Positions 1 to 64,000 of a DNA stretch of 64,000 bases are shown piece after piece (within the stretch, counting starts at the first letter, position 1; every line of letters starts with the position of its first letter). The position numbers and the translations under genes were made by a program. Source of the DNA: Terriglobia bacterium (GTDB taxonomy: Bacteria; Acidobacteriota; Terriglobia; 20CM-2-55-15); contig CBDCLE010000010.1 in the NCBI GenBank assembly GCA_965218585.1, positions 96,001 to 160,000 on the forward strand, in the 5' to 3' direction. Below the pieces are notes generated by a model. It was given only the letters and a program-made list of their open reading frames with translations. It did not search any database and was not told where the DNA came from.

Positions 1-29
1 AGATACGCCGCTCTTCCTCAATCCCTTAA

Positions 30-1084
30 ACACCAGATTCGGTTATAACTCCTCTATTCAGCCAAGTCCGCTTAGCGAGCGGGTTCGGTCAAGCAAACAT
101 CGGAGGCCAACAGGTTTTCGTCCATGTGACAGTGGCTGTTCCGCCGGGTTTAGACGGACCCAGCGTTGCTGAAGATGCTGTCCGGGGCAGGGGGCACGTC
201 CGATCCAGTCCGCGGAGTTTTCGTTGACGGGATTGGATTGGAACAATTCTATCCTGCTTGATAATTTGCCAACTGATCTGCATCAATACCGGAATTTTTC
301 CGATGTCGATGCAGTAGCGGCGTTAGAAAACTCTCAGACGACGTGGAATGCTGTCGATACTTCAGAATTCAGCTTTCACGCGCTCGGCGTTACCAACCGA
401 TGCCCATCACTGGCGAAAGAGTGTCCCGGACGACAGTTCCCCGACGAATACAACGATGTGGGCTTTGCCTCCATTGGCGGATGCTGCACTCTGGCGGCTA
501 CGTGGTTTCTAAGGGGCAGCTCCGACCCTGAGGACGAACCCGAAGCCGACATCGTGATTAATAACCGCGTCAATTGGAATAGCATCGATCTCGAGACCGT
601 GCTCGTGCACGAGGAAGGACACGCTTTCGGCGCGGGGCATTCTTCGGTCAGCGGAGCTGTAATGGAAGCTATCTATGATGGCGTGAGACCCCTGCACGAG
701 GACGATCTGCGCGTTGTTACCTATCTTTATCCAGATCCAGATCCAAACAATCCGTCAGTCGGCGACATCACGGGCACAGTGACCTCGTCTGGCGGAGGAG
801 CGATCGAAGGGGCCACGGTCTCTATTAACGATTCCCCCGTGTCGGCCGAAACCAACGAGAGTGGGTACTACTCTCTGGCAGGTGTGCCGAACATTGGAGA
901 CTACGATGTGACGGTAAGCGCGAGAGGCCATGTGAGCAAACCAATACCTGACGTCGAGGTATTTGACGGGCTGGCAGCAACTGTCCTGAACATTGTGCTC
1001 GAGGTAGACTCCGATGACGACGGCGGTGGCGGTAATGGCGGACCCTGCGTACCCAGGGGTCCCAGGGGTAATAATTGCAAGTAG
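30..1084 (+). pseudogene. Matrixin/M10-like zinc metalloprotease with C-terminal carboxypeptidase-regulatory-like domain; 5' part frameshifted
   Basis: ORF 224-1084 has HEEGHAFGAGHS (HExxHxxGxxH), a Met-turn (AVMEA) and a GDITGTVT...GATVSI domain. Frame +3 (30-187, ...VHVTVAVPPGLDGPSVAEDAVRG) joins it if one G is added to the G4 run at 184-187. True start not resolved. Confidence 0.75.
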
Positions 1085-1119
1085 CTACCACATAAGACTC
1101 GCCCGGAGTGTGGATCACG

Positions 1120-1148
1120 AAAAGGCCCGTCCCTATGGCGGGCCTTTT
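1120..1148 (+). terminator. Intrinsic (probably bidirectional) terminator
   Basis: aaaaggcccg-N9-cgggcctttt just after the protease stop. Confidence 0.8.
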
Positions 1149-1318
1149 CTCTTATAGCTGCTCCCCTTCAGTTTCTTTCAAACCCAGTTCAGGACCGGCG
1201 CGGTTCGCGGCGTGCATTGGAAGTCCAGCCCCCTCGTTTCGGTGCATTTGGCAACGGTAGTTCAGTTAATACACTTATACCCACGGACACTACCGTTAGG
1301 GCGCGCAAATCGCTTGAC

Positions 1319-2697
1319 GAGGTCATTACAAAAGGTGTGTAAAAGTCATCAGGCGGCGGCCTTCGATTTCATCACGACTCTGATGCCGTCAGCGAATTGC
1401 TGACCATCATAGACCTCTTGTAAGAGTTCGGATCCTTTTAAGTGTCGCCAATTAAGTGTCGCCAAGCCTTCTCAGCGACACGTAGTAGCTTCCAGATCAT
1501 TGCCGTTGCATTCTCGACACGCTTGAATCGGCGAGCGGCGTTGGTGCGGAGGCGAACCATGTCGAAGGGCGATTCGACGATGTTGGTTGTTCTCAGATGC
1601 ACCCAGTGTTGTTTCGGGAACTCATAGAAAGTAATCATCCGGTCCCAGTCCCGCAACAGCGTCTCACCCGCTTTGGGATAGTTCTTCTCATATCGGCGGA
1701 CGAACTGATCCCGCTTTCGTTCGCAGGCCGCGCGGGAGTTCGCGAAGGCCATCCCATGAAGCAGCTGTCTGGCCGCGGGCTGCTCGGTCTTCGGCAGATG
1801 ATCGACCACGTTGATCGACTTGTGGTTCCAGCAGCGTTGTTCCTGGCCCTGGGGCTGTTGCTCGGCCAGCGCGGACCAGATGCCCAGGTGACCGTCCGCG
1901 ACAGTCAGCCGTCCCAGCTTCAGGTCCCGTCTCTGGAGATTGCGCAGAATGCGGCTCCAGGACTCCTTGTTTTTCCGCTGCCCGCTCTCACAGGCCAACA
2001 CCACTTTGCGCCCGTCTGACAAGGCTCCGATGATCACCAGCAATGCCGCTCGCTCTTTCGCGATCCCCGCTTTCACGTACAAGCCGTCTGCCCACTGGTA
2101 CACGACCTCGAGGCCGGACAGGTCCTGCTGGACCCACTCGTCATACTCCAACTGCCAGGTCGATTTCAGTCGTTGGATCGATGCTCGCGACAACGGAGCG
2201 CCAGCGCCAAGCAGTCCGCGCATGGCCTGCTCGAAGTCCCTTGTGGCCAGACCGTGGAGGTAGAGATCGGGAAGTAGCTCGCCCAGCTGTTTCGATTTCC
2301 GTCGAAAATACGGCAGGATCTGACTCTCGAACCGCTCGGCGGTGTTTCGAACCCGAGGTCGTCGAACCTCCATCGTACCGTTCATCATTGCGAAGCGTCG
2401 CGGCTTCCCGTGACCGTTCCGGTATCCTCGTCGATTCGGACTCCGCTCCGACTTTTCCCGACCCAGAAATTGAGTGACTTCGTCCTCGAGCAGCTCCTGT
2501 AGCCAGACTTGGACCCGGGATCGCGCCCAGTCCTCCAAACCTTCATACGCGTTCGTTGACGCCACTGATGCCGGTATGTTCTTCTTCTTCATGGGTGGTG
2601 TACCTTTCTCCCGGTTGCTGCCGGGATTGCTTAGGGTTTCGGATTCACCGAAAGCGTACACCGCCTTCTCTTTTTACACACCGATTGGAACGACCTC
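1319..2697 (-). mobile_element. IS256-family element, copy A1
   Basis: Imperfect terminal IRs gaggtcattacaaaaggtgtgtaaaa / ttttacacaccgattggaacgacctc; no target duplication; near-identical to 45971-47166. Confidence 0.9.
1438..2592 (-). CDS. IS256-family transposase, C-terminus truncated by a 14-bp tandem duplication
   Basis: GYRNG, WADGLY, QRCWNHK and LRTTNIVES motifs. taagtgtcgcca is repeated at ~1439-1464, giving a premature stop where copy A2 encodes ...WRHLKGSELLQEVYDG...KAAA. Confidence 0.9.
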   Translation of the reverse strand: MKKKNIPASVASTNAYEGLEDWARSRVQVWLQELLEDEVTQFLGREKSERSPNRRGYRNGHGKPRRFAMMNGTMEVRRPRVRNTAERFESQILPYFRRKSKQLGELLPDLYLHGLATRDFEQAMRGLLGAGAPLSRASIQRLKSTWQLEYDEWVQQDLSGLEVVYQWADGLYVKAGIAKERAALLVIIGALSDGRKVVLACESGQRKNKESWSRILRNLQRRDLKLGRLTVADGHLGIWSALAEQQPQGQEQRCWNHKSINVVDHLPKTEQPAARQLLHGMAFANSRAACERKRDQFVRRYEKNYPKAGETLLRDWDRMITFYEFPKQHWVHLRTTNIVESPFDMVRLRTNAARRFKRVENATAMIWKLLRVAEKAWRHLIGDT

Positions 2698-2926
2698 CAA
2701 CTCAGCGTACTCCAGCTAGATATCCTTCGTTCTTGCCTTAAGCTGCTGCAGCACAGTCACTTGGATTTTCGACCCTCGTCTGACTTCCCGTCACAAACAA
2801 TCTGTGTCATTGGCCCGAGTTTTGATCTATTGGCGTGATGTGGAGTTCATTCTTATGTGACACGCAATACATACAAACAGGAAGCTACGGAGTTAGATTA
2901 AACCCCAGTAGTTCCTCCATCTTGTT

Positions 2927-3054
2927 CTGTGGGGCGGCGCTTGTGTCGCCCCCTTTTTTTCTTTAAAGGCGCACGGTGGTGGAGGACGGAATCCCGTTGT
3001 TGGGCGCTCTCGGAACGTTCGACTTTCTTGGGCGGTCATAGACCGCCCCTACAG
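2927..3054. repeat. Inverted pair of GTAG-type REP-like palindromes
   Basis: ctgtggggcggcgcttgtgtcgcccc (2927-2952) faces gggcggtcatagaccgcccctacag (3030-3054; RC ctgtaggggcggtctatgaccgccc). Confidence 0.55.
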
Positions 3055-3741
3055 GGTTTGGTGAAAGTATCTTTCTTGATTGGTGGGGGAAACAAAAATG
3101 CGACTGGGTCGACTGATAACGCACTCACTTTGCCATGGCTCCGTGAGGGCCCAAGTCGATTACTAGCCAAACCCCAGATCTTAGAGCTCTTTTTCAATAC
3201 CCCAAGTGAAATCTGGATTGCTCCAGATTTCGCTCTCGGCATCGTGCCAATAGTCGGCGTTGGTTGCTACCTATCGACCCAATCGCAGACGTAGTCTCTT
3301 TCTTTTTCGAACAAGGGTCAACGCGAAAGATTTGCGGTACTTGAAGGAAGTCCCCCTGATTCGTCGATAAGGGCTTCCCTATTCGCCTCCGGACCGGCAC
3401 AATTTCTAAAGAGAACGGCCCAAATTATCTGAATTCGCAGCGCATGGACAACACGAACAAGACACAACTCCAGCCGAAAGACACGGAACATATCCTCCGC
3501 TCCCTGGTCGAAGGGACTGCGAGCGTTACGGGAGATGCGTTTTTCTGTTCCGCTGTCGAACACCTCGCTTCTGTATTGGGCGTGAACTATGCCTTCGTCG
3601 GTCGCTTTGCGGACGATTCCAGGTCCACGGTCCAGTCTCTCGCGTTCTGGACAGGAAAGGGACTCAGCCCGCCTTTCTCGTATCCTCTTGAAGGAACACC
3701 CTGCGCCAAAGTGGTCGCCGGCAACGTTGCCCTCTATCAGG

Positions 3742-4569
3742 GGTTCTGGTGCAGACAGCCCAAGGGAATTGGCGATAATGGGATATGGCGCATCGCAAAA
3801 CGAAACGGAATCCTCTATTTGCCGGACGTTGGTTCGAAGACGACATCATTCTCCTCTGCCTTCGCTGGTATTTTCGCTTCAAACTCAGCTACCGGGATTT
3901 GGTCGTGATTCTTGGTGAGCGGGGCTTGTCGATTTCGCACACCACAATCTTGCGTTGGGTGGTTCGCTATGCCGAAACGTGCGAAAAGCGCTGGCGCCGA
4001 TTCGAGCGACCGGTAGGAGGGAGCTGGCGAGTCGATGAAACGTTCATCAAGGTTCGGGGCCAGTGGATGTATCTGTACCGCGCCGTGGATGGACAGGGCA
4101 ACACCGTGGAGTTCTATCTGAGTCGAACACGCGGCATTGCTGCAGCGAAGGCATTCTTTCGCAAGGCACTGAAGCATCATCCGGAGCCACACAGCATCAC
4201 CCTGGATGGCCACCGGCCGAGCCATAGCGCGTTACGTCGCATAGGAATGAACGGGGATTTCAACTTCCGGGGACGGAACCCGGTGAAGATTCGTTGCTGT
4301 CAATACCTGAACAACGTGGTGGAGCAGGACCACCGCCGGGTGAAGGGGCGATTGCGGCCGATGTTGGGATTCAAGACGTTCTACAATGCGCGACGGGTGA
4401 TTACCGGCATCGAGCTGGCGCAGAAGATCCACAAACGCCAGTTCGCAATTCCGATCACATTGCAGTCGAATCCTGCGGTGATCTGGCGTCACGTCATGGC
4501 AGCATAGTCCGCATCGCTGCGGCACACTCCTGGTCTTATCGCTCCGACAATCCTATCTGCACCAGAACC
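3742..4569 (+). mobile_element. IS6-family element (828 bp) with 8-bp TSD
   Basis: IRs ggttctggtgcagacag / ctatctgcaccagaacc; TSD ctatcagg at 3734-3741 and 4570-4577. Confidence 0.95.
3785..4507 (+). CDS. IS6-family transposase
   Basis: SWRVDETFIKVRGQWMYLYRAVD and YLNNVVEQDHRRVK motifs. Confidence 0.95.
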   Translation: MAHRKTKRNPLFAGRWFEDDIILLCLRWYFRFKLSYRDLVVILGERGLSISHTTILRWVVRYAETCEKRWRRFERPVGGSWRVDETFIKVRGQWMYLYRAVDGQGNTVEFYLSRTRGIAAAKAFFRKALKHHPEPHSITLDGHRPSHSALRRIGMNGDFNFRGRNPVKIRCCQYLNNVVEQDHRRVKGRLRPMLGFKTFYNARRVITGIELAQKIHKRQFAIPITLQSNPAVIWRHVMAA

Positions 4570-6531
4570 CTATCAGGACAACGTCGCCACTCTTTTCCCC
4601 GACGATCAGGTACTCATTAACCTCGACGTGCGAAGCTATCTGGGCGTTCCTATCTACGGTGCTGAAGGCTTTGTCATCGGCCATGTTGCCGTTCTCGACA
4701 CCAAGCCCATGGAGGATTACGAGTGGACTCAATCGGTCCTCAAGATATTTGCCTCGCGTGCAGGGGCGGAAATGGACCGCCAGGAGATGGAGCGGAAGCT
4801 CCAGGAGGCCGTCGACCGCTACGCCCTCGCTACGAGCTCTGCCGAGGTCGGGGTGTGGGACTGGAACATTGAAACGAATGAGTTCTATCTGGACCCCAAC
4901 ATCAGAGCAAGGCTCGGTTTCGCGGAAGAGGAAGTCGCGACTACTGCGAAGGGTTGGTTAAAGCACGTTCATCCGGAAGATCGCGACCGGATAACGGAAG
5001 TAGCGCGTGCATGTGTCGATGGGGAAATCCCCGAATACGAACTCGAACACCGCTCGATTCACAAGGACGGTTCCGTGAGATGGTCTCTGGTCCGGGGACG
5101 AGTGATTCGGGATGGTGGGGGTCTCCCCGTTCGCATGGTTGGCACAAACACCGACGTCACTGATCGCAAGCAACTTGAATCACAACTGTTTCAGGCGAAG
5201 AAGATGGAAAGCGTCGGCCTTCTGGCCGGGGGAATCGCGCATGACTTCAACAACCTTCTGACCGTTATCCTGGGACTCACAAGAGAAATACAAAACGAAG
5301 ACGAGAACGAACTTTCAGACGAAATCGGTGACATTCAACATGCTGCTGAACGCGCGGCTCTTTTGACACGCCAGTTACTGGCATTCAGCCGCCGCCAGAT
5401 TCTGCAACCAAAAGTCCTCGAGCCCAACCAACTCATAACAAATCTCGTTGGCCTCGTTGAAAAGCTCCTGGGAGAAGACATTCAAGTCGTCACGAACCTC
5501 GATTCCGACATCGGCTATGTCAAGGCCGACCCCGTCCAGTTGGAACAGATCGTCATGAACCTTGCGGCTAATTCCCGCGACGCCATGCCGGAAGGAGGAC
5601 AGGTAACGATAGAAACGGGCAATGTCGATTTCGATGCCCAGTTTGTTAAGACCCATCCTGGAAGCAATGAAGGCTCCTTTGTCAGAATCCGATTAAGAGA
5701 CGAAGGTGTCGGTATGGATCAGGCCACGCTGGACCGCATCTTTGAGCCGTTTTTCACGACCAAGGATTCTCGTGCGGGTACCGGCCTCGGACTCTCTATG
5801 GTTTACGGAATCGTGAAGCAGAGTGGGGGTTACGTAAAGGCCGACAGCGAGCCGGAGGGCGGAACTGCCTTTGAGGTCTACCTTCCGCGAGTGGAAAAGG
5901 CGAGTACTGTATCCGAAGCCACCGCACCTGTTACGCAGCAGGGCGCCGAGACCGTCCTTCTGGTTGAAGATGAACCCTCTCTCAGACGGTTCGTGCGGAA
6001 AGCCCTGGAACATGCGGGCTATACGGTTCTGGAAGCCTCAAACGGCGAAGATGCCCTCGCCGTGTTCCGAGGGCGCGAACAAGAGATCCAGGTCATTCTC
6101 ACCGATGTCGTTATGCCCAAACTCGGAGGCACGCAGCTCGTCGAGCAGATCCGGAAATCGCGCCCTGAAATCGGCGCTGTATTCATGTCCGGTTATACGA
6201 ATCAAGCTCACAAACACCCGCCATCAACCGACCCATCGTCGGCGTTCATTCAGAAACCTTTTGGCATCGAGGAACTCACCGCGAAGCTTCGAGGTGTGAT
6301 CGACGAAGTTCACAGCAAGGCCTAGCCACAAGGCTTCTTGGATAGTGACTTCCTGTCAGGATGGAAAATGCGCGGCAGGCGCAGGGTAGGAACATCGCTT
6401 TTCGGGATGGCCGGAGCCCCCTAGCCGCGCAGAGGAACCTACGTAACTACAAACATCTTCGAATAGAGGACCAGCAGAATAGGTCCGCTTTGAGTTGCCG
6501 TATTTTCGAAAGTCATGGAAGATAGTCCGTT

Positions 6532-7788
6532 ATGTCGTCCCCAGCAGACCTGAACCTAGAGCTCTCGAGAGCCGTCGACCGCCTGACGCGTATCGTAGAT
6601 GCGACCAAGCTGCTCAACTCCACCCTTGACCTGTCGGAGCTGACGCGAATCATTCTGCAGATCGTTCGTGACGAAGTTGGTGTGGAGCGGGGGACGGTAT
6701 TCGTTGTTTCCGAAGACGGTGAGTGGCTGCGTTCTCTCGTCGCGCAGGAAGTCGACGAAGAGATCGAGATCCGCGTCGGATCGGGTATCGCCGGTGCTGT
6801 TGCCGAGTCGGGCAAGGTCATCGACATCGATAACCCCTACGAAGACTCCCGGTTTGACAAGAGCTTCGACGCCCAGCTCGGTTTTCGAACCCGCGATATC
6901 TACTGCATGCCGGTTCGCAATCGCGAAGGCACGACCGTCGGCGTACTTCAACTGCTCAACCGGAGCCGACCGCTGATACAGCCAGATAAGGATTTTCTCG
7001 CCGGCATCTCGATCCACATCGGACTCGCCTTGGAAAAAGCCGCGATGCATCATTACCTCGTCGAGAAAAAACGCATTGAACGAGAGCTGGATCTGGCCCG
7101 GGAAATACAGCAGGAGTTTCATCCGAAGCTTCCCGAATCCCATGGGGGCGTCCAGATCGCCGGCTCTTCCAAGATGTGTTACGAGGTCGGAGGTGATTAC
7201 TTTTCGTTTTTCCCGATCGATGAAGAGGGACGTTTCATCGTTATGCTCGGAGACGTCTCGGGCAAAGGGATCGGGGCAGCACTGGTCATGACCTCAGTCC
7301 ACGCGATGTGTCGCGCAGTGGTCAAACACGTCCACTCACTGGAACAGATCACGTATGTCCTCAATGAGATGCTTATTGAATCAACCAAGCAACAGACCTA
7401 CCTGACGCTCCAGATTGCTCTCGTGGATCCGGTCAAAAGACGCATCCACCTCATCAGTGCCGGCCACAACCCGCCCATCATGGTCGACGGGTCCGGCATC
7501 GTCCATCTTCTGAAGGAGGGTGGGGGTCCGCCCGTAGGCATGCTTCCGGGAATCCGTTACCACCGTGAGCTGATCGACGTTGATCCTGGAGCCGTGTTGG
7601 TTTTTTACACGGACGGAGTCAGTGAAGCCGAAGAGCAATTTGAAACCGATCGTCTCTCGATCGTCATCAGGCAGAACAAGGATGAATCAGCGACCATGAT
7701 TCATGACGCGATACGCGACGCGTTAGCTGAATTTGTGGGTCAGACTCCGGCAAACGATGACAGCACGATGGTCGTCCTCAAATTCTAG
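6532..7788 (+). CDS. GAF-domain PP2C/SpoIIE (RsbU-like) phosphatase
   Basis: N-terminal GAF; VGGDY, GDVSGKG, SAGHNPP, YTDGVSE and DDST motifs. Confidence 0.9.
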   Translation: MSSPADLNLELSRAVDRLTRIVDATKLLNSTLDLSELTRIILQIVRDEVGVERGTVFVVSEDGEWLRSLVAQEVDEEIEIRVGSGIAGAVAESGKVIDIDNPYEDSRFDKSFDAQLGFRTRDIYCMPVRNREGTTVGVLQLLNRSRPLIQPDKDFLAGISIHIGLALEKAAMHHYLVEKKRIERELDLAREIQQEFHPKLPESHGGVQIAGSSKMCYEVGGDYFSFFPIDEEGRFIVMLGDVSGKGIGAALVMTSVHAMCRAVVKHVHSLEQITYVLNEMLIESTKQQTYLTLQIALVDPVKRRIHLISAGHNPPIMVDGSGIVHLLKEGGGPPVGMLPGIRYHRELIDVDPGAVLVFYTDGVSEAEEQFETDRLSIVIRQNKDESATMIHDAIRDALAEFVGQTPANDDSTMVVLKF

Positions 7789-8171
7789 TGCCCCTTCCCT
7801 TTTGGAATTTCGTTCTTGGTGTCATCCGGCTGCGTTGCATTGCCTGTCTTGAAGGAGCGGTTTTCGACGGACTCTTCAAAGCGCGACGGCGGTGTGGCCA
7901 CTGTGGTTACTTCTTCGCACGTGAAAGCGGCTACTTCCTGGGCTCGGCCTATATCGGCTATGGCGCCGCAATCGCCGTTGCGATCGGAACGTGGTTCGTT
8001 CTGGGGTACCTCATGGGCATGGGCTGGACTTGGCCCGTCCTGGCAGTTCTTCTCCTGGTGGTCTCAGTTTTCCCCATCTGGTTCTTCCGATATTCGAGAA
8101 TGATGTGGATGGCGCTGGATATGTATCTCAATCCCCCCGTAAAGGAAGATTTCCAGTCACGAGGACGGTAA
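7788..8171 (+). CDS. DUF983-like zinc-ribbon membrane protein
   Basis: CxxC...CxxC followed by two hydrophobic helices; overlaps the upstream stop codon. Confidence 0.7.
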   Translation: MPLPFWNFVLGVIRLRCIACLEGAVFDGLFKARRRCGHCGYFFARESGYFLGSAYIGYGAAIAVAIGTWFVLGYLMGMGWTWPVLAVLLLVVSVFPIWFFRYSRMMWMALDMYLNPPVKEDFQSRGR

Positions 8172-8236
8172 CGCTGACTTGCGGGCACTCGAAGCGGCAG
8201 CTTAAAATGGTCGCCTCGCCTCGGAGGCGGATACAA

Positions 8237-8309
8237 GGCCCCATCGTCTAGTGGTTTAGGACGTAGCCCTCTCAAGGCTAAAACACGGGTTCGACTCCCG
8301 TTGGGGCTA
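8237..8309 (+). tRNA. tRNA-Glu (anticodon CTC), CCA not encoded
   Basis: Acceptor stem ggcccca/tggggct, anticodon arm tagcc-ctCTCaa-ggcta, T arm acggg-ttcgact-cccgt. Confidence 0.95.
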
Positions 8310-8404
8310 TTCTTTTACGGCCACCATTCGGAGGCTCACGCCCATTTAAATCGTGTAGGTGGGGCCGGGTGCGGCCCCAGTGATGGGAGGCGTATCCGAC
8401 CCTT

Positions 8405-10213
8405 CTACTCGTCAATCAGAATGACGTCAATGTTGTCACTGTAGAGCTGTTCCACGAGAGAGTGCCGCTGCTCCAGTACGGCACGCTGATTGACGTAGCC
8501 TTTGTCCGTAATTTCGCCGGCATCTATATCGAGTGGTTGGGTCAGCAGCATGACGCGGGCAACAGAGCTGCTTGAAGCCGGATTCGCCGCGTTGTATTTT
8601 GCGAGGCTGGTCCGCAGATGCGTCTCCAACGTGATTTGGTTGACGAGCTCCGTTAGTTCAGTATCCGGGGCGTTGCCACACAGCTCACAAATTCCTGCGA
8701 TATTCGGTACGATCAGCAGGCCGATTTCATCTCGATCGTGTCCAGTCACAATGGCATCCTCGATGACTTCGGGACATGCGGAAATTGCAGCGGTTCTCAG
8801 TGTGCCGGTGCTGACCCATGAACCGGTCAGTAACTTGAAGTCTTCGGCGACACGGCCGTCAAACACGATTCCCTTGTTGGGGTGGTCCGGGTCCGCAAGT
8901 GTTCCGGCATCTCCTGTTTTGAAAAAGCCGTCGTCGTCGAACGCTTGCTGTGTCAGATCATCCCGTTTGAAATAACCAGGTGTGACGTTGGGTCCACTGA
9001 TCCGCAATTCGAGCTTTCCTTCGTTGGGCAGCATCTTGAGGTCCGTTCCCGGCACTGGCAGGCCGACTATGCGGGCGCGATCGACCGGGTAGTGGGTGCC
9101 GACTGCCAACGGTCCCGACTCTGTCAATCCCCAGCCTGACATCATGGCGACTTTGTAGCCCAGCGCAGCAATTGACAATGCCTCAATTCTTTCCCATAGG
9201 TCCTGCGGCAGTGCCGCCGCCGAGTGGAAAATCAAGTCGAGATTCGAGAAAAAGTGATCGCGAAAGTCTGCGTCCTGTTCCAGTAGCGGGACCAGCATCT
9301 GGTAGCCCCGCGGCACATTGAAGTAAAGCGTAGGTGTAATTTCCCGCAGATTTCGAACAGTGGTCCGAACCATCCCGGGAGCGGGTTTACCGCCGTCGAT
9401 GTACAGTGTTCCGCCGTTTCTAAGGATCAGGTTGAAATTGTGATTGCCGCCGAAAGTGTGATTCCAGGGGAGCCAGTCAACCAGTACCGGTCGGCGGCGG
9501 GCAATGAACGGCCACACTTGAGCGAGCGCCTGCTGATTCGAACAAAGCATGCGGTGCGTGTTGATGACACCCTTGGGCACGCCCGTCGATCCGGAGGTAA
9601 ACAGGATTTTCGCCACCGTGTCCGGATCGACCTGTGACAAGGCATCATCCACGGCCTGGGTCGCGGTCACGTTAGTCGATTCCTCGAGATCCATCGCGGT
9701 GACGATGTCGACACCGTCGAGATCGAGTGCGGTGAGCGCACTGCCAAACTCATCGGCGTCGGCTGCAAAAACGACTGAAGGTTCGACGAGGTCGAATATG
9801 AACTTGAGCTTGCTGAAGTCCTGCGACTTCAATGAATAGGAGGGCGACACCGGCACGGTGGGAACGCCGATAAACATTGCGGCCATTTGCAGTAGCGCAT
9901 TGGCGATGCTGTTTTCGGAAAGCAGCATTACTGGCCGCTCGGCGGAGATACCTCGATCCAGGAGAGACTGTGCTGTTGACCGGACAGAATCGAGTGCCTT
10001 CCGGTAGGAAATGTGATTCCAGTCCCCGTCGGCCGGGCGTTCGGCGAGAAACGTACGGTCCGGCGCTTTTTGGGCCCAGTCAACTAGCCAGCTACAGGTG
10101 TGGTCGGGGTAAGGCCCCAGCGCGATCGGCGATCGCAGTATGAATCCGCCGTCGGACAGCGATTCAACTTCGACCCGTGCAGGTGCGAATTCCGGTGCTG
10201 TGCGGCCAGTCAC
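8405..10213 (-). CDS. Feruloyl-CoA-synthase-like aryl-acid CoA ligase
   Basis: FTSGSTGVPKG, DWLPWNHTFGG, GWGLTE, FKTGD and GEITDKGYVNQ motifs; GTG start 4 nt after the transaminase stop. Confidence 0.88.
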   Translation of the reverse strand: MTGRTAPEFAPARVEVESLSDGGFILRSPIALGPYPDHTCSWLVDWAQKAPDRTFLAERPADGDWNHISYRKALDSVRSTAQSLLDRGISAERPVMLLSENSIANALLQMAAMFIGVPTVPVSPSYSLKSQDFSKLKFIFDLVEPSVVFAADADEFGSALTALDLDGVDIVTAMDLEESTNVTATQAVDDALSQVDPDTVAKILFTSGSTGVPKGVINTHRMLCSNQQALAQVWPFIARRRPVLVDWLPWNHTFGGNHNFNLILRNGGTLYIDGGKPAPGMVRTTVRNLREITPTLYFNVPRGYQMLVPLLEQDADFRDHFFSNLDLIFHSAAALPQDLWERIEALSIAALGYKVAMMSGWGLTESGPLAVGTHYPVDRARIVGLPVPGTDLKMLPNEGKLELRISGPNVTPGYFKRDDLTQQAFDDDGFFKTGDAGTLADPDHPNKGIVFDGRVAEDFKLLTGSWVSTGTLRTAAISACPEVIEDAIVTGHDRDEIGLLIVPNIAGICELCGNAPDTELTELVNQITLETHLRTSLAKYNAANPASSSSVARVMLLTQPLDIDAGEITDKGYVNQRAVLEQRHSLVEQLYSDNIDVILIDE

Positions 10214-10217
10214 GTCG

Positions 10218-11477
10218 TTAAACGGACTCGGCGGCGACATCTTGCATCGCAGCACAGGCGCTTTCCAGTGCCGCGGAAATGTCTTCCTCTGTGACGACCG
10301 TGGATAGAGCCACCATTCCGCGGGGCGCGATAAACAGCCCATGATTCAGACACGCGACATGAAACTTGTCCATGAGACCTTCGTCTTCACGAACCACGGG
10401 CGAATCAGGTATCGAATCACTGAGGAAGAGGTTCAGGCATGAGCCGTGGTGATTGATTGCAAGTGGCAGGCCGTTTTTCTTCGCGATATCGATCAACCCG
10501 GCTTCGAGCGATTCCCTCAGCCGATGCATCTGCTCGATTCGCTCGACCGTCAATTCGCGAAGCGATATTTCGCCAGCCACCATCGTGACGGGGTTCGCAT
10601 TGAATGTCCCCGAATGAAAAAGTTTCAAGTCTGCGGGATCGAAAAGTTTCAGCAGTTCGGCACTTCCGCCGACTGCGCCGACCGGAAACCCACCTCCGAT
10701 GATTTTGCCGAGCATTGTCAGGTCTGGCCGGATACCGATGTCCGCCTGACAACCACCCGTACCGAATCGCAGCGTCAACACTTCATCGAGTACGAATAAC
10801 GCGCCGGCCTTGCGTGCTGCGGCCTGCACACGGTGAAGGAAACCCTCTCGAGCCTCAACGATTCCACCTGCGCCCTTCACGGGTTCCAGAAAGACGGCGG
10901 CAATTTCATCTCCATGCTCGCCGAGCACTGCCTCGAAGTCAGCCGGGTCGTTGTAAGTTGCCAGGTAAGTCAGCGGCCCCTCGTTGCCGAAAGATCCGAT
11001 TTCGAATTCGTGCAACGAACCGTGGTAGCCGTACCTGGCCATCAGTAGTTTCGATCCGCCCGTTATCTCCCGCGCGATAGTAAAAGCGAGTGCGCCGGCT
11101 TCGGATCCGGAATTGGTAAATCGAACCTGTTCGATGGAAGGCACACGGTCAACGATAGTCGCCGCAAGCTTTATTTGCGGCTCGTTGGCCGCCGCCCAAC
11201 TTGTGCCCCGACCGATCTGCTCTCTGACCGCCTCGACAATCGGCGGATAAGCGTGGCCATGGACAAGGGCGGTGTAGTTATTCAGCAGATCGAGGTAACG
11301 GTTACCATCGACGTCGTGGAAATAAGCGCCTTCGCCACGCTCAATCGTTAACGGATAGGGTGCCCAGAACGAAGCCTGGCGGGACGTGCCGCCCGGCATG
11401 AGCCGGCTGGCCTGGTCGTAGTTGCCCGCGCTTGATCTGGTGCGTTTGCGATAGGCTGCATAAATGGGTGAGGTCAT
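10218..11477 (-). CDS. Class III PLP aminotransferase (GSA-aminomutase-like; resembles beta-phenylalanine transaminases)
   Basis: MPGGTSRQ..F..PYPLTIERGEG, RFTNSGSEA, YHG, DEV, GKIIGGGFPVG and SGTFNANP motifs. Confidence 0.85.
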   Translation of the reverse strand: MTSPIYAAYRKRTRSSAGNYDQASRLMPGGTSRQASFWAPYPLTIERGEGAYFHDVDGNRYLDLLNNYTALVHGHAYPPIVEAVREQIGRGTSWAAANEPQIKLAATIVDRVPSIEQVRFTNSGSEAGALAFTIAREITGGSKLLMARYGYHGSLHEFEIGSFGNEGPLTYLATYNDPADFEAVLGEHGDEIAAVFLEPVKGAGGIVEAREGFLHRVQAAARKAGALFVLDEVLTLRFGTGGCQADIGIRPDLTMLGKIIGGGFPVGAVGGSAELLKLFDPADLKLFHSGTFNANPVTMVAGEISLRELTVERIEQMHRLRESLEAGLIDIAKKNGLPLAINHHGSCLNLFLSDSIPDSPVVREDEGLMDKFHVACLNHGLFIAPRGMVALSTVVTEEDISAALESACAAMQDVAAESV

Positions 11478-11496
11478 CTGTGGCACTTCGCAGGTT

Positions 11497-12732
11497 TCAG
11501 TTACTCGCCACGGACACGACGAGGGCCATGGCCGTGTCCCCCGCCGCGCAGCCGGTGAAAAGACCGCGCCCACCTCCGCGCATTACAAGTTCTTCGATCA
11601 GTTCGATAATCAGCCGCATTCCGGTCGGTGCCTGCGGATGGCCCCAGATTAGCGAGCAGCCGAAATTGTTCATATCTTCGAGGGATACTCCGGCTTCACG
11701 GGCGAAGATGATGTCGTTCACGGCAAACGGATTGTGCGTCTTGATAGCGTCCATGTCCCTGAATGACAGGTCCGCCCGTTCAAGTGCCGCATGGGCTGCG
11801 CCATAAGGTGCCTCCGGCATGAATCCCAATTGTGCGCGCGATTGGCCGGCACTCAGGATGCGAATTCGCACGGTATTATCAGTCGCTAGTTCGCGCGCCT
11901 GATCGCGGCGCGTGATTATCATGGCAGCGTTGCCATCAGCGGGATGCGTTTGGCCGCCAAACGTCACCGTACCGCCGTCGATTACGGGCTGAAGTTTTGC
12001 GAGGCCGTCGGCCGTTGACGCAAAAATCCCCTGATCGCCGTCGATCTCCTCGGCTGTCGTGCGAAATCGTGGGTCCGGAACTCGAAAAGGCAATTCTATG
12101 TACCGCTTCTGAAACGCACGGTTGTCGGCGAGCGCGTCTTTGTATTGCGCATATCGAAGCAGCACGACTTCGTGTTGCTCGGCTGTTGAAATCGAATGTT
12201 TGGCGGCAACGTTTTCAGCGGTCTGTATCATTGAGTGCCCACCGAGCGGATCGCACCCGAAGCTGTCGATTACGACGTCCTCGGTTACACCGGTACCTGC
12301 TGGCGCCTCTGGTGCGGGATAATAGGTGTGCGGCCCGTTCGAACAACGGTCGGTGGTTGCCGCCAAAACGGTTTGGGCAAGGCCGCTCGCGATTTCCATC
12401 GAAGCCAGGACCGATGCCCTTACGCCAGATGCACAGACTTGCGACACAGTTGGCCCCGGCGCTTGTGGCGCTCCGAGCAAACCCATGAACCAGGGTGTAC
12501 CGTAAAAAGACTGGTGTTGATAAACAGAGATGCCGAGCACGCCGGCATCAAATATTTTCGGATCAATGTTGCGCTTGTCGAGTTCCCGGCGGGCGACGTA
12601 AGCTGCGAACTTGACAGCGTGTAAGTGCTGCAGCGCGCCCTGCCAGCGCACGAACGGCGTAGACCAGTAACAGCCGTAGGGAATCTCAACCTGGTCAAAC
12701 ATTGCTCTTGCCTTTTCGGTAATTCGATTCAC
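11497..12732 (-). CDS. Thiolase family protein (HNPF-type)
   Basis: Nucleophile motif QVCASG, THNPFA, GHPQAPTG and C-terminal GCAAGD; GTGA overlap with the upstream gene (alternative ATG at 12702). Confidence 0.85.
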   Translation of the reverse strand: MNRITEKARAMFDQVEIPYGCYWSTPFVRWQGALQHLHAVKFAAYVARRELDKRNIDPKIFDAGVLGISVYQHQSFYGTPWFMGLLGAPQAPGPTVSQVCASGVRASVLASMEIASGLAQTVLAATTDRCSNGPHTYYPAPEAPAGTGVTEDVVIDSFGCDPLGGHSMIQTAENVAAKHSISTAEQHEVVLLRYAQYKDALADNRAFQKRYIELPFRVPDPRFRTTAEEIDGDQGIFASTADGLAKLQPVIDGGTVTFGGQTHPADGNAAMIITRRDQARELATDNTVRIRILSAGQSRAQLGFMPEAPYGAAHAALERADLSFRDMDAIKTHNPFAVNDIIFAREAGVSLEDMNNFGCSLIWGHPQAPTGMRLIIELIEELVMRGGGRGLFTGCAAGDTAMALVVSVASN

Positions 12733-14312
12733 GCGTCCCAGTCAAGATCACCGTCCGGCAGCGCTTCGAGCAGGCGGCCGTTCCGCAGTAAGGTTGCGGC
12801 AGCCTCGATGTGATCGGTCAGCGATTCATCGTGATCCAGGTAGGGAACCACCTCACGAACCATATTGTAAATCTTGCGCGTAACGGTACTCAATAGCCGA
12901 GCGCCACCGTCGCGCTGGTCCACTGCCTGGCAGGCACACATGAGTTCAACTGCGGGCACCGCGTAGCTGATGTTGAGCATGTCGCGCGCACGCCGCGCCG
13001 CAACCAGTCCCATGGACACGTGATCCTGGAAATCTCCGGTCGTGGTCAGCGTCTGGATCGAGACCGGATGACAAAGCGATCGCATTTCAGCCATGATCGA
13101 GGACGCACAATACTGGATTCCCATCAGGCCGTGACGAATGCCAGGGTCCTCCTTGCAGAGGAAGGGCGGCAAGCCGTTATTATGGAAAGGATCGAGATAA
13201 CGATCGATCCGCCGGTCGTGCAGATTACAGGCATTTGTCAGTGCGATCGAAATGTGGTCCATCGCCTGGCTGACATACTGGCCATGAAAATGTGCATTGT
13301 GGAATGCATCGCCTTCCTCGACGATGACGAGGGGATTGTCGTTGGTGGAATTGATTTCGATTTGCAGGGTGCGGTCAGCCTGCCAGAGCGCATCCACCGA
13401 CGGGCCCAGAATCTGAGCGCCGGCGCGTAGCGAGTAAGCGTCTTCAATCTGTTGATCCATACCCTGCACTTCACCGGTCCGCATCGATGATAGCCAGACA
13501 TCAACTTCCTCGTCCTGCACGACCATCTTGCTGTCGCCGAGCGCCGTCCAGATCGCATCTGCCACTTTGAGCTGCCCGGGGTGGGGTTTGTTGCGATGTA
13601 CCGCTGGGTGGTAGGGCATGATTTTGCCGCGCAGTGCTTCGAGCGTTAGTGCTGCCACCAATGCGGATTGTTTCAGCAGTTTCTTCGTGCGATAGATGAC
13701 CGGCACCGCGACACCGACCATCATCGAAGTGCCATTGATCATGGCGAGGCCTTCCTTGTAAGAAAGCCGTGCAGGCTCGAGGCCGGCGCGTTTCAGGGCC
13801 TCTCCTCCGGGCATGATTTCGCCGTCGTATTTGGCACGCCATGCGCCGGTGACGACCAGCGCGATATGCGCGAGCGGCCCGAGATCGCCACTCGCACCGA
13901 GGGAGCCTTGCTCCGGAACGCATGGAACGATGCCCGCGTTATAAACAGCAATGTACTTCTCGAAGTTTTCGGGACTGATGGCCGACACACCGCGGCCGAG
14001 CGAGTTGATGCGGCAAAGCATCGCCGCGCGCACATAGACGTCGTCGAGATCATCGCCGACATTCGTCGCAACTCCTCGCAGAATGTTGTTCTGCAGTTTT
14101 TCGGCCAGTTCTTCGGGAATGAGGTAGTTGACGAATCCGCCGACAGCAGTAGTCACTCCATAGATTGTTCGTCCCGACTTTACGAAGCCATCCAGAAGGT
14201 CGCGCGATGCTTTTACGCGCGCAGCCTGTTCAGTAAAAATGTCGACCCTGGTGTTCTGTTGCGCAGCTTCTGCCAGCTGATCAACCGTCAGTGTGTCGCC
14301 GTCAAGATGCAT
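12729..14312 (-). CDS. MIO-dependent aromatic amino acid aminomutase/ammonia-lyase, AdmH/EncP-like clade
   Basis: MIO motif GSLGASGDL; GGFVNY, LQNN...VATNVG, EDAYSLR, NDNP, HFHGQYVS and TTGDFQD segments match my recollection of the phenylalanine aminomutase AdmH rather than HutH. Confidence 0.85.
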   Translation of the reverse strand: MHLDGDTLTVDQLAEAAQQNTRVDIFTEQAARVKASRDLLDGFVKSGRTIYGVTTAVGGFVNYLIPEELAEKLQNNILRGVATNVGDDLDDVYVRAAMLCRINSLGRGVSAISPENFEKYIAVYNAGIVPCVPEQGSLGASGDLGPLAHIALVVTGAWRAKYDGEIMPGGEALKRAGLEPARLSYKEGLAMINGTSMMVGVAVPVIYRTKKLLKQSALVAALTLEALRGKIMPYHPAVHRNKPHPGQLKVADAIWTALGDSKMVVQDEEVDVWLSSMRTGEVQGMDQQIEDAYSLRAGAQILGPSVDALWQADRTLQIEINSTNDNPLVIVEEGDAFHNAHFHGQYVSQAMDHISIALTNACNLHDRRIDRYLDPFHNNGLPPFLCKEDPGIRHGLMGIQYCASSIMAEMRSLCHPVSIQTLTTTGDFQDHVSMGLVAARRARDMLNISYAVPAVELMCACQAVDQRDGGARLLSTVTRKIYNMVREVVPYLDHDESLTDHIEAAATLLRNGRLLEALPDGDLDWDA

Positions 14313-14964
14313 GCTTGTCCCCTTTTCTTTGCGCTTACGCATTCTAGGACAGTTTAATGAGGCATATTTATCTATCTTCTGTCAGTTTAGCGAACTGATG
14401 CCGATCCGGGGGTTGATTGCCGCCCGGGCGCAATTGGGGGCGGTTCACACGCCGCCACTCTGATTCGGGTCCCCGGCGTACCGGGCTTCACGTACAATCA
14501 TCGAACCGTGACGATCAATTCATTCCGCCGTGTCCTTGACGTTCGATTTGGCGACTAAGAACATGAAGAAGACAATTGCTGACTGGGACCATGTAACTCC
14601 GGAAATGGATGCTTCCTTGGCCGGAGGCGATCCTTCCGGCTGGACGCGGAACGGGTGCCCGGTCCCGTAGCGATTAGCAACAAAAGCTGTATTTCAGGAC
14701 AGCGAACAGACTGAATGGAGGTTTATCCATGACCAAGCCTGAATTTCAGAATGATTCCGACGCGATTCGGAATGCATGCAAACTGCTTATGACAGCGGCA
14801 AACTCTTCCGACGCCGACCTATGGGCGTCGCTGTACACACCAGATGCGGTCTTAATGCCGCCCAATCTGCCGTCACTGAATGGGCCCGAAGTGTTAATTT
14901 GCACGGAAAAGTGATCCGGGTTTTGCATTGAAAATTGACCCGGGTTAGAGAGCCGGATTATGGC

Positions 14965-15744
14965 TCATGGGTTGGGGTTTTTCCGGGGTTTAGTCTCCTT
15001 TGTGTGTGTGGAACTGTTTCTAAAACGGTAACTGTCATTGCCGGTTTCGACGATGTGGCAATGGTGGGTGAGGCGGTCGAGCAGCGCGGCGGTCATCTTC
15101 GTGTCGTTGAAGACCCGGGGCCATTCACCGAAGGCAAGGTTGGTGGTGAGGACCCTGCGGGTGCGCTCGTAGAGTTTGCTCAGCAGGTGGAACAGCAAGG
15201 CGCCGCCGGCCTGCGAGAACGGCAGATAGCCGAGTTCATCGAGAATGACCAAATCGACTTGCAGGAGCCGGTTGGCGATCTGCCCAGTCTTACCCTTGGC
15301 TTTCTCCTGTTCCAGCGTGTTGACGAGTTCGATAGTGGAGAAGAACCGGACTCTGAGGCGATGGTGAGTGATGGCCTGCACGCCGATGGCCGTGGCGAGA
15401 TGGGTCTTGCCGGTGCCCGGTCCGCCGATCATCACGATGTTGTGAGCGTCGGCGACGAAGTCACATCGATACAGTGAGCTGAGCAGTGCCTCATCAACGG
15501 GGCTTTCATTGAAGTCGAAGTTGGAGAGGTCGCGATAGGCTGGGAAGCGGGCGGTCCTCATCTGGTAGTTGATGGAGCGGACCTCGCGCTCGGCGACCTC
15601 GGCCTCGGTTAAGGTGTGGAGCATGGGCTCTATGTTTGAGAAAGCCGGAGCGCCTTGCCGCGCGAGTTCATCGACCGCTTGCGCCATGCCATGGAGTTTG
15701 AGCGACCTCAGCGCGCTGACCAGAGATTCAGATGACATGGCCAT
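14965..15744 (-). CDS. istB: IS21 helper ATPase IstB
   Basis: [24 protein letters not shown] and LLDRLTHH motifs. Confidence 0.95.
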
Positions 15745-17177
15745 CTCCTCTCAAGCGGTCGTAGCGATGAACATCGGCCTTCGGTTCATTGAGCAGTGTC
15801 AACGCATCGGGTATATCGATGAGGCTGGGCGGCGAGGCTTCCAGTAACCGGCTCAGGATATTGAGCACATGTTGCTTGGAGGCGGCCCCGGCTGCGAGTG
15901 CGATCTCGGCGGCACGCAGCACCGCCGGCTCATCGTGGTGCAGCACCAGCGCCAGGATCTCCACCATCTCCCGGTCCCCGCCAGGTCGCTTGAGCCGCGC
16001 CGCCTGGAGGCGCTTGAAAGGTTGGGGAAGCTCGGCGAAGGGAGCGCCGTTCCTCAACGCGCCCGGTTTTCGTTGGAGGACGCTCAGGTAGTGGCGCCAG
16101 TCGTAGACGGTTCGCCCTGACCGGCAGTCGCGCCCGCGCGCGATCACCCGCGGATGCTCAGCGATGACCTGGCCTTCGGCGGCAATCACGATGCGTTCGG
16201 CGTAGACGCGGACACTGACCGGCCGGTTGGCAAACGCGGCCGGCACGCTGTAGCGATTACGCGCGAAGGCGATAAGGCAGGCCGGAGAAACACGCTTGGT
16301 GTGCTCGACAAAGCCATCGAACGGCGTCGGCATGCGCATCAGATGCGCGTGCTCATCGGCCCAGACCTCGGCGACTGTACGCTGGGGCTGCTCCGGGTGA
16401 TGGATCTCGTCCCAGAGACCCCGGCATCGCCGCTCAAGCCACACGTTCACGTCACGGAAGCCAGCAAACTCAGGCGCGTCATGGAACAGACGGGGCCGCG
16501 CGTCCCGGACGTTCTTCTCGATCTGGCCTTTCTCCCATCCGGCGCCAGGCGTGCAGAACTCCGCTTCGAACAGGAAATGGCTCACCATCGCCTTGAACCG
16601 GGCGTTGACCACCCGGGCCTTCCCTCGGCCCACTCGGTCCACCGCTGTCTTCATGTTGTCGTAGATGCCCCGCCGGGGCACACCGCCCAACGCCGCCAGA
16701 CAATAGTTGTGGGCGTCGAACAGCATCTCGTGGGACTGTAGCGGATAAGCCCGCAGCATGAACGCCCGGCTGTGGCAGAGTTTGAACTGCGCCACCATCA
16801 GCTTCGTGCGTTCACCGCCGATGACCACCCAGTCCTCGCTCCAGTCGAACTGGAACGCTTCGCCGGGCGCAAACACCACGGTCATAGGACCCCGTGTAGC
16901 CAAGCTTCATCAACTCGCCGTGCAGCTGCTTGAGATTACGCAGCTCCTTGCGACCCCGGGCCGATTCCCGCTTCAGCCACGACGCCAGCAACTCGGCGTA
17001 GCCGTCCACTTTGCTCCGGCTCCTGCGCTTCGGATAGACCGCCTCCAGAGCGCCGCTCGCCAAGTGCTTCCGGATCGTATTGCGCGACAGCTTCGTTCGC
17101 CTGCTGATCTCTCGAATCGATACGCCCTCTCGTACATGCCAGCGTCTGATCACACTCAATATCGCCACGTCTATCAC
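15728..17177 (-). pseudogene. istA: IS21 transposase IstA, frameshifted by a short internal deletion near 16880
   Basis: N-terminal HTH (VIDVAILSVIRRW...GYTGSYDR) and core (VFAPGEAFQFDWSED, YDNMKTAV, GWEKGQIE) lie in different frames and the usual linker is missing. Confidence 0.85.
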
Positions 17178-17751
17178 TCCTTTGCCCTCCTGCTCTGTTA
17201 ATCGGCAGGAATGGGTATACACGTGGGTCAAATTTCGATGCAAATACCCGCTTTAAGTGGATCAGTTTTGGGTGCAAATCAACACCCGAAGAGATCCGGG
17301 ACTATATGGCTAAAGAGTTTTTTGGCCCTTTCGATGTGACAATGACGGATCAGACCGACGAGTTGACGATCGTTGGCGACTTGGCGGTTAGAAGGGGTGT
17401 AGGGACCGTGACTCTTGTGCCTAAGACCGGAGGACCTGCTATCGAAGAGACTTTCAAATACTTAGAGTCCTGGGGGCGAGGGCCGGACGGTTCGTGGAAG
17501 ATCACGCAGGACATCTTCAATAGCAGCAAGCCAGCGGAGTGAATGCAGCCGAGATGGGTTTATGCCTGAAGGAACGCCTGCCGGTGCAGTAATTTGCGAG
17601 TTCAAGTCCTAGAAATCATCTTCTCGGACGTCGAGAATCGGGGGCTCGATGAGAAAATGATGGGAAGAACGATGAGAAAAAGCAGAACCCCGATAATTTT
17701 CAGCCACTTGGAAAGCCATTCGACTCCCGTTGAGGCTATTTTCGGAAGAAG

Positions 17752-18804
17752 CTAAGGCTGCTCGACAAAATCCCCACGCGGAATCGTTCCCAACTGCCGG
17801 ACAATCGCCCGCCGTCCATAAGCGTTCGAAATCCAGTTCTCAAACAGCGCCGGAATGCCGGGACCTAATCCAGGGTCGGAGCCGCTCATCGCGTGGAAAT
17901 GTATGTGGGGTTCGACTGAATCGCCGGAGTTGCCGACCTCACCGATGGGCTCCCCTGCCAGAACCTGCTCTCCGACACCCACTCTCATACCCCCTGGGCG
18001 CATATGCGCGTAATAGGTGTAGAGGCTTTTGCTGTGGCGAATGACAATGGCGTTGCCCCCTGGCGTGGCCGCCATGGCCTGGCCCGGGACGTTTTCAGGG
18101 ATGTCATTTCGCATGTAGACGACTTCCCCGTCGGCCGCGGCAAGTACGTCCAGACCGTAGGCAAAGTAATCGCTGTTGCGACCGCCGGTGCCTCCATAGC
18201 TCTTGCCATCAGAACCGATCTTGAGAAAGTCATAGGCAAATGCTTCGGCCACGAAACGCTTGTGGTTATCCAGGGCACTATGTTCCGCCGCCAGGTACCA
18301 GCTACCGTCGAAGGGCAGGCGGCCAACAAAGCTGTCTATTGCCGTTAATGGAATTGATACCTTGCTGGAAGCAACGTCCTCGCCCTGGCGGAACTCTGTC
18401 TCGACGATCAGGGTCTGGCCCATCAAACCCGACGGCAACTCAAAGGAAACATCCGAAAGCGCTTTCCTTTCATTCGACCCCAAAACAAGGGTACCCGGGG
18501 GTGTCGCTTCGATACGGCGGCGTTCCACCGAGTTATCAAAGAGCTCGATCAGAGCCGGGCCTGAGAACTGGCCGGAAACGACACCTCCCGCAGTCCCGAC
18601 TAGATCAAACCGTACCCACTGAAATTCAATCGGCTCGGAAGAGGTATTGTGGAATATGAGATGGAAGAAAACTCTCTCGACAGGAACAATATCGCCGCCC
18701 AGATCTTCGACGTATACCGAGGCCGGGAGGACCGAAATGTCCACCTGAGCCGAAGCGGAGACGGCAAAAACAAAGACCAGGCACAATGCAATGGGTATGC
18801 GCAT
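17752..18804 (-). CDS. Secreted M23 family metallopeptidase
   Basis: Signal peptide; H...AYDF, YAHM and GNSG..PHIHF motifs. Confidence 0.9.
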   Translation of the reverse strand: MRIPIALCLVFVFAVSASAQVDISVLPASVYVEDLGGDIVPVERVFFHLIFHNTSSEPIEFQWVRFDLVGTAGGVVSGQFSGPALIELFDNSVERRRIEATPPGTLVLGSNERKALSDVSFELPSGLMGQTLIVETEFRQGEDVASSKVSIPLTAIDSFVGRLPFDGSWYLAAEHSALDNHKRFVAEAFAYDFLKIGSDGKSYGGTGGRNSDYFAYGLDVLAAADGEVVYMRNDIPENVPGQAMAATPGGNAIVIRHSKSLYTYYAHMRPGGMRVGVGEQVLAGEPIGEVGNSGDSVEPHIHFHAMSGSDPGLGPGIPALFENWISNAYGRRAIVRQLGTIPRGDFVEQP

Positions 18805-18861
18805 CGCGACTTGAAGGCTAAGTCAAAGAAGTGGTAAAAATCAACCCAGTCGAGATTCCCT

Positions 18862-19407
18862 ATGGGCAATCCATCAACAGAGACCGCAACGCTTGGAGGG
18901 GGGTGCTTCTGGTGCCTCGAAGCCGTGTTCGAACAGCTTGAGGGCGTACACTCCGTTAAATCCGGCTATTCCGGAGGTGCTCGACCGGACCCTACCTATG
19001 AGCAGGTCTGCTCAGGGGCGACCGGACATGCCGAAGTCGCCCAGGTTGTTTTCGATCCGTCAGTGACATCCTACCGGGAAGTGCTGCAGATCTTTTTCTC
19101 GATCCATGATCCGACCACACTCAACCGCCAAGGCAACGATGTCGGCACACAGTACCGCTCGGTCATCTTCCACCATTCCGACGAGCAGAGGGAAACTGCA
19201 CAGGCCGTCATCGAAGAACTGGACCAGGCCCGGGTCTTTTCCGACCCTGTCGTGACTGAGTTAACAGCCTTGGAACAGTTCTACCCCGCCGAGGACTACC
19301 ACAACGAATATTTCCGGCAGAACCCGAGTCAACCGTACTGCCAGTTCGTCGTCAGCCCCAAGGTCGCCAAATTCCGGGCCCAGTACTTCGACAAACTCAA
19401 AAATTAA
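18862..19407 (+). CDS. msrA: Peptide-methionine (S)-S-oxide reductase
   Basis: GGGCFWC, GHAE, HDPTTLNRQGNDVGTQYRS and AEDYH motifs. Confidence 0.97.
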   Translation: MGNPSTETATLGGGCFWCLEAVFEQLEGVHSVKSGYSGGARPDPTYEQVCSGATGHAEVAQVVFDPSVTSYREVLQIFFSIHDPTTLNRQGNDVGTQYRSVIFHHSDEQRETAQAVIEELDQARVFSDPVVTELTALEQFYPAEDYHNEYFRQNPSQPYCQFVVSPKVAKFRAQYFDKLKN

Positions 19408-19410
19408 ATT

Positions 19411-20257
19411 GGGGTCAGAGCCCTATTTCTCCATTTACCCCGCCATCTCATGATCCAGAATCGATTCATTTTTACTCGCTGGACGACCACGTTTGCGTGG
19501 GCGGATTCTTCGGCCCAAACGGCCTTCCAATTCGAGTACAAAGCGCTCAGAACCCCAAGGTCGCCCTGAAAGCGTCTGACTGCGGATCAGAGATGTCTTC
19601 TCGGCCGACTCACCTTCTTCGAGCCAGGCAGACCAATCTTTTGGCCATGAACCGGGTGGAAATTCGTCCGTAAGTAGCGTATCGAGTCGTATTCCACAGT
19701 GAGCGCCCGCACTAGACCATTCGTAATCTTCCGCACGGGGAACAATCCCTGCACGAACAGGATTGAGTTCGACATACCTCACAGCATTTCGAAGGTGATT
19801 GGCATCCAACACGCACGAAAAGAAACGCCCTTGCCAGAGATGACCAACGGCACCATACGTCCAATTGAAATACGTAGCGTAAGCGCTATGAGCATCCCGG
19901 ATCGTTGCGGGCAATGAATTTTCATCTTCCGGTACTCCTACCAAATGGACGTGATTTCTCATCAGAACATAGGCCCAGATACCCAATCTGTGTCGCTCGG
20001 CATATTCCCCGAGCAAACGCATGTAAATTTCACAGTCTCTAGAGTCATTGAAAGTCGCCGTTCGTCGGTTTCCGCGTTGGGTAATGTGATGAGGAAGACC
20101 GGGAACGACCACTCGAGTAAATCGCGGCATAATTTTTTTAGGGCTGAAATCGAGGAGGGCTGGCAAAATAAAAAGCAATTCGCCGTTTAACACAAGAGGT
20201 TTTGCGAGTTCCTGTAAAAGCTGTAAGGAGAAATTGGGGAATTAGGGCTCTGACCCC
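19411..20257. repeat. 15-bp inverted repeats bracketing the RAYT gene
   Basis: ggggtcagagcccta (19411-19425) and tagggctctgacccc (20243-20257). Confidence 0.85.
19435..20130 (-). CDS. REP-associated tyrosine (HUH, Y1) transposase
   Basis: MPR...PHHITQRGN, MRNHVHL, GHLWQGRF, YVELNPVRAG and YEWSS motifs. Confidence 0.9.
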   Translation of the reverse strand: MPRFTRVVVPGLPHHITQRGNRRTATFNDSRDCEIYMRLLGEYAERHRLGIWAYVLMRNHVHLVGVPEDENSLPATIRDAHSAYATYFNWTYGAVGHLWQGRFFSCVLDANHLRNAVRYVELNPVRAGIVPRAEDYEWSSAGAHCGIRLDTLLTDEFPPGSWPKDWSAWLEEGESAEKTSLIRSQTLSGRPWGSERFVLELEGRLGRRIRPRKRGRPASKNESILDHEMAG

Positions 20258-20264
20258 TTTTGGA

Positions 20265-20293
20265 TTGACTACCAAACAAATGTTTGGTACAAA
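20265..20293 (+). promoter_or_regulatory. Sigma70 promoter with overlapping SOS-box-like palindrome
   Basis: TTGACT-17 nt-TACAAA; palindrome taccaaaca-aa-tgtttggta (20270-20289); ATG 6 nt after the -10 element. Confidence 0.7.
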
Positions 20294-20299
20294 TCCCGA

Positions 20300-20650
20300 A
20301 TGCGTTCTGCGCCGAATCGCACACCATCAAAACTTTCCTTTGAGCAGAGCCCGTTCGCTTTCAATCAACCTGTCACCTCCCAACCGGAAACGATTTCTAC
20401 AGGAATCCAGGAAGTCGACACGCTGTCCCATGGCTTGCCACGAGGCCGGATTACCGAGATCTTTGGCCCGGACTCGTCAGGGCGGACCAGCCTTTTGCTC
20501 TCTACCCTTGCCGAAGTCACTGGAAAAGAAGAAGTTTGCGCTTTTATCGATCCTGCCGGGGTTTTCGACCCCTCATCTGCAGCCCACATGGGGGTGGATC
20601 TGGAACAACTGCTCTGGATCCGCACCCCAAAACCCGATATCAATCAAACA
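20300..20650 (+). pseudogene. RecA-fold/ImuA-like protein, truncated by IS21
   Basis: ISTGI..D...GLPRGRITEIFGPDSSGRTS (Walker A K to R), CAFID...FDP...GVDLEQLLWIR, then runs into the IS end. Confidence 0.8.
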
Positions 20651-20818
20651 TGCGTATTCCGGTCGATCGTGATCACTGATTCCGATCCAAGGTGATCAGC
20701 AATTCCGGGATTGTGATCACTGATTCCGGTCATCATGATCACCGATTCCGGCGATCATGATCACCCGTCGATAGCGAAGTTTTACCTGCTAGGTTCTCCT
20801 TACAGGAAGGAGAACTTG

Positions 20819-22369
20819 ATGGGAGCAAAACGGCTATCGATGAGACAGTCACGCGAGATTCTACGATTCAAATACGAACAGGAACTCAGCCACCGGGCCA
20901 TCGCCCGAGCCTGCCGAGTGGGAGTCGGGACGGTATCGGAGTACGTCCGACGAGCGGCAGAGGCGGGGCTGGAATGGCCGCTTCCAGAGGATCTGGACGA
21001 TGCAGCCCTGGAAGCGCGGCTGTTTCCCCACGCGGGACCAGGCTCGAGGGAACGAGTGCCTCCGGATTTGGAACGGATCCACCAGGAGTTGAAGCGTGTG
21101 GGAGTCACGCTGCACCTGCTGTGGGAAGAGTACCGGGAAGCGCATCCGGAAGGATATGCCTACAGCCAGTTCTGTGAGATCTGCCGGCGTTGGGCCCAGA
21201 AACTGAAGCCCTCGATGCGACAGGTGCATCGCGCCGGAGAGAAGGCCTTCATCGACTTTTCCGGCAAACGGCCGCAGCTGACGGATCCACACACGGGCGA
21301 AGCTGTTGCAGTCGAGTTGTTCGTGGCCGTGCTGGGCGCCAGCGGTTACACCTATGCCGAAGCGACTCCGAGCCAGAAACTCCCCGACTGGGTCGGTGTG
21401 CATATCCGCATGGTGGAGTTCTTCGGCGGATCGAGCCGGATCTGGGTTCCCGACCAACTCAAGAGTGCGATTACCCAGTCCTGCCGCTATGAAGCCGGCG
21501 TGAACCGCACCTGCCAAGATGCGGCCGAACACTACGGCGCAGTCGTCATTCCGGCCCGACCACGGAAACCCCGGGACAAGGCCAAGATCGAATCAACCGT
21601 CCTTCTGGCGCAGCGCTGGATTCTGGCGAAGATCAGGAATCGAACATTCTTCAGTCTGGCAGACTTGAACGAGGCGATCCGGGAGTTGCTGGTGGAACTG
21701 AACCAGCGGCCAATGCAAAAGCTTCGAGTGTCCCGTCTGGAACTCTATGAGCGACTGGATCGACCGGCATTACAGTCACTGCCGACCCACCGATATGAAC
21801 AGGCCGAATGGAAGGACTGTCGGGTCAACATCGACTACCACATTAGCGTGGATCGCCATCCTTACAGCGTGCCCTACCAGTTGATCCACCAGACGCTGGA
21901 AGCCCGTTACACCGCGTCCATTGTCGAGGTGTACCACAAAGGCCGGCGCGTCACCTCTCATCGCCGCCGCTACGATCACCAGCCCTCGACACTATCGGAA
22001 CATATGCCCAGTGCCCATCGGGCCCATGCGGAATGGACCCCGTCCCGGCTGATCCATTGGGCCCAGCAGACCGGCCCCAAGACCGGCCGCCTGGTCGAGG
22101 AGATCATGAAACGGTGGCCGCATCCGGAACAGGGGTACCGGGCCTGTCTGGGATTGATGAGTCTGGGGCGCCGTTCCGGCGCCGAGCGGCTCGAAGCCGC
22201 TAGCGCACGGGCACTGCACTTGCGGTCCTATAGCTACCGCACCGTCAAGAACATCCTGTCCTCGGCCCAGGACCGGTTGCCGTTCGAGGAAACCGAAACC
22301 CCACCCACACCCCATCACGACAACATTCGCGGCGCCGCCTACTATGCGGATCCGGAGGAGACGCACTGA
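20819..22369 (+). CDS. istA: IS21 transposase IstA
   Basis: FIDFSG, VPDQLKSA, KPRDKAKIE and C-terminal HDNIRGAAYY motifs. Confidence 0.95.
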   Translation: MGAKRLSMRQSREILRFKYEQELSHRAIARACRVGVGTVSEYVRRAAEAGLEWPLPEDLDDAALEARLFPHAGPGSRERVPPDLERIHQELKRVGVTLHLLWEEYREAHPEGYAYSQFCEICRRWAQKLKPSMRQVHRAGEKAFIDFSGKRPQLTDPHTGEAVAVELFVAVLGASGYTYAEATPSQKLPDWVGVHIRMVEFFGGSSRIWVPDQLKSAITQSCRYEAGVNRTCQDAAEHYGAVVIPARPRKPRDKAKIESTVLLAQRWILAKIRNRTFFSLADLNEAIRELLVELNQRPMQKLRVSRLELYERLDRPALQSLPTHRYEQAEWKDCRVNIDYHISVDRHPYSVPYQLIHQTLEARYTASIVEVYHKGRRVTSHRRRYDHQPSTLSEHMPSAHRAHAEWTPSRLIHWAQQTGPKTGRLVEEIMKRWPHPEQGYRACLGLMSLGRRSGAERLEAASARALHLRSYSYRTVKNILSSAQDRLPFEETETPPTPHHDNIRGAAYYADPEETH

Positions 22370-23130
22370 TGCTAATGGAACAGACCCTGGAGAAGATGAA
22401 CCAGATGAAGCTATCGGCCATGGTCGCGGCCCTGGATCAGCAACGCATCTCGAATCAGTACACCGATCTCAGCTTCGAGGAACGTTTGGGCCTGCTGATC
22501 GATGAGGAATGGACCGCTCGGGAGCACCGCAAGCTCACCCGGCGCCTGCGCGCGGCCAAGCTGCGCTACACGACCGCATCGCTGGAAAACGTCGACTTCA
22601 AACATCGTCGCAGTCTGGACCGTTCCCAAGTCCTCGCCCTGGGCTCGGGCGGATGGGTCCAGGACCGGCACAATCTCATCATTACCGGTCCAACAGGCAT
22701 CGGAAAGAGCTTCCTGGCTTCGGCCTTCGTCGAACGTGCTTGCCGGCAGGGCTTCAACGCCACCTACGTCCGCATGCCCCGGCTGTTGCACACCCTGGCG
22801 GTCGGCCGTGGAGACGGCTCCTACACCCGAGTTCTGGCCCGGTTGGCCAAGGCCGATCTGTTGGCCATCGACGACTGGCTCCTGGCTCCGCTACGCGACT
22901 CCGAACGCCGGGACCTGATCGAAGTCGTGGAGGAACGTAGCAAACGCTCCGCCATCCTGATTGCCAGCCAGCTCCCGGTCGCCGACTGGCACAGCGCCAT
23001 CGGCGACCCCAACCAGGCCGACGCCATCTGCGATCGCCTCCTCCACAATGCGCACCGCATCGAACTCAAGGGGCGTTCGATGAGACGCACCCGGACCGCG
23101 CCAAAAGCATCCTCCAGCGAGTCGGAATGA
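22369..23130 (+). CDS. istB: IS21 helper ATPase IstB
   Basis: GPTGIGKS, AIDDW, SQLPVADW and ADAICDRL motifs. Confidence 0.95.
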   Translation: MLMEQTLEKMNQMKLSAMVAALDQQRISNQYTDLSFEERLGLLIDEEWTAREHRKLTRRLRAAKLRYTTASLENVDFKHRRSLDRSQVLALGSGGWVQDRHNLIITGPTGIGKSFLASAFVERACRQGFNATYVRMPRLLHTLAVGRGDGSYTRVLARLAKADLLAIDDWLLAPLRDSERRDLIEVVEERSKRSAILIASQLPVADWHSAIGDPNQADAICDRLLHNAHRIELKGRSMRRTRTAPKASSSESE

Positions 23131-23157
23131 AAACGGAACGGAACAAGACAAACCAGT

Positions 23158-23253
23158 GGCCTGTGGAAAATGACGCCTATGGAAATCCACAAAACACGTG
23201 GATTCCCACAGCCTTGGAAAAGCCTGCGACTTTCCCACATTTACACACAGGCC
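23158..23253 (+). other. Nested-hairpin IS-end motif, copy E1
   Basis: ggccTGTGGAAAA..TATGGAAAT..ATTCCCACA..TTGGAAAA..TTTCCCACA..CACAggcc; same architecture at 37654-37774 and 49598-49693. Confidence 0.75.
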
Positions 23254-23417
23254 CGGCGACCAACAACAACGTTATGAAAGGATTCAAACAAGAATCGTGG
23301 ACTTCGGGAGGTCTAAACTGAGATCCTAAACTTCGCTTCGCTCCGGCGGGTGATCACAATCACCGGAATCCGTGATCAGGATCCCGGAACTGCTGATCAC
23401 GTTCAGCGGAATACACA

Positions 23418-23621
23418 CCCCATGGATATGAGGGCACTATCGGTCTTAGGGAGGCGGACTCCAACGGTAGCTACGAAAAGTACAGCTAGCGTAAGGAATG
23501 CCCATTGAGGCGTGAATTTGTTTCCGGGCGCGAAAAGACAAAGTAGTGCCAGAGGAGCACCGACTACGTAGATTCCGAGGAGATATTTCTTAAGCCCGGG
23601 TTCTATATTTTGCCACTTCAC
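23418..23621 (-). pseudogene. N-terminus of a multi-pass membrane protein (probable sensor), truncated by IS21
   Basis: Two hydrophobic helices, then VRLPKTDSALISMG running into the IS end. Sensor role inferred from resemblance to membrane domains that precede HD-GYP/GGDEF/kinase modules. Confidence 0.6.
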
Positions 23622-23651
23622 GTCAGGGGATACTCCCTTGACGCTTGTTCA

Positions 23652-23680
23652 GCAGGAGGATGGGCAAGAAAACCTCCTGC
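23652..23680 (-). terminator. Hairpin directly after the precursor peptide gene
   Basis: gcaggagg-N13-cctcctgc; no U-tract, so it may be a stabiliser or partial terminator. Confidence 0.45.
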
Positions 23681-23705
23681 CGAACACGTCAATTTTAAGA
23701 GAATG

Positions 23706-23801
23706 CTAGAAGGGCCACCATATCTCACTCGGAGCAATCTTCTGTTCCAACTCTTCAATTTCAATCTCGACATCAAGGGTAGCGACTTTGTTTTCGGCCA
23801 T
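23706..23801 (-). CDS. Small RiPP-like precursor peptide MAENKVATLDVEIEIEELEQKIAPSEIWWPF (31 aa)
   Basis: Translated by hand (below the ORF-track cutoff); RBS GGAGA 6 nt upstream; acidic leader ending EELEQKIAP, short aromatic core. Confidence 0.85.
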   Translation of the reverse strand: MAENKVATLDVEIEIEELEQKIAPSEIWWPF

Positions 23802-23897
23802 CATTATTCTCCAGGGACGGTTATAAAACGAAAGATTTTCTCTTCGCGCGCATCTTTTGCGATGCTGCGCGGCACCATTCGAAGTCTCACTTCTGGG

Positions 23898-23924
23898 CTA
23901 CACCCAGATCACGCCATACGACAT
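23898..23924 (-). CDS. 8-aa micro-ORF MSYGVIWV
   Basis: GGAGGT 5 nt before ATG TCG TAT GGC GTG ATC TGG GTG TAG; first ORF after the proximal riboswitch. Confidence 0.55.
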   Translation of the reverse strand: MSYGVIWV

Positions 23925-23969
23925 GGACTACCTCCAGATTTGGATTTTGGGTTCAATGATCCCCAAAAA

Positions 23970-24080
23970 CTCGGCAGCCCGACCGACATGGCTTCTCGAA
24001 CGGGGCATCGTGCCCGACCGAAAAAACGTTAGCCTCGTAAGCTTTGCGTCCCCGCCTTTCGGCGGATTTGCCTTTGTCTT
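23970..24080 (-). ncRNA. c-di-GMP-I (GEMM) riboswitch, proximal
   Basis: RC reads GGCAAA-tccgccGAAAggcggg-GACGCAAAGC..gaggCTAA...gggctGCCG. Confidence 0.9.
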
Positions 24081-24095
24081 GTAAAGGAACTCGTT

Positions 24096-24148
24096 GCTAA
24101 ATAAAGGAGGGCAGAAGGCTCCGTGCTCAGTAGCTGCCGCTTCCTTCA
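24096..24148 (-). terminator. Putative riboswitch-controlled terminator between the two aptamers
   Basis: RC gaaggaagcggcag...ctgccctcc followed by tttattt. Confidence 0.55.
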
Positions 24149-24240
24149 CCTGGCGGCCCGACGGGCATAGCCTCGATTCTTTCGAGCCCTTAGCCTGTGG
24201 CTTTGCGTCCTCGCCTTTCGACGGGTTTGCCCTTACAAGT
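24148..24240 (-). ncRNA. c-di-GMP-I (GEMM) riboswitch, distal
   Basis: RC reads GGGCAAA-cccgtcGAAAggcgag-GACGCAAAGCcacaggCTAA...gggccGCCA. Confidence 0.9.
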
Positions 24241-24370
24241 GGTTTATCGCCTTCAGTACATTAAGAAGTGGGTAACAGGGGAAAAATACTAGAATTACTA
24301 AAATACTTTGATTCTCGCGTGCCCCTGTGATCGGGAAAGCGCGAAAATTGCGTGTTCTGAATGGGATGGA

Positions 24371-26774
24371 CTAGGGCAGGAGGTGCCAGAATTCGGTCCG
24401 AATCAGGCGGACAAACCCGCGCGTCATTACCTGGATTATCGGTCGGCTGTCGGCATAGATCTTGGCCACGCCGGTCATTTCCTCTTTCAGGGCGCCATTC
24501 TCGTTCGACAGCTCCTCCCACTCCTCCCACAGACCCGTTCGAGTGCGACTCATAAGGGTGCGGACTTTGACGAAGAGTTCGCCGTTAACCGTTTCCGCTA
24601 CAGGAGCGATGAAGTCCACCTCTCCTTCGTAGTCGATCGCAGGGTAAGAGCGGACTTTCAAGACGACGCGGCTACCGGGATCGACGTCGACCATTTCCTC
24701 TTCCGGAACAAGCAACTCGGCCCAGACACGGTTCACATCCACGATTCGGACCACTTCTTCGCCTGGCAACACGTGCCGGTTCAGGAGACGCTCGACGAAC
24801 GGCGTGACGACGGTTCCCGAGATCGGTGCTACGATCCGGTTCTTCTTGATTTCATCAGTCAGAATCTTCTGTTGCGACTCCAGCATCTCGACCTCTGCCT
24901 GGGTTTGCTGGATTTCCTCGGACCGGAACCCGGCCATTAGAAGCGCGAGCGCGCTTTCCGCCTCGGCCAACTCCCGCTCCTTGAGGTCTTCTTCGCGGTC
25001 GTTGGATTCGGTCAGGATGTCGAGTGAAGCTTCCGTTTCGGCCACGGCACTCTGCTGGATCTGGAGTTCGGTTTCGGCTTTCTCCATATCGATGCGCGGT
25101 CCCGGTCCCTCCTCGAACAGATCGCGCGTCCGCCGAAACTCGATATCCGCCAGCTGCAGTTCCGTCTGTTCCCTCGTCAGGGTCTGTTCCAGCTGGTTAC
25201 GTTGCTGAAGATTTCTCCGGACGTTATTCAACTCCTGCCGTTTCGTGTCCACCAACCGTTCAGCGCGGTCCACTTCTTCGTCGCGTGGCCCCGTCTCCAG
25301 CAGATCTAGTTCGGCCCGTTTCTGTGCCAGCCCACCGTCGATTAGAGAGAGGTTTCGTTCGTTGTCGAAATCGTACAGCACGGCAATGAGTTCGCCTTCA
25401 TTGACGTGGTCGTTCTCGCCGACCATGGTCTCCCTCACTGTCCCTTCGGTTTGGGAACGCACAACCCTTACTTCGTTCGGAAGGATGGTGAAGTCCGCAC
25501 GAATCTTCAGGGTCCACGGGAAAAAGATCGTCACTAGCAACAGGACGCCGACAATACCCAGGTTGCGATACTTCCTGAGGGCGACTCGCGCCCCCACAGC
25601 CTTGGCTGCAGCGACCGGCTCGATAGCGGTGCGTTTGATTGTGAAGCCTGCAAACATCGCAAAACCCACGAGCCCCGCAAAATTCCAGTACGAGGTCGTC
25701 AGCATAAAGATGTTAACGTAAACCAGTGCAAGCAGTAACGTTGAAAAGGTCAGAGAAATCCCGCCGTAGAGGAGCAGTGCCCGGCGGTGCTCGCCCTTGA
25801 TCAATGGTTCTGCCTTACCGGCGATCCAGGCCTGGACCGCCTGAAAGGCCTTGGCCCGAAGGTTCGGGATCTCGAGGTAGTCGCTCAGAATGTAGTAACC
25901 GTCCAGCTTGATCAGCGGATTGAAGTTGAACAGGGTCTGGAGTCCGGCGAACAAAATAATCATTAATGCAATCTGGCCGATGAACGTGTCTTCCGCCACG
26001 ATGCGCCACACGATCAGCGCCAGTCCCCATATCACCAGCTGGAAGTAACCGCCGGCAAACGTCACCCACATCCGGTCGCGCCGTCGGGGAAACATCCAGG
26101 AATCGCTCACGTCGCAATACAGGGCAGGCGCGAAGTAGATCAGCATGAAACCGAGTTCGCGCACCTTGCCTCCGAAGTAACGGCACGTCAGTCCGTGCGC
26201 GAACTCGTGCATTGTCACCACGCACACCACGACGACCCAAATCATCAGGAACCCGTACACGCTGATCAGCGACGCCACCTGGTTGCCCAGCCGTGCGCCG
26301 TTCGAAAAGCTAATGAAGAATCCAGTCAGGATAATCAGCACTGCAAAGACGTGGAACGTAGGAGTGAAGAACCAGCGCACCTTCGGAAACAACCATTCGA
26401 AGACACGTTCTGCGTTCAAAGAAAAAAGCCGATAGTAGAGAAGGTTCTGGTCTTTGGGCTTTCTCGCCGTGAATTCAGCGATCTGCTCATGGACTTCGGG
26501 TGTGTCGAGAAGTTGCTTCTGCTCGAGGGAATGGAGCAGGCCTTCGAGTGATTCCGCTTTAACGGGGACACCGAATCTGCTCGCCGCCGCGCTGGCCAGC
26601 GATTCCAGATCGATCGGCTCGCGGATCAGTTCGAGGATCGAGGATGATGCCCTGATTCTCGGTGAAGCGCAGGTAGCGTTTCGTCACCGGATCTTTCACG
26701 ACAACATATTTCTTGCCGTGCTGCGTCTGCGTCGAAAACTCCAGTTCAGGTCGCAGGCTGTAAAGATCCGACAT
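24371..26774 (-). pseudogene. RRE/PqqD-like + M50 intramembrane zinc protease + HlyD-type membrane fusion protein, frameshifted by a 7-bp duplication
   Basis: HEFAH and NFNPLIKLDGY (site-2 protease), coiled coil, IVAPISGTV. Deleting one copy of tcgagga (26631-26644) joins ORF 26559-26774 (YVVVKDPVTKRYLRF) to ORF 24371-26419 in frame (798 aa). Confidence 0.88.
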
Positions 26775-26797
26775 CTGTTTACCTTATACAACAAGAA

Positions 26798-26823
26798 GAC
26801 CCTGCGAATCGCTTCGCAGGGTC
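26798..26823 (-). terminator. Terminator after the cold-shock gene
   Basis: gaccctgcgaa-tcgc-ttcgcagggtc with T-rich tails. Confidence 0.75.
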
Positions 26824-26854
26824 CTGTTTTCCGTAGAAAAAGAAATTGTGTCGT

Positions 26855-27070
26855 CTACTCGGCGTCAGTCATTGTCACGTTTTCGGCTTGAAAGCCTTTG
26901 GGTCCTTCCGTGATAGTGAACTCAACGTCTTCGCCTTCTTTGAGCGTCCTGTAGCCATCCGACTCTATGGCTGAATAGTGGACAAACACATCCCCGCCGC
27001 TGGCCCGTTCAATGAATCCGAAACCCTTCTTGTTGTTAAACCATTTAACCTTGCCTGTTTCCTTGCTCAT
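26855..27070 (-). CDS. Cold-shock protein (CspA family)
   Basis: [22 protein letters not shown] and GPKG.QA.NV motifs. Confidence 0.97.
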
Positions 27071-27261
27071 GCCTCTCCGCTCCTTTTACATGTGTAACTG
27101 TTGCTCGTCCCACTTCAGAAAGCGCAAAAAGGAGGGCCGTCGACGGGATTCAGTTTCTAAGCTGGCCGCTCTTTTCTTCGTCTTCATTTTCCGTAAAGTT
27201 TGGACGGCCGCATTATATCTGAAGCTCCAAACGTGTCAACCATATACGGAATTTCCATGGG

Positions 27262-28353
27262 TCACAGAAACAGCGTGCAATCACCGTAGCTGTAGAAGCG
27301 ATAGTCGTGTTCGATAGCGTGGCGGTAGGCGTCGAAAACCAGCTCGCGCGAGGCAAAAGCGGAAACCAGGAGGAGCAGAGTCGATCTCGGTAGGTGAAAG
27401 TTCGTCAGGAGTCCGTCGATCGCTGAAAACCGGTACCCGGGGAGGATGTAGAGGTCGGTCTCACCACTCCCGGCTACGAAGCGACCGTGTCTAGCGAAAA
27501 CGTACTCGAGCGTCCGTGTTGTGGTTGTCCCCACGGCGACAAGGCGCCGGCCCTCGGCCCGGGCGGCGTTCAGGCTTTCGGCAGCCTCTTCGGAGATCTC
27601 GAAGCGTTCTGCTTTCAACTGGTGTTTAGCGGGATCTTGGGTGCGTACGGGTATGAACGTGCCGATGCCGACATGTAACGTCAGTTCCACCGTTTCAATC
27701 CCGGCGTCTTCAAGCTTGTCGAAGACATCCTGGGTAAAGTGCAAGCCCGCAGTTGGGGCGGCGATGGCGCCGGCGTTGTTGGCATAGACGGTCTGGTAGT
27801 CGGTAGCGTCTTCGGGGCCGTCAGCCCGGTCGATATAGGGCGGCAGCGGTAGGTGGCCCTGTTCTTCAAGGATCCCTGCAATCGTCGTCCCGGAGATGTC
27901 TGTCTGCGAAAGAACCCGCAGACCATGCGCCTGGCGCGCGCCGACCTCGAGGATTATTTCGTTCTCTTCGCTTTCAAGGAGGACCCGGTCGCCCTGCCGG
28001 ACCCGTCGTCCCGGATGGAGCATGGCTTCCCAGGAGTGTCGGTCGACTGGATTGGCGAACAGTATTTCGACACCCCGGCCCGTGCGCTCGAGGACACCGA
28101 AGATACGGGCCTTCAGGACCCGCGTGTTGTTCAGAACCAGTAAGTCGCCGCGTTTGAGGTGTTTCGGCAGATGTTGAAACATTGAATCCGTCCAATTACG
28201 GCCTTTCCGGTCGACGACAAGCAGCCTGGACCGGTCGCGTGGCCGAGCAGGCGTTTCGGCGATGCGATTGCTGGGTAAATCGTAGTCGTAGTCGGTAAGC
28301 GAAAGGACAGGCCGCGTTGTGTCTGGACCGTTACCAGTTGTATTGGAGCCCAT
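27262..28353 (-). CDS. queA: S-adenosylmethionine:tRNA ribosyltransferase-isomerase
   Basis: PLPPYI, YQTVYA, AAPTAGLHF, LTNFHLPRS and YRFYSYGD motifs. Confidence 0.97.
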   Translation of the reverse strand: MGSNTTGNGPDTTRPVLSLTDYDYDLPSNRIAETPARPRDRSRLLVVDRKGRNWTDSMFQHLPKHLKRGDLLVLNNTRVLKARIFGVLERTGRGVEILFANPVDRHSWEAMLHPGRRVRQGDRVLLESEENEIILEVGARQAHGLRVLSQTDISGTTIAGILEEQGHLPLPPYIDRADGPEDATDYQTVYANNAGAIAAPTAGLHFTQDVFDKLEDAGIETVELTLHVGIGTFIPVRTQDPAKHQLKAERFEISEEAAESLNAARAEGRRLVAVGTTTTRTLEYVFARHGRFVAGSGETDLYILPGYRFSAIDGLLTNFHLPRSTLLLLVSAFASRELVFDAYRHAIEHDYRFYSYGDCTLFL

Positions 28354-28450
28354 ATATGTAATGATGACCGCCGCAGTCGGCAGGCCCATTCCTATATAAG
28401 TATATCATTATAAAAAGGATAGTGTGTAAGGAAGAAAAAAAGCTACCAAG

Positions 28451-28480
28451 ATTGACATTCAGACACTCAGGTTATATTAT
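28451..28480 (+). promoter_or_regulatory. Sigma70 promoter of hsp20-clpB with HAIR-like inverted motif
   Basis: TTGACA-17 nt-TATTAT; ATTGACA-N7-ACTCAGG resembles the HspR site CTTGAGT-N7-ACTCAAG. Confidence 0.65.
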
Positions 28481-28514
28481 TCTTTAAGACTAAATTCTGA
28501 AGGAGGTTGAAGTG

Positions 28515-28958
28515 ATGGCAGTCATTCGATGGGATCCTTTTAGAGACATCAATATGTTACAGGATCGGATGAATAGGCTCTTTGAAGATGCCAATCATCG
28601 ATGGAGGGCTGATGAACCTTCCAGCACAACGTCGTGGAGTCCCGCCGTGGATATCTACGAGAATGATACCGAGATCGTCGTCAAGGCCGAGGTTCCGGGA
28701 TTGGACCAGAAGGACATCGAACTGAATCTGGAGAACAACGTGCTCACACTTAAAGGGAACCGGCAGTTCGAAAAAGAGGCCAAGGACGAAAATTACCATC
28801 GAATCGAGCGGGCGTACGGCGGATTCAGCCGCTCGTTCTCGATTCCGGCCGTTGTGGACGACTCCAAGATCCGGGCCGATTACAAGGAAGGTGTTTTGAC
28901 GATCGCTCTTCCGAAAACACAGAAAGCGAAGCCAAAACAGATCAAGATCGAGAGCTGA
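28515..28958 (+). CDS. Hsp20/alpha-crystallin small heat-shock protein
   Basis: WDPFRD, PAVDIYE, ERAYGGFSRSF and YKEGVLTI motifs; RBS aggagg. Confidence 0.96.
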   Translation: MAVIRWDPFRDINMLQDRMNRLFEDANHRWRADEPSSTTSWSPAVDIYENDTEIVVKAEVPGLDQKDIELNLENNVLTLKGNRQFEKEAKDENYHRIERAYGGFSRSFSIPAVVDDSKIRADYKEGVLTIALPKTQKAKPKQIKIES

Positions 28959-28973
28959 TCGAGGTCGGACACC

Positions 28974-31550
28974 ATGATTCGTTTCGACAGATTCACACAG
29001 AAGGCGCAAGAGGCGCTTGGGTCGGCCCAGGCGCATGCCGCCCAGCACCAGCACCCGCAGGTGCAACCCGAGCACCTGCTCTGGGCCTTGATTGAACAAA
29101 AAGACGGCGTCGTGCTTCCGGTGCTCGAAAAGCTCGGCGTCGACGTTTCTAAACTGGCTGAAGGAATGGCCGACGCGGTCGCAAAGCTGGGGCGTCTGGC
29201 CACTCCAGTCGAGGTTCAAATCTCCCCTCAGCTTGGAAAGATCCTCCAGGCGGCTGAAAGCGAAGCCGCCGCGTTCAAAGACGAGTACGTCAGTACCGAG
29301 CACCTTCTCATTGCGATGACGGCTGCCAAGGACGAAGCCGTTTCGCGGCTGCTCAATGCAAACGGCGTTACTAAAGACGCCATCCTCAAGGTCCTGGTTT
29401 CGATCCGCGGATCGCAGAAGATTACCGATCCCAATCCTGAAGAAAAGTACCAGGCGCTCGAGCGCTACTCCCACGATCTGACCGAACTCGCACGCGGGGG
29501 CAAGCTTGATCCCGTCATCGGCAGAGACGAAGAGATCCGGCGCGTCATACAGGTGCTGTCCCGCCGCACCAAGAACAATCCCGTTCTCATTGGCGAGCCC
29601 GGAGTGGGCAAGACCGCAATAGCCGAAGGGCTGGCGCAGCGGATCATAGGTGGCGACGTTCCCGAGTCCCTGAAGAACAAGCGACTCGTCTCTCTCGATC
29701 TTGGGGGAATGATCGCCGGGACGAAGTATCGCGGGGAATTTGAAGACCGCTTGAAAGCCGTCTTAGCGGAAATAGAAGAAGCGGCGGGTCAGGTGGTGTT
29801 GTTTATCGATGAATTGCACACGCTCGTAGGGGCCGGGGGCGCCGAGGGCTCGATGGATGCATCCAACATGCTCAAGCCCGCGCTGGCGCGGGGCGAACTC
29901 CGCTGCATCGGCGCGACCACGCTGAACGAATATCAGAAGTACATCGAGAAAGACAAAGCCCTGGAGCGTCGCTTTCAGAAGGTTCAGATCGGCGAGCCGA
30001 CGCCCGAGGACGCCATCTCTATTCTCCGCGGATTGAAAGAGCGCTACGAAGTGCACCATGGCGTGAAGATCAAAGACTCGGCCATCCTGGCCGCAGCTCT
30101 TCTCTCGAATCGTTACATCACCGACCGGTTTCTGCCCGACAAAGCCATCGACCTGATTGACGAGGCCGCGGCGAGTCTCCGGATGCAAATCGACTCTATG
30201 CCGGTGGATATCGATACTATCGAACGAGCTATTGTGCAGCTGGAGATCGAGCGTCAGGCATTGAGCAAAGAAGACGACGCTGCGTCTCGCGACCGACTGG
30301 TTGAATTGGAGAAAGAATTCAGTGACCTCGAGGGGCGATCCACGCTCATGAAAGCGCGCTGGCAGTCGGAGAAGGAAGACATCCAGGCGATTCGTTCACT
30401 CAAAGAAGAGCTTGAACAGGCTCGGATCGAGGAGCAGCAGGCCGAACGCGAAGGAGATCTCAGTCGGGTTGCAGAGATCCGATACGGGCGTATCCACGAT
30501 CTGGAAAAACAGATCGAAGGTGCCAACCAACGGTTAGCCGATCAGGGGCAGGACGAGCGGATGCTCAAGGAAGAAGTCGACGAGGAAGACATCGCCCGCA
30601 TCGTGGCCAAGTGGACCGGGATCCCCGTGACCAAGATGCTCGAGAGCGAGGTGCAAAAGCTCGTCACGATGGAAGAGCTGCTTGAAGAGAGAGTCGTAGG
30701 TCAACGGGAAGGCTTGTTGGCCGTAGCGAACGCCATCCGCCGGGCCCGTGCCGGGTTGCAGGATACAGACCGGCCCATCGGCGTCTTTCTTTTCCTCGGA
30801 CCTACCGGAGTGGGAAAGACTGAAACTGCCCGCGCCCTGGCCGAGTTCCTGTTTGACGACGAACGCAACATGGTTCGCGTCGATATGAGCGAGTACATGG
30901 AAAAGCATTCGGTGGCCCGTCTGATCGGTGCGCCCCCAGGCTACGTTGGTTACGAAGAGGGCGGATATCTAACCGAAAGCGTGCGGCGCCGGCCGTATTC
31001 CGTTGTCTTGCTTGACGAAATAGAAAAGGCTCATCCCGACGTCTGGAACATCCTGCTCCAGATTTTCGATGATGGCCGTCTCACTGACGGCAAGGGCCGT
31101 ACGGTTGATTTCAAGAACACCGTTCTCATCATGACGTCGAACGTTGCGGTGTCCGGTGCGGAAACAGACGTGCGGCAGACCCTGCAGTCTCATTTCAAGC
31201 CGGAGTTCCTGAATCGCATCGACGACATCGTTCGCTTCCAGTCGCTCGGGAGCGACGAGATCGTTCAGATCATCGACATACAGCTCGCCATTCTGAGAGA
31301 GCATCTGGACGAAAAGAAGATTACGTTCGAGTTAACCTCAGGTGCACGCGAAGTGATCTTCCGTGAAGGCTACGACCCCGCATTTGGTGCGCGACCGCTC
31401 AAGCGTGCCATCCAGAGGCTTGTCGCAAATCCGTTCTCGATGAAGATTCTTCAGGGTGAGATTCCCGCCGGAGTCCACGTCGTAGCGGACGGGGGAGCGG
31501 ACGGGGCTTTGGTCTTTGAGGTGGGCCCAGTCGACGTCGAGGCCGGATAG
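28974..31550 (+). CDS. clpB: ATP-dependent disaggregase ClpB
   Basis: Two AAA+ modules ([16 protein letters not shown]), coiled-coil middle domain, GAPPGYVGY. Confidence 0.97.
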
Positions 31551-31575
31551 CCGGCCCCGACATTCCAACTTCTAG

Positions 31576-32451
31576 CTAGTCGTCGTTTGAACCGATCCGC
31601 GGAGCGTTCCGGGTGTCGTCCAGGTATTTTTCCTCGTACGCGTAATACACTTCCCTCCGAGTGGAGTCGGCATCGCACTCCCAGTGGCCGTCCATTACCT
31701 CATCCGTCCGAATCCAGTAGTGATGGAAGGTGTAGGGCGCGGTCAGGAACTGCGGGTCTTCCACGGTGATCTCGATATCCACTCTGTTCGGGTTGGTGAA
31801 GGTGTAGTACTCGGTGACTTTCTTCTCGACCGATGTCGCGATGTGTCCGTGGTCGTCAAACCCGCTCGGATCGAACGTGAAATTCGCCGTGTGGATCACG
31901 AGCCCGTCATCCACAAAACGGCCAATCGCGTGTCCCTGGTAGAACTGCTCGCCTTCAGGTGGATGCGGCCGCCCGTCGATCCAGACCTTCCGTTCGACGC
32001 CGCCCATTTCGTAGTAAATGAAAATATGGTCCCGTTTCAGCGAGGTCTGGAACTTCAGGACGTCTCCCAGCAGAGTTGGAATCGTGTTTGCCCCGCAGGA
32101 ATACAGCGGTGACTGGATCTCGTCGAAGTATTCAATCCAGGCCAATGCCCTTTCGCTCAACGGCATTTCATCGACGATGATGGCGCAGTTGTTTCTGGGG
32201 ATACCGTTCTGATCCACCAGGAAGCCGCAGTCTCCTCTGGAATACGACTGTCCATCCCGCGTCCAGTTTCCGATGAAGCTATAGGCTTCGGGGGGAAGGG
32301 GGCCTATGGGTCGTGAGAAGATTTCTTCAACGTTAACGCTGCTTTGCGCGGGAAGGTCCGCCACGCCGATTATCATGATGAGCGCCACCGAGGCGCCTAG
32401 GATCCACGCGATACGTGCTCCCTGATTCACTTTCCTACCCATCGATGACAT
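31576..32451 (-). CDS. Secreted hypothetical protein (DUF6152-partner type)
   Basis: Signal/TM segment; DGRPHP...GHAIGRF...EDP..LT.P...EC pattern shared with 33754-34521. Confidence 0.7.
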   Translation of the reverse strand: MSSMGRKVNQGARIAWILGASVALIMIIGVADLPAQSSVNVEEIFSRPIGPLPPEAYSFIGNWTRDGQSYSRGDCGFLVDQNGIPRNNCAIIVDEMPLSERALAWIEYFDEIQSPLYSCGANTIPTLLGDVLKFQTSLKRDHIFIYYEMGGVERKVWIDGRPHPPEGEQFYQGHAIGRFVDDGLVIHTANFTFDPSGFDDHGHIATSVEKKVTEYYTFTNPNRVDIEITVEDPQFLTAPYTFHHYWIRTDEVMDGHWECDADSTRREVYYAYEEKYLDDTRNAPRIGSNDD

Positions 32452-32565
32452 GACTAAACTCCTGTTGTCGAAAATTTCTTGGGATGAACGAGCAACGGCG
32501 CTCGGAAACATCGAGCGCCGCCGGCTGGCATGCAATTACTTCAATTTAACCGCAAGCTGTACGAG

Positions 32566-32970
32566 TTATCCCTGGGGGATACCGCCACCGCCACCAAACC
32601 AGACTTCGGAACCGTCAGAGCGCGTGATTTTTCCGGCAACCAATGCGGGAGAGTTTGCCCGCCGTGCGGGGCTGCCCTCGACCGTCACGGTCATGCCGAT
32701 CGGCAACGTGTCCGGGGTCCAACCTGCACGGAGTATGGCACTGCCCGTTCCCCTCGAGGTGATGTACCAGTCAGTCGCGACGCCGTTGTCATCGGTTACC
32801 GTGACCACCAACTCGCAGTGAGGGTTGACCAGCCTCAGCGACTTGACCACGCCTGTGATGTCAGCAGTCTGTTCCAGGTCCCAGAAGTTGGTGAACGAGT
32901 GATGTGCCAGAGCCGGAATGGTTGCTACCAGGAGCCCAATGGCCAGGGCGGCCATGATCGGACGTTTCAT
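32566..32970 (-). CDS. DUF6152-type secreted protein
   Basis: Signal peptide ending ALA-HHS; NPH; GW...L..G..VTVEG. Confidence 0.75.
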   Translation of the reverse strand: MKRPIMAALAIGLLVATIPALAHHSFTNFWDLEQTADITGVVKSLRLVNPHCELVVTVTDDNGVATDWYITSRGTGSAILRAGWTPDTLPIGMTVTVEGSPARRANSPALVAGKITRSDGSEVWFGGGGGIPQG

Positions 32971-33326
32971 TTCAAATTCCTCCTGCTGTTTCTGTACTCT
33001 CTCAGCTATGACTGCCGCGTTTCATGAGGACTCGTGCTTGGCGGCTGTTTTTTGGGCGGAAGTTACGCCGTGTCCCCTACCCGTGTGCACGAAATAGCGA
33101 TTCCAGCGTGTACGGGCCGCCTGATTATGACTTCTGGGCGCATGTTAGTTCTGACGTAACTGATTTGTCAAGAAGCGTTTGACACTTCACTTCGGCCTCT
33201 GGGAATCCCTTCTCGGAACTTCGTTTGACTTTGATTTCGAGTGTACTACCATGAGCGTCACTGTCCACGGCGTATGTACTTGTATCTTAGAAGATGAAGT
33301 CGATATTGAGCGAGGAGGTCCTTCCG

Positions 33327-33719
33327 ATGAGAGTCCGTATCGTGTTGTTGACCGTTCTTATCCTGGTAGTGGTCTTTCCACCGTCGACCCTCTCACATCA
33401 TTCCCGCGCCGCTGAGTTTGACGAGCGACTGCCGGTGTCCTTCGAAGGAGTTGTGGCCAGTGTAGACTGGCGGAATCCCCACATCTGGATTTTTGTAGAT
33501 GAGACTCAGTCCGACGATGAGGTGGTCCACTGGGAAGCCGAAGCTGGTAGCAACCCGATCGGCATGGCAAGAAATGGCTGGAAGAGGGATACGTTGAAGC
33601 CAGGGGATGAAGTCAGGGTCGAAGGCATTCGTGCTTACTGCTGCGAGAATGTCATGAGTATAGGGACGATACGCCGGGCCAACGGGGAGCAACTCTTTGC
33701 CGGTCGTGCCCCGCAATAG
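33327..33719 (+). CDS. DUF6152-type secreted protein
   Basis: HHS..AEFD, WRNPH and GWKRDTLKPGDEV motifs. Confidence 0.8.
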   Translation: MRVRIVLLTVLILVVVFPPSTLSHHSRAAEFDERLPVSFEGVVASVDWRNPHIWIFVDETQSDDEVVHWEAEAGSNPIGMARNGWKRDTLKPGDEVRVEGIRAYCCENVMSIGTIRRANGEQLFAGRAPQ

Positions 33720-33753
33720 GAAACCAGGTTAGAAATCGGGAGGAGGGTTCGAA

Positions 33754-34521
33754 GTGAACACTAGTGAGTCCACCGTTATCGCGATGGTACTGATCGGTGC
33801 CGTCCTGGTCTTCGGGCCGGGAGCCGTCAGGGGGCAGAATGCGAAACTTCCGCTACCTCCCGTGGCCGATGGCCCGGAAGGAATGCCGAACCTCAACGGC
33901 GTCTGGCAGGGGACGGGCATTCTCGGAGAGGAGTCGGTCCGGCGGGCCCTTGGAGGGAACCTTCCGCCCTTTACGGCCCTCGCTCAGGAGCGATGAGACA
34001 ATCGTGATCTGGCGCTTGATCCCACGGGTTACTGCCAGCCAAGCGGCCCGGGCCGTATCTTCCACTCGCCGATGTGGTACCAGATCATTCAGAACGAGGG
34101 GCAGGTCACTTTCCTGTTTGAGATCTATCACCAGTTTCATCGGGTGTACACCGACGGGCGCCCTCATCCGGAGCCGCTCGACGTCACCTGGTGGGGCAGT
34201 TCGATCGGCCGGTACGAGGGAAACAAGCTCATCGTGGAAACCATCGGGATCGACGATCGAAGCTGGTTGTTTACTGCAGGGGTTCAGCACAGCGACCAGT
34301 TGCGCTTGATCTGGGAATTCGAAAAAACGGGTTCCGATACCATTCAGTTGACGGAGACTTTCGAAGACCCCGTCTTTTTCACCGAGCCGTTTTCAGTTTC
34401 CTACGATCTGCGGCGAGCCGAGTACGATCTGATGGAGATGATTTGTGCAGACAACAACAGGGATGCGAGCTACTTTGTAAACGACACGGGAGACGTGACG
34501 CATAACCCCAATTTGCAATGA
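33754..34521 (+). pseudogene. DUF6152-partner secreted protein with in-frame TGA at 33994-33996
   Basis: ORFs 33754-33996 and 34072-34521 share a frame: PNLNGVW...QER*DNRDLALDPTGYCQPSG...DGRPHP...EMICADNN. Confidence 0.85.
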
Positions 34522-34745
34522 GACCGATCAGTCTTCTTGATTGAACACCCGAACAGAACCTATGGCGCTGGTGACGATGCGCCGTCCGTTCTTTCTTTCT
34601 TGTATAATGCGCACCTCCACCCACCTTCAGGAGACGCGAGTGGCCCTCGCACCACGAATACGTCGGGGCGTTTACGAATCGCAGCCGACGAGTGCGTCAC
34701 CAGCCCTTCCCCGCCCACGCGATACCAGAGCCAAGGAGTTAACCA

Positions 34746-35930
34746 ATGATTGCATCCAGAAAGCTTTCCACAAGTTTGATGATGATGGTCCTTCTCGTGA
34801 TTCTCACATCCTGCACGGGACCGACCGCGAGCGAAGCGCCCGACGTCGTCGCCGACATCGGGCCCATGTTCGTGCCGGATACCACCTGGCCCGCGCTGCC
34901 TGCGGACTGGGAGTGGGGGCAGGTGATCGGGATCAACCGAGACGCGCGTAACCACATTTGGTCGTCGACGCTGGAAACCGGCCTGCTCACCGAGTGGGAC
35001 GAAGAGGGTAACTTCGTACAGTCCTGGGATGCGGGTGGTCCAGACGGCGAGTGGCGTTCAAACCACGGCCTCTTTGTCGACCACAACGACTACGTCTGGA
35101 CCACTGCGCGCAACTACGGAATGCTCAACAAGTTCACCCGTGACGGAGAGCACCTCCTCTCCATCGGAAGGTTTGACGAGACGGGCGGCAGCAACGACAC
35201 GGAATTGCTCGGGGGGCCTGCCGACATGTGGGTGGATGAGGAAACGAATGAAGTCTTCCTGGCAGACGGCTACGACAACCGACGCGTCATAGTGTTCGAC
35301 GGGGAAACGGGCGAGTATCTACGGCACTGGGGCGCTTATGGGGAAGCGCCCGTAGATCCTCCGCCGGTAGAGGACGGCGTCGAAGAAGTTGCCGAGGAAG
35401 AGGCGGCGCCTGAGACTGTGCCCGAGGCTCCGTCGAGCCAGTTCCAGACCGTCCACGCAATCAGCGGTTCTCGTGATGGACTGATCTATGTCGGTGACCG
35501 GGACAATAACCGCATCCAGGTATTTAGTCGAAACGGGGAGTTCATCATGGAGCGCATTCTGCGGCCGGAGTGCGGAGTGCAGGAACAGGCAGCATGGGTG
35601 CCCGAGCGGACCTGTGGAAGCGATGCTGTGATTGCGATCGCCCTGTCGCCTGACCAAGCGCAGGAATACCTGTACGCGGCCGATGCCGGTCAACACACCA
35701 TCGTCGTTCTCCGACGATCGGACATGGAGATCCTCGACGAATTCGGCGGTCTCGGTGTCGGGCCGGATCAGTTGGGGTTGCCTCACAACATTACGGTGGA
35801 TCAGCAGGGCAACATCTACGTATCCCAGGCAGCGGGTCCGGAAATTCCGGATCCGTCGGGAGAGGGTACGGTTCGGGCCGGGTTCCGCGCCCAGAAGTTC
35901 GCCTTCACCGGGAACGGACCGCAGCCCTAG
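34746..35930 (+). CDS. NHL-repeat beta-propeller lipoprotein (PAL-like)
   Basis: Lipobox LTSC; ADGYDNRRVIVFD, YVGDRDNNRIQVF and PHNITVD motifs. Confidence 0.85.
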   Translation: MIASRKLSTSLMMMVLLVILTSCTGPTASEAPDVVADIGPMFVPDTTWPALPADWEWGQVIGINRDARNHIWSSTLETGLLTEWDEEGNFVQSWDAGGPDGEWRSNHGLFVDHNDYVWTTARNYGMLNKFTRDGEHLLSIGRFDETGGSNDTELLGGPADMWVDEETNEVFLADGYDNRRVIVFDGETGEYLRHWGAYGEAPVDPPPVEDGVEEVAEEEAAPETVPEAPSSQFQTVHAISGSRDGLIYVGDRDNNRIQVFSRNGEFIMERILRPECGVQEQAAWVPERTCGSDAVIAIALSPDQAQEYLYAADAGQHTIVVLRRSDMEILDEFGGLGVGPDQLGLPHNITVDQQGNIYVSQAAGPEIPDPSGEGTVRAGFRAQKFAFTGNGPQP

Positions 35931-36302
35931 CCCGCATATTTCACCGATAGGACCAGAAAAGGCCGCCCTGTCTGGCATAAAGCGTTTTGAAATAAACGCT
36001 TAACAAGCCAAACGGAGACGGCCCTTATGAGAACAGAGTGTAACCAAACGACGTTCGAATTTCACGGACTTCTTCAACGAAAAGTGAAGGCGCGTTTTGA
36101 CGGCGGAAAGATCACCTCCGACGCTGGGGTTCTGCTGTTGAGGGAAGTGGAAAAGCGAACGGGTCTGATCGCCGGACTGGCCGAGTGTTTCAGGGATTAC
36201 CGGGACGCGAGGTTGATCGAACACACGGTGAGCGAGTTATTGGGGCAGCGCGTCTACGGACTCTGTCTGGGCTACGAGGATCTGAACGATCATGACCAAC
36301 TG
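35931..36302 (+). mobile_element. IS1380-family 5' fragment, truncated by IS256
   Basis: End cccgcatatttca; ORF from 36027 with FDGGKITSDAG...GYEDLNDHDQL. Confidence 0.9.
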
Positions 36303-36337
36303 GGCTCTTGTCAAGAAAGTTGTGTTTGAGGAGGGGA

Positions 36338-37579
36338 TCATAAGTCCTCCTCAAAGCGGGATTGGAACATGGCGTTGAGCTGATGAAGAGCGGAATGGAT
36401 GGAAGTGGCCGGAGATTTCCAACGGCCGTTGTGGAGGTGAGAGACGGCCAAGCCGAGTTTGAACTTGAGGGTGTCTTCGGAGTGAAAGTAGCCGCCCGAA
36501 TTGCGGCGCATAATTTCCAGTTGTCCGTTGACGGCCTCGACGAGGTTGGTGGTGGAAAACGATTTGCGCATGAGGTCGGGATACTTGAGGAAGGCGAGAT
36601 AGTGAGTCCGTTTCTTGCGGAGCCCCGCGATCCAGGAGGGATAGTGCTGGGCGAAGCGGTCACAGAGTTCCTCGAACCCTTGGTTGCCGACATCCTCACA
36701 CCAGGAGGACTTGATGGCACGGAAGCGTTGCTGAAACTCGGCGGCGTCGGATTTGGAGAGATGGCTCTTAGCATTGCGCTGCATGTGGACGGTACAGAGC
36801 TGGATATCAGCATTGGGAAAGAAGCCTTCGCTGACCTTGAGAAGGCCGGAGAAATCGTCCTGGACGAAGATCATGACGCGTCGGAGACCGCGCTCGATCA
36901 GAGAGCGGAGAACCCCCTTCCAGTCTTCGAGATTCTCGCGGCCGGGTTTGGCAATGCAGGCCAGGACACGCTTCTTGCCGTCGCGGCCTAGACCCACCAC
37001 CAGGTAGATACAGGCCGGACGCAGCCGGTCGCCGTCGCGGAGTTCGACGTACTTGCCATCCACGAATAGGGCCAGCAGATCCGTGTCCAGTGGCCGGCTG
37101 TTGCCAAGATCGAGTTCTTCGATCAGGCCCGACGCCACCCGTTCCAGATCCTGTTGGGACCCGGACAGGCCCATCTTCTGAAGCGCCTCCCGGGCCGCAT
37201 TGACCGAACGGGATGAGGCCAGCAGTCCCAGCAAGATGGACTCGACTTCTTCAGGGTAGCCGCGCTGATACGGGGATGGTAGGTTCGCGGGACGGAAATC
37301 CCCGTTACGGGTTCGAGGGACACGGATATCGATCGGAACGCTGCCCACTTGGAGGGAGCGATCGTAAAAACCATTGGGACGGTCGTCGGGGCGGTGTTCA
37401 AGATGCAGGTCCCGTTCGGCCACACTGAGGCCCGACAACAGGGTCCCCAGTACCTCGCGCAGGCTCAGATCGGCCAGCCCGGAGGCCAGCAGGGTCTGGA
37501 TCTGTGTTTTTGTGGATTCAGAAATCTGTTCTGATGGTACGCTTTCATTCGGATCTGTAGACATTGGGTTCAACTCCAT
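36338..37579 (-). CDS. IS256-family transposase
   Basis: NGFY.R, VPRTRNG.FRP, FVDG, QLCTVHMQRN and STTNLVEAVN motifs. Confidence 0.92.
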   Translation of the reverse strand: MELNPMSTDPNESVPSEQISESTKTQIQTLLASGLADLSLREVLGTLLSGLSVAERDLHLEHRPDDRPNGFYDRSLQVGSVPIDIRVPRTRNGDFRPANLPSPYQRGYPEEVESILLGLLASSRSVNAAREALQKMGLSGSQQDLERVASGLIEELDLGNSRPLDTDLLALFVDGKYVELRDGDRLRPACIYLVVGLGRDGKKRVLACIAKPGRENLEDWKGVLRSLIERGLRRVMIFVQDDFSGLLKVSEGFFPNADIQLCTVHMQRNAKSHLSKSDAAEFQQRFRAIKSSWCEDVGNQGFEELCDRFAQHYPSWIAGLRKKRTHYLAFLKYPDLMRKSFSTTNLVEAVNGQLEIMRRNSGGYFHSEDTLKFKLGLAVSHLHNGRWKSPATSIHSALHQLNAMFQSRFEEDL

Positions 37580-37653
37580 AACTGAATAACTGATGACTCA
37601 GGTCTAGGGCTCCAGCGTGAACTGGAGCCCGCTTCAATTTCAGCGGGCGACGG

Positions 37654-37774
37654 GGGCTGTGGAAACTGCCGGGCCTATGGAAATCGGGGGAATCGGTCGC
37701 CTTCGGCGGCTTCTTCTTGATGATTTCCACAGGCCCTTGGAACACCTCCGGCGTCCGCACAGTTCCCACAGCCC
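37654..37774 (+). other. Nested-hairpin IS-end motif, copy E2
   Basis: gggcTGTGGAAAC..TATGGAAAT..ATTTCCACA..TTGGAACA..CGCACA GTTCCCACAgccc. Confidence 0.75.
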
Positions 37775-37838
37775 GGACGACGAATCTATCATTCTCTCTC
37801 AACTGGAAATCACGAAACACAACTTTTACGTTACTCCC

Positions 37839-39124
37839 AGCCTGATCCCGCGGCGCGCGGGGGAGCGAGTGAAGACGGATCGGCGCGACGCGGTGAAGCT
37901 GGCGCGGCTGCATCGGTCGGGGGAGCTGACGGCGGTGTGGGTGCCCGACGAGGAGCAGGAGGCGATGCGCGACCTGACGCGGGCGCGCGAGGACATGAAG
38001 GCGATCGAGGCCAAGGCTCGGCAGCGACTGGGGGCGTTTCTGCTGCGTCATGATCGAGTGTATCGGGAAGGCAAGAGCCGGTGGACGCAACGGCACTTTC
38101 GGTGGCTGGAGGAGCAGCGGTTCGAGCATCCGGTACAGCAGGTGGTGTTTCAGGAATACGTCGATACGGTGATGGAGGCGCGCCGCCGCGTGGCGGGCCT
38201 GGAAGGGCAGATGCGCGAGGTGTTGGAGCAGTGGTCGCTGCGTCCGATGGTCGAGGCGCTGATCGCGTTGCGCGGGGTGGATGTGGTCACGGCCATGACG
38301 GTGCTGGCCGAACTCGGGGACCTGACGCGTTTTGACTCGCCGCGCGAGTTGATGAGCTTTCTGGGGCTGGTGCCGAGCGAGCACTCCTCGGGGCCGCGGC
38401 GGCGCCAAGGAGCCATCACGAAAACAGGCAATGGACACGTGCGCCGCGTGCTGGTTGAATCGGCCTGGAGCTACCGGTTCCCTGCGCGCAAAACCAGGCA
38501 CTTGAGATGCAAGGCGAGTGCGGCGCCGCCAGCAGTGCAGGCCATCGCCTGGGCAGCCCAGAAGCGGCTGTGTGCGCGGTACCGGCATCTGTATAGCGCG
38601 GGCAAGGCGAAGTGCGTGGTCACCACCGCGGTGGCCCGCGAGCTGGTGGGGTTCATCTGGGCGATTGCTTGCGAGGTGATGGGCCGAGCCCATGCAACGC
38701 GGGCGCGGAGCTGAGAGATGGGCCGGAGTTCTCCACACCTTGCCACTGCTCCGCCGTGTATTCGAAGCACGCGGTGCCATGGACAAGGTGTGGAGAACTC
38801 CTCCGACGCCTCCCCGGGCGCAATGCCATCATGCGCTTCCGGAGCAAGGCTGGACCCAAAAAACGTAATGTGTTGGATTCAGGGCGTGGCAGGCCGGTGA
38901 GGAGAATCCTCGTGCACGCTATGAGAGGCTTGGCTCAGCCAGACCGACCCACGTCCTTAGACCGAGGCAGCTCCGCGACGAAGTGATGTCAGGTGGTAGC
39001 CAACCCACGAATATCAGAGTGATCCACCGTCGCGAATCATGCCGGCCGCGCCCTGAATCCAGCACATTGAAGGAGGCGCATTCGAGAAACGTAACGGAAG
39101 CTTGACAGGGTCAATCCATATCAG
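37839..39124 (+). mobile_element. IS110/IS1111-type element, 5'-truncated copy
   Basis: Nearly identical to 51285-52570; N-terminal DEDD region replaced by the IS256 end. Confidence 0.92.
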
Positions 39125-39380
39125 CGTACGATTTTTTCCGTTTCGTGAGGTGACCCCTACAAACGCCGCACGTCGGACGAGGAGACCGTCTTTCGGTCCA
39201 GCGTCAGGTTCAGCCACGCCAGCGCGGGAGTACTCGTCAACGATGAGGCGGTCAAAGAGGCCAGGGCTTTCGGAAGTCTCCAGGGCTGAGAAGACCGAAT
39301 GCCCGTTCAGCAGTAGATCAGCCCGCAACGCAGCGCGTCCAGCAAAGAGAACGCCGCCGGGCAGGGATGTGCATGGCGGG

Positions 39381-40931
39381 TTAGCCGGCCCTGCACGCCG
39401 TGCTCGCGCGCAGCCCCTTCCATGTGCTGTAGCACATGAGAACCAGCACCAGCGCGAAGGGGATGGCAGTGGCTAGGGTGGCCGCCTGCGCTGCCACGAG
39501 GCCTCCGCCGAGCAGCAGCGCGATGGCGACGAGCCCCTCGAAGACGCACCAGAACGCGCGCTGGGCAATCGGCGTGTCCAGCTTGCCGCCGGCCGTGATG
39601 GTGTCGATGACCAGCGATCCGGAGTCGGATGAGGTGACGAAGAACACCACCACCAGTACGAGGCCGAGGAACGACGCGATGTTGGCAAGCGGCAGCGTCT
39701 CCAGCATTGCGAACAACGCGATTTCTGGCTGCTGCGTCTGTACCGCCGCGATCACATCGAGATGACCGCGGTCGAGGTACTGCGACACCGCGGTCCCGCC
39801 GAAGGCATTCATCCATATTGCGGCAATCAGCGTCGGGACGATCAGCACGCTGGCGATCAACTCACGGACCGTCCGTCCCCGGGAGATCCGGGCGATGAAC
39901 AGGCCGACGAAAGGGGACCACGAAAGCCACCAGGCCCAAAAGAATGTCGTCCATTCGTGCATGAAGTGGAGGTCCTCGCGGCCCATCCAGTTGCTGAGCG
40001 GCCCGATCGACACTAGATACTGGCCGAGACTGGTCACGGTGCTGGTGGCGATGTCTCGCGTTGGCCCGAGCGCCAGCACGAACGCCAGCAGCAACAGGGC
40101 GAGCAGCAGATTGGCCTCGCTCAATCGCTTGACCCCCTTCACCATCCCGCTGACAACCGATGCCAGTGCTATGGCTGTGATGCCGGCGATCAGCAGCACC
40201 TGGGTGGTATCGGTCACCGGCACCCCCCACAGGCGGGCCAGCCCCGCCGCCACTTGTTTGGCCCCCAGGCCGAGCGACGTGGCCAGCCCGAAGAGCGTGG
40301 CGAAGACGGCAAGGGTATCGATGCCGTGGCCGAACCGGCCCCACACCGCCTTCCCCAGGAGCGGATAGAATGCCGACCGAAGCGTCAACGGCAGGCCGAG
40401 GTTGTAGGAAGCGAAGCCGATCGACAGTGCGACCACCGCGTACATGGCCCACCCATGGAAGCCCCAGTGGTAAATGGCGCCGGCCATGCCGAGGCGCGCC
40501 GCCGCGTCGCCCGCCTCGAGGCCGAGCGGCGGTTGCAGGAAATGCTCCACCGGCTCCGACACCCCGAAGAACATCAGGCCGATGCCCGTCCCGGCGGCGA
40601 ACAGCATGGCGAACCAGGCCGATCGGGAATAGTCCGGTCGGGCATCCGCACCGCCCAGGCGCACGCGGCCGAGCGGGGTCACCACCAGCAGCAGGCAGAA
40701 GAGCACAAAGAGGTTCCCGGCGCCCATGAGCACCCAGTCGAAGGTCGACATGAGCCACGCGCGCAACGCCACAAAGGCGGCCGTTGCCCCGGTCTGGAAC
40801 GCCAGCACTCCGGTGACGAACAGAACGGTGCTCAGGCTGGAGACGACGAAAACCGGATTGTGGACATCGAGGCCGAGGAACTGGACGTTGTCTTGACCCA
40901 GCCTGTAGTCGATCGTCGAACTCTTAGCCAT
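39381..40931 (-). CDS. BCCT family (betaine/choline/carnitine) transporter
   Basis: WFAMLFAAG.GIGLMF, HWG.HGW, WAWWLSWSPFVG.FIARISRGRT and FFVTSSDSGS motifs. Confidence 0.95.
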   Translation of the reverse strand: MAKSSTIDYRLGQDNVQFLGLDVHNPVFVVSSLSTVLFVTGVLAFQTGATAAFVALRAWLMSTFDWVLMGAGNLFVLFCLLLVVTPLGRVRLGGADARPDYSRSAWFAMLFAAGTGIGLMFFGVSEPVEHFLQPPLGLEAGDAAARLGMAGAIYHWGFHGWAMYAVVALSIGFASYNLGLPLTLRSAFYPLLGKAVWGRFGHGIDTLAVFATLFGLATSLGLGAKQVAAGLARLWGVPVTDTTQVLLIAGITAIALASVVSGMVKGVKRLSEANLLLALLLLAFVLALGPTRDIATSTVTSLGQYLVSIGPLSNWMGREDLHFMHEWTTFFWAWWLSWSPFVGLFIARISRGRTVRELIASVLIVPTLIAAIWMNAFGGTAVSQYLDRGHLDVIAAVQTQQPEIALFAMLETLPLANIASFLGLVLVVVFFVTSSDSGSLVIDTITAGGKLDTPIAQRAFWCVFEGLVAIALLLGGGLVAAQAATLATAIPFALVLVLMCYSTWKGLRASTACRAG

Positions 40932-40969
40932 AGGGTTTCATCGGCAGCGTTGCAGGACAGCCGCTGGAC

Positions 40970-41091
40970 ACCGGCCCCGATCGTGAACTTCTCGTTCCTC
41001 CACTCCGCGCCGCCGCCGCCGTGCACCATATCGTTGATCTTGTAGGTGATGTCGAAGTTGAGGTTGACGTCGTCCTGCCGGTAGCTGCCGG
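40970..41091 (-). pseudogene. Internal fragment of a TonB-dependent receptor
   Basis: GSYRQDDVNLNFDITYKINDMVHGGGGAEWRNEKFTIGAG, a beta-barrel strand pattern. Confidence 0.5.
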
Positions 41092-41307
41092 GTCGAATCC
41101 GTTTTCTTCCAGACTCCGGTTTACTCGCTCGCAGAAGACATGTCCTTTCGTCCGTGGCGACTCCTGGGTCGCGACCCGCAACGATTCCTGGTGTCGCTTT
41201 CTCCGTCCCATGCCCATATCGCATCCTCCTTCACTCATCTTCGTCGCGATACAGACGCATGGGATCTGTTGGGATCTATAGGGTGGACTTCAATCACCGG
41301 CTTCTAG
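41092..41307 (-). mobile_element. 5' remnant of an IS1182/IS5-like element
   Basis: MGMGRRKRHQESLRVAT...GHVFCERVNRSLEENGFD (41217-41092); element begins at a ctag overlapping the receptor stop. Confidence 0.55.
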
Positions 41308-44300
41308 AACTCGTAGCGCAAGCCGAACTGCATGACCCGAGGAGGGATCATCACCTGTGAGTAGTTGCCAAAACTGCCGGGAAAGACGAACGAGAGCGTT
41401 TCCCATGCGTCGGGGTTGAACCGAACGCTGTTGGTCACGTTGAAGGCCTCGGCACGAAACTGAAGACTGTGCCCCTCGAATGGCATCGGGAAGCGTTTTC
41501 CGATAGCCATGTCGATCGAGAATATCCCATCGCCGCGCAGATTGTTCCGTTGCCCGATTTCGCCGGGCAGGACTTGCCGGAACGAGGCCAGGGCCGCCGC
41601 AGGATCGCTGAAGACGTTCGGTCCCGTGCCCCCTCCGATCAACCGGGCGTTCTTCGCGTTGGTCTGTTCCGGGACCGGGCCCACCGGTTCGGCAAAGTGC
41701 TGGTAGCAATAGCACGTCGGCCAAGCCAGACCGTTCAACACACTGAGGGGAAGGCCGGACGTCAAGCGCAACAGGCCGCTGAGCTGCCAGTCGCCCAGCA
41801 CGGCTTGGCCCGCCGACCCCAAGTTGGGCAGGACGGGTTTCCCGCGGCCGATCGGCAACTCGACGACCCAGTTGGCGTTCCATTGGTGGCGCATGTCGAA
41901 ATCGGAGACGGCCCGCTGCGCCTCCCGGTCCCAGGAGTTGATGACGCTGAACGTCGACCAATAGGTGTCTCCCGGAATCTGGCCGAACCGTTCGCCCTGG
42001 CTGCGGCGGGCGCCCACCGACACCAGGTCCGTGGACTTCGACAAGGTGTAGTTCAGGTGGAACTGGTACCCTTGGGAGAAGGCTTTGCGCAGCGACACTT
42101 GCATCGAGTGGTAGGTGGAGGTTCCGAAAGACCGGAGGGCATCGAAGGCCCAGAACTGGGGGTTCATGAAGGTCCCTTGCCCCAGATCGCTGCAGAACGG
42201 GGCGCAGGCGGAATCGAGATAGTAGAGCGCCGTGCCGGTATCGGGACTGCTGGACCGAATGACGTCGTAGACGCGCTGAGTCGCCGTGGCCTCCGGCGTG
42301 GCGGCTCCGGAATAGAGGTTTTCCCAGAACGCGACTGGTTGCACGGCTTCAGCCGACTCCCCGCGCCGCACCATGAGTTCGAGTTCCCGGAGCGAGTCCA
42401 TCAAATGTTGGCCGGACACCGGATCCCTGAAGTTGGTGTACTGAGCCGCGGCCGTGTCGTTGACGAGCAGTCGGCGGCCGAGTCTGCCGACGTAGCCGAT
42501 CTCGACGAGGAACCCGCCGTCCAACTCACGGGCGATAGAGAAGGTGGGGTTGATGCTGTATGGAGGCCGCACACTGGAGTCGACTCCCTGGCTCCATCCC
42601 AATCCGGTCGGGTTTGGCGTGCCCGGCCCTCCTGGCGGAGCAGGCAAGATCCCTCCAGCCGGGAGGGTTGAAATCCCGGCGAAGCGAGGCGCCGCCGCCA
42701 CAGTGGAGATCTGGTTGGTCACCTTGCTGGTGAGGCCGAACGCGTTCCGGTCGAGCATCTGCATCATGCCCATGCCGAAGCTGCTGTAGAAGATGCCCAC
42801 CCCCGCCCGGATCGATGTCTGTCCCGCGCTGCCGAACAGCTTGCCCAGAAAACCATCGCGAACATCTGGCGAGAAGGCTACGGCAAGCCGGGGGGAGAAA
42901 TTCTTGTAATGGGTACTCCACAGCGGGCCTCCTTGCGCATCGTCGGCCCGCACGAAGCCGATGGGTCCCGCTTCACGCGAGGGCCGACCGTTCGCCGCCA
43001 AGTCCAGGCGGTGAGCGATGTAGGCGTCGAGACCCGGCGTGATGCTGACCTGGAGTCCGTTCACCTCCCGGACCGGCGGCATGACAGACCAACGCAGGCC
43101 GGCCGTCACCGTCAGGCCTGGCCGCATGCGCCAGGTGTCCTGGAGGTAGAGTTCCAGTTGTTCCGCCCCGAAAGTTCGGCTCACGGGGTCTCCCAGGGGC
43201 AACGGATTGCCCTCCAGGTCGTAGTTGTAATTGGCATCGTAGAAGTTGAGGACCCCCAGGGCGGTCGCCATGGTTTCCCGGTAGGCGCCGGGGTTGGCGG
43301 GCGGGGCGGGGAGCGGCCCATCGAAGACGGTGGAGACGTCGGCAAGTGCCCAAGCGGCCTGTTTCCCGAAGTGATAGCTGTTGTCGTAACTTAAACGGCG
43401 GTTCCGGGTCGAAAAGAAGTCCCCGCCGAACTGCAGGAGATGCGGACCGCGCGTGAGGGAGAAGTTTGCCGTCACCGTCTGCGTCGGCAAGTAGGTGTCC
43501 CGGGGAGTCGTCGCACCCAGGATATCGTCGATGATGCTGTCTCCGAGACTGGCCCGGGATGCTGTCTGGACACCCGAAACATTCAACTTCTGGGCACTGA
43601 ATCCGTAGCGGAAAGCGCCGAAGACGTTGCCGCCGAACGTCCCGTCGTATCCGAATGCCAACCCGCGGCTGGTGTCGGCCGTCTCCGTGTTGGGGGGCTG
43701 GCCGGGAAACTGGGGCAGGTTCGAGATGCGGTCGTTCTGGTAGTTGACGCGCAGGAACATGCGGTGCAGACCGTTCCGGTCCGCAGTCCAATCAATCTTC
43801 GAAACGAATGTGTTCCAGGCCAGGGGCGTCGAGGCCGTGAACCGGTATCCGGCCGTGTTCAAGCCATCGCCGACGGTGGAGTCGTTCGGTTCCGGAAAGG
43901 ACCTGAAGTATTCGAGAGTGGCGGGATTGGGACCCGTCCCCAGAGGATCGATCCGGGTGCGGATGAATGCCGGATCAAGCGTTCTGACATCCCCGCCGGC
44001 GCTCCTGTACCGGACGAATCCATCGCGCATCGAAGCCGTCGGCACCCGGCGCACCGCGCTGCCTTCGCTGGCGTCCCGGCGGCCTTCGTAGTTCACGAAG
44101 TAGAAGAGGCGGTCCCGCTTGACGGGGCCACCGAGGGAACCGCCGAAGACGTTGCGGATCAGCTTGGGGCGACCGACACCGGCCCTGTTGTTGAAGAAAT
44201 CATTCGCCGCCGTGATCGTGTTCCGGTGAAATTCGTAGAGTGATCCGTGGACCTCGTTGGTACCGCTCTTCGTCACCAGCGATACCTGCGCGCCCGACGA

Positions 44301-45017
44301 GCGACCCTGGTCGGCATTGGCGGTGGTCGTCACCACACGGAATTCTTGAATCGAATCCAGCGTGTTGCGCAGCACGCTGGTGAAGGGCGTGCGTCCGTTC
44401 TGATCGTTCACATCGACCCCGTCCAGCGTTACGTTCGACTGGTCGCTCTGGGCTCCGTTCACCGAACCATTCCGGATATCCGCCGATCGCTGGGTGTCCA
44501 ACGGGTCCGCGCTGATGAAGGTGACACCCGCCTGCAGCGAGAGCAGACCGGCCGGATTTCGGGCATTCAGCGGCAATTGGCTGATCGGCCGGGGGCCGAA
44601 CGCGTTTCCTACCGACGCATCCGTGGTATTCAGCTGTTCGGCCACCGCGGCCACCGTGACGGACTCGGTGAGCGCCGCGACTTCGAATGTCACGGGAAGC
44701 TCGACGTTCGTGTTGACGAGCAACGTGAGGCCTTCAATAATCACCGATTGGAAGCCCGGCTGTGTCGCCGACAGCGTATAGGAGCCGGGTGGGAGCTGGG
44801 CAAAGATGTAGAGTCCCTCATTGTTGGACAGTATGGTGCGCTGGAGACCGTTGGCCGCGTTCGTCACGGTGATCTCGGCGCCGGGGAACACGGCGCCGCT
44901 CTCGTCGGTGACCCGTCCGCTCAAACTACTGGATTGAGCGTGAGAAGTTGGAGCGGCGAGGGTGATTGCCATCAGGAAGATCAAAAACGCAGAGTAGAAT
45001 CGAATGGGTTCCATCAT
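41304..45017 (-). CDS. TonB-dependent receptor with carboxypeptidase-regulatory-like N-domain (Oar-like)
   Basis: Signal peptide; LSGRVTD.SGA, LPLNARN, DSIQEFRV, TKSGTN; C-terminal PRVMQFGLRYEF. Confidence 0.93.
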   Translation of the reverse strand: MMEPIRFYSAFLIFLMAITLAAPTSHAQSSSLSGRVTDESGAVFPGAEITVTNAANGLQRTILSNNEGLYIFAQLPPGSYTLSATQPGFQSVIIEGLTLLVNTNVELPVTFEVAALTESVTVAAVAEQLNTTDASVGNAFGPRPISQLPLNARNPAGLLSLQAGVTFISADPLDTQRSADIRNGSVNGAQSDQSNVTLDGVDVNDQNGRTPFTSVLRNTLDSIQEFRVVTTTANADQGRSSGAQVSLVTKSGTNEVHGSLYEFHRNTITAANDFFNNRAGVGRPKLIRNVFGGSLGGPVKRDRLFYFVNYEGRRDASEGSAVRRVPTASMRDGFVRYRSAGGDVRTLDPAFIRTRIDPLGTGPNPATLEYFRSFPEPNDSTVGDGLNTAGYRFTASTPLAWNTFVSKIDWTADRNGLHRMFLRVNYQNDRISNLPQFPGQPPNTETADTSRGLAFGYDGTFGGNVFGAFRYGFSAQKLNVSGVQTASRASLGDSIIDDILGATTPRDTYLPTQTVTANFSLTRGPHLLQFGGDFFSTRNRRLSYDNSYHFGKQAAWALADVSTVFDGPLPAPPANPGAYRETMATALGVLNFYDANYNYDLEGNPLPLGDPVSRTFGAEQLELYLQDTWRMRPGLTVTAGLRWSVMPPVREVNGLQVSITPGLDAYIAHRLDLAANGRPSREAGPIGFVRADDAQGGPLWSTHYKNFSPRLAVAFSPDVRDGFLGKLFGSAGQTSIRAGVGIFYSSFGMGMMQMLDRNAFGLTSKVTNQISTVAAAPRFAGISTLPAGGILPAPPGGPGTPNPTGLGWSQGVDSSVRPPYSINPTFSIARELDGGFLVEIGYVGRLGRRLLVNDTAAAQYTNFRDPVSGQHLMDSLRELELMVRRGESAEAVQPVAFWENLYSGAATPEATATQRVYDVIRSSSPDTGTALYYLDSACAPFCSDLGQGTFMNPQFWAFDALRSFGTSTYHSMQVSLRKAFSQGYQFHLNYTLSKSTDLVSVGARRSQGERFGQIPGDTYWSTFSVINSWDREAQRAVSDFDMRHQWNANWVVELPIGRGKPVLPNLGSAGQAVLGDWQLSGLLRLTSGLPLSVLNGLAWPTCYCYQHFAEPVGPVPEQTNAKNARLIGGGTGPNVFSDPAAALASFRQVLPGEIGQRNNLRGDGIFSIDMAIGKRFPMPFEGHSLQFRAEAFNVTNSVRFNPDAWETLSFVFPGSFGNYSQVMIPPRVMQFGLRYEF

Positions 45018-45587
45018 TCAGAATTTTCCTCCAGGCTGTGAGCTGAAATACCGAGCCTTTTGAGATCGCGCAGCGAACGGATTTTGGGGTCGAATGGTCG
45101 ATCCTGATGGTTCGCTGCACGGGGAAAGCAGAATCACCCCTGGGCGCGCGCGGCTTTTTCCTTCTGCTCGATGTTCCCGAACATCACCCTCGTATGGGAG
45201 TCATAAGCTACCGTATTAATAAATCGAGGTCAAGGAGGCGGAAGCGGGATGGCGCGCTCGGTGCAGGAACCCGCTTCGGGGCGGGACTCCGATTTGCTTC
45301 TCGTCCACGGCCTGCACGGCGGGTACGATTCGGGGCTCGATGCCAGGTGCGCGTCAGTTTTGCCAACGCGGGCGGGATGCCCCCGCCGCCGATAAGCGCT
45401 GCGACGACTGCACCCGGTTCCGCCCCTTGAGGATAGCACTCGCGTCGGCCGCGAGACGCCTGGGGGCTCGGAGGACAGTAGCCGTACGCGTTTCATGACG
45501 TCTGGGTGGGTGGGGGCACGCCGATCATGGAGGTTCGCCGGATTCACGCTGAGATTACCGGTAAAGGTGGCCGATGACCACGCGCAA

Positions 45588-45727
45588 ACCTGGAACGCCA
45601 GCACCCCGGCGACGAATGCGATGATGGTGAGGCTGGAGACGACGAAAACCGGATTATGGATGTCGAGGCCGAGGAACTGGACGTTGTCCTGACCCGGCTT
45701 GTAGTCGATCTTCGAGATCTCAGCCAT
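45588..45727 (-). pseudogene. 5' fragment of a second BCCT transporter
   Basis: MAEISKIDYKPGQDNVQFLGLDIHNPVFVVSSL...VLAFQ parallels the start of 39381-40931. Confidence 0.85.
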
Positions 45728-45970
45728 ACGGTTTCGTCAGCGGTGCTGCAGCACAGCCGTTCCACCGCCACCACGGCGGTAAGCGGCGGGGCAATGACGT
45801 GCGCCGTGCACGTCTAATACTGCCGCTGGCCAAAGGCCGGTCATTTTTCGCGACCCGTAAAGCTTAGGCAATACTAGAGTGTTGCACACCCGCTCCTTTG
45901 TGCAACCCACCGGCAGTGTCTAACACCCTTGGTGAAGCTGGAAGGATTGCGCGTGGCCACCACCGGCCGA

Positions 45971-47166
45971 GAGGTCATTACAAAAGGTGTGTAAAAGTCA
46001 TCAGGCGGCGGCCTTCGATTTCATCACGACTCTGATGCCGTCAGCGAATTGCTGACCATCATAGACCTCTTGTAAGAGTTCGGATCCTTTTAAGTGTCGC
46101 CAAGCCTTCTCAGCGACACGTAGTAGCTTCCAGATCATTGCCGTTGCATTCTCGACACGCTTGAATCGGCGAACTGATCCCGCTTTCGTTCGCAGGCCGC
46201 GCGGGAGTTCGCGAAGGCCATCCCATGAAGCAGCTGTCTGGCCGCGGGCTGCTCGGTCTTCGGCAGATGATCGACCACGTTGATCGACTTGTGGTTCCAG
46301 CAGCGTTGTTCCTGGCCCTGGGGCTGTTGCTCGGCCAGCGCGGACCAGATGCCCAGGTGACCGTCCGCGACAGTCAGCCGTCCCAGCTTCAGGCCCCGTC
46401 TCTGGAGATTGCGCAGAATGCGGCTCCAGGACTCCTTGTTTTTCCGCTGCCCGCTCTCACAGGCCAACACCACTTTGCGCCCGTCTGACAAGGCTCCGAT
46501 GATCACCAGCAATGCCGCTCGCTCTTTCGCGATCCCCGCTTTCACGTACAAGCCGTCTGCCCACTGGTACACGACCTCGAGGCCGGACAGGTCCTGCTGG
46601 ACCCACTCGTCATACTCCAACTGCCAGGTCGATTTCAGTCGTTGGATCGATGCTCGCGACAACGGAGCGCCAGCGCCAAGCAGTCCGCGCATGGCCTGCT
46701 CGAAGTCCCCTGTGGCCAGACCGTGGAGGTAGAGATCGGGAAGTAGCTCGCCCAGCTGTTTCGATTTCCGTCGAAAATACGGCAGGATCTGACTCTCGAA
46801 CCGCTCGGCGGTGTTTCGAACCCGAGGTCGTCGAACCTCCATCGTACCGTTCATCATTGCGAAGCGTCGCGGCTTCCCGTGACCGTTCCGGTATCCTCGT
46901 CGATTCGGACTCCGCTCCGACTTTTCCCGACCCAGAAATTGAGTGACTTCGTCCTCGAGCAGCTCCTGTAGCCAGACTTGGACCCGGGATCGCGCCCAGT
47001 CCTCCAAACCTTCATACGCGTTCGTTGACGCCACTGATGCCGGTATGTTCTTCTTCTTCATGGGTGGTGTACCTTTCTCCCGATTGCTGCCGGGATTGCT
47101 TACGGTTTCGAATTCACCGAAAGCGTACACCGCCTTCTCTTTTTACACACCGATTGGAACGACCTC
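45971..47166 (-). mobile_element. IS256-family element, copy A2 (169-bp internal deletion, transposase frameshifted)
   Basis: Same IRs as 1319-2697; lacks the bases equivalent to 1535-1703; 1196 = 1379-14-169. Confidence 0.92.
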
Positions 47167-47223
47167 TATCTGGTTGATTTGTTGTTTACCAGACTTCAAA
47201 GCAACCAAGGGAGATACGCCACT

Positions 47224-48792
47224 ATGAGCAAGAGTAACGTGAATGGACCGGAGGGTCGAGAGACGATTGAGGATCCGATAACAGAGCTACTACGAGTTGG
47301 AGCTCAGCAACTGATCCAACGCGCGGTGGAAACCGAATTGGCGGAACTGCTATCCCACCACGGCGATCGGAGAACCGAGACGGGCAACGCCGGGGTGGTG
47401 CGCAACGGTTATCTGCCTGAACGTGAACTGCAGACCGGTTTGGGGCCGGTAACGGTCCAGATCCCGAAAGTCCGAGCGAAGACTGGCGACCCGGTAACGT
47501 TCCGGTCGGCCCTGGTACCTCCCTACATTCGGAAAACGAAATCGCTGGAAGCAGCGGTGCCGTGGTTGCGGCGATGGGTCCGGGAGCGGAAGATGCGTTT
47601 GGGCTGGCACCGGCCGGGGGCGGTGGTGCCGCTGGATCCGGAACAGGCGCGGGAAGCGGAAGTGGACTGGGGGACGGGCTGGGTCCGGATGAAGGGTGAA
47701 GACGTTCAGGTCAAACTGTTCTGCATGCGGAGCCGGTACTCGGGCAAGTCGTTCGTGCGGGCGTATCCGCGGGAACGGCAGGCGATGTTCCTGGACGGTC
47801 ACATCCGGGCGTTCGGCTGGTACGGCGGCGTATTCCCGGCCGTGGTCTTCGATAACCTGAAGACAGCTGTGAGGCGGATTCTGAGGGGGAAGGCCCGGAT
47901 CGAGCAGGACCGGTTCACGGCGTTACGAGCCCACTACACCTTTGAAGCGCGGTTCTGTAATCCGGCCCGGGGCCAGGAGAAAGGTGGTGTCGAGGGCCTG
48001 ATCGGTTTCGCACGCCGGAATTTCCTGGTGCCGATTCCCGAGGTGGCCGACTTCGAGGAACTGAACGCGCAGCTGCTGGAACGCTGCGCGACCGACGAGC
48101 AGCGCCGGATCGGCGGCCGGGCCGACGCCCGCACGATCGGGGAACGGCACGCGGTCGAGAAAGAGCGCCTGTTGGCGCTGCCCGAGACGCCATTCGAAAA
48201 CACGAAGGTGGTGGGCGTGCGGATCAGCCGGTACCAGGCCGCCCAGGTGGATTCGAACCGCTACTCGGTGCCGACCGCGTATGTGGGACGCCGGCTCTGG
48301 GCCCATATCGGCTGTGACCGGGTGAGCTTTTACGCGGACCAGAAGAAGGTGGCCGAACATGCCCGCGCCTTCGGTCATAGCGACTGGCGGACCGATCCGT
48401 TGCACTACCTGGAGTTGATCCGGCGGAAGGTGGCCTCGTTTGAGAGTGCCCGCCCGATCCGGCAGTGGCGGCCCCAGTGGCCGGCCCATTACGAGACGGT
48501 GCTGGAGCGGTTGCGGGACCGGCATGGGTACAGCCGGGGCACCCGGGAGTTCATCAGCATCCTGCAACTCCACCAGGACTGGGATCTGGGCCGGGTGTCG
48601 GCCGCCGTCCAGGATGCGCTCGATGCCCACTGCGCCGAACTGGAAGCGGTGCGGCACATTCTGATGCGGGAGGACGCGCCCGCCCGATCCCATGCCCCGC
48701 TCGAGTCCGGACTGATGCCCGGGATCACGGACCGGGCGATTGCCGGAACCGATCTGAATCGATACGACCTGTTGGCTGGAGGTGTGCGATGA
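47224..48792 (+). CDS. In-frame chimera: IS256 transposase N-terminus fused to IS21 IstA core
   Basis: VVRNGYLPERELQTGLG...SALVPPY.RKTKSLEAAVPWL (IS256), then AEVDWG, FDNLKTAV, GQEKGGVE, NRYSVP (IstA). Confidence 0.85.
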   Translation: MSKSNVNGPEGRETIEDPITELLRVGAQQLIQRAVETELAELLSHHGDRRTETGNAGVVRNGYLPERELQTGLGPVTVQIPKVRAKTGDPVTFRSALVPPYIRKTKSLEAAVPWLRRWVRERKMRLGWHRPGAVVPLDPEQAREAEVDWGTGWVRMKGEDVQVKLFCMRSRYSGKSFVRAYPRERQAMFLDGHIRAFGWYGGVFPAVVFDNLKTAVRRILRGKARIEQDRFTALRAHYTFEARFCNPARGQEKGGVEGLIGFARRNFLVPIPEVADFEELNAQLLERCATDEQRRIGGRADARTIGERHAVEKERLLALPETPFENTKVVGVRISRYQAAQVDSNRYSVPTAYVGRRLWAHIGCDRVSFYADQKKVAEHARAFGHSDWRTDPLHYLELIRRKVASFESARPIRQWRPQWPAHYETVLERLRDRHGYSRGTREFISILQLHQDWDLGRVSAAVQDALDAHCAELEAVRHILMREDAPARSHAPLESGLMPGITDRAIAGTDLNRYDLLAGGVR

Positions 48793-49580
48793 CTCCGGGT
48801 CAGGAGGTGGTCCTGGACGACGCATTGCGGCAGCTCCGGTTGCCGGCCATGGTCCGTGCCTGGCGGGAATACGGCCGGCAGGCCAAGGAAGCCGGCGAGG
48901 GGTACCCCGGCTTTCTGCTGGCTCTGGCCAGTCGTGAGTTGGAACAGCGGCAAGCCAATCAGATCCAGCGCCGGTTGCGCACGGCCCGGTTCCCACGGTT
49001 GAAAACCCTGGAAACGACCGACCTGAACAAGTGGCCGGCACTGGATGCGGTCCAGGTGCGCGACTATGCCGAGTGCGACACCATCACCCGGTGCGAGAAC
49101 GTTGTGTTGTTGGGCAAGCACGGCACCGGCAAGACTCACGCCGCGACGGTGTGGGGCGTGGAAGCCTGCCGGAGGGGCTACCGCGTCGGGTTCACCACGG
49201 CCGCGGGGCGGGTCAATTCGCTGATCGAGTCCCGTGAGGAGCGACAGTTGAAGCAGCAACTGGCGAAGTTGTCCCGCTTCGAGCTGCTCATCGTCGACGA
49301 GGTCGGCTATATCCCGTTCTCGGCCGAGGGTGCCCAGTTGCTGTTTCAGGTCTTCTCGGACCGGTACGAAAAGGGTTCCCTCATCGTGACGTCGAACCTG
49401 CCGTTTGCGCAGTGGACCAGCGTGTTCGGCGATGCCGCCCTGACCGCGGCCCTGTTGGACCGATTGACCCATCACTGCGCGATTCATCAGTTCGATTGGG
49501 AAAGCATCCGGTTCACCGAGAGTCTCGGTGCCGCCAACAAGCGGAAGAAGAAACCCCGGTCCGCCGAAGGCTCCGCGTGA
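48789..49580 (+). CDS. istB: IS21 helper ATPase IstB
   Basis: ATGA overlap; GKHGTGKT, VDEVGY, TSNLPF.QW and LLDRLTHH motifs; IS right end with gggtggg..ctttttac repeats to ~49781. Confidence 0.93.
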   Translation: MTPGQEVVLDDALRQLRLPAMVRAWREYGRQAKEAGEGYPGFLLALASRELEQRQANQIQRRLRTARFPRLKTLETTDLNKWPALDAVQVRDYAECDTITRCENVVLLGKHGTGKTHAATVWGVEACRRGYRVGFTTAAGRVNSLIESREERQLKQQLAKLSRFELLIVDEVGYIPFSAEGAQLLFQVFSDRYEKGSLIVTSNLPFAQWTSVFGDAALTAALLDRLTHHCAIHQFDWESIRFTESLGAANKRKKKPRSAEGSA

Positions 49581-49597
49581 AACACACGCGAGCGAGC

Positions 49598-49693
49598 GGC
49601 TGTGGAAAGTGCCGCCACCGTGGAAACCCGCTGCAAAGCCGGCGCGTTACCACCGCGGCTTGGAAGCTTTCGGCTTCCACACTTCCCGCAACC
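49598..49693 (+). other. Nested-hairpin IS-end motif, copy E3
   Basis: ggcTGTGGAAAG..CGTGGAAAC..GTTACCAC..TTGGAAGC..CTTCCACA CTTCCCGCAacc. Confidence 0.7.
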
Positions 49694-49800
49694 CCGACGG
49701 CGGATTTACTTACAAACCATTAACCCGGGGGGTGGGTCCTTTTTACTCGACCGGGGTGGGCTCTTTTTACGTTGTCAAAGCGAGGAGTAGGCAGTGACGG

Positions 49801-50139
49801 CTAGCTGCTCACCGCCGCGTTCAACACATCACCGACCCACTGATTCAAACTCTTTCCAGCAGCGGTTGCAGCTTCTACCGCCTGCTGGTGCAGGTCCGGT
49901 GGTATGCGGATAGTGAATTTGCCAGAAAATTCCTTGCGCGGTTCTATTCCACGTTGCTCGCATGCTTTCAGAAAGACCTTAAGGGAGGTCGCTCCTTCCT
50001 TACGTAGTCCCTTAATATCGGAAGCGTAGAAGTCAGCTCCGCCGTTCAGCCCGATAAATTCCCCACGGAGCATATCGATGTCTGGATCATAGTTGACAAC
50101 TGCCTTGAAGCCGCCGATGTTCAATGTGTTGCTCATCAT
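49801..50139 (-). CDS. hicB: HicB family antitoxin
   Basis: YDPDIDMLRGEFIGLNGGADFYA, FSGKF.IRIPPDLH and GKSLNQW motifs. Confidence 0.93.
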   Translation of the reverse strand: MMSNTLNIGGFKAVVNYDPDIDMLRGEFIGLNGGADFYASDIKGLRKEGATSLKVFLKACEQRGIEPRKEFSGKFTIRIPPDLHQQAVEAATAAGKSLNQWVGDVLNAAVSS

Positions 50140-50390
50140 GGTGTTACTCCGTTTGCTTTCAGCCAATCTCTAACGCTTCCAACAGCACCTTTATCGGTGG
50201 AAGGGCCAGGGTGAGGGCGATGGTACACCCGCACCTCGCCAAACAGAAAAACCACTACGCGGCTTCCTTCACGCTCCTCCAATTCAGCACCCAATCCCTT
50301 CAGCAAGCCCTTAATATCAACCCACTTTACGTTACCGCTAACAGGGCGGCTGAAGATCAGTTGGAGCGTCTTTTGGTGCTTGCGGTTCAT
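50136..50390 (-). CDS. hicA: HicA family toxin
   Basis: MNRKHQKTL..IF, EREGSRV and HRPHP motifs; ATGA overlap with hicB. Confidence 0.93.
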   Translation of the reverse strand: MNRKHQKTLQLIFSRPVSGNVKWVDIKGLLKGLGAELEEREGSRVVVFLFGEVRVYHRPHPGPSTDKGAVGSVRDWLKANGVTP

Positions 50391-50398
50391 GTCATTAC

Positions 50399-50419
50399 TG
50401 GTACCAGTATATGGTACCA
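50399..50419. promoter_or_regulatory. Probable hicAB operator
   Basis: tggtacca-gtata-tggtacca directly upstream of hicA. Confidence 0.6.
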
Positions 50420-50441
50420 TCTCGTGGCGGTCAACGTACAC

Positions 50442-50749
50442 AGCGTTGTTGCATGGATCGGGGCGGAGATGGAATTCCCCCTTGCCCCAAGCGGTAGCGT
50501 CAGGCGGTGCGTTCGAACACAGGCCGTCCGAGTGCGGTCATTGTGTTCAGGACTTTCTGGCCGAGTTGGCTCCCGTGATCTGGCTGGAGAAGCTGCGGGA
50601 TTGGAGTCTGGGGCCGATGACGCTCTTCCAACGGCCGATCTGCGTTTCTGCCGTCGGGCTGCGTTGAACTTATGCGGCATCTAAGTTATCCCTGGTGTTG
50701 AAAAACACAATGATAAGGCATCCTTCGGGATGATCCATGCAACAAGGTC
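50442..50749 (-). mobile_element. Internally deleted IS5-family (IS903 group) element, MITE-like
   Basis: IRs ttgttgcatggatc / gatccatgcaacaa; N-terminus MPHKFNAARR joined out of frame to C-terminus ETQIGRWKSVIG...LNTMTALGRPVFER. Confidence 0.8.
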
Positions 50750-51029
50750 CCCAATGAGCATCATCACTCCCCCTGTCGGGGTGTCGCAAAAGTCCCACGA
50801 CCCCGTAGAATTGCAACAATGACTTGTGCGACAGGGTTTTGCAACGCAATCCGCGTCCTGATCCTGCGTCGTGAGCCTTCCCCGTTACCTGTCGCGGAAC
50901 CGACCGTTTTGCGACGGTCGCACTCACGGCCTTAGACACCATGGATTGACCTGCCCTGGCCTCGTACGCGTGGGTTATGTTGCGGGGCGAGGAACCTTCG
51001 ACACAGAGCCACAACGAGGAGGGCAGGTC

Positions 51030-52160
51030 ATGAACAAGTGTAGTGCATACGTTGGACTGGACGTTCACAAGGACACGATCGCGGTGGCGGTAGCGCTGCC
51101 CGGACGTGAGGCGCCGGTGTACCGGGGCGAGATCAAGAATCAACGCAAATCGCTGCTGCGACTCATTCGCAGCCTGAGTCCGCACGCAGAGGTGTTGAGC
51201 TTCTGCTACGAGGCGGGACCGTGCGGGTATGGGGTGTATCGAGAGATCATCGACACCGGCCACTATTGCGAGGTGGTCGCGCCGAGCCTGATCCCGCGGC
51301 GCGCGGGGGAGCGAGTGAAGACGGATCGGCGCGACGCGGTGAAGCTGGCGCGGCTGCATCGGTCGGGGGAGCTGACGGCGGTGTGGGTGCCCGACGAGGA
51401 GCAGGAGGCGATGCGCGACCTGACGCGGGCGCGCGAGGACATGAAGGCGATCGAGGCCAAGGCTCGGCAGCGACTGGGGGTGTTTCTGCTGCGTCATGAT
51501 CGAGTGTATCGGGAAGGCAAGAGCCGGTGGACGCAATGGCACTTTCGGTGGCTGGAGGAGCAGCGGTTCGAGCATCCGGTACAGCAGGTGGTGTTTCAGG
51601 AATACGTCGATACGGTGATGGAGGCGCGCCGCCGCGTGGCGGGCCTGGAAGGGCAGATGCGCGAGGTGTTGGAGCAGTGGTCGCTGCGTCCGATGGTCGA
51701 GGCGCTGATCGCGTTGCGCGGGGTGGATGTGGTCACGGCCATGACGGTGCTGGCCGAACTCGGGGACCTGACGCGTTTTGACTCGCCGCGCGAGTTGATG
51801 AGCTTTCTGGGGCTGGTGCCGAGCGAGCACTCCTCGGGGCCGCGGCGGCGCCAAGGAGCCATCACGAAAACAGGCAATGGACACGTGCGCCGCGTGCTGG
51901 TTGAATCGGCCTGGAGCTACCGGTTCCCTGCGCGCAAAACCAGGCACTTGAGATGCAAGGCGAGTGCGGCGCCGCCAGCAGTGCAGGCCATCGCCTGGGC
52001 AGCCCAGAAGCGGCTGTGTGCGCGGTACCGGCATCTGTATAGCGCGGGCAAGGCGAAGTGCGTGGTCACCACCGCGGTGGCCCGCGAGCTGGTGGGGTTC
52101 ATCTGGGCGATTGCTTGCGAGGTGATGGGCCGAGCCCATGCAACGCGGGCGCGGAGCTGA
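51030..52160 (+). CDS. IS110-family DEDD recombinase
   Basis: YVGLDVHK, YEAGPCG, KTDRRDA, GLVPSEHSSG and AVAREL motifs. Confidence 0.95.
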   Translation: MNKCSAYVGLDVHKDTIAVAVALPGREAPVYRGEIKNQRKSLLRLIRSLSPHAEVLSFCYEAGPCGYGVYREIIDTGHYCEVVAPSLIPRRAGERVKTDRRDAVKLARLHRSGELTAVWVPDEEQEAMRDLTRAREDMKAIEAKARQRLGVFLLRHDRVYREGKSRWTQWHFRWLEEQRFEHPVQQVVFQEYVDTVMEARRRVAGLEGQMREVLEQWSLRPMVEALIALRGVDVVTAMTVLAELGDLTRFDSPRELMSFLGLVPSEHSSGPRRRQGAITKTGNGHVRRVLVESAWSYRFPARKTRHLRCKASAAPPAVQAIAWAAQKRLCARYRHLYSAGKAKCVVTTAVARELVGFIWAIACEVMGRAHATRARS

Positions 52161-52314
52161 GAGATGGGCCGGAGTTCTCCACACCTTGCCACTGCTCCGC
52201 CGTGTATTCGAAGCACGCGGTGCCATGGACAAGGTGTGGAAAACTCCTCCGACGCCTCCCCGGGCGCAATGCCATCATGCGCTTCCAGAGCAAGGCTGGA
52301 CCCAAAAAACGTAA

Positions 52315-52512
52315 TGTGTTGGATTCAGGGCGTGGCAGGCCGGTGAGGAGAATCCTCGTGCACGCTATGAGAGGCTTGGCTCAGCCAGACCGACCCACGT
52401 CCTTAGACCGAGGCAGCTCCGCGACGAAGTGATGTCAGGTGGTAGCCAACCCACGAATATCAGAGTGATCCACCGTCGCGAATCATGCCGGCCGCGCCCT
52501 GAATCCAGCACA
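52315..52512 (+). ncRNA. Putative bridge/seek RNA of the IS1111-type element (second copy ~38869-39066)
   Basis: Closing stem tgtgttggattcagggcg / cgccctgaatccagcaca encloses segments matching the target (tgcacgct, ccttag) and donor (gatgtc, atatcag). Confidence 0.7.
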
Positions 52513-53432
52513 TTGAAGGAGGCGCATTCGAGAAACGTAACGGAAGCTTGACAGGGTCAATCCATATCAGCGTGCAAAATCGCACCGATCTGCCTGATAC
52601 CCTATCTTCACCACACTGCCGGTGGTGCCGGTGACCCAGTGATTTTCAGGCGATAGCGTGAGTGGGGTTGACTGCGGCGTGGATTGCAGCTGGATGAATC
52701 CTTCCGTCGCTTGTCCGAGTCTGGCGATGCGCTCGACATGGCTTGTTTCCAGCTTGCCTATGCGATCAACTCACCTGACTCCACCTTACCTGCGCGCTCG
52801 CGCAGGGCGGCAATGTCCCTGGAACGCGCTTAAGCTTCGGGTCCCACCTCTTCAGGCGAGATCCAGGCGAGCAACAGGCGGGGCCGATTGCCGCAGGGCA
52901 GATGGGTGTCGATCCCGGCGGACATCCCGAGCGTGCAGGGTCCGTTGCGCCGGACATACCGATACCGGTGACCGGGGGTGGGTGCGGGGCAGAGAACACG
53001 GTGCCAGGAGCCGCGCCATGAAACCCGGATCGGGAACCGCTTCACTGGCCCCGTCAAGCGGGTCCCGCTGATCGAAACGGGAGAAAGGGCGCTGCGCCTG
53101 GGGTGAGTGCTCGGGGGCTTGCTTCACAAGCCCGTCCGAGAGCAAAAGGGATGACCCCGGCCGCCGGGTTCCGATCGATATGTTTGCGCCGGGCCGAAGA
53201 ACCGAACCGACGATCCTTCTATAGAAGGGTACTGACCAGATTCGTGTAGAGTCGCGGGGAGGCGCGTAGCCGGTAGGGGGCGGTGGTGAACGGGGCGACC
53301 GCTGACGCTGACCTACGACGAGGCGCTGGACGTAAGTTCGACGCCGGTGGCGCTCGCCTTCACGGTGAATGTCCAAGGCGCCGAACGGAGGGTGTCCAGG
53401 GTCGCGGTGAGCGACGGCTTCTCGATCCGCTC

Positions 53433-53993
53433 CTACTTGTCCTCGGCCTTGCCAAGGCTTTGATACTTCTTTGCGAAGCGGGCTTCCATCTTCTTAATCT
53501 TCTCCGATCGTTCTGAATGACGCTGCATGACCTTCTCGCCCGCAGGCTTCGCGTATTGCTCGTCTTCAGTGATTCGCTCTCCGTCGTAGAACATCCAGGC
53601 CCACTGCAGCATGGCCTTAATAAAATCTGGATGGTCGGGCACCAAGATATCGTGGTTCGCGATCGCCTTCAGGATCGCACCGAGAGCGGCAACGTCTGGA
53701 TCGAGCGGCACTTGGTCCTCAGCCCCTTCATCCATATGCTTCAGGTCATTGATCTTCAGCGTGTCGTTAATGTGCTTGGCAAACTTCGCCTTCGCTGGTG
53801 TTGTCCCAGATATAACCTCCGTAACTCCAATTGCGTAGTCTGCGAACGGTTGCTTTCCTGCTTTCAGAACAAGACCGTGAAGGATGCCGTCGGCAGCACC
53901 CGCCAACGTGATTGCAGAGATCCTGTCCCTGCGGCTCACAAACAGACCGATTGCAGTCTCAAGTTGGCGTTGCGCCAGCTCCAATTTGGTCAT
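53433..53993 (-). CDS. Hypothetical protein
   Basis: 186-aa ORF with natural composition, MTKLELAQRQLETAIGLF...ITLAGAADGIL...NDLKH. Confidence 0.7.
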   Translation of the reverse strand: MTKLELAQRQLETAIGLFVSRRDRISAITLAGAADGILHGLVLKAGKQPFADYAIGVTEVISGTTPAKAKFAKHINDTLKINDLKHMDEGAEDQVPLDPDVAALGAILKAIANHDILVPDHPDFIKAMLQWAWMFYDGERITEDEQYAKPAGEKVMQRHSERSEKIKKMEARFAKKYQSLGKAEDK

Positions 53994-54408
53994 CGTTGTT
54001 TCAGCCAACTCCGACCTCCAAAGTCTGATCGACACACCAAGATTTGTGGGTTGGCTTGAGATGACGGCGCAACCGCCCCTCCAGTTAGGGACCGTAGCGC
54101 TGGACCCAGTGCCAGATTGTCGTGTGGTCTGCCTTCAGGCCGCGCTCGCCGAGGAGCTTTTTGACATCGCGGAACAAGAGCGAGTACCGCAGGTATCAGC
54201 GCACAGCGCAAAGAATCAGCTCGGGCTCGGTTTGTCGCCACTTGAAGATCACCGGTCGGATTGTCTTTTTCATGATCTCTTCAGTTTACCCGCCGCCGTC
54301 GGCCAAAGTTGCACCACAATCGATGCACAGTCTTTATTTTGCTGGCACGTATTGCTAGCATATATTGGGATTGCAAGTCGATACAACGTCCGACAAGGAG
54401 ACGCCGCG

Positions 54409-54666
54409 ATGAATTCCACCATCACCGTCCGCGATATCGATCCAGGAGATAAGTCCTGGCTCAAACACGAAGCCCGCCATGTCGGTGTTTCGATGGAAGA
54501 GTTCGTGCGCCGCCTCATTCGCGAGGAGCGCGAGAAGCGCGAACGATCTACAAAGCCTTCCGAGGCCTTCAAGCGATATTTCGGTCCTGAGCACGGGGTC
54601 GAGCTGCCGGCGTCCGCGCGTTACTCCTACACGCCGGTCGAGTTTTCCGACGAGAGCAAAACGTGA
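54409..54666 (+). CDS. FitA-like ribbon-helix-helix antitoxin
   Basis: RBS aaggag; TITVRDID...A...GVSMEE.VR.LI; GTGA overlap with the PIN toxin. Confidence 0.85.
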   Translation: MNSTITVRDIDPGDKSWLKHEARHVGVSMEEFVRRLIREEREKRERSTKPSEAFKRYFGPEHGVELPASARYSYTPVEFSDESKT

Positions 54667-55106
54667 CCGCGCCCGTCGCCTGGCTCCTCGACACGAACAC
54701 TATCTCGGAAATGATGCGGCCGAAGCCGGAACCGCAGGTTGCCAAGTTTCTCGATAGGATCGCCGGGGAAGGAATAGGTCTGGCCTCCATCACCGTCTGG
54801 GAAATCCTCAACGGCATTGGCCGTCTCGACCCTGGCCGGCGGCGGGACGATCTTGTCGAGCGGTTTCAAGGCCTTCTCGACGAGCTTTTCGAAGGACGAA
54901 TATTCGATTGGACCCTGGCCGACGCCCAGGCCTGTGCCCGCATCATGGAAGAAAAACGGCGACAGGGCGAACCGCTCGACGACCACCTACCGGATGCCTT
55001 TCTCGCGGCAGCGGCGGCCTGTCGCGGGCTCGCCGTCGTCACGCGGAACGCAGGCGAGTTTCGAAACACCGGCATCGAGGTCATCGACCCGTGGGACGTC
55101 ACTTAG
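54663..55106 (+). CDS. vapC: VapC/FitB PIN-domain toxin
   Basis: LLDTNTISE, ITVWEI..G, DAFLAA.A and VTRN..EF motifs. Confidence 0.92.
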   Translation: MTAPVAWLLDTNTISEMMRPKPEPQVAKFLDRIAGEGIGLASITVWEILNGIGRLDPGRRRDDLVERFQGLLDELFEGRIFDWTLADAQACARIMEEKRRQGEPLDDHLPDAFLAAAAACRGLAVVTRNAGEFRNTGIEVIDPWDVT

Positions 55107-55252
55107 CGATAAGGGAAAGGTTTGAGTGACAGCTTTTAAAAAACCATAATGGAATTCAGGAAAAGAGAAAAACAGCGCATTGAACCGTTGAAGTCGAATC
55201 TATTTTCCGCGGAGGCCTCGGAACCCCGGAGATATATAGGAGACCGGCGCGA

Positions 55253-55336
55253 CTTCTGCCTTCTCCAACTCCTTCAGCCGTTTCAACTGATCCGCCTTCG
55301 GCCCGCTGTAGTTCTTGCGCCAGCGGTAGAATGTCA
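55253..55336 (-). pseudogene. IS3-family OrfA fragment
   Basis: RC translates TFYRWRKNYSGPKADQLKRLKELEK. Confidence 0.7.
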
Positions 55337-55603
55337 CTGTGGGGGCTTTCGACTTCATTCAAGCAATTTGGAAAAATGGAAAAGAAGATACCAAGTTCAA
55401 AGGGGCGTCGCAACGCTACTTTCGAATTAAACATAGGCAAGTCCGTCAAGGGCTGCGGCCGGCGTGAGGACGGCCAGCTCCGCAGTGCCGTCATCGCGGC
55501 GGCGGCCCTGATCGCCTTCACGCTGGCCGGGAACCGCCCCCGCCTTCACCGCCGCGCAGGCCGGGGTCTCCGGGCTAATAAGTTCTTCTTGCTTCCATGC
55601 GGC

Positions 55604-55631
55604 GGCCTCTGCGTCTTTGCGCCTCAGCGTT
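55604..55631 (-). repeat. Short aacgcagaggcgcagag-type repeat
   Basis: RC aacgctgaggcgcaaagacgcagagg resembles 62981-63006. Confidence 0.5.
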
Positions 55632-55790
55632 AGCAACGCAGCATCGAACTCGGAAATGTTGACTCGAAGAGTACGATTGTGCTACCTAAACTATTGTGGA
55701 GAAGCGACTAAGGGAACCATCCTGGGTGGTCGAGCCGCAAGCGGCATCCAGCGACATTCGAGAGTCAACGCAATATCTTGGGGGTCATCC

Positions 55791-57605
55791 GTGGATCGAC
55801 GCCACAGCCGCTCCATTTTCGTCCTCGTTCTAATCCTCCCTGTTCTGAGTTCCTGCGGCCGCTCGACCCGCCCGTTGACGCAAGCCCCGCCACCCATCGA
55901 CACTTCGACTCCAGCAGCGAATCGGCGGCCGGTCGCCCTCGACCCGCTGGCGCAGGTATTGATCAACGCGCGGGATCACACCCAGCGCGGGGAACGACTG
56001 CTGCGGGACGGCAACGTGAACGAAGCCCGTGACGCTTTTGAAACGGCTCTCGAAGTCTTGCGGGCCTACACGCCAACCAGGTCCCGAAGCTTCGAGTTCG
56101 AGCGCGAGATCGATTTCCTGAACATGCGCCTGGCCGCTCTGGGACCGACACCGGTTGCCGAGCCGGCCATGATCGACGATCTGGCGACGCTCGACGCCCC
56201 CATTGAGGATGGGTATGCGGCACTGCGCGAGAGAACCGCTTCGGATATCGCATCGATCACTTCCGATCTCCCGATCCAACTCCACCACCGGGTTCTGGAA
56301 CTCCTGATCTATTTCACCGAAGGGCGCGGACGCCGAGCGATCGAATTGGGGCTGAGGCGGGTCGGCCTGTACCGGCCCCTGATCCAGCGGATCCTGAACG
56401 AAGAAGGACTGCCGCAGGATCTGGTCTATCTGGCCCAGGCTGAAAGTGCTTTCAAACCGGAGGCCCTCTCCCGGGCCCAGGCAAAGGGAATGTGGCAATT
56501 CATTGCCTCGCGGGGTCGCGAATACGAGCTGCGGCAGAACTGGTGGATTGACGAACGGTCCGACCCGGAGAAGTCGACGCGGGCAGCCGCGCGGCATCTC
56601 AAGGACCTGTATCAGGAATTCGGTCACTGGTACCTGGCGATGGCGGCCTACAACGCCGGCCCTGCGAGGGTGAGTCGCGCGGTGGAGCAAGCCAGCTCGC
56701 GAGATTTTTGGGCGCTGGCCGACCGTAAGCTTCTTCCGCAGGAAACGCGCAACTACGTTCCGACCATTCTGGCTATGACGATCATCGGCAAGAACCCGGC
56801 CCGATACGGCTTCGCTGTTCGGCCTGCGGATCCAATCGAGATGGAGCGCGTCCGCGTCCCACATGCCACCGATTTGCGAGTCATTGCGGAGAATCTCAAC
56901 CTTTCAGTCGAACGGATCCAGGAACTGAACCCCCATGTCCTGCGATGGGCAACGCCACCCGATGACGACGAATTCGAATTAAATGTCCCTGTTGGACTGG
57001 CAGCCCAGTTCGCCGAAAAAGTCGCAACCCTGCCGGAGAGCGAACGCATCCAGTTCCATCACCATGTCGTGGCCAATGGTGAAACACTGTCGCAACTGGT
57101 GAACCGTTACGGCGTGTCCATGACGTTGATTACCGGAACGAACGGGATCGCAAACCAGAACATGATTCGGGCCGGACAGACCCTGGTGATCCCTGTCAGG
57201 GGTGTGTCGCGGGCCGACGGCGGGGCCGAAACCCCGGCAGTGGCACCGGCGTCTTCCACCGACCGTCCGGCTGCGTATCAGATCCGGCGCGGGGACACAT
57301 TGATCGGCATCGCAACCCGCTTCGCGTTGTCAATCAATGAGATCAAGGCTTGGAACGGCATGTCGTCCAACCTCTTGATCGCGGGTCAAAGTCTGCGCCT
57401 TCCTCCCGCATCGACCCCGCCGACGAGTTCCGGAAATGCCACCCGGACCGAGCGTGTCGTGTACCAGGTCCGGCCTGGCGATACGCTCTTCCAAATCGCC
57501 ATGTTTTACCGCACTTCGGTGGACGATATCCGCGCCTGGAACCCCGATTCAGACTTGTCGGTCATCCGGCCAGGCGACCAGATCACGATCCATATGCCCC
57601 GCTAG
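55791..57605 (+). CDS. MltD-like lytic transglycosylase lipoprotein with three LysM domains
   Basis: Lipobox LSSC; AESAF, GMWQF, AAYNAG and ETRNYVP motifs; LysM GETL/GDTL repeats; start codon uncertain. Confidence 0.92.
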   Translation: MDRRHSRSIFVLVLILPVLSSCGRSTRPLTQAPPPIDTSTPAANRRPVALDPLAQVLINARDHTQRGERLLRDGNVNEARDAFETALEVLRAYTPTRSRSFEFEREIDFLNMRLAALGPTPVAEPAMIDDLATLDAPIEDGYAALRERTASDIASITSDLPIQLHHRVLELLIYFTEGRGRRAIELGLRRVGLYRPLIQRILNEEGLPQDLVYLAQAESAFKPEALSRAQAKGMWQFIASRGREYELRQNWWIDERSDPEKSTRAAARHLKDLYQEFGHWYLAMAAYNAGPARVSRAVEQASSRDFWALADRKLLPQETRNYVPTILAMTIIGKNPARYGFAVRPADPIEMERVRVPHATDLRVIAENLNLSVERIQELNPHVLRWATPPDDDEFELNVPVGLAAQFAEKVATLPESERIQFHHHVVANGETLSQLVNRYGVSMTLITGTNGIANQNMIRAGQTLVIPVRGVSRADGGAETPAVAPASSTDRPAAYQIRRGDTLIGIATRFALSINEIKAWNGMSSNLLIAGQSLRLPPASTPPTSSGNATRTERVVYQVRPGDTLFQIAMFYRTSVDDIRAWNPDSDLSVIRPGDQITIHMPR

Positions 57606-57741
57606 TGGTCCCGGTCACAATGACGGCAGATCCAGAAGACCCGGCCACAGCCGGGCCACCGGGAAGACCGACTGCGGTCGCCCGGCAACTTCATATCGAC
57701 TGTACTTCCGCGCGGCGTATTCTAATAGAAAGGATTCGACC

Positions 57742-58134
57742 ATGAATGGTCCATCGATACAGTTCCATAAGATCTGGATTGAACAGTGTAGGGCGACTGA
57801 GGATATCCGTGAACGCTTCGGGCTCGAAGATGCCATACGCTATCTGATCGGAGAAAAACTGCTCGACTTCGTTCGCGCTTCGGAAGACGATCCCGACTTC
57901 GCGAAGGAGTTGCCCGCGTTTGTGGCTGAGATCCGGCGGCTCTTCTCTGCTGCGGAGATTCGGGAGTTTCTGGACGATCTCGAGCGCACGAAGTTTTTGG
58001 TTCCACCAGAACCGGATCTGGAGGTGGAGGTTCTCGACGACGAAATGGACGAAGAGTCCTGGCCGGGTAATCCAGTGTTAGGCGCAGAGGAGTTACTTCG
58101 ATTCTCTCGTATTCGGCATCTGCTGAAGCCGTAG
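57742..58134 (+). CDS. Hypothetical protein
   Basis: RBS aagga; FHKIWIEQCRAT.DIRERFG...YLIGEKL, acidic C-terminus. Confidence 0.7.
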   Translation: MNGPSIQFHKIWIEQCRATEDIRERFGLEDAIRYLIGEKLLDFVRASEDDPDFAKELPAFVAEIRRLFSAAEIREFLDDLERTKFLVPPEPDLEVEVLDDEMDEESWPGNPVLGAEELLRFSRIRHLLKP

Positions 58135-58626
58135 TTGGCTGAACGGCAAGAAAACGAGGGAAAGAGCAGCAGATCTATCTCTGGCTCACCATAACGCGGT
58201 GCTCTGCATAATCCTCTCCAGGTTCGCTCTGAATGATCCCGGCCGCCTCAGCAGACCGCACGCCCCGAAGCTTGCGCACGAAACGCTTCACCGATTCGTA
58301 GCTGCCGGCGAATCCCTGATCGGAGACCAAGTCCTGCCAGCTGCCCATGGCATTACGGCCTCGGTCGAGCGCGTGCTCAATGATCTCGCGATAAGGTTCC
58401 GCAGAACTAGGGTACCAACCAGATTTGAACAGAAATACGTGCTAAGGGGTGTCCATCTTGAGCTTGGTGGTGTCAAATCTGACGAGGCCACGCACGAAGG
58501 CGACCTGGTAGGCGAAACCCAATCGATTGTGGCGGCCCCGCCGCAGGGCGATCTCGCGTCGGCCGGCTTCGAGAAAGCGGGCATCGCGAATCAGACGGGG
58601 GCGAGAGACGTCGGGACCGGAGACTC

Positions 58627-58930
58627 GTGAAAACCGTTGCCTATCTGAGGGTCTCGACCGTGCAACAGGACGTGCGCAGCCAGCGCTTCGCCATCCTCAA
58701 GTACGGACGCAAACACGATTTCCGCAGCGACGATTTCATCGAGGCGACCGTTTGGTCGTCAGCGAACTCTTCCGGCTCGGTCGGTCGCTGGGTCAGGTCG
58801 TCGCCATCCTCGACGCCCTCGCCAAGGCCAGGGCCTCGGGCAGGCAGCTCGGGCACCCGAAAGGCTCGCTGAGCGTCTCACGACTCAACGGCAAGGAGAA
58901 CGACATCCGGCGCTTCCTCGAGGCTTTGAG
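58627..58930 (+). pseudogene. Serine recombinase (resolvase) remnant with internal deletions
   Basis: AYLRVST.QQ, then in another frame VVSELFRLGRS and ARASGRQLGHPKG. Confidence 0.8.
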
Positions 58931-58985
58931 GTGCGGCGCGTGGAGAGGGCCAAGAAGATCGTTGCGCTTCGGCGCCTGCGGAACG

Positions 58986-59348
58986 TGTCAACAAGTTTGA
59001 GACACCTGCATTCGGAATTTAAGCTACCGTAGGCGACTCTGCGGGCGGGTTGATCCACACCTTGTCCGGCGGCCCAGCGATCTTTCTCGGTACATTGACG
59101 AAACGTTCTGGATGTTGCCGACGAGCGCGATCCAGAGCATGCTGGCGTCGTTCCAGAACCGGACCGGTCTGACCGGAATGGACCATCGCTGGGGTTAGCC
59201 AGTTCAGACCGGAATGGTAGTGGACGTTGTTGTACCAGTGGAAGAAGTCCCGGCAGAACGCCTTGGCGTCCTGGATCGAACCGAATCGTTCCGGGAAGTC
59301 AGGGCGGTACTTCAGGGTTTTGAACTGGGCTTCCGAGAACGGGTTCAT
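58986..59348 (-). mobile_element. IS3-family 3' fragment
   Basis: NPFSEAQFKTLKY...WYNNVHYHSGL..LTP; end tgtcaacaagtttgagaca. Confidence 0.85.
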
Positions 59349-59466
59349 TGCATGTCGCCAAAACGCATCCTGAAGTTTCTCAATCCGGACATCTTACAGG
59401 CGCTAACTACGGTGCGGCTGTATCGAACTGCCCCGCCGCCGGATCACCCGCTGAAGCAAGGGAGTC

Positions 59467-60118
59467 CTACCCGTTGGACTCTATCGCCTCCAGGAAGAGG
59501 TACATGCCCGAAGATGGATTGTCGTCCGGGAACTCGGTTTCGTCTCCTGCGTGCTTGGCGGTCAGGGCGCGCGCCCGTCGCGCCGCGTCAGCTCGCCGGG
59601 GGCATGTACTGCGCGCCGTCGAGTCCCTTCCCCAAACTCCTGTCGTGGTCGCGGATCAGCTTCCTGGCAGCCTGGTTGTCGAGCCATGCCGTATGGTCTT
59701 CAAAATGGAGCGCAAGCCATAACTCGAAGCACGGATTCGAAATGGCAAGTCGGACGCCGCTCTTGTTGGCCCTATCTTTGGCTTCAGGAAGCTTAGGGTG
59801 ATTCCGGGGCCATTCGACGTCAAAGAGACACCACACCTCGTCGATTTCGCCTTGCTCTCGGGAGCTGCGAGTCCGGGCTTCGGCAGCCGCTTTCACCAAG
59901 CTCAACGGCACGGCGCCACTCGCCTCCAGGTCAACACGGATATCAACCGAGGCCGAGTCGCGGACCGCTGGGTCCTGTTTCAAGGCCTTGAGGTAGTCGG
60001 GTTCGGTCTTCGTGCCTTCGCAGAACACCAGGAAGGTCCGCTTGGGAGTGCGAACGGCGACTGTGCGGCTGAGCGATCGCTTCTTGCGCGGCTTGCGTTC
60101 AGTCCGCTTGGTCATCAC
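59467..60118 (-). pseudogene. RloB-family protein with +1 frameshift in a G5 run (59598-59602)
   Basis: LVFCEG.KTEPDY, WCLFDVE and SNPCFELWL.LHF motifs; removing one base extends it to ...DDNPSSGMYLFLEAIESNG*. Confidence 0.85.
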
Positions 60119-60274
60119 GAGACTGAGAGACGAGCCCGAGGGCTCTGCGGACTGCGGTCTGGTCGACTTCTGGAATAGCCCCGAACCGACCCTGCAGGTA
60201 GGCTCTTTCCAGGTTCAGAGACCTCCTCACACGTTCGCCCCCGAACTCGGCCAGACCAACGAGGCGCGTAGTGC

Positions 60275-62425
60275 GTGCCTGGCAGCACGCGTTTCCGGCG
60301 GGTTAAAGTCCCGCTCGGCCCGAGGCCACGGGTCGATATCCAATAAGTGGGGGTAATGCCTCACTGGCCGAAGTGTAGGCGGGTATGCAAATGCCTAAAC
60401 GGGCACGAAGGCGAAAGCCGGATACGGCCAAGACAGAGCTGGATCCACCTACGGAAACTTTGGAGGGCAGGGCGCCCACCGCGAGGTGGGGTCTGAAGGG
60501 CATGAGGAGAACCACCGGGTCGTAATCGACGGGAGCGATCCCGAGGATGAACCGGTCGGCCAAAGATGGGGAATGGTCGAGCCCGCACTATGGGGGCGAA
60601 GGCACATTGGTTCCCCCCCCCATCGCACCAAGGTGTGTGCGGGCGACACGGTGGAGAAGAGACACGAGTGACCCAGGGAGGCCTGGTATTGTCCGGGCGG
60701 AAGGTAAGGTCGAGATGGTGTGGCACCCGCAGACGAAAGGGCGGGCAACGGAGAAGACAAACATCGACCTAGAGCCCCGCAAGGTAGGTGCGGATATAAG
60801 CGAGAGCGAAGTTCCGGCCGACGCGGTGCCAGGAATCGGATCAGGGAATAGTACTCAGGAACGAGACACCGAACATAAGATCTCGGATCGTTGCTTCAAG
60901 CAGCGGCGCTGGCGGGTTCAAAAGGCCCGTTGGAGGGGGAAGTCCCTGTACTCAGTTGTGATTGTGCGAGCGAGGGAAAGGCGGAGGTATCGTGACCTTG
61001 GACAGTTCCCTTAGTGAAAGACCCAAACGCGATTCGGACGAAGCCGCCGCCCGTCACCACACAGCGACATTGGAAAGCAAACAGGGAAAGAAGCGAAAGG
61101 TCCACTCGCTGATCGACAAGGTGTTTAGTCGCAAGAATCTGGAGTTGGCCTGGGAGAAGGTGAAGCGGAACCGAGGTAGTGCGGGCATCGACAAGGTGAC
61201 CGTTGAGCAGTTTGAAACGCGCAAGGAGGAATATCTGGCCTTGTTGCATCAAAGACTGCGAGATGGCAGTTATCGCCCCAAGCCGGTTAAGCGAGTCGAG
61301 ATCGGGAAGTCCGACGGAGGAGTGCGAAAGCTGGGGATACCGGCCGTGATGGATCGGGTATGTCAGCAGGCACTGGTCCAGCGGATGGAACCGATCTTCG
61401 AGCCGCTGTTTCTGGACTGCTCATTCGGGTATCGCAAGGGGCGTTCGCCTCACGATGCGATGCGGAAAGTATGGGTAGAGCTGGGCGAGGGAGACCTATG
61501 GGTAGTTGATGCCGACTTGCGGCAGTTCTTCGACACGATTGACCAGGAGAAGCTCCTCGACTTAATTGCCGAAGAGATCAGCGACGGCCGAGTACTGGGA
61601 CTGATCCGGGTCATCCTGGGTTCGGGGGTGTTGGACGGAGGTTGCTGGCAACCCACGCGGACGGGAGTTCCCCAAGGGGGAGTGGCCAGTCCGTTGTGGT
61701 CAAACATCTTTCTGACGCCGTTTGACCGTGAGATGACCCGACAAGGTTACAGACTCACACGCTGGGCGGACGACTTCGTGGTGGTCTGCAGGACACCGTC
61801 GGAAGCCCGGCAGGCACTCGCATGTGCAGAGCGGTTTCTCTGGGAGGCACTTGGAGTTCGGCTCCATCCGAAGAAGACGCGGATTGTACACGTCCGACAG
61901 GGCTTCGAGTTCTTGGGGTACAAGGTGAAGCAAGGGAAAGGCCTGCGCCTGTCCGATACACAGAGGCAGGGTCGCGGAATGCATCCCTATAACCTGTACG
62001 CCATTCCACGGGAAAAGTCGGTGGAGAGGTTCCGGACGCAAATCCGACACCTCTCGCGCCGAAAGGCTCCCCTCACGCTGGGCGAAGTCATCGACCAGCT
62101 CAACCCAGTGATTCGTGGTTGGGGGAACTACTACCGCAAAGCGCGGGTGCGCCGACTCTTTAACCAGTTGGACCGTTGGATCGAGCGCCGTATCCACTCG
62201 TTTCTCGCGAAACGGTGGCGCAATACGATGTGGCGCCGCTATCCGGCACGACGACTGATTCGGGAGTTTGGTTTGGTCCGACTGACGCATCTGATCCCCG
62301 GTCTTGTGGACCGGTGACTTCGAGCGAGGAGCAACTGAGGAAAGCGGCTTGCGGGAAAACTGCACGAGCCGTTTGATTGAGCGGACGGTGGAAGGGCGGC
62401 TCTGCCCGACCACTTTCGACTCTAC
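60275..62425 (+). mobile_element. Group II intron
   Basis: Domain V gaaAGCggcttgcgggaaaactgcacgagccgttt; domain VI ending cgactctAC; 5' end chosen by exon frame and EBS/IBS pairing (alternative 60271). Confidence 0.9.
60992..62317 (+). CDS. ltrA: Group II intron reverse transcriptase/maturase (no endonuclease domain)
   Basis: RKLGIP, ADLRQFFD, GVPQGG..SP, RWADD, FLGY and LNPVIRGWGNYY motifs. Confidence 0.95.
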   Translation: MTLDSSLSERPKRDSDEAAARHHTATLESKQGKKRKVHSLIDKVFSRKNLELAWEKVKRNRGSAGIDKVTVEQFETRKEEYLALLHQRLRDGSYRPKPVKRVEIGKSDGGVRKLGIPAVMDRVCQQALVQRMEPIFEPLFLDCSFGYRKGRSPHDAMRKVWVELGEGDLWVVDADLRQFFDTIDQEKLLDLIAEEISDGRVLGLIRVILGSGVLDGGCWQPTRTGVPQGGVASPLWSNIFLTPFDREMTRQGYRLTRWADDFVVVCRTPSEARQALACAERFLWEALGVRLHPKKTRIVHVRQGFEFLGYKVKQGKGLRLSDTQRQGRGMHPYNLYAIPREKSVERFRTQIRHLSRRKAPLTLGEVIDQLNPVIRGWGNYYRKARVRRLFNQLDRWIERRIHSFLAKRWRNTMWRRYPARRLIREFGLVRLTHLIPGLVDR

Positions 62426-62980
62426 AACAGAAGCGACTCCGAACACGGCCGAGAAAGGATCGACAGCCTCCTTCGTTCAGATGACGAGTGAGATTCCTAC
62501 TGAAACAGGCGGCACGGCCCGTCAGGCTGCACCGCAACCGGCTGCACCGGCCCAACCGGCGAAACCCGCAAACCTGCCGACGTTTTCTCTTGAACCGGCA
62601 CGGCGTGTGACGATGATGGTCGGGGAATCCGATAGCGGAGTTCGCGTCCAGTTGAGTGAGAATCGGGGCGAGGTCTCGGTTCGATTTAACGCTCCCACAG
62701 TCATTTGCACCGGCCTGGAAGGTTCCGTCCACAACCTGGTGGATTCGCTCAATCGCCAACAGGTTCCGCTCTCCGATGTCCTGTTCTCCGGACGCTTCGA
62801 CACTGGAACCGACTCGGGTCAGTCCCAGCACGGCGACGGACATGGCTCCCGGCAGGGACAATCCGCTGATACCGAATCTGAAGAAACTCTTGCCTTCATG
62901 ACAGAGTTCGAGTCTTCCGATGAAGATTCTCTCGTCAGCCTCACCGCGTAACCTCTGGTTACGTCCCCAAAAGACATTTC

Positions 62981-63051
62981 AACGCAGAGGCGCAGAGGTC
63001 GCAGAGACCTATATGATTTCTGCGGTCTTCGCGTCCCTGCGTCTCTCGGTT
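62981..63051. repeat. Imperfect palindromic intergenic repeat
   Basis: aacgcagaggcgcagaggtcgcagag...tctgcggtcttcgcgtccctgcgtctctcggtt. Confidence 0.55.
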
Positions 63052-63214
63052 CTTGCGAGGAAGCTGAAGGCTGATCGCCGATCGCTGGGGCGTATCGGCA
63101 GGTCGCGGCGACGACATAAGCAAAAAATGCCGGGTAGGGAGATTTTTCTTATAGAAGCTTTCATGCCTTCGCACAATGCATATGCAGTTTCAATAACTTG
63201 CAGCCGATTTTAGT

Positions 63215-63231
63215 TCGGCGCGACGCGTGCT
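63215..63231 (+). promoter_or_regulatory. Possible sigma54 -24/-12 promoter
   Basis: tcGGcgcgacgcgtGCt (GG-N10-GC) upstream of the flgD RBS. Confidence 0.4.
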
Positions 63232-63256
63232 CTAAATAGTCCCGAGGAGGAAAACG

Positions 63257-63514
63257 ATGATTGAAACAATTTTACCTACATCTTTGGGCGATCGGGCGCC
63301 GGCGCTTCCGATGTCGAAGGCCGAGGAACAGAAGTCGCAGTTCCTGCAGTTGCTCGTCGCCCAGATGAAAATGCAGGATCCCCTCAATCCAATGGACGGC
63401 ACCGATTTTGTGGCGCAGTTGGCGCAGTTCACCAGCGTCGAAGAATTGATCAATATCCGGCAAGCCATGGAAAACGTCGAACAGGCGCTAGGGCAGACAG
63501 GTACAACGCTATAA
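63257..63514 (+). CDS. flgD: Flagellar hook-capping protein FlgD (short; possibly clipped by the adjacent IS110)
   Basis: FLQLLVAQMKMQDPLNPMDGTDFVAQLAQFTSVE. Confidence 0.9.
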   Translation: MIETILPTSLGDRAPALPMSKAEEQKSQFLQLLVAQMKMQDPLNPMDGTDFVAQLAQFTSVEELINIRQAMENVEQALGQTGTTL

Positions 63515-63614
63515 GGAAGGACGCCCCTTTGTCGGCTGTTGCCAGGAGGAAAATCTCCCGACAACAACCCATTCAACGTAGCTGCGTTGAATTCAAAGAC
63601 AAAGGAGCACGTAA

Positions 63615-64000
63615 ATGAAACAGGCCAAGTATATCGGCATGGATGTGCACCAGGCAACGACGGTGGTGATGGTCTTAAACGCAGACGGCAAACTGGTCTG
63701 GGAAAAGATCGTAGAGACCCAGGCCGGGCCAATCATTGATTTGCTGGAGAGTCTGAGTGGTGAGCTGCACGTGACGTTTGAAGAAACCACGCAGGCCGAA
63801 TGGCTCTACAACGTGGTCCGGGGATATGTGAGCGAAGTGATCGTGTGTGATCCCAGACGGAACAAACTGCTCAGTGACGGGTCCAAGACCGACCGGGTGG
63901 ATGCCCTGAAACTGGCCGAGCTGCTCCGGGCCGGATGGCTGCGGTCGGTCTACCACGGGCACGATGCGACGCGGACGTTGAAAGAACTGGTCCGCGGATA
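63615..64000 (+). CDS. Second-type IS110-family transposase (runs off the window)
   Basis: MKQAKYIGMDVHQAT...FEETT...KTDRVDALKLAELLR; RBS aaggag. Confidence 0.9.
   Translation, partial: MKQAKYIGMDVHQATTVVMVLNADGKLVWEKIVETQAGPIIDLLESLSGELHVTFEETTQAEWLYNVVRGYVSEVIVCDPRRNKLLSDGSKTDRVDALKLAELLRAGWLRSVYHGHDATRTLKELVRG

Follow-up and report, generated by a model that had tools for sequence, protein, structure and literature searches.

A four-gene module that may shorten the phenylalanine side chain to benzoyl-CoA without oxygen or a redox step

The β-oxidative conversion of phenylalanine to benzoyl-CoA, known from EncP, EncH, EncI and EncJ of Streptomyces maritimus and from plant peroxisomes, has cinnamate as an intermediate and depends on a hydratase and a dehydrogenase. 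The anaerobic phenylalanine pathway of Thauera and Aromatoleum passes through phenylpyruvate, phenylacetyl-CoA and phenylglyoxylate; it is oxidative, involves several oxidoreductases and loses two carbons as CO2. A logic of aminomutase, transaminase and thiolase underlies the leucine 2,3-aminomutase "β-keto pathway", and a thiolase cleaves benzoylacetyl-CoA in the acetophenone branch of Aromatoleum aromaticum. This branch belongs to anaerobic ethylbenzene degradation and comprises the acetophenone carboxylase Apc and the benzoylacetate-CoA ligase Bal (PMC4729919). (S)-selective transamination of β-phenylalanine has been reported as well, and the keto acid formed by the known degraders, benzoylacetate, decarboxylates spontaneously when free to give acetophenone (PMC6150868).

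Here we analysed a 64,000-nt stretch of DNA from a Terriglobia bacterium (the window). An initial annotation had proposed that four enzymes convert phenylalanine or tyrosine, through the β-amino acid, the aroylacetate and aroylacetyl-CoA, to aroyl-CoA and acetyl-CoA. The four co-directional minus-strand ORFs were confirmed, and their family assignments were upheld by Pfam, NCBIfam and PDB comparisons. The features of the locus are as follows.

8237..8309, plus strand: tRNA-Glu(CTC), convergent with the ligase gene, one module border (ARAGORN)
8405..10240 (alternative 10213), minus strand: acyl-CoA ligase of a family named feruloyl-CoA synthase, predicted benzoylacetate (or β-phenylalanine)-CoA ligase (Pfam, NCBIfam)
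10218..11477, minus strand: class III (fold type I) aminotransferase of the β-phenylalanine transaminase group (Pfam Aminotran_3, PDB matches)
11497..12702 (alternative end 12732), minus strand: divergent thiolase, predicted benzoylacetyl-CoA thiolase forming benzoyl-CoA and acetyl-CoA (Pfam, catalytic landmarks)
12729..14312 (alternative end 14342), minus strand: AdmH-like MIO (4-methylideneimidazol-5-one) enzyme, predicted phenylalanine 2,3-aminomutase forming β-phenylalanine (Pfam, NCBIfam, PDB matches)
14407..17638, minus strand: IS21-family insertion between the operon and native upstream DNA (Pfam, uninterrupted contig)
14965-15744, minus strand: istB (Pfam IstB_IS21)
15728-about 17300, minus strand: istA, frameshifted and split over two frames (Pfam Mu-transpos_C_2)

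The genes are tightly packed whichever starts apply. The MIO gene has an AAGGGG ribosome-binding site 6 nt ahead of its ATG at 14312. The thiolase more probably starts at ATG 12702 than at GTG 12732, since an AAAGG site lies upstream and the resulting 401-aa protein has the N-terminus MFDQVEIPYGCYW... that 8 of the 14 relatives compared also have (L001, L002, L003, L049, L050, L052, L056 and L105). It leaves a 26-nt gap to the MIO gene, and the GTGA overlap described initially exists only with the less likely GTG. The annotated 19-nt gap between thiolase and aminotransferase genes holds and gives an aminotransferase of 419 aa, the ORF length also found in L050, L051 and L057. The annotated 4-nt gap between aminotransferase and ligase genes requires a ligase start at GTG 10213; the ATG at 10240 gives a 23-nt overlap and 611 aa, a length that matches the 92-95% identical proteins P0001 and P0002. 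ARAGORN confirmed the neighbouring tRNA-Glu(CTC), 95 nt past the ligase stop. As noted before, families of NRPS/PKS, enoyl-CoA hydratase or hydroxyacyl-CoA dehydrogenase were absent, here from the 32 ORFs scanned with Pfam (the window has 65 of 90 aa or longer).

We give roughly even weight to the reading that these genes specify an O2-independent, redox-neutral shortening of the L-phenylalanine side chain to benzoyl-CoA and acetyl-CoA, with the amino group passed on. The MIO enzyme would move the amino group to C3, yielding (S)-β-phenylalanine, and the aminotransferase would transfer it to 2-oxoglutarate or pyruvate, releasing free 3-oxo-3-phenylpropanoate (benzoylacetate). The Fcs-like ligase would trap this unstable acid as benzoylacetyl-CoA, which the thiolase would cleave to benzoyl-CoA and acetyl-CoA. 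The β-oxidative Enc and plant route has in common with this scheme an MIO enzyme acting on phenylalanine, a CoA ligase, a thiolase and the end product, but where it uses cinnamate, hydratase and dehydrogenase the window module has a β-transaminase and no redox step. The Thauera and Aromatoleum pathway shares the substrate and benzoyl-CoA as central intermediate, whereas the proposed route would retain C2 as acetyl-CoA with no oxidoreductase. The Kat variant of lysine fermentation (PMC3149608) likewise proceeds from an aminomutase-made β-amino acid through a transaminase to a β-keto compound and thiolase cleavage; it and the leucine system differ in using radical SAM or B12 aminomutases on aliphatic substrates, in place of an MIO enzyme on an aromatic one. 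The Aromatoleum acetophenone branch has the last two steps that are proposed here, from benzoylacetate through benzoylacetyl-CoA to benzoyl-CoA and acetyl-CoA, and feeds benzoyl-CoA reductase, but its benzoylacetate comes from ATP-dependent ketone carboxylation and not from an amino acid. In agreement with the initial annotation, we found no description of the operon or pathway in the literature searched, and an oxygen-free, redox-neutral route from phenylalanine to benzoyl-CoA looks so far undescribed.

The MIO protein (Pfam Lyase_aromatic, 538 bits) has TIGR04475 (Phe_D_beta_mut, the family of AdmH) as its top NCBIfam match, as do 8/8 MIO relatives tested; it scores 715.5 bits, below the cut-off of 800, with HAL as runner-up at 480. 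Its best PDB match is AdmH (PaPAM) of the andrimid biosynthesis of Pantoea agglomerans (3unv), which aligns end to end at 561 bits and leads the next match (333) by 228 bits. The ASG triad and the catalytic-loop Tyr are kept and the switch motif VATNVG is identical. At the position of the phenol-binding His of the tyrosine aminomutase SgTAM, all 35 aligned MIO proteins carry Val. This residue, as in AdmH and not as in the tyrosine enzyme, favours phenylalanine over tyrosine, so that the first of the two substrates named initially is retained and the second is disfavoured. We thus predict a phenylalanine 2,3-aminomutase, by sequence tools that do not separate mutase from lyase. Differences from AdmH are the score below the equivalog cut-off, the predicted status of the mutase activity, and a catabolic context (Lrp, benzoyl-CoA reductase, thiolase, ligase) instead of NRPS/PKS.

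The top PDB matches of the aminotransferase (Pfam Aminotran_3) are StoTA (6k8h, 289 bits), VpAT (4ao9, 269) and MesAT (2yku, 266), (S)-selective enzymes that would fit the (S)-β-phenylalanine product of AdmH; GSA aminomutases reach at most 243 bits, and the hemL model TIGR00713 gives 291 against a cut-off of 527. The window protein shares with these three enzymes the catalytic Lys and the two Arg that bind the substrate carboxylate. One Arg, in ...GG(T/N)(S/T)R, corresponds to R41 of VpAT (counted on the tagged chain) and to R36 of StoTA, the likely carboxylate binder (PMC10589169); the other is the switch Arg, in PRG. Proximity to three characterised β-amino-acid transaminases, together with these residues, favours a substrate with a free carboxylate. 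The proposed aromatic β-transaminase signature (Crismaru et al.; positions mapped through StoTA substitutions listed in PMC10589169) speaks against this placement in part, since only one of four mappable positions agrees (Thr; the others are Arg, Ala and Asn). The known β-phenylalanine degraders differ further in that their keto acid decays to acetophenone (PMC6150868), while the window encodes a ligase and a thiolase alongside.

Spontaneous loss of CO2 from free benzoylacetate (PMC6150868) makes a CoA-first order chemically safer. The ligase would then form β-phenylalanyl-CoA and the aminotransferase would act on the thioester, as in Kat, to give benzoylacetyl-CoA directly, with the same end products and no free β-keto acid. 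Kat is indeed a HemL-like class III transaminase whose gene lies beside a thiolase gene (PMC3149608), and a CoA-dependent route is described for β-valine, another β-amino acid, (PMC4619459). We nevertheless regard this order as rather unlikely: the window enzyme retains both carboxylate-holding Arg of VpAT, MesAT and StoTA and is far nearer to these free-acid enzymes (266-289 bits) than is Kat, with a reported 24% identity to MesAT. Benzoylacetate-CoA ligase is also a known activity (PMC4729919).

The preferred order, with transamination of the free acid, leaves activation and cleavage to the remaining two enzymes. The ligase (Pfam AMP-binding and AMP-binding_C_3) scores 758.6 against NF009232, whose cut-off is 777, and its homologues are labelled feruloyl-CoA synthase by JGI and NCBI, a family named for the activation of C6-C3 aromatic acids. 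Its functional counterpart in Aromatoleum would be Bal; the window enzyme is of the Fcs-like family. The family's name refers to cinnamate-type acids and not to β-keto acids. The thiolase has Pfam Thiolase_N and Thiolase_C, scores 181 against TIGR01930 (cut-off 240.55), and aligns with PDB thiolases at all four catalytic landmarks (Cys, Asn, His, Cys).

A failure of the four genes to co-occur elsewhere had been named as refuting the pathway; instead, the module was found, rearranged, in numerous marine MAGs, which bear several phylum-level labels, and in metagenome contigs. Five or more gene orders occur, a pattern that points to selection for keeping the genes together and not to an inherited arrangement. 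In a MIO-seeded survey of genome contigs, 20 loci had an MIO at least 60% identical, and in 13 of these an aminotransferase, thiolase or ligase gene lay nearby, against 0/23 HutH-like loci (30-39% identity), all such counts being drawn from related, incomplete MAGs and hence not independent. A thiolase-seeded metagenome survey found MIO, aminotransferase or ligase in 20/20 loci with thiolase at least 75% identical, although some contigs are probably duplicates of MAG contigs (L001/L105, L003/L056). Below 75% identity (n=60), L070 (61%) alone had the module, with all four genes, and MIO or aminotransferase occurred in 0/59 of the others. A Lrp/AsnC gene, divergent where mapped, flanks 26 of 46 loci with MIO or a close thiolase (L001-L019, L022, L049-L065, L070, L071, L075, L105); TRAP transporters and indolepyruvate-oxidoreductase-like genes are near some. 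With dN/dS of 0.06-0.13 against L001, all four genes are, by this comparison, under purifying selection.

Among the 26 loci whose thiolase reaches 75% identity, 19 carry an adjacent β-amino-acid-type aminotransferase gene, frequently placed between MIO genes or next to one. Such a gene is absent from the available flank at the close loci L002, L022, L049 and L052, as an adjacent ligase is at L005, L006, L050 and L051. The four loci lacking the aminotransferase would suit an MIO enzyme that gives mainly cinnamate, which the ligase would convert to cinnamoyl-CoA; hydratase and dehydrogenase genes at other sites would supply the steps to benzoylacetyl-CoA, the thiolase would release benzoyl-CoA, and the aminotransferase would have an accessory or salvage role. 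The feruloyl-CoA synthase name of the ligase family and the MIO score below the PAM cut-off point the same way, as do the acyl-CoA dehydrogenase, SDR and hydroxyacyl-CoA dehydrogenase genes across the Lrp gene in L057 (by cluster membership) and the beta-oxidation-like clusters in which thiolases 50-64% identical occur. We consider such a lyase route improbable, since it would make the aminotransferase of those 19 loci substrateless, the scanned window ORFs hold no hydratase or hydroxyacyl-CoA dehydrogenase, and the closest characterised relative, AdmH, is a mutase.

The module is further connected to a consumer of its predicted product. Next to it, 12 of the 26 close loci have a convergent (tail-to-tail) operon of hemerythrin and bcrCBAD, which encodes a class I benzoyl-CoA reductase (BCR). 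All four subunits exceed their NCBIfam equivalog cut-offs (D 429/313, A 660/578, B 807/487, C 626/421). Seventeen genomes have an MIO at least 60% identical, and in 12 of them BcrB scores above its cut-off; among 151 genomes sampled in the family of G402, 13 were MIO-positive and 11 BcrB-positive, all 11 having MIO, and none of the MIO-negative genomes had BcrB. Position and co-occurrence thus support a link through which marine gammaproteobacteria, the module's home, would pass benzoyl-CoA to the adjacent reductase.

A three-subunit Mo-hydroxylase adjoins the module in L001 and L105, the closest loci, with the same gene order, and in L049 and L052. Its γ and α subunits have 4-hydroxybenzoyl-CoA reductase as top NCBIfam match and its β subunit has that family second, and the FAD subunit carries a Cys-rich insertion, presumably the HcrB hallmark. 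Such a neighbour might indicate the same chemistry on another aromatic amino acid, for instance on tyrosine (with 4-hydroxybenzoyl-CoA as product) or on an alanine bearing a substituted aryl or a heteroaryl group. Two MIO paralogue types (V-A/S or V-Q at the switch), at times in one operon (L003, L056), also suggest two substrates. This too seems unlikely to us: the enzyme scores far below the cut-offs (172 vs 258, 339 vs 995, 159 vs 405), BCR is the sole such neighbour at most linked loci, with no Mo-enzyme, and the MIO proteins have the Val of phenylalanine-specific AdmH and not His at the phenol-recognising position.

To our knowledge, all AdmH-type and tyrosine aminomutases characterised so far are biosynthetic, and the Streptomyces homologue L021 scores above the PAM cut-off, so a supply of β-phenylalanine or of a benzoyl-CoA starter for a natural product, as in andrimid (AdmH) or enterocin (EncP-J) formation, might be considered. 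We hold this to be very improbable, because NRPS/PKS families are absent from the 32 window ORFs and from 40 neighbour ORFs scanned from related loci, the genes around the module encode Lrp regulators, TRAP transporters and a degradative benzoyl-CoA reductase, and the module is spread across several phylum-level labels of marine MAGs.

In the Terriglobia genome itself, aromatic catabolism as annotated initially is supported for the side-chain route by families, synteny and the BCR link, but not as a full pathway. The genome (95.5% complete) shows no boxB, bcrB, AOR-type enzyme, benA, pobA or hmgA, no boxC or oah above cut-off, and no BCR subunit by tblastn. It thus has only the upper module, with no recognisable ring pathway for benzoyl-CoA or benzoate, so that here the cassette would supply acetyl-CoA and nitrogen as glutamate, while benzoyl-CoA or benzoate would remain.

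The distribution is patchy. None of 34 further genomes from the family and order, and none of 400 others sampled in the class, has the MIO gene, and identity to L001/L105 (a gammaproteobacterial MAG), 82% at the nucleotide level, is limited to the four genes (8441-14321), ending at 8441 on the tRNA side. The module was therefore probably acquired horizontally, as a four-gene cassette that lies between the tRNA-Glu and a M23 peptidase gene; those relatives of ClpB from the window that carry a name belong to Acidobacteria/Terriglobia MAGs. The IS21 element inserted later: a contig of run X5, about 96% identical, runs straight from 14406 to 17639, with no IS21. CGGGGG stands on both sides of the insertion. 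Expression of the operon is presumed; the element lies 64-94 nt upstream, and the native promoter may thus be cut off.

Four co-directional ORFs were found on the minus strand between 8405 and 14342, as the initial annotation had described, and the following genes and starts were retained for the module.

8237-8309, strand opposite to the module: tRNA-Glu(CTC)
8405-10240 or 8405-10213, minus strand: ligase (LIG), start at ATG 10240 or GTG 10213
10218-11477, minus strand: aminotransferase (AT), likely start ATG 11477
11497-12702, minus strand: thiolase (THL), 401 aa, likely start ATG 12702, with an MFDQVEIPYGCYW N-terminus also found in relatives and an AAAGG site upstream
12729-14312, minus strand: MIO enzyme, likely start ATG 14312, preceded by AAGGGG at a distance of 6 nt

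With the aminotransferase starting at ATG 11477, the 19-nt gap first reported upstream of it holds; the GTGA overlap also claimed would need a thiolase start at GTG 12732, which is less likely than ATG 12702. The genes are closely packed whichever starts are chosen. A promoter and terminator scan of 8150-15100 gave 4 promoter-like sites, where 2.8 ± 1.5 were expected, and none of them lies upstream of the MIO gene; the outcome was uninformative.

The MIO protein matched Lyase_aromatic (PF00221) over its full length (538.5 bits, profile 1-466 of 466), and the Ala-Ser-Gly triad is present, its GASGD aligning with the MIO site (X in the AdmH chain). Placement of this protein, the aminotransferase and the ligase relies on NCBIfam and PDB scores, which stand in for a tree with named references. 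The top NCBIfam family was TIGR04475 (AdmH-type phenylalanine aminomutase), at 715.5 bits below its cut-off of 800 and 236 bits ahead of HAL (histidine ammonia-lyase); eight relatives scored 673-776 bits on the same model, save the Streptomyces protein of locus L021 with 879. AdmH was the nearest solved relative (561 bits), the tyrosine aminomutase SgTAM reaching 333. The selectivity-switch motif reads VATNVG in both the window protein and AdmH and HSAGVG in SgTAM, and the switch Val is present in 35/35 aligned homologues. In MIO enzymes the switch position sets substrate selectivity, the AdmH type having a hydrophobic residue rather than His; the Val residue thus favours Phe over Tyr as substrate. 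A 2,3-aminomutase rather than an ammonia-lyase is predicted, with indirect support from the beta-amino-acid transaminase gene that is recurrently found next to it.

The aminotransferase belongs to class III. Among solved structures it comes closest to three beta-amino-acid transaminases that have been characterised, StoTA (6k8h), VpAT (4ao9) and MesAT (2yku), which at 266-289 bits outscore all glutamate-semialdehyde aminomutases (243 bits at most). HemL TIGR00713 gave 290.8 bits and did not reach its cut-off of 527.3, and a separate HemL-like paralogue, with 34% identity, lies on contig C8 of the same genome. The LGK, GGTSR and PRG of the window protein align with the residues that serve in the three structures as catalytic Lys, as the Arg of the P-pocket binding the beta-carboxylate and as switch Arg; the VpAT numbering was verified on the tagged chain. 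A signature motif for aromatic beta-amino-acid transaminases was reportedly proposed by Crismaru in 2013. According to one report, the changes that StoTA would need to carry this motif are S17P, T38V, Y47T and N70E (PMC10589169). The window protein has R, A, T and N at these four positions, so that one of four fits, and the motif is not strictly predictive according to the same text (PMC10589169), which also proposes R36 of StoTA as the carboxylate binder (PMC10589169). The preserved carboxylate-binding arginines favour a transaminase acting on the free acid.

Both Thiolase_N and Thiolase_C (Pfam) are present in the thiolase. Its VCASG, NPFA, GHP and GCAAG have aligned counterparts in 8jg3 and 4dd5, and these motifs hold the nucleophilic Cys, the Asn, the His and the acid/base Cys of thiolases. 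The score on TIGR01930 (acetyl-CoA C-acyltransferase) was 181.1 bits, below the cut-off of 240.55, and on sequence criteria the protein is a divergent branch of the thiolase superfamily. The ligase scored 758.6 bits on NF009232/PRK12582 (profile 20-616 of 624), 18 below the cut-off of 777, and its near homologues carry the name feruloyl-CoA synthase at JGI and NCBI.

The route put forward in the initial annotation would be the simplest reading of these four genes. The mutase would turn Phe into (S)-beta-Phe, the beta-transaminase would convert this into benzoylacetate, the ligase would form benzoylacetyl-CoA, and the thiolase would split the latter into benzoyl-CoA and acetyl-CoA. A precedent for the last two steps is the benzoylacetate-CoA ligase of the Aromatoleum acetophenone pathway (PMC4729919). 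The second step is the established fate of beta-Phe in Variovorax and Paraburkholderia, where the keto acid, with no ligase present, decays to acetophenone (PMC6150868). The ligase might also act first, followed by a Kat-like transaminase working on the thioester. This order would bypass the unstable intermediate and has an enzymatic precedent in Kat, which includes a beta-Phe thioester (PMC3149608), but transamination before ligation is judged the more probable of the two orders, and the conserved carboxylate-binding arginines of the aminotransferase favour the free acid. Where the aminotransferase is not adjacent, a lyase followed by beta-oxidation, as in the Enc type, is possible. For the window this route meets two difficulties: a conserved beta-transaminase would have no substrate, and the required hydratase and dehydrogenase were not found in the 32 ORFs scanned there. 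As first noted from the sequence, there was no Pfam match to NRPS/PKS or enoyl-CoA hydratase families, nor any to the hydroxyacyl-CoA dehydrogenase family, in the 32 ORFs scanned out of the 65 in the window of at least 90 aa.

The initial annotation had made its proposal dependent on the four genes occurring together elsewhere. A synteny survey showed that the module does recur, in several gene orders. A first search, seeded with the MIO protein in one genome per species, gave 45 loci (among them L001-L022). A homologue of the aminotransferase, thiolase or ligase lies near the MIO gene in 13/20 loci with an MIO protein at least 60% identical, and all four genes are present in L001, L003 and L016; the other 7/20 have none of the three partners, three of them breaking off at the MIO gene or close to it. 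The 23 HutH-like loci (30-39% identity) have none of these partners. An independent search of metagenome contigs, seeded with the thiolase (L049 upward), was restricted to the best 80 of 546 relatives. Among these, MIO, aminotransferase or ligase genes accompany the thiolase in 20/20 loci at 75% identity or more, seven of which have all four genes, and the full set is also found in a more distant lineage, L070 (thiolase 61% identical). The other 59 metagenome loci of these best 80 (thiolase 50-64%) contain neither MIO nor aminotransferase genes and are ordinary beta-oxidation-like or ligase-bearing clusters.

The order MIO-THL-AT-LIG is shared by the window, L001 and L105. A second MIO paralogue, MIO', has Gln in place of Ala/Ser right after the switch Val and leads the commonest metagenome arrangement, MIO'-AT-THL-LIG; further orders are MIO'-AT-MIO-THL-LIG, AT-THL-MIO, MIO-THL-LIG, MIO-AT-LIG and THL-LIG...MIO-AT. 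Linkage thus outlasts rearrangement of gene order, which indicates a shared function, with the reservation that the loci are not all independent, since some metagenome contigs probably repeat MAG contigs (L001/L105, L003/L056). An Lrp/AsnC gene flanks 26 of the 46 loci with MIO or a close thiolase (L001-L019, L022, L049-L065, L070, L071, L075 and L105), as a divergent neighbour where mapped. In some loci the module also has genes for a CoA transferase, a second ligase, TRAP transporters or indolepyruvate-oxidoreductase-like proteins nearby. This neighbourhood points to catabolism, not biosynthesis.

L020 (Chlamydiae) and L021 (Streptomyces), whose MIO proteins are 52% identical, were dropped as a biosynthetic contrast because no NRPS/PKS was found in the 9 neighbour ORFs scanned. 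In L009, L012, L016, L017 and L018, which come from MAGs of SAR324, 'Deltaproteobacteria' and others, another class III aminotransferase, no more than 35-37% identical to that of the window, lies between two MIO genes. Nearby, L009, L012 and L016 (unlike L017 and L018) have a 37-40% identical ligase, and L012 has indolepyruvate-oxidoreductase-like genes. Thiolases of about 60% identity were also seen within GntR-thiolase-AMP ligase clusters (L068:6488-12894, L079:7162-14551). Next come genes of the hydantoinase/oxoprolinase family, for which the top names, each below cut-off, are caprolactamase alpha and subunits of acetophenone carboxylase. These clusters may be a related module that makes, activates and cleaves a beta-keto acid.

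MIO' was found in L003:110-1786, L056, L057:5035-6651, L058, L059, L061 and L065, with 56-59% identity to the window protein, and in L013 and L014, with 62-63%. In L003 and L056 both types, V-A/S and V-Q, lie within one operon. A three-subunit Mo-hydroxylase adjoins the module in L001:12022-16094, L049:6238-9652, L052 and L105. For its gamma and alpha subunits the best match was 4-hydroxybenzoyl-CoA reductase, which came second for the beta subunit; all scores are far below the cut-offs, and this function was not assigned. The FAD subunit has a Cys-rich insertion, with six Cys per ~45 residues. The existence of two MIO types and this neighbouring enzyme resembling 4-hydroxybenzoyl-CoA reductase would both suit a possible second substrate besides Phe. 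A distant Mo-hydroxylase homologue with a four-Cys insertion was seen in the window's own genome (C4:1792-5037).

A hemerythrin gene and bcrC-B-A-D, encoding the subunits of class I benzoyl-CoA reductase (BCR), lie tail to tail with the module in 12 of the 26 close-thiolase loci, and two further contigs stop within the hemerythrin gene.

Loci with the module linked to bcr genes
L002, L022, L050, L051, L053, L054, L056, L058, L059, L063, L065, L071

All four subunits exceeded the NCBIfam equivalog cut-offs (D, 429 against 313; A, 660 against 578; B, 807 against 487; C, 626 against 421). BcrB was above cut-off in 12/17 genomes with an MIO protein at least 60% identical and absent in both genomes with a 52% homologue. 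Among 151 genomes sampled from the family of genome G402, 13 were MIO-positive and 11 BcrB-positive; all 11 of the latter carry MIO and no MIO-negative genome has BcrB, a co-occurrence to be read as a pattern and not a statistic because the genomes are related and incomplete. The two genomes with MIO and no BcrB are G401 and G475, the latter of 1.8 Mb. The hemerythrin-domain gene was seen directly after bcrD in L002 (12841-13410) and in 13 other loci, and its product may assist the oxygen-sensitive reductase as an oxygen sensor or by protecting it.

In the host lineage, the MIO gene was found in 0/34 further genomes of the family, which here coincides with the order, and in 0/400 others sampled across the class (14 families, 147 genera). 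The window ClpB has its named relatives in Acidobacteria/Terriglobia MAGs (75-76% identity), and the closest modules come from MAGs with the label Gammaproteobacteria or Woeseiaceae. At the nucleotide level the window is 82% identical to L001/L105 across 8441-14321, the match ending where the four genes end. The GC content of the module (57.4%) does not differ from that of the genome (57.2%) and dN/dS relative to L001 is 0.06-0.13, which together argue for an established acquisition under selection, neither fresh nor decaying. Three public runs yielded contigs that cover the module with 99-100% identity. A ~96% identical contig from a fourth run joins 14406 straight to 17639, which indicates that the 3232-bp IS21 element in between is a later insertion and that the junction of the module with the M23-peptidase flank is no assembly artefact. 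This element (14407-17638, approximate bounds, where no convincing terminal inverted repeats were found, 8/60 positions matching) lies upstream of the MIO gene, 64 nt from the longest ORF start and 94 nt from ATG 14312; it has an intact istB, a frameshifted istA and CGGGGG on both sides.

In the host's own genome (95.5% complete), boxB, bcrB, an AOR-type enzyme (AOR_N), benA, pobA and hmgA were not found, boxC and oah were not above cut-off, and a tblastn search with four subunits of BCR from relatives had no hits. If active here, the module would yield only acetyl-CoA and an amino group, leaving benzoyl-CoA or benzoate.

Taken together, these data allow a broader proposal, to which we give somewhat less than an even chance: the four-enzyme, redox-neutral beta-amino route would be the main feed of Phe from protein into BCR in marine-sediment Woeseiaceae-type bacteria, BCR there would serve largely for the degradation of amino acids, not hydrocarbons, and the upper module would move between phyla as a self-contained cassette by which a cell gains acetyl-CoA and an amino group from Phe, the benzoate being left to its neighbours. 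Every enzyme family and single reaction type of the module is already known, and its logic parallels lysine fermentation as well as the leucine beta-keto pathway. To our knowledge, MIO aminomutases are known from natural-product biosynthesis only, and a catabolic role would be the first. The accepted anaerobic route from Phe to benzoyl-CoA is oxidative and long and loses two carbons as CO2, whereas the proposed one would be a new entry to the anaerobic benzoyl-CoA pathway with four enzymes and no oxidoreductase, C2 being kept as acetyl-CoA and nitrogen as glutamate. It would explain why BCR was found only in MIO-bearing genomes (11/11) in an abundant marine sediment family, and would connect the turnover of protein in sediments with the anaerobic reduction of aromatic rings. 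In the literature outside most subscription journals and supplements, we found no description of the gene set or pathway, no route to benzoyl-CoA in which a beta-transaminase, ligase or thiolase is combined with an aminomutase, and no link between phenylalanine aminomutase and benzoyl-CoA reductase. The enzymes would also be of biocatalytic interest, for beta-amino acids and for a ligase/thiolase pair coping with an unstable beta-keto acid.

The window is unusually rich in genes for transposases (1438-2661, 3785-4507, 14407-17638, 19435-20193, 20735-23130, 36338-37579 and 46135-48792), which comprise three of the Mutator family, an IS240-type DDE, two IS21 and an IS200-like Y1. One IS21 copy has the frameshifted istA and the other is apparently intact (544 + 253 aa). 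At 60962-62317 there is probably a group II intron, to judge from an ORF in which a reverse-transcriptase domain and a group II intron maturase domain were matched. Between 38000 and 50000, GC climbs from about 56-58% to 63-64%, and this stretch codes for a BCCT transporter as well as an outer-membrane barrel protein of 1237 aa that has a CarboxypepD_reg domain.
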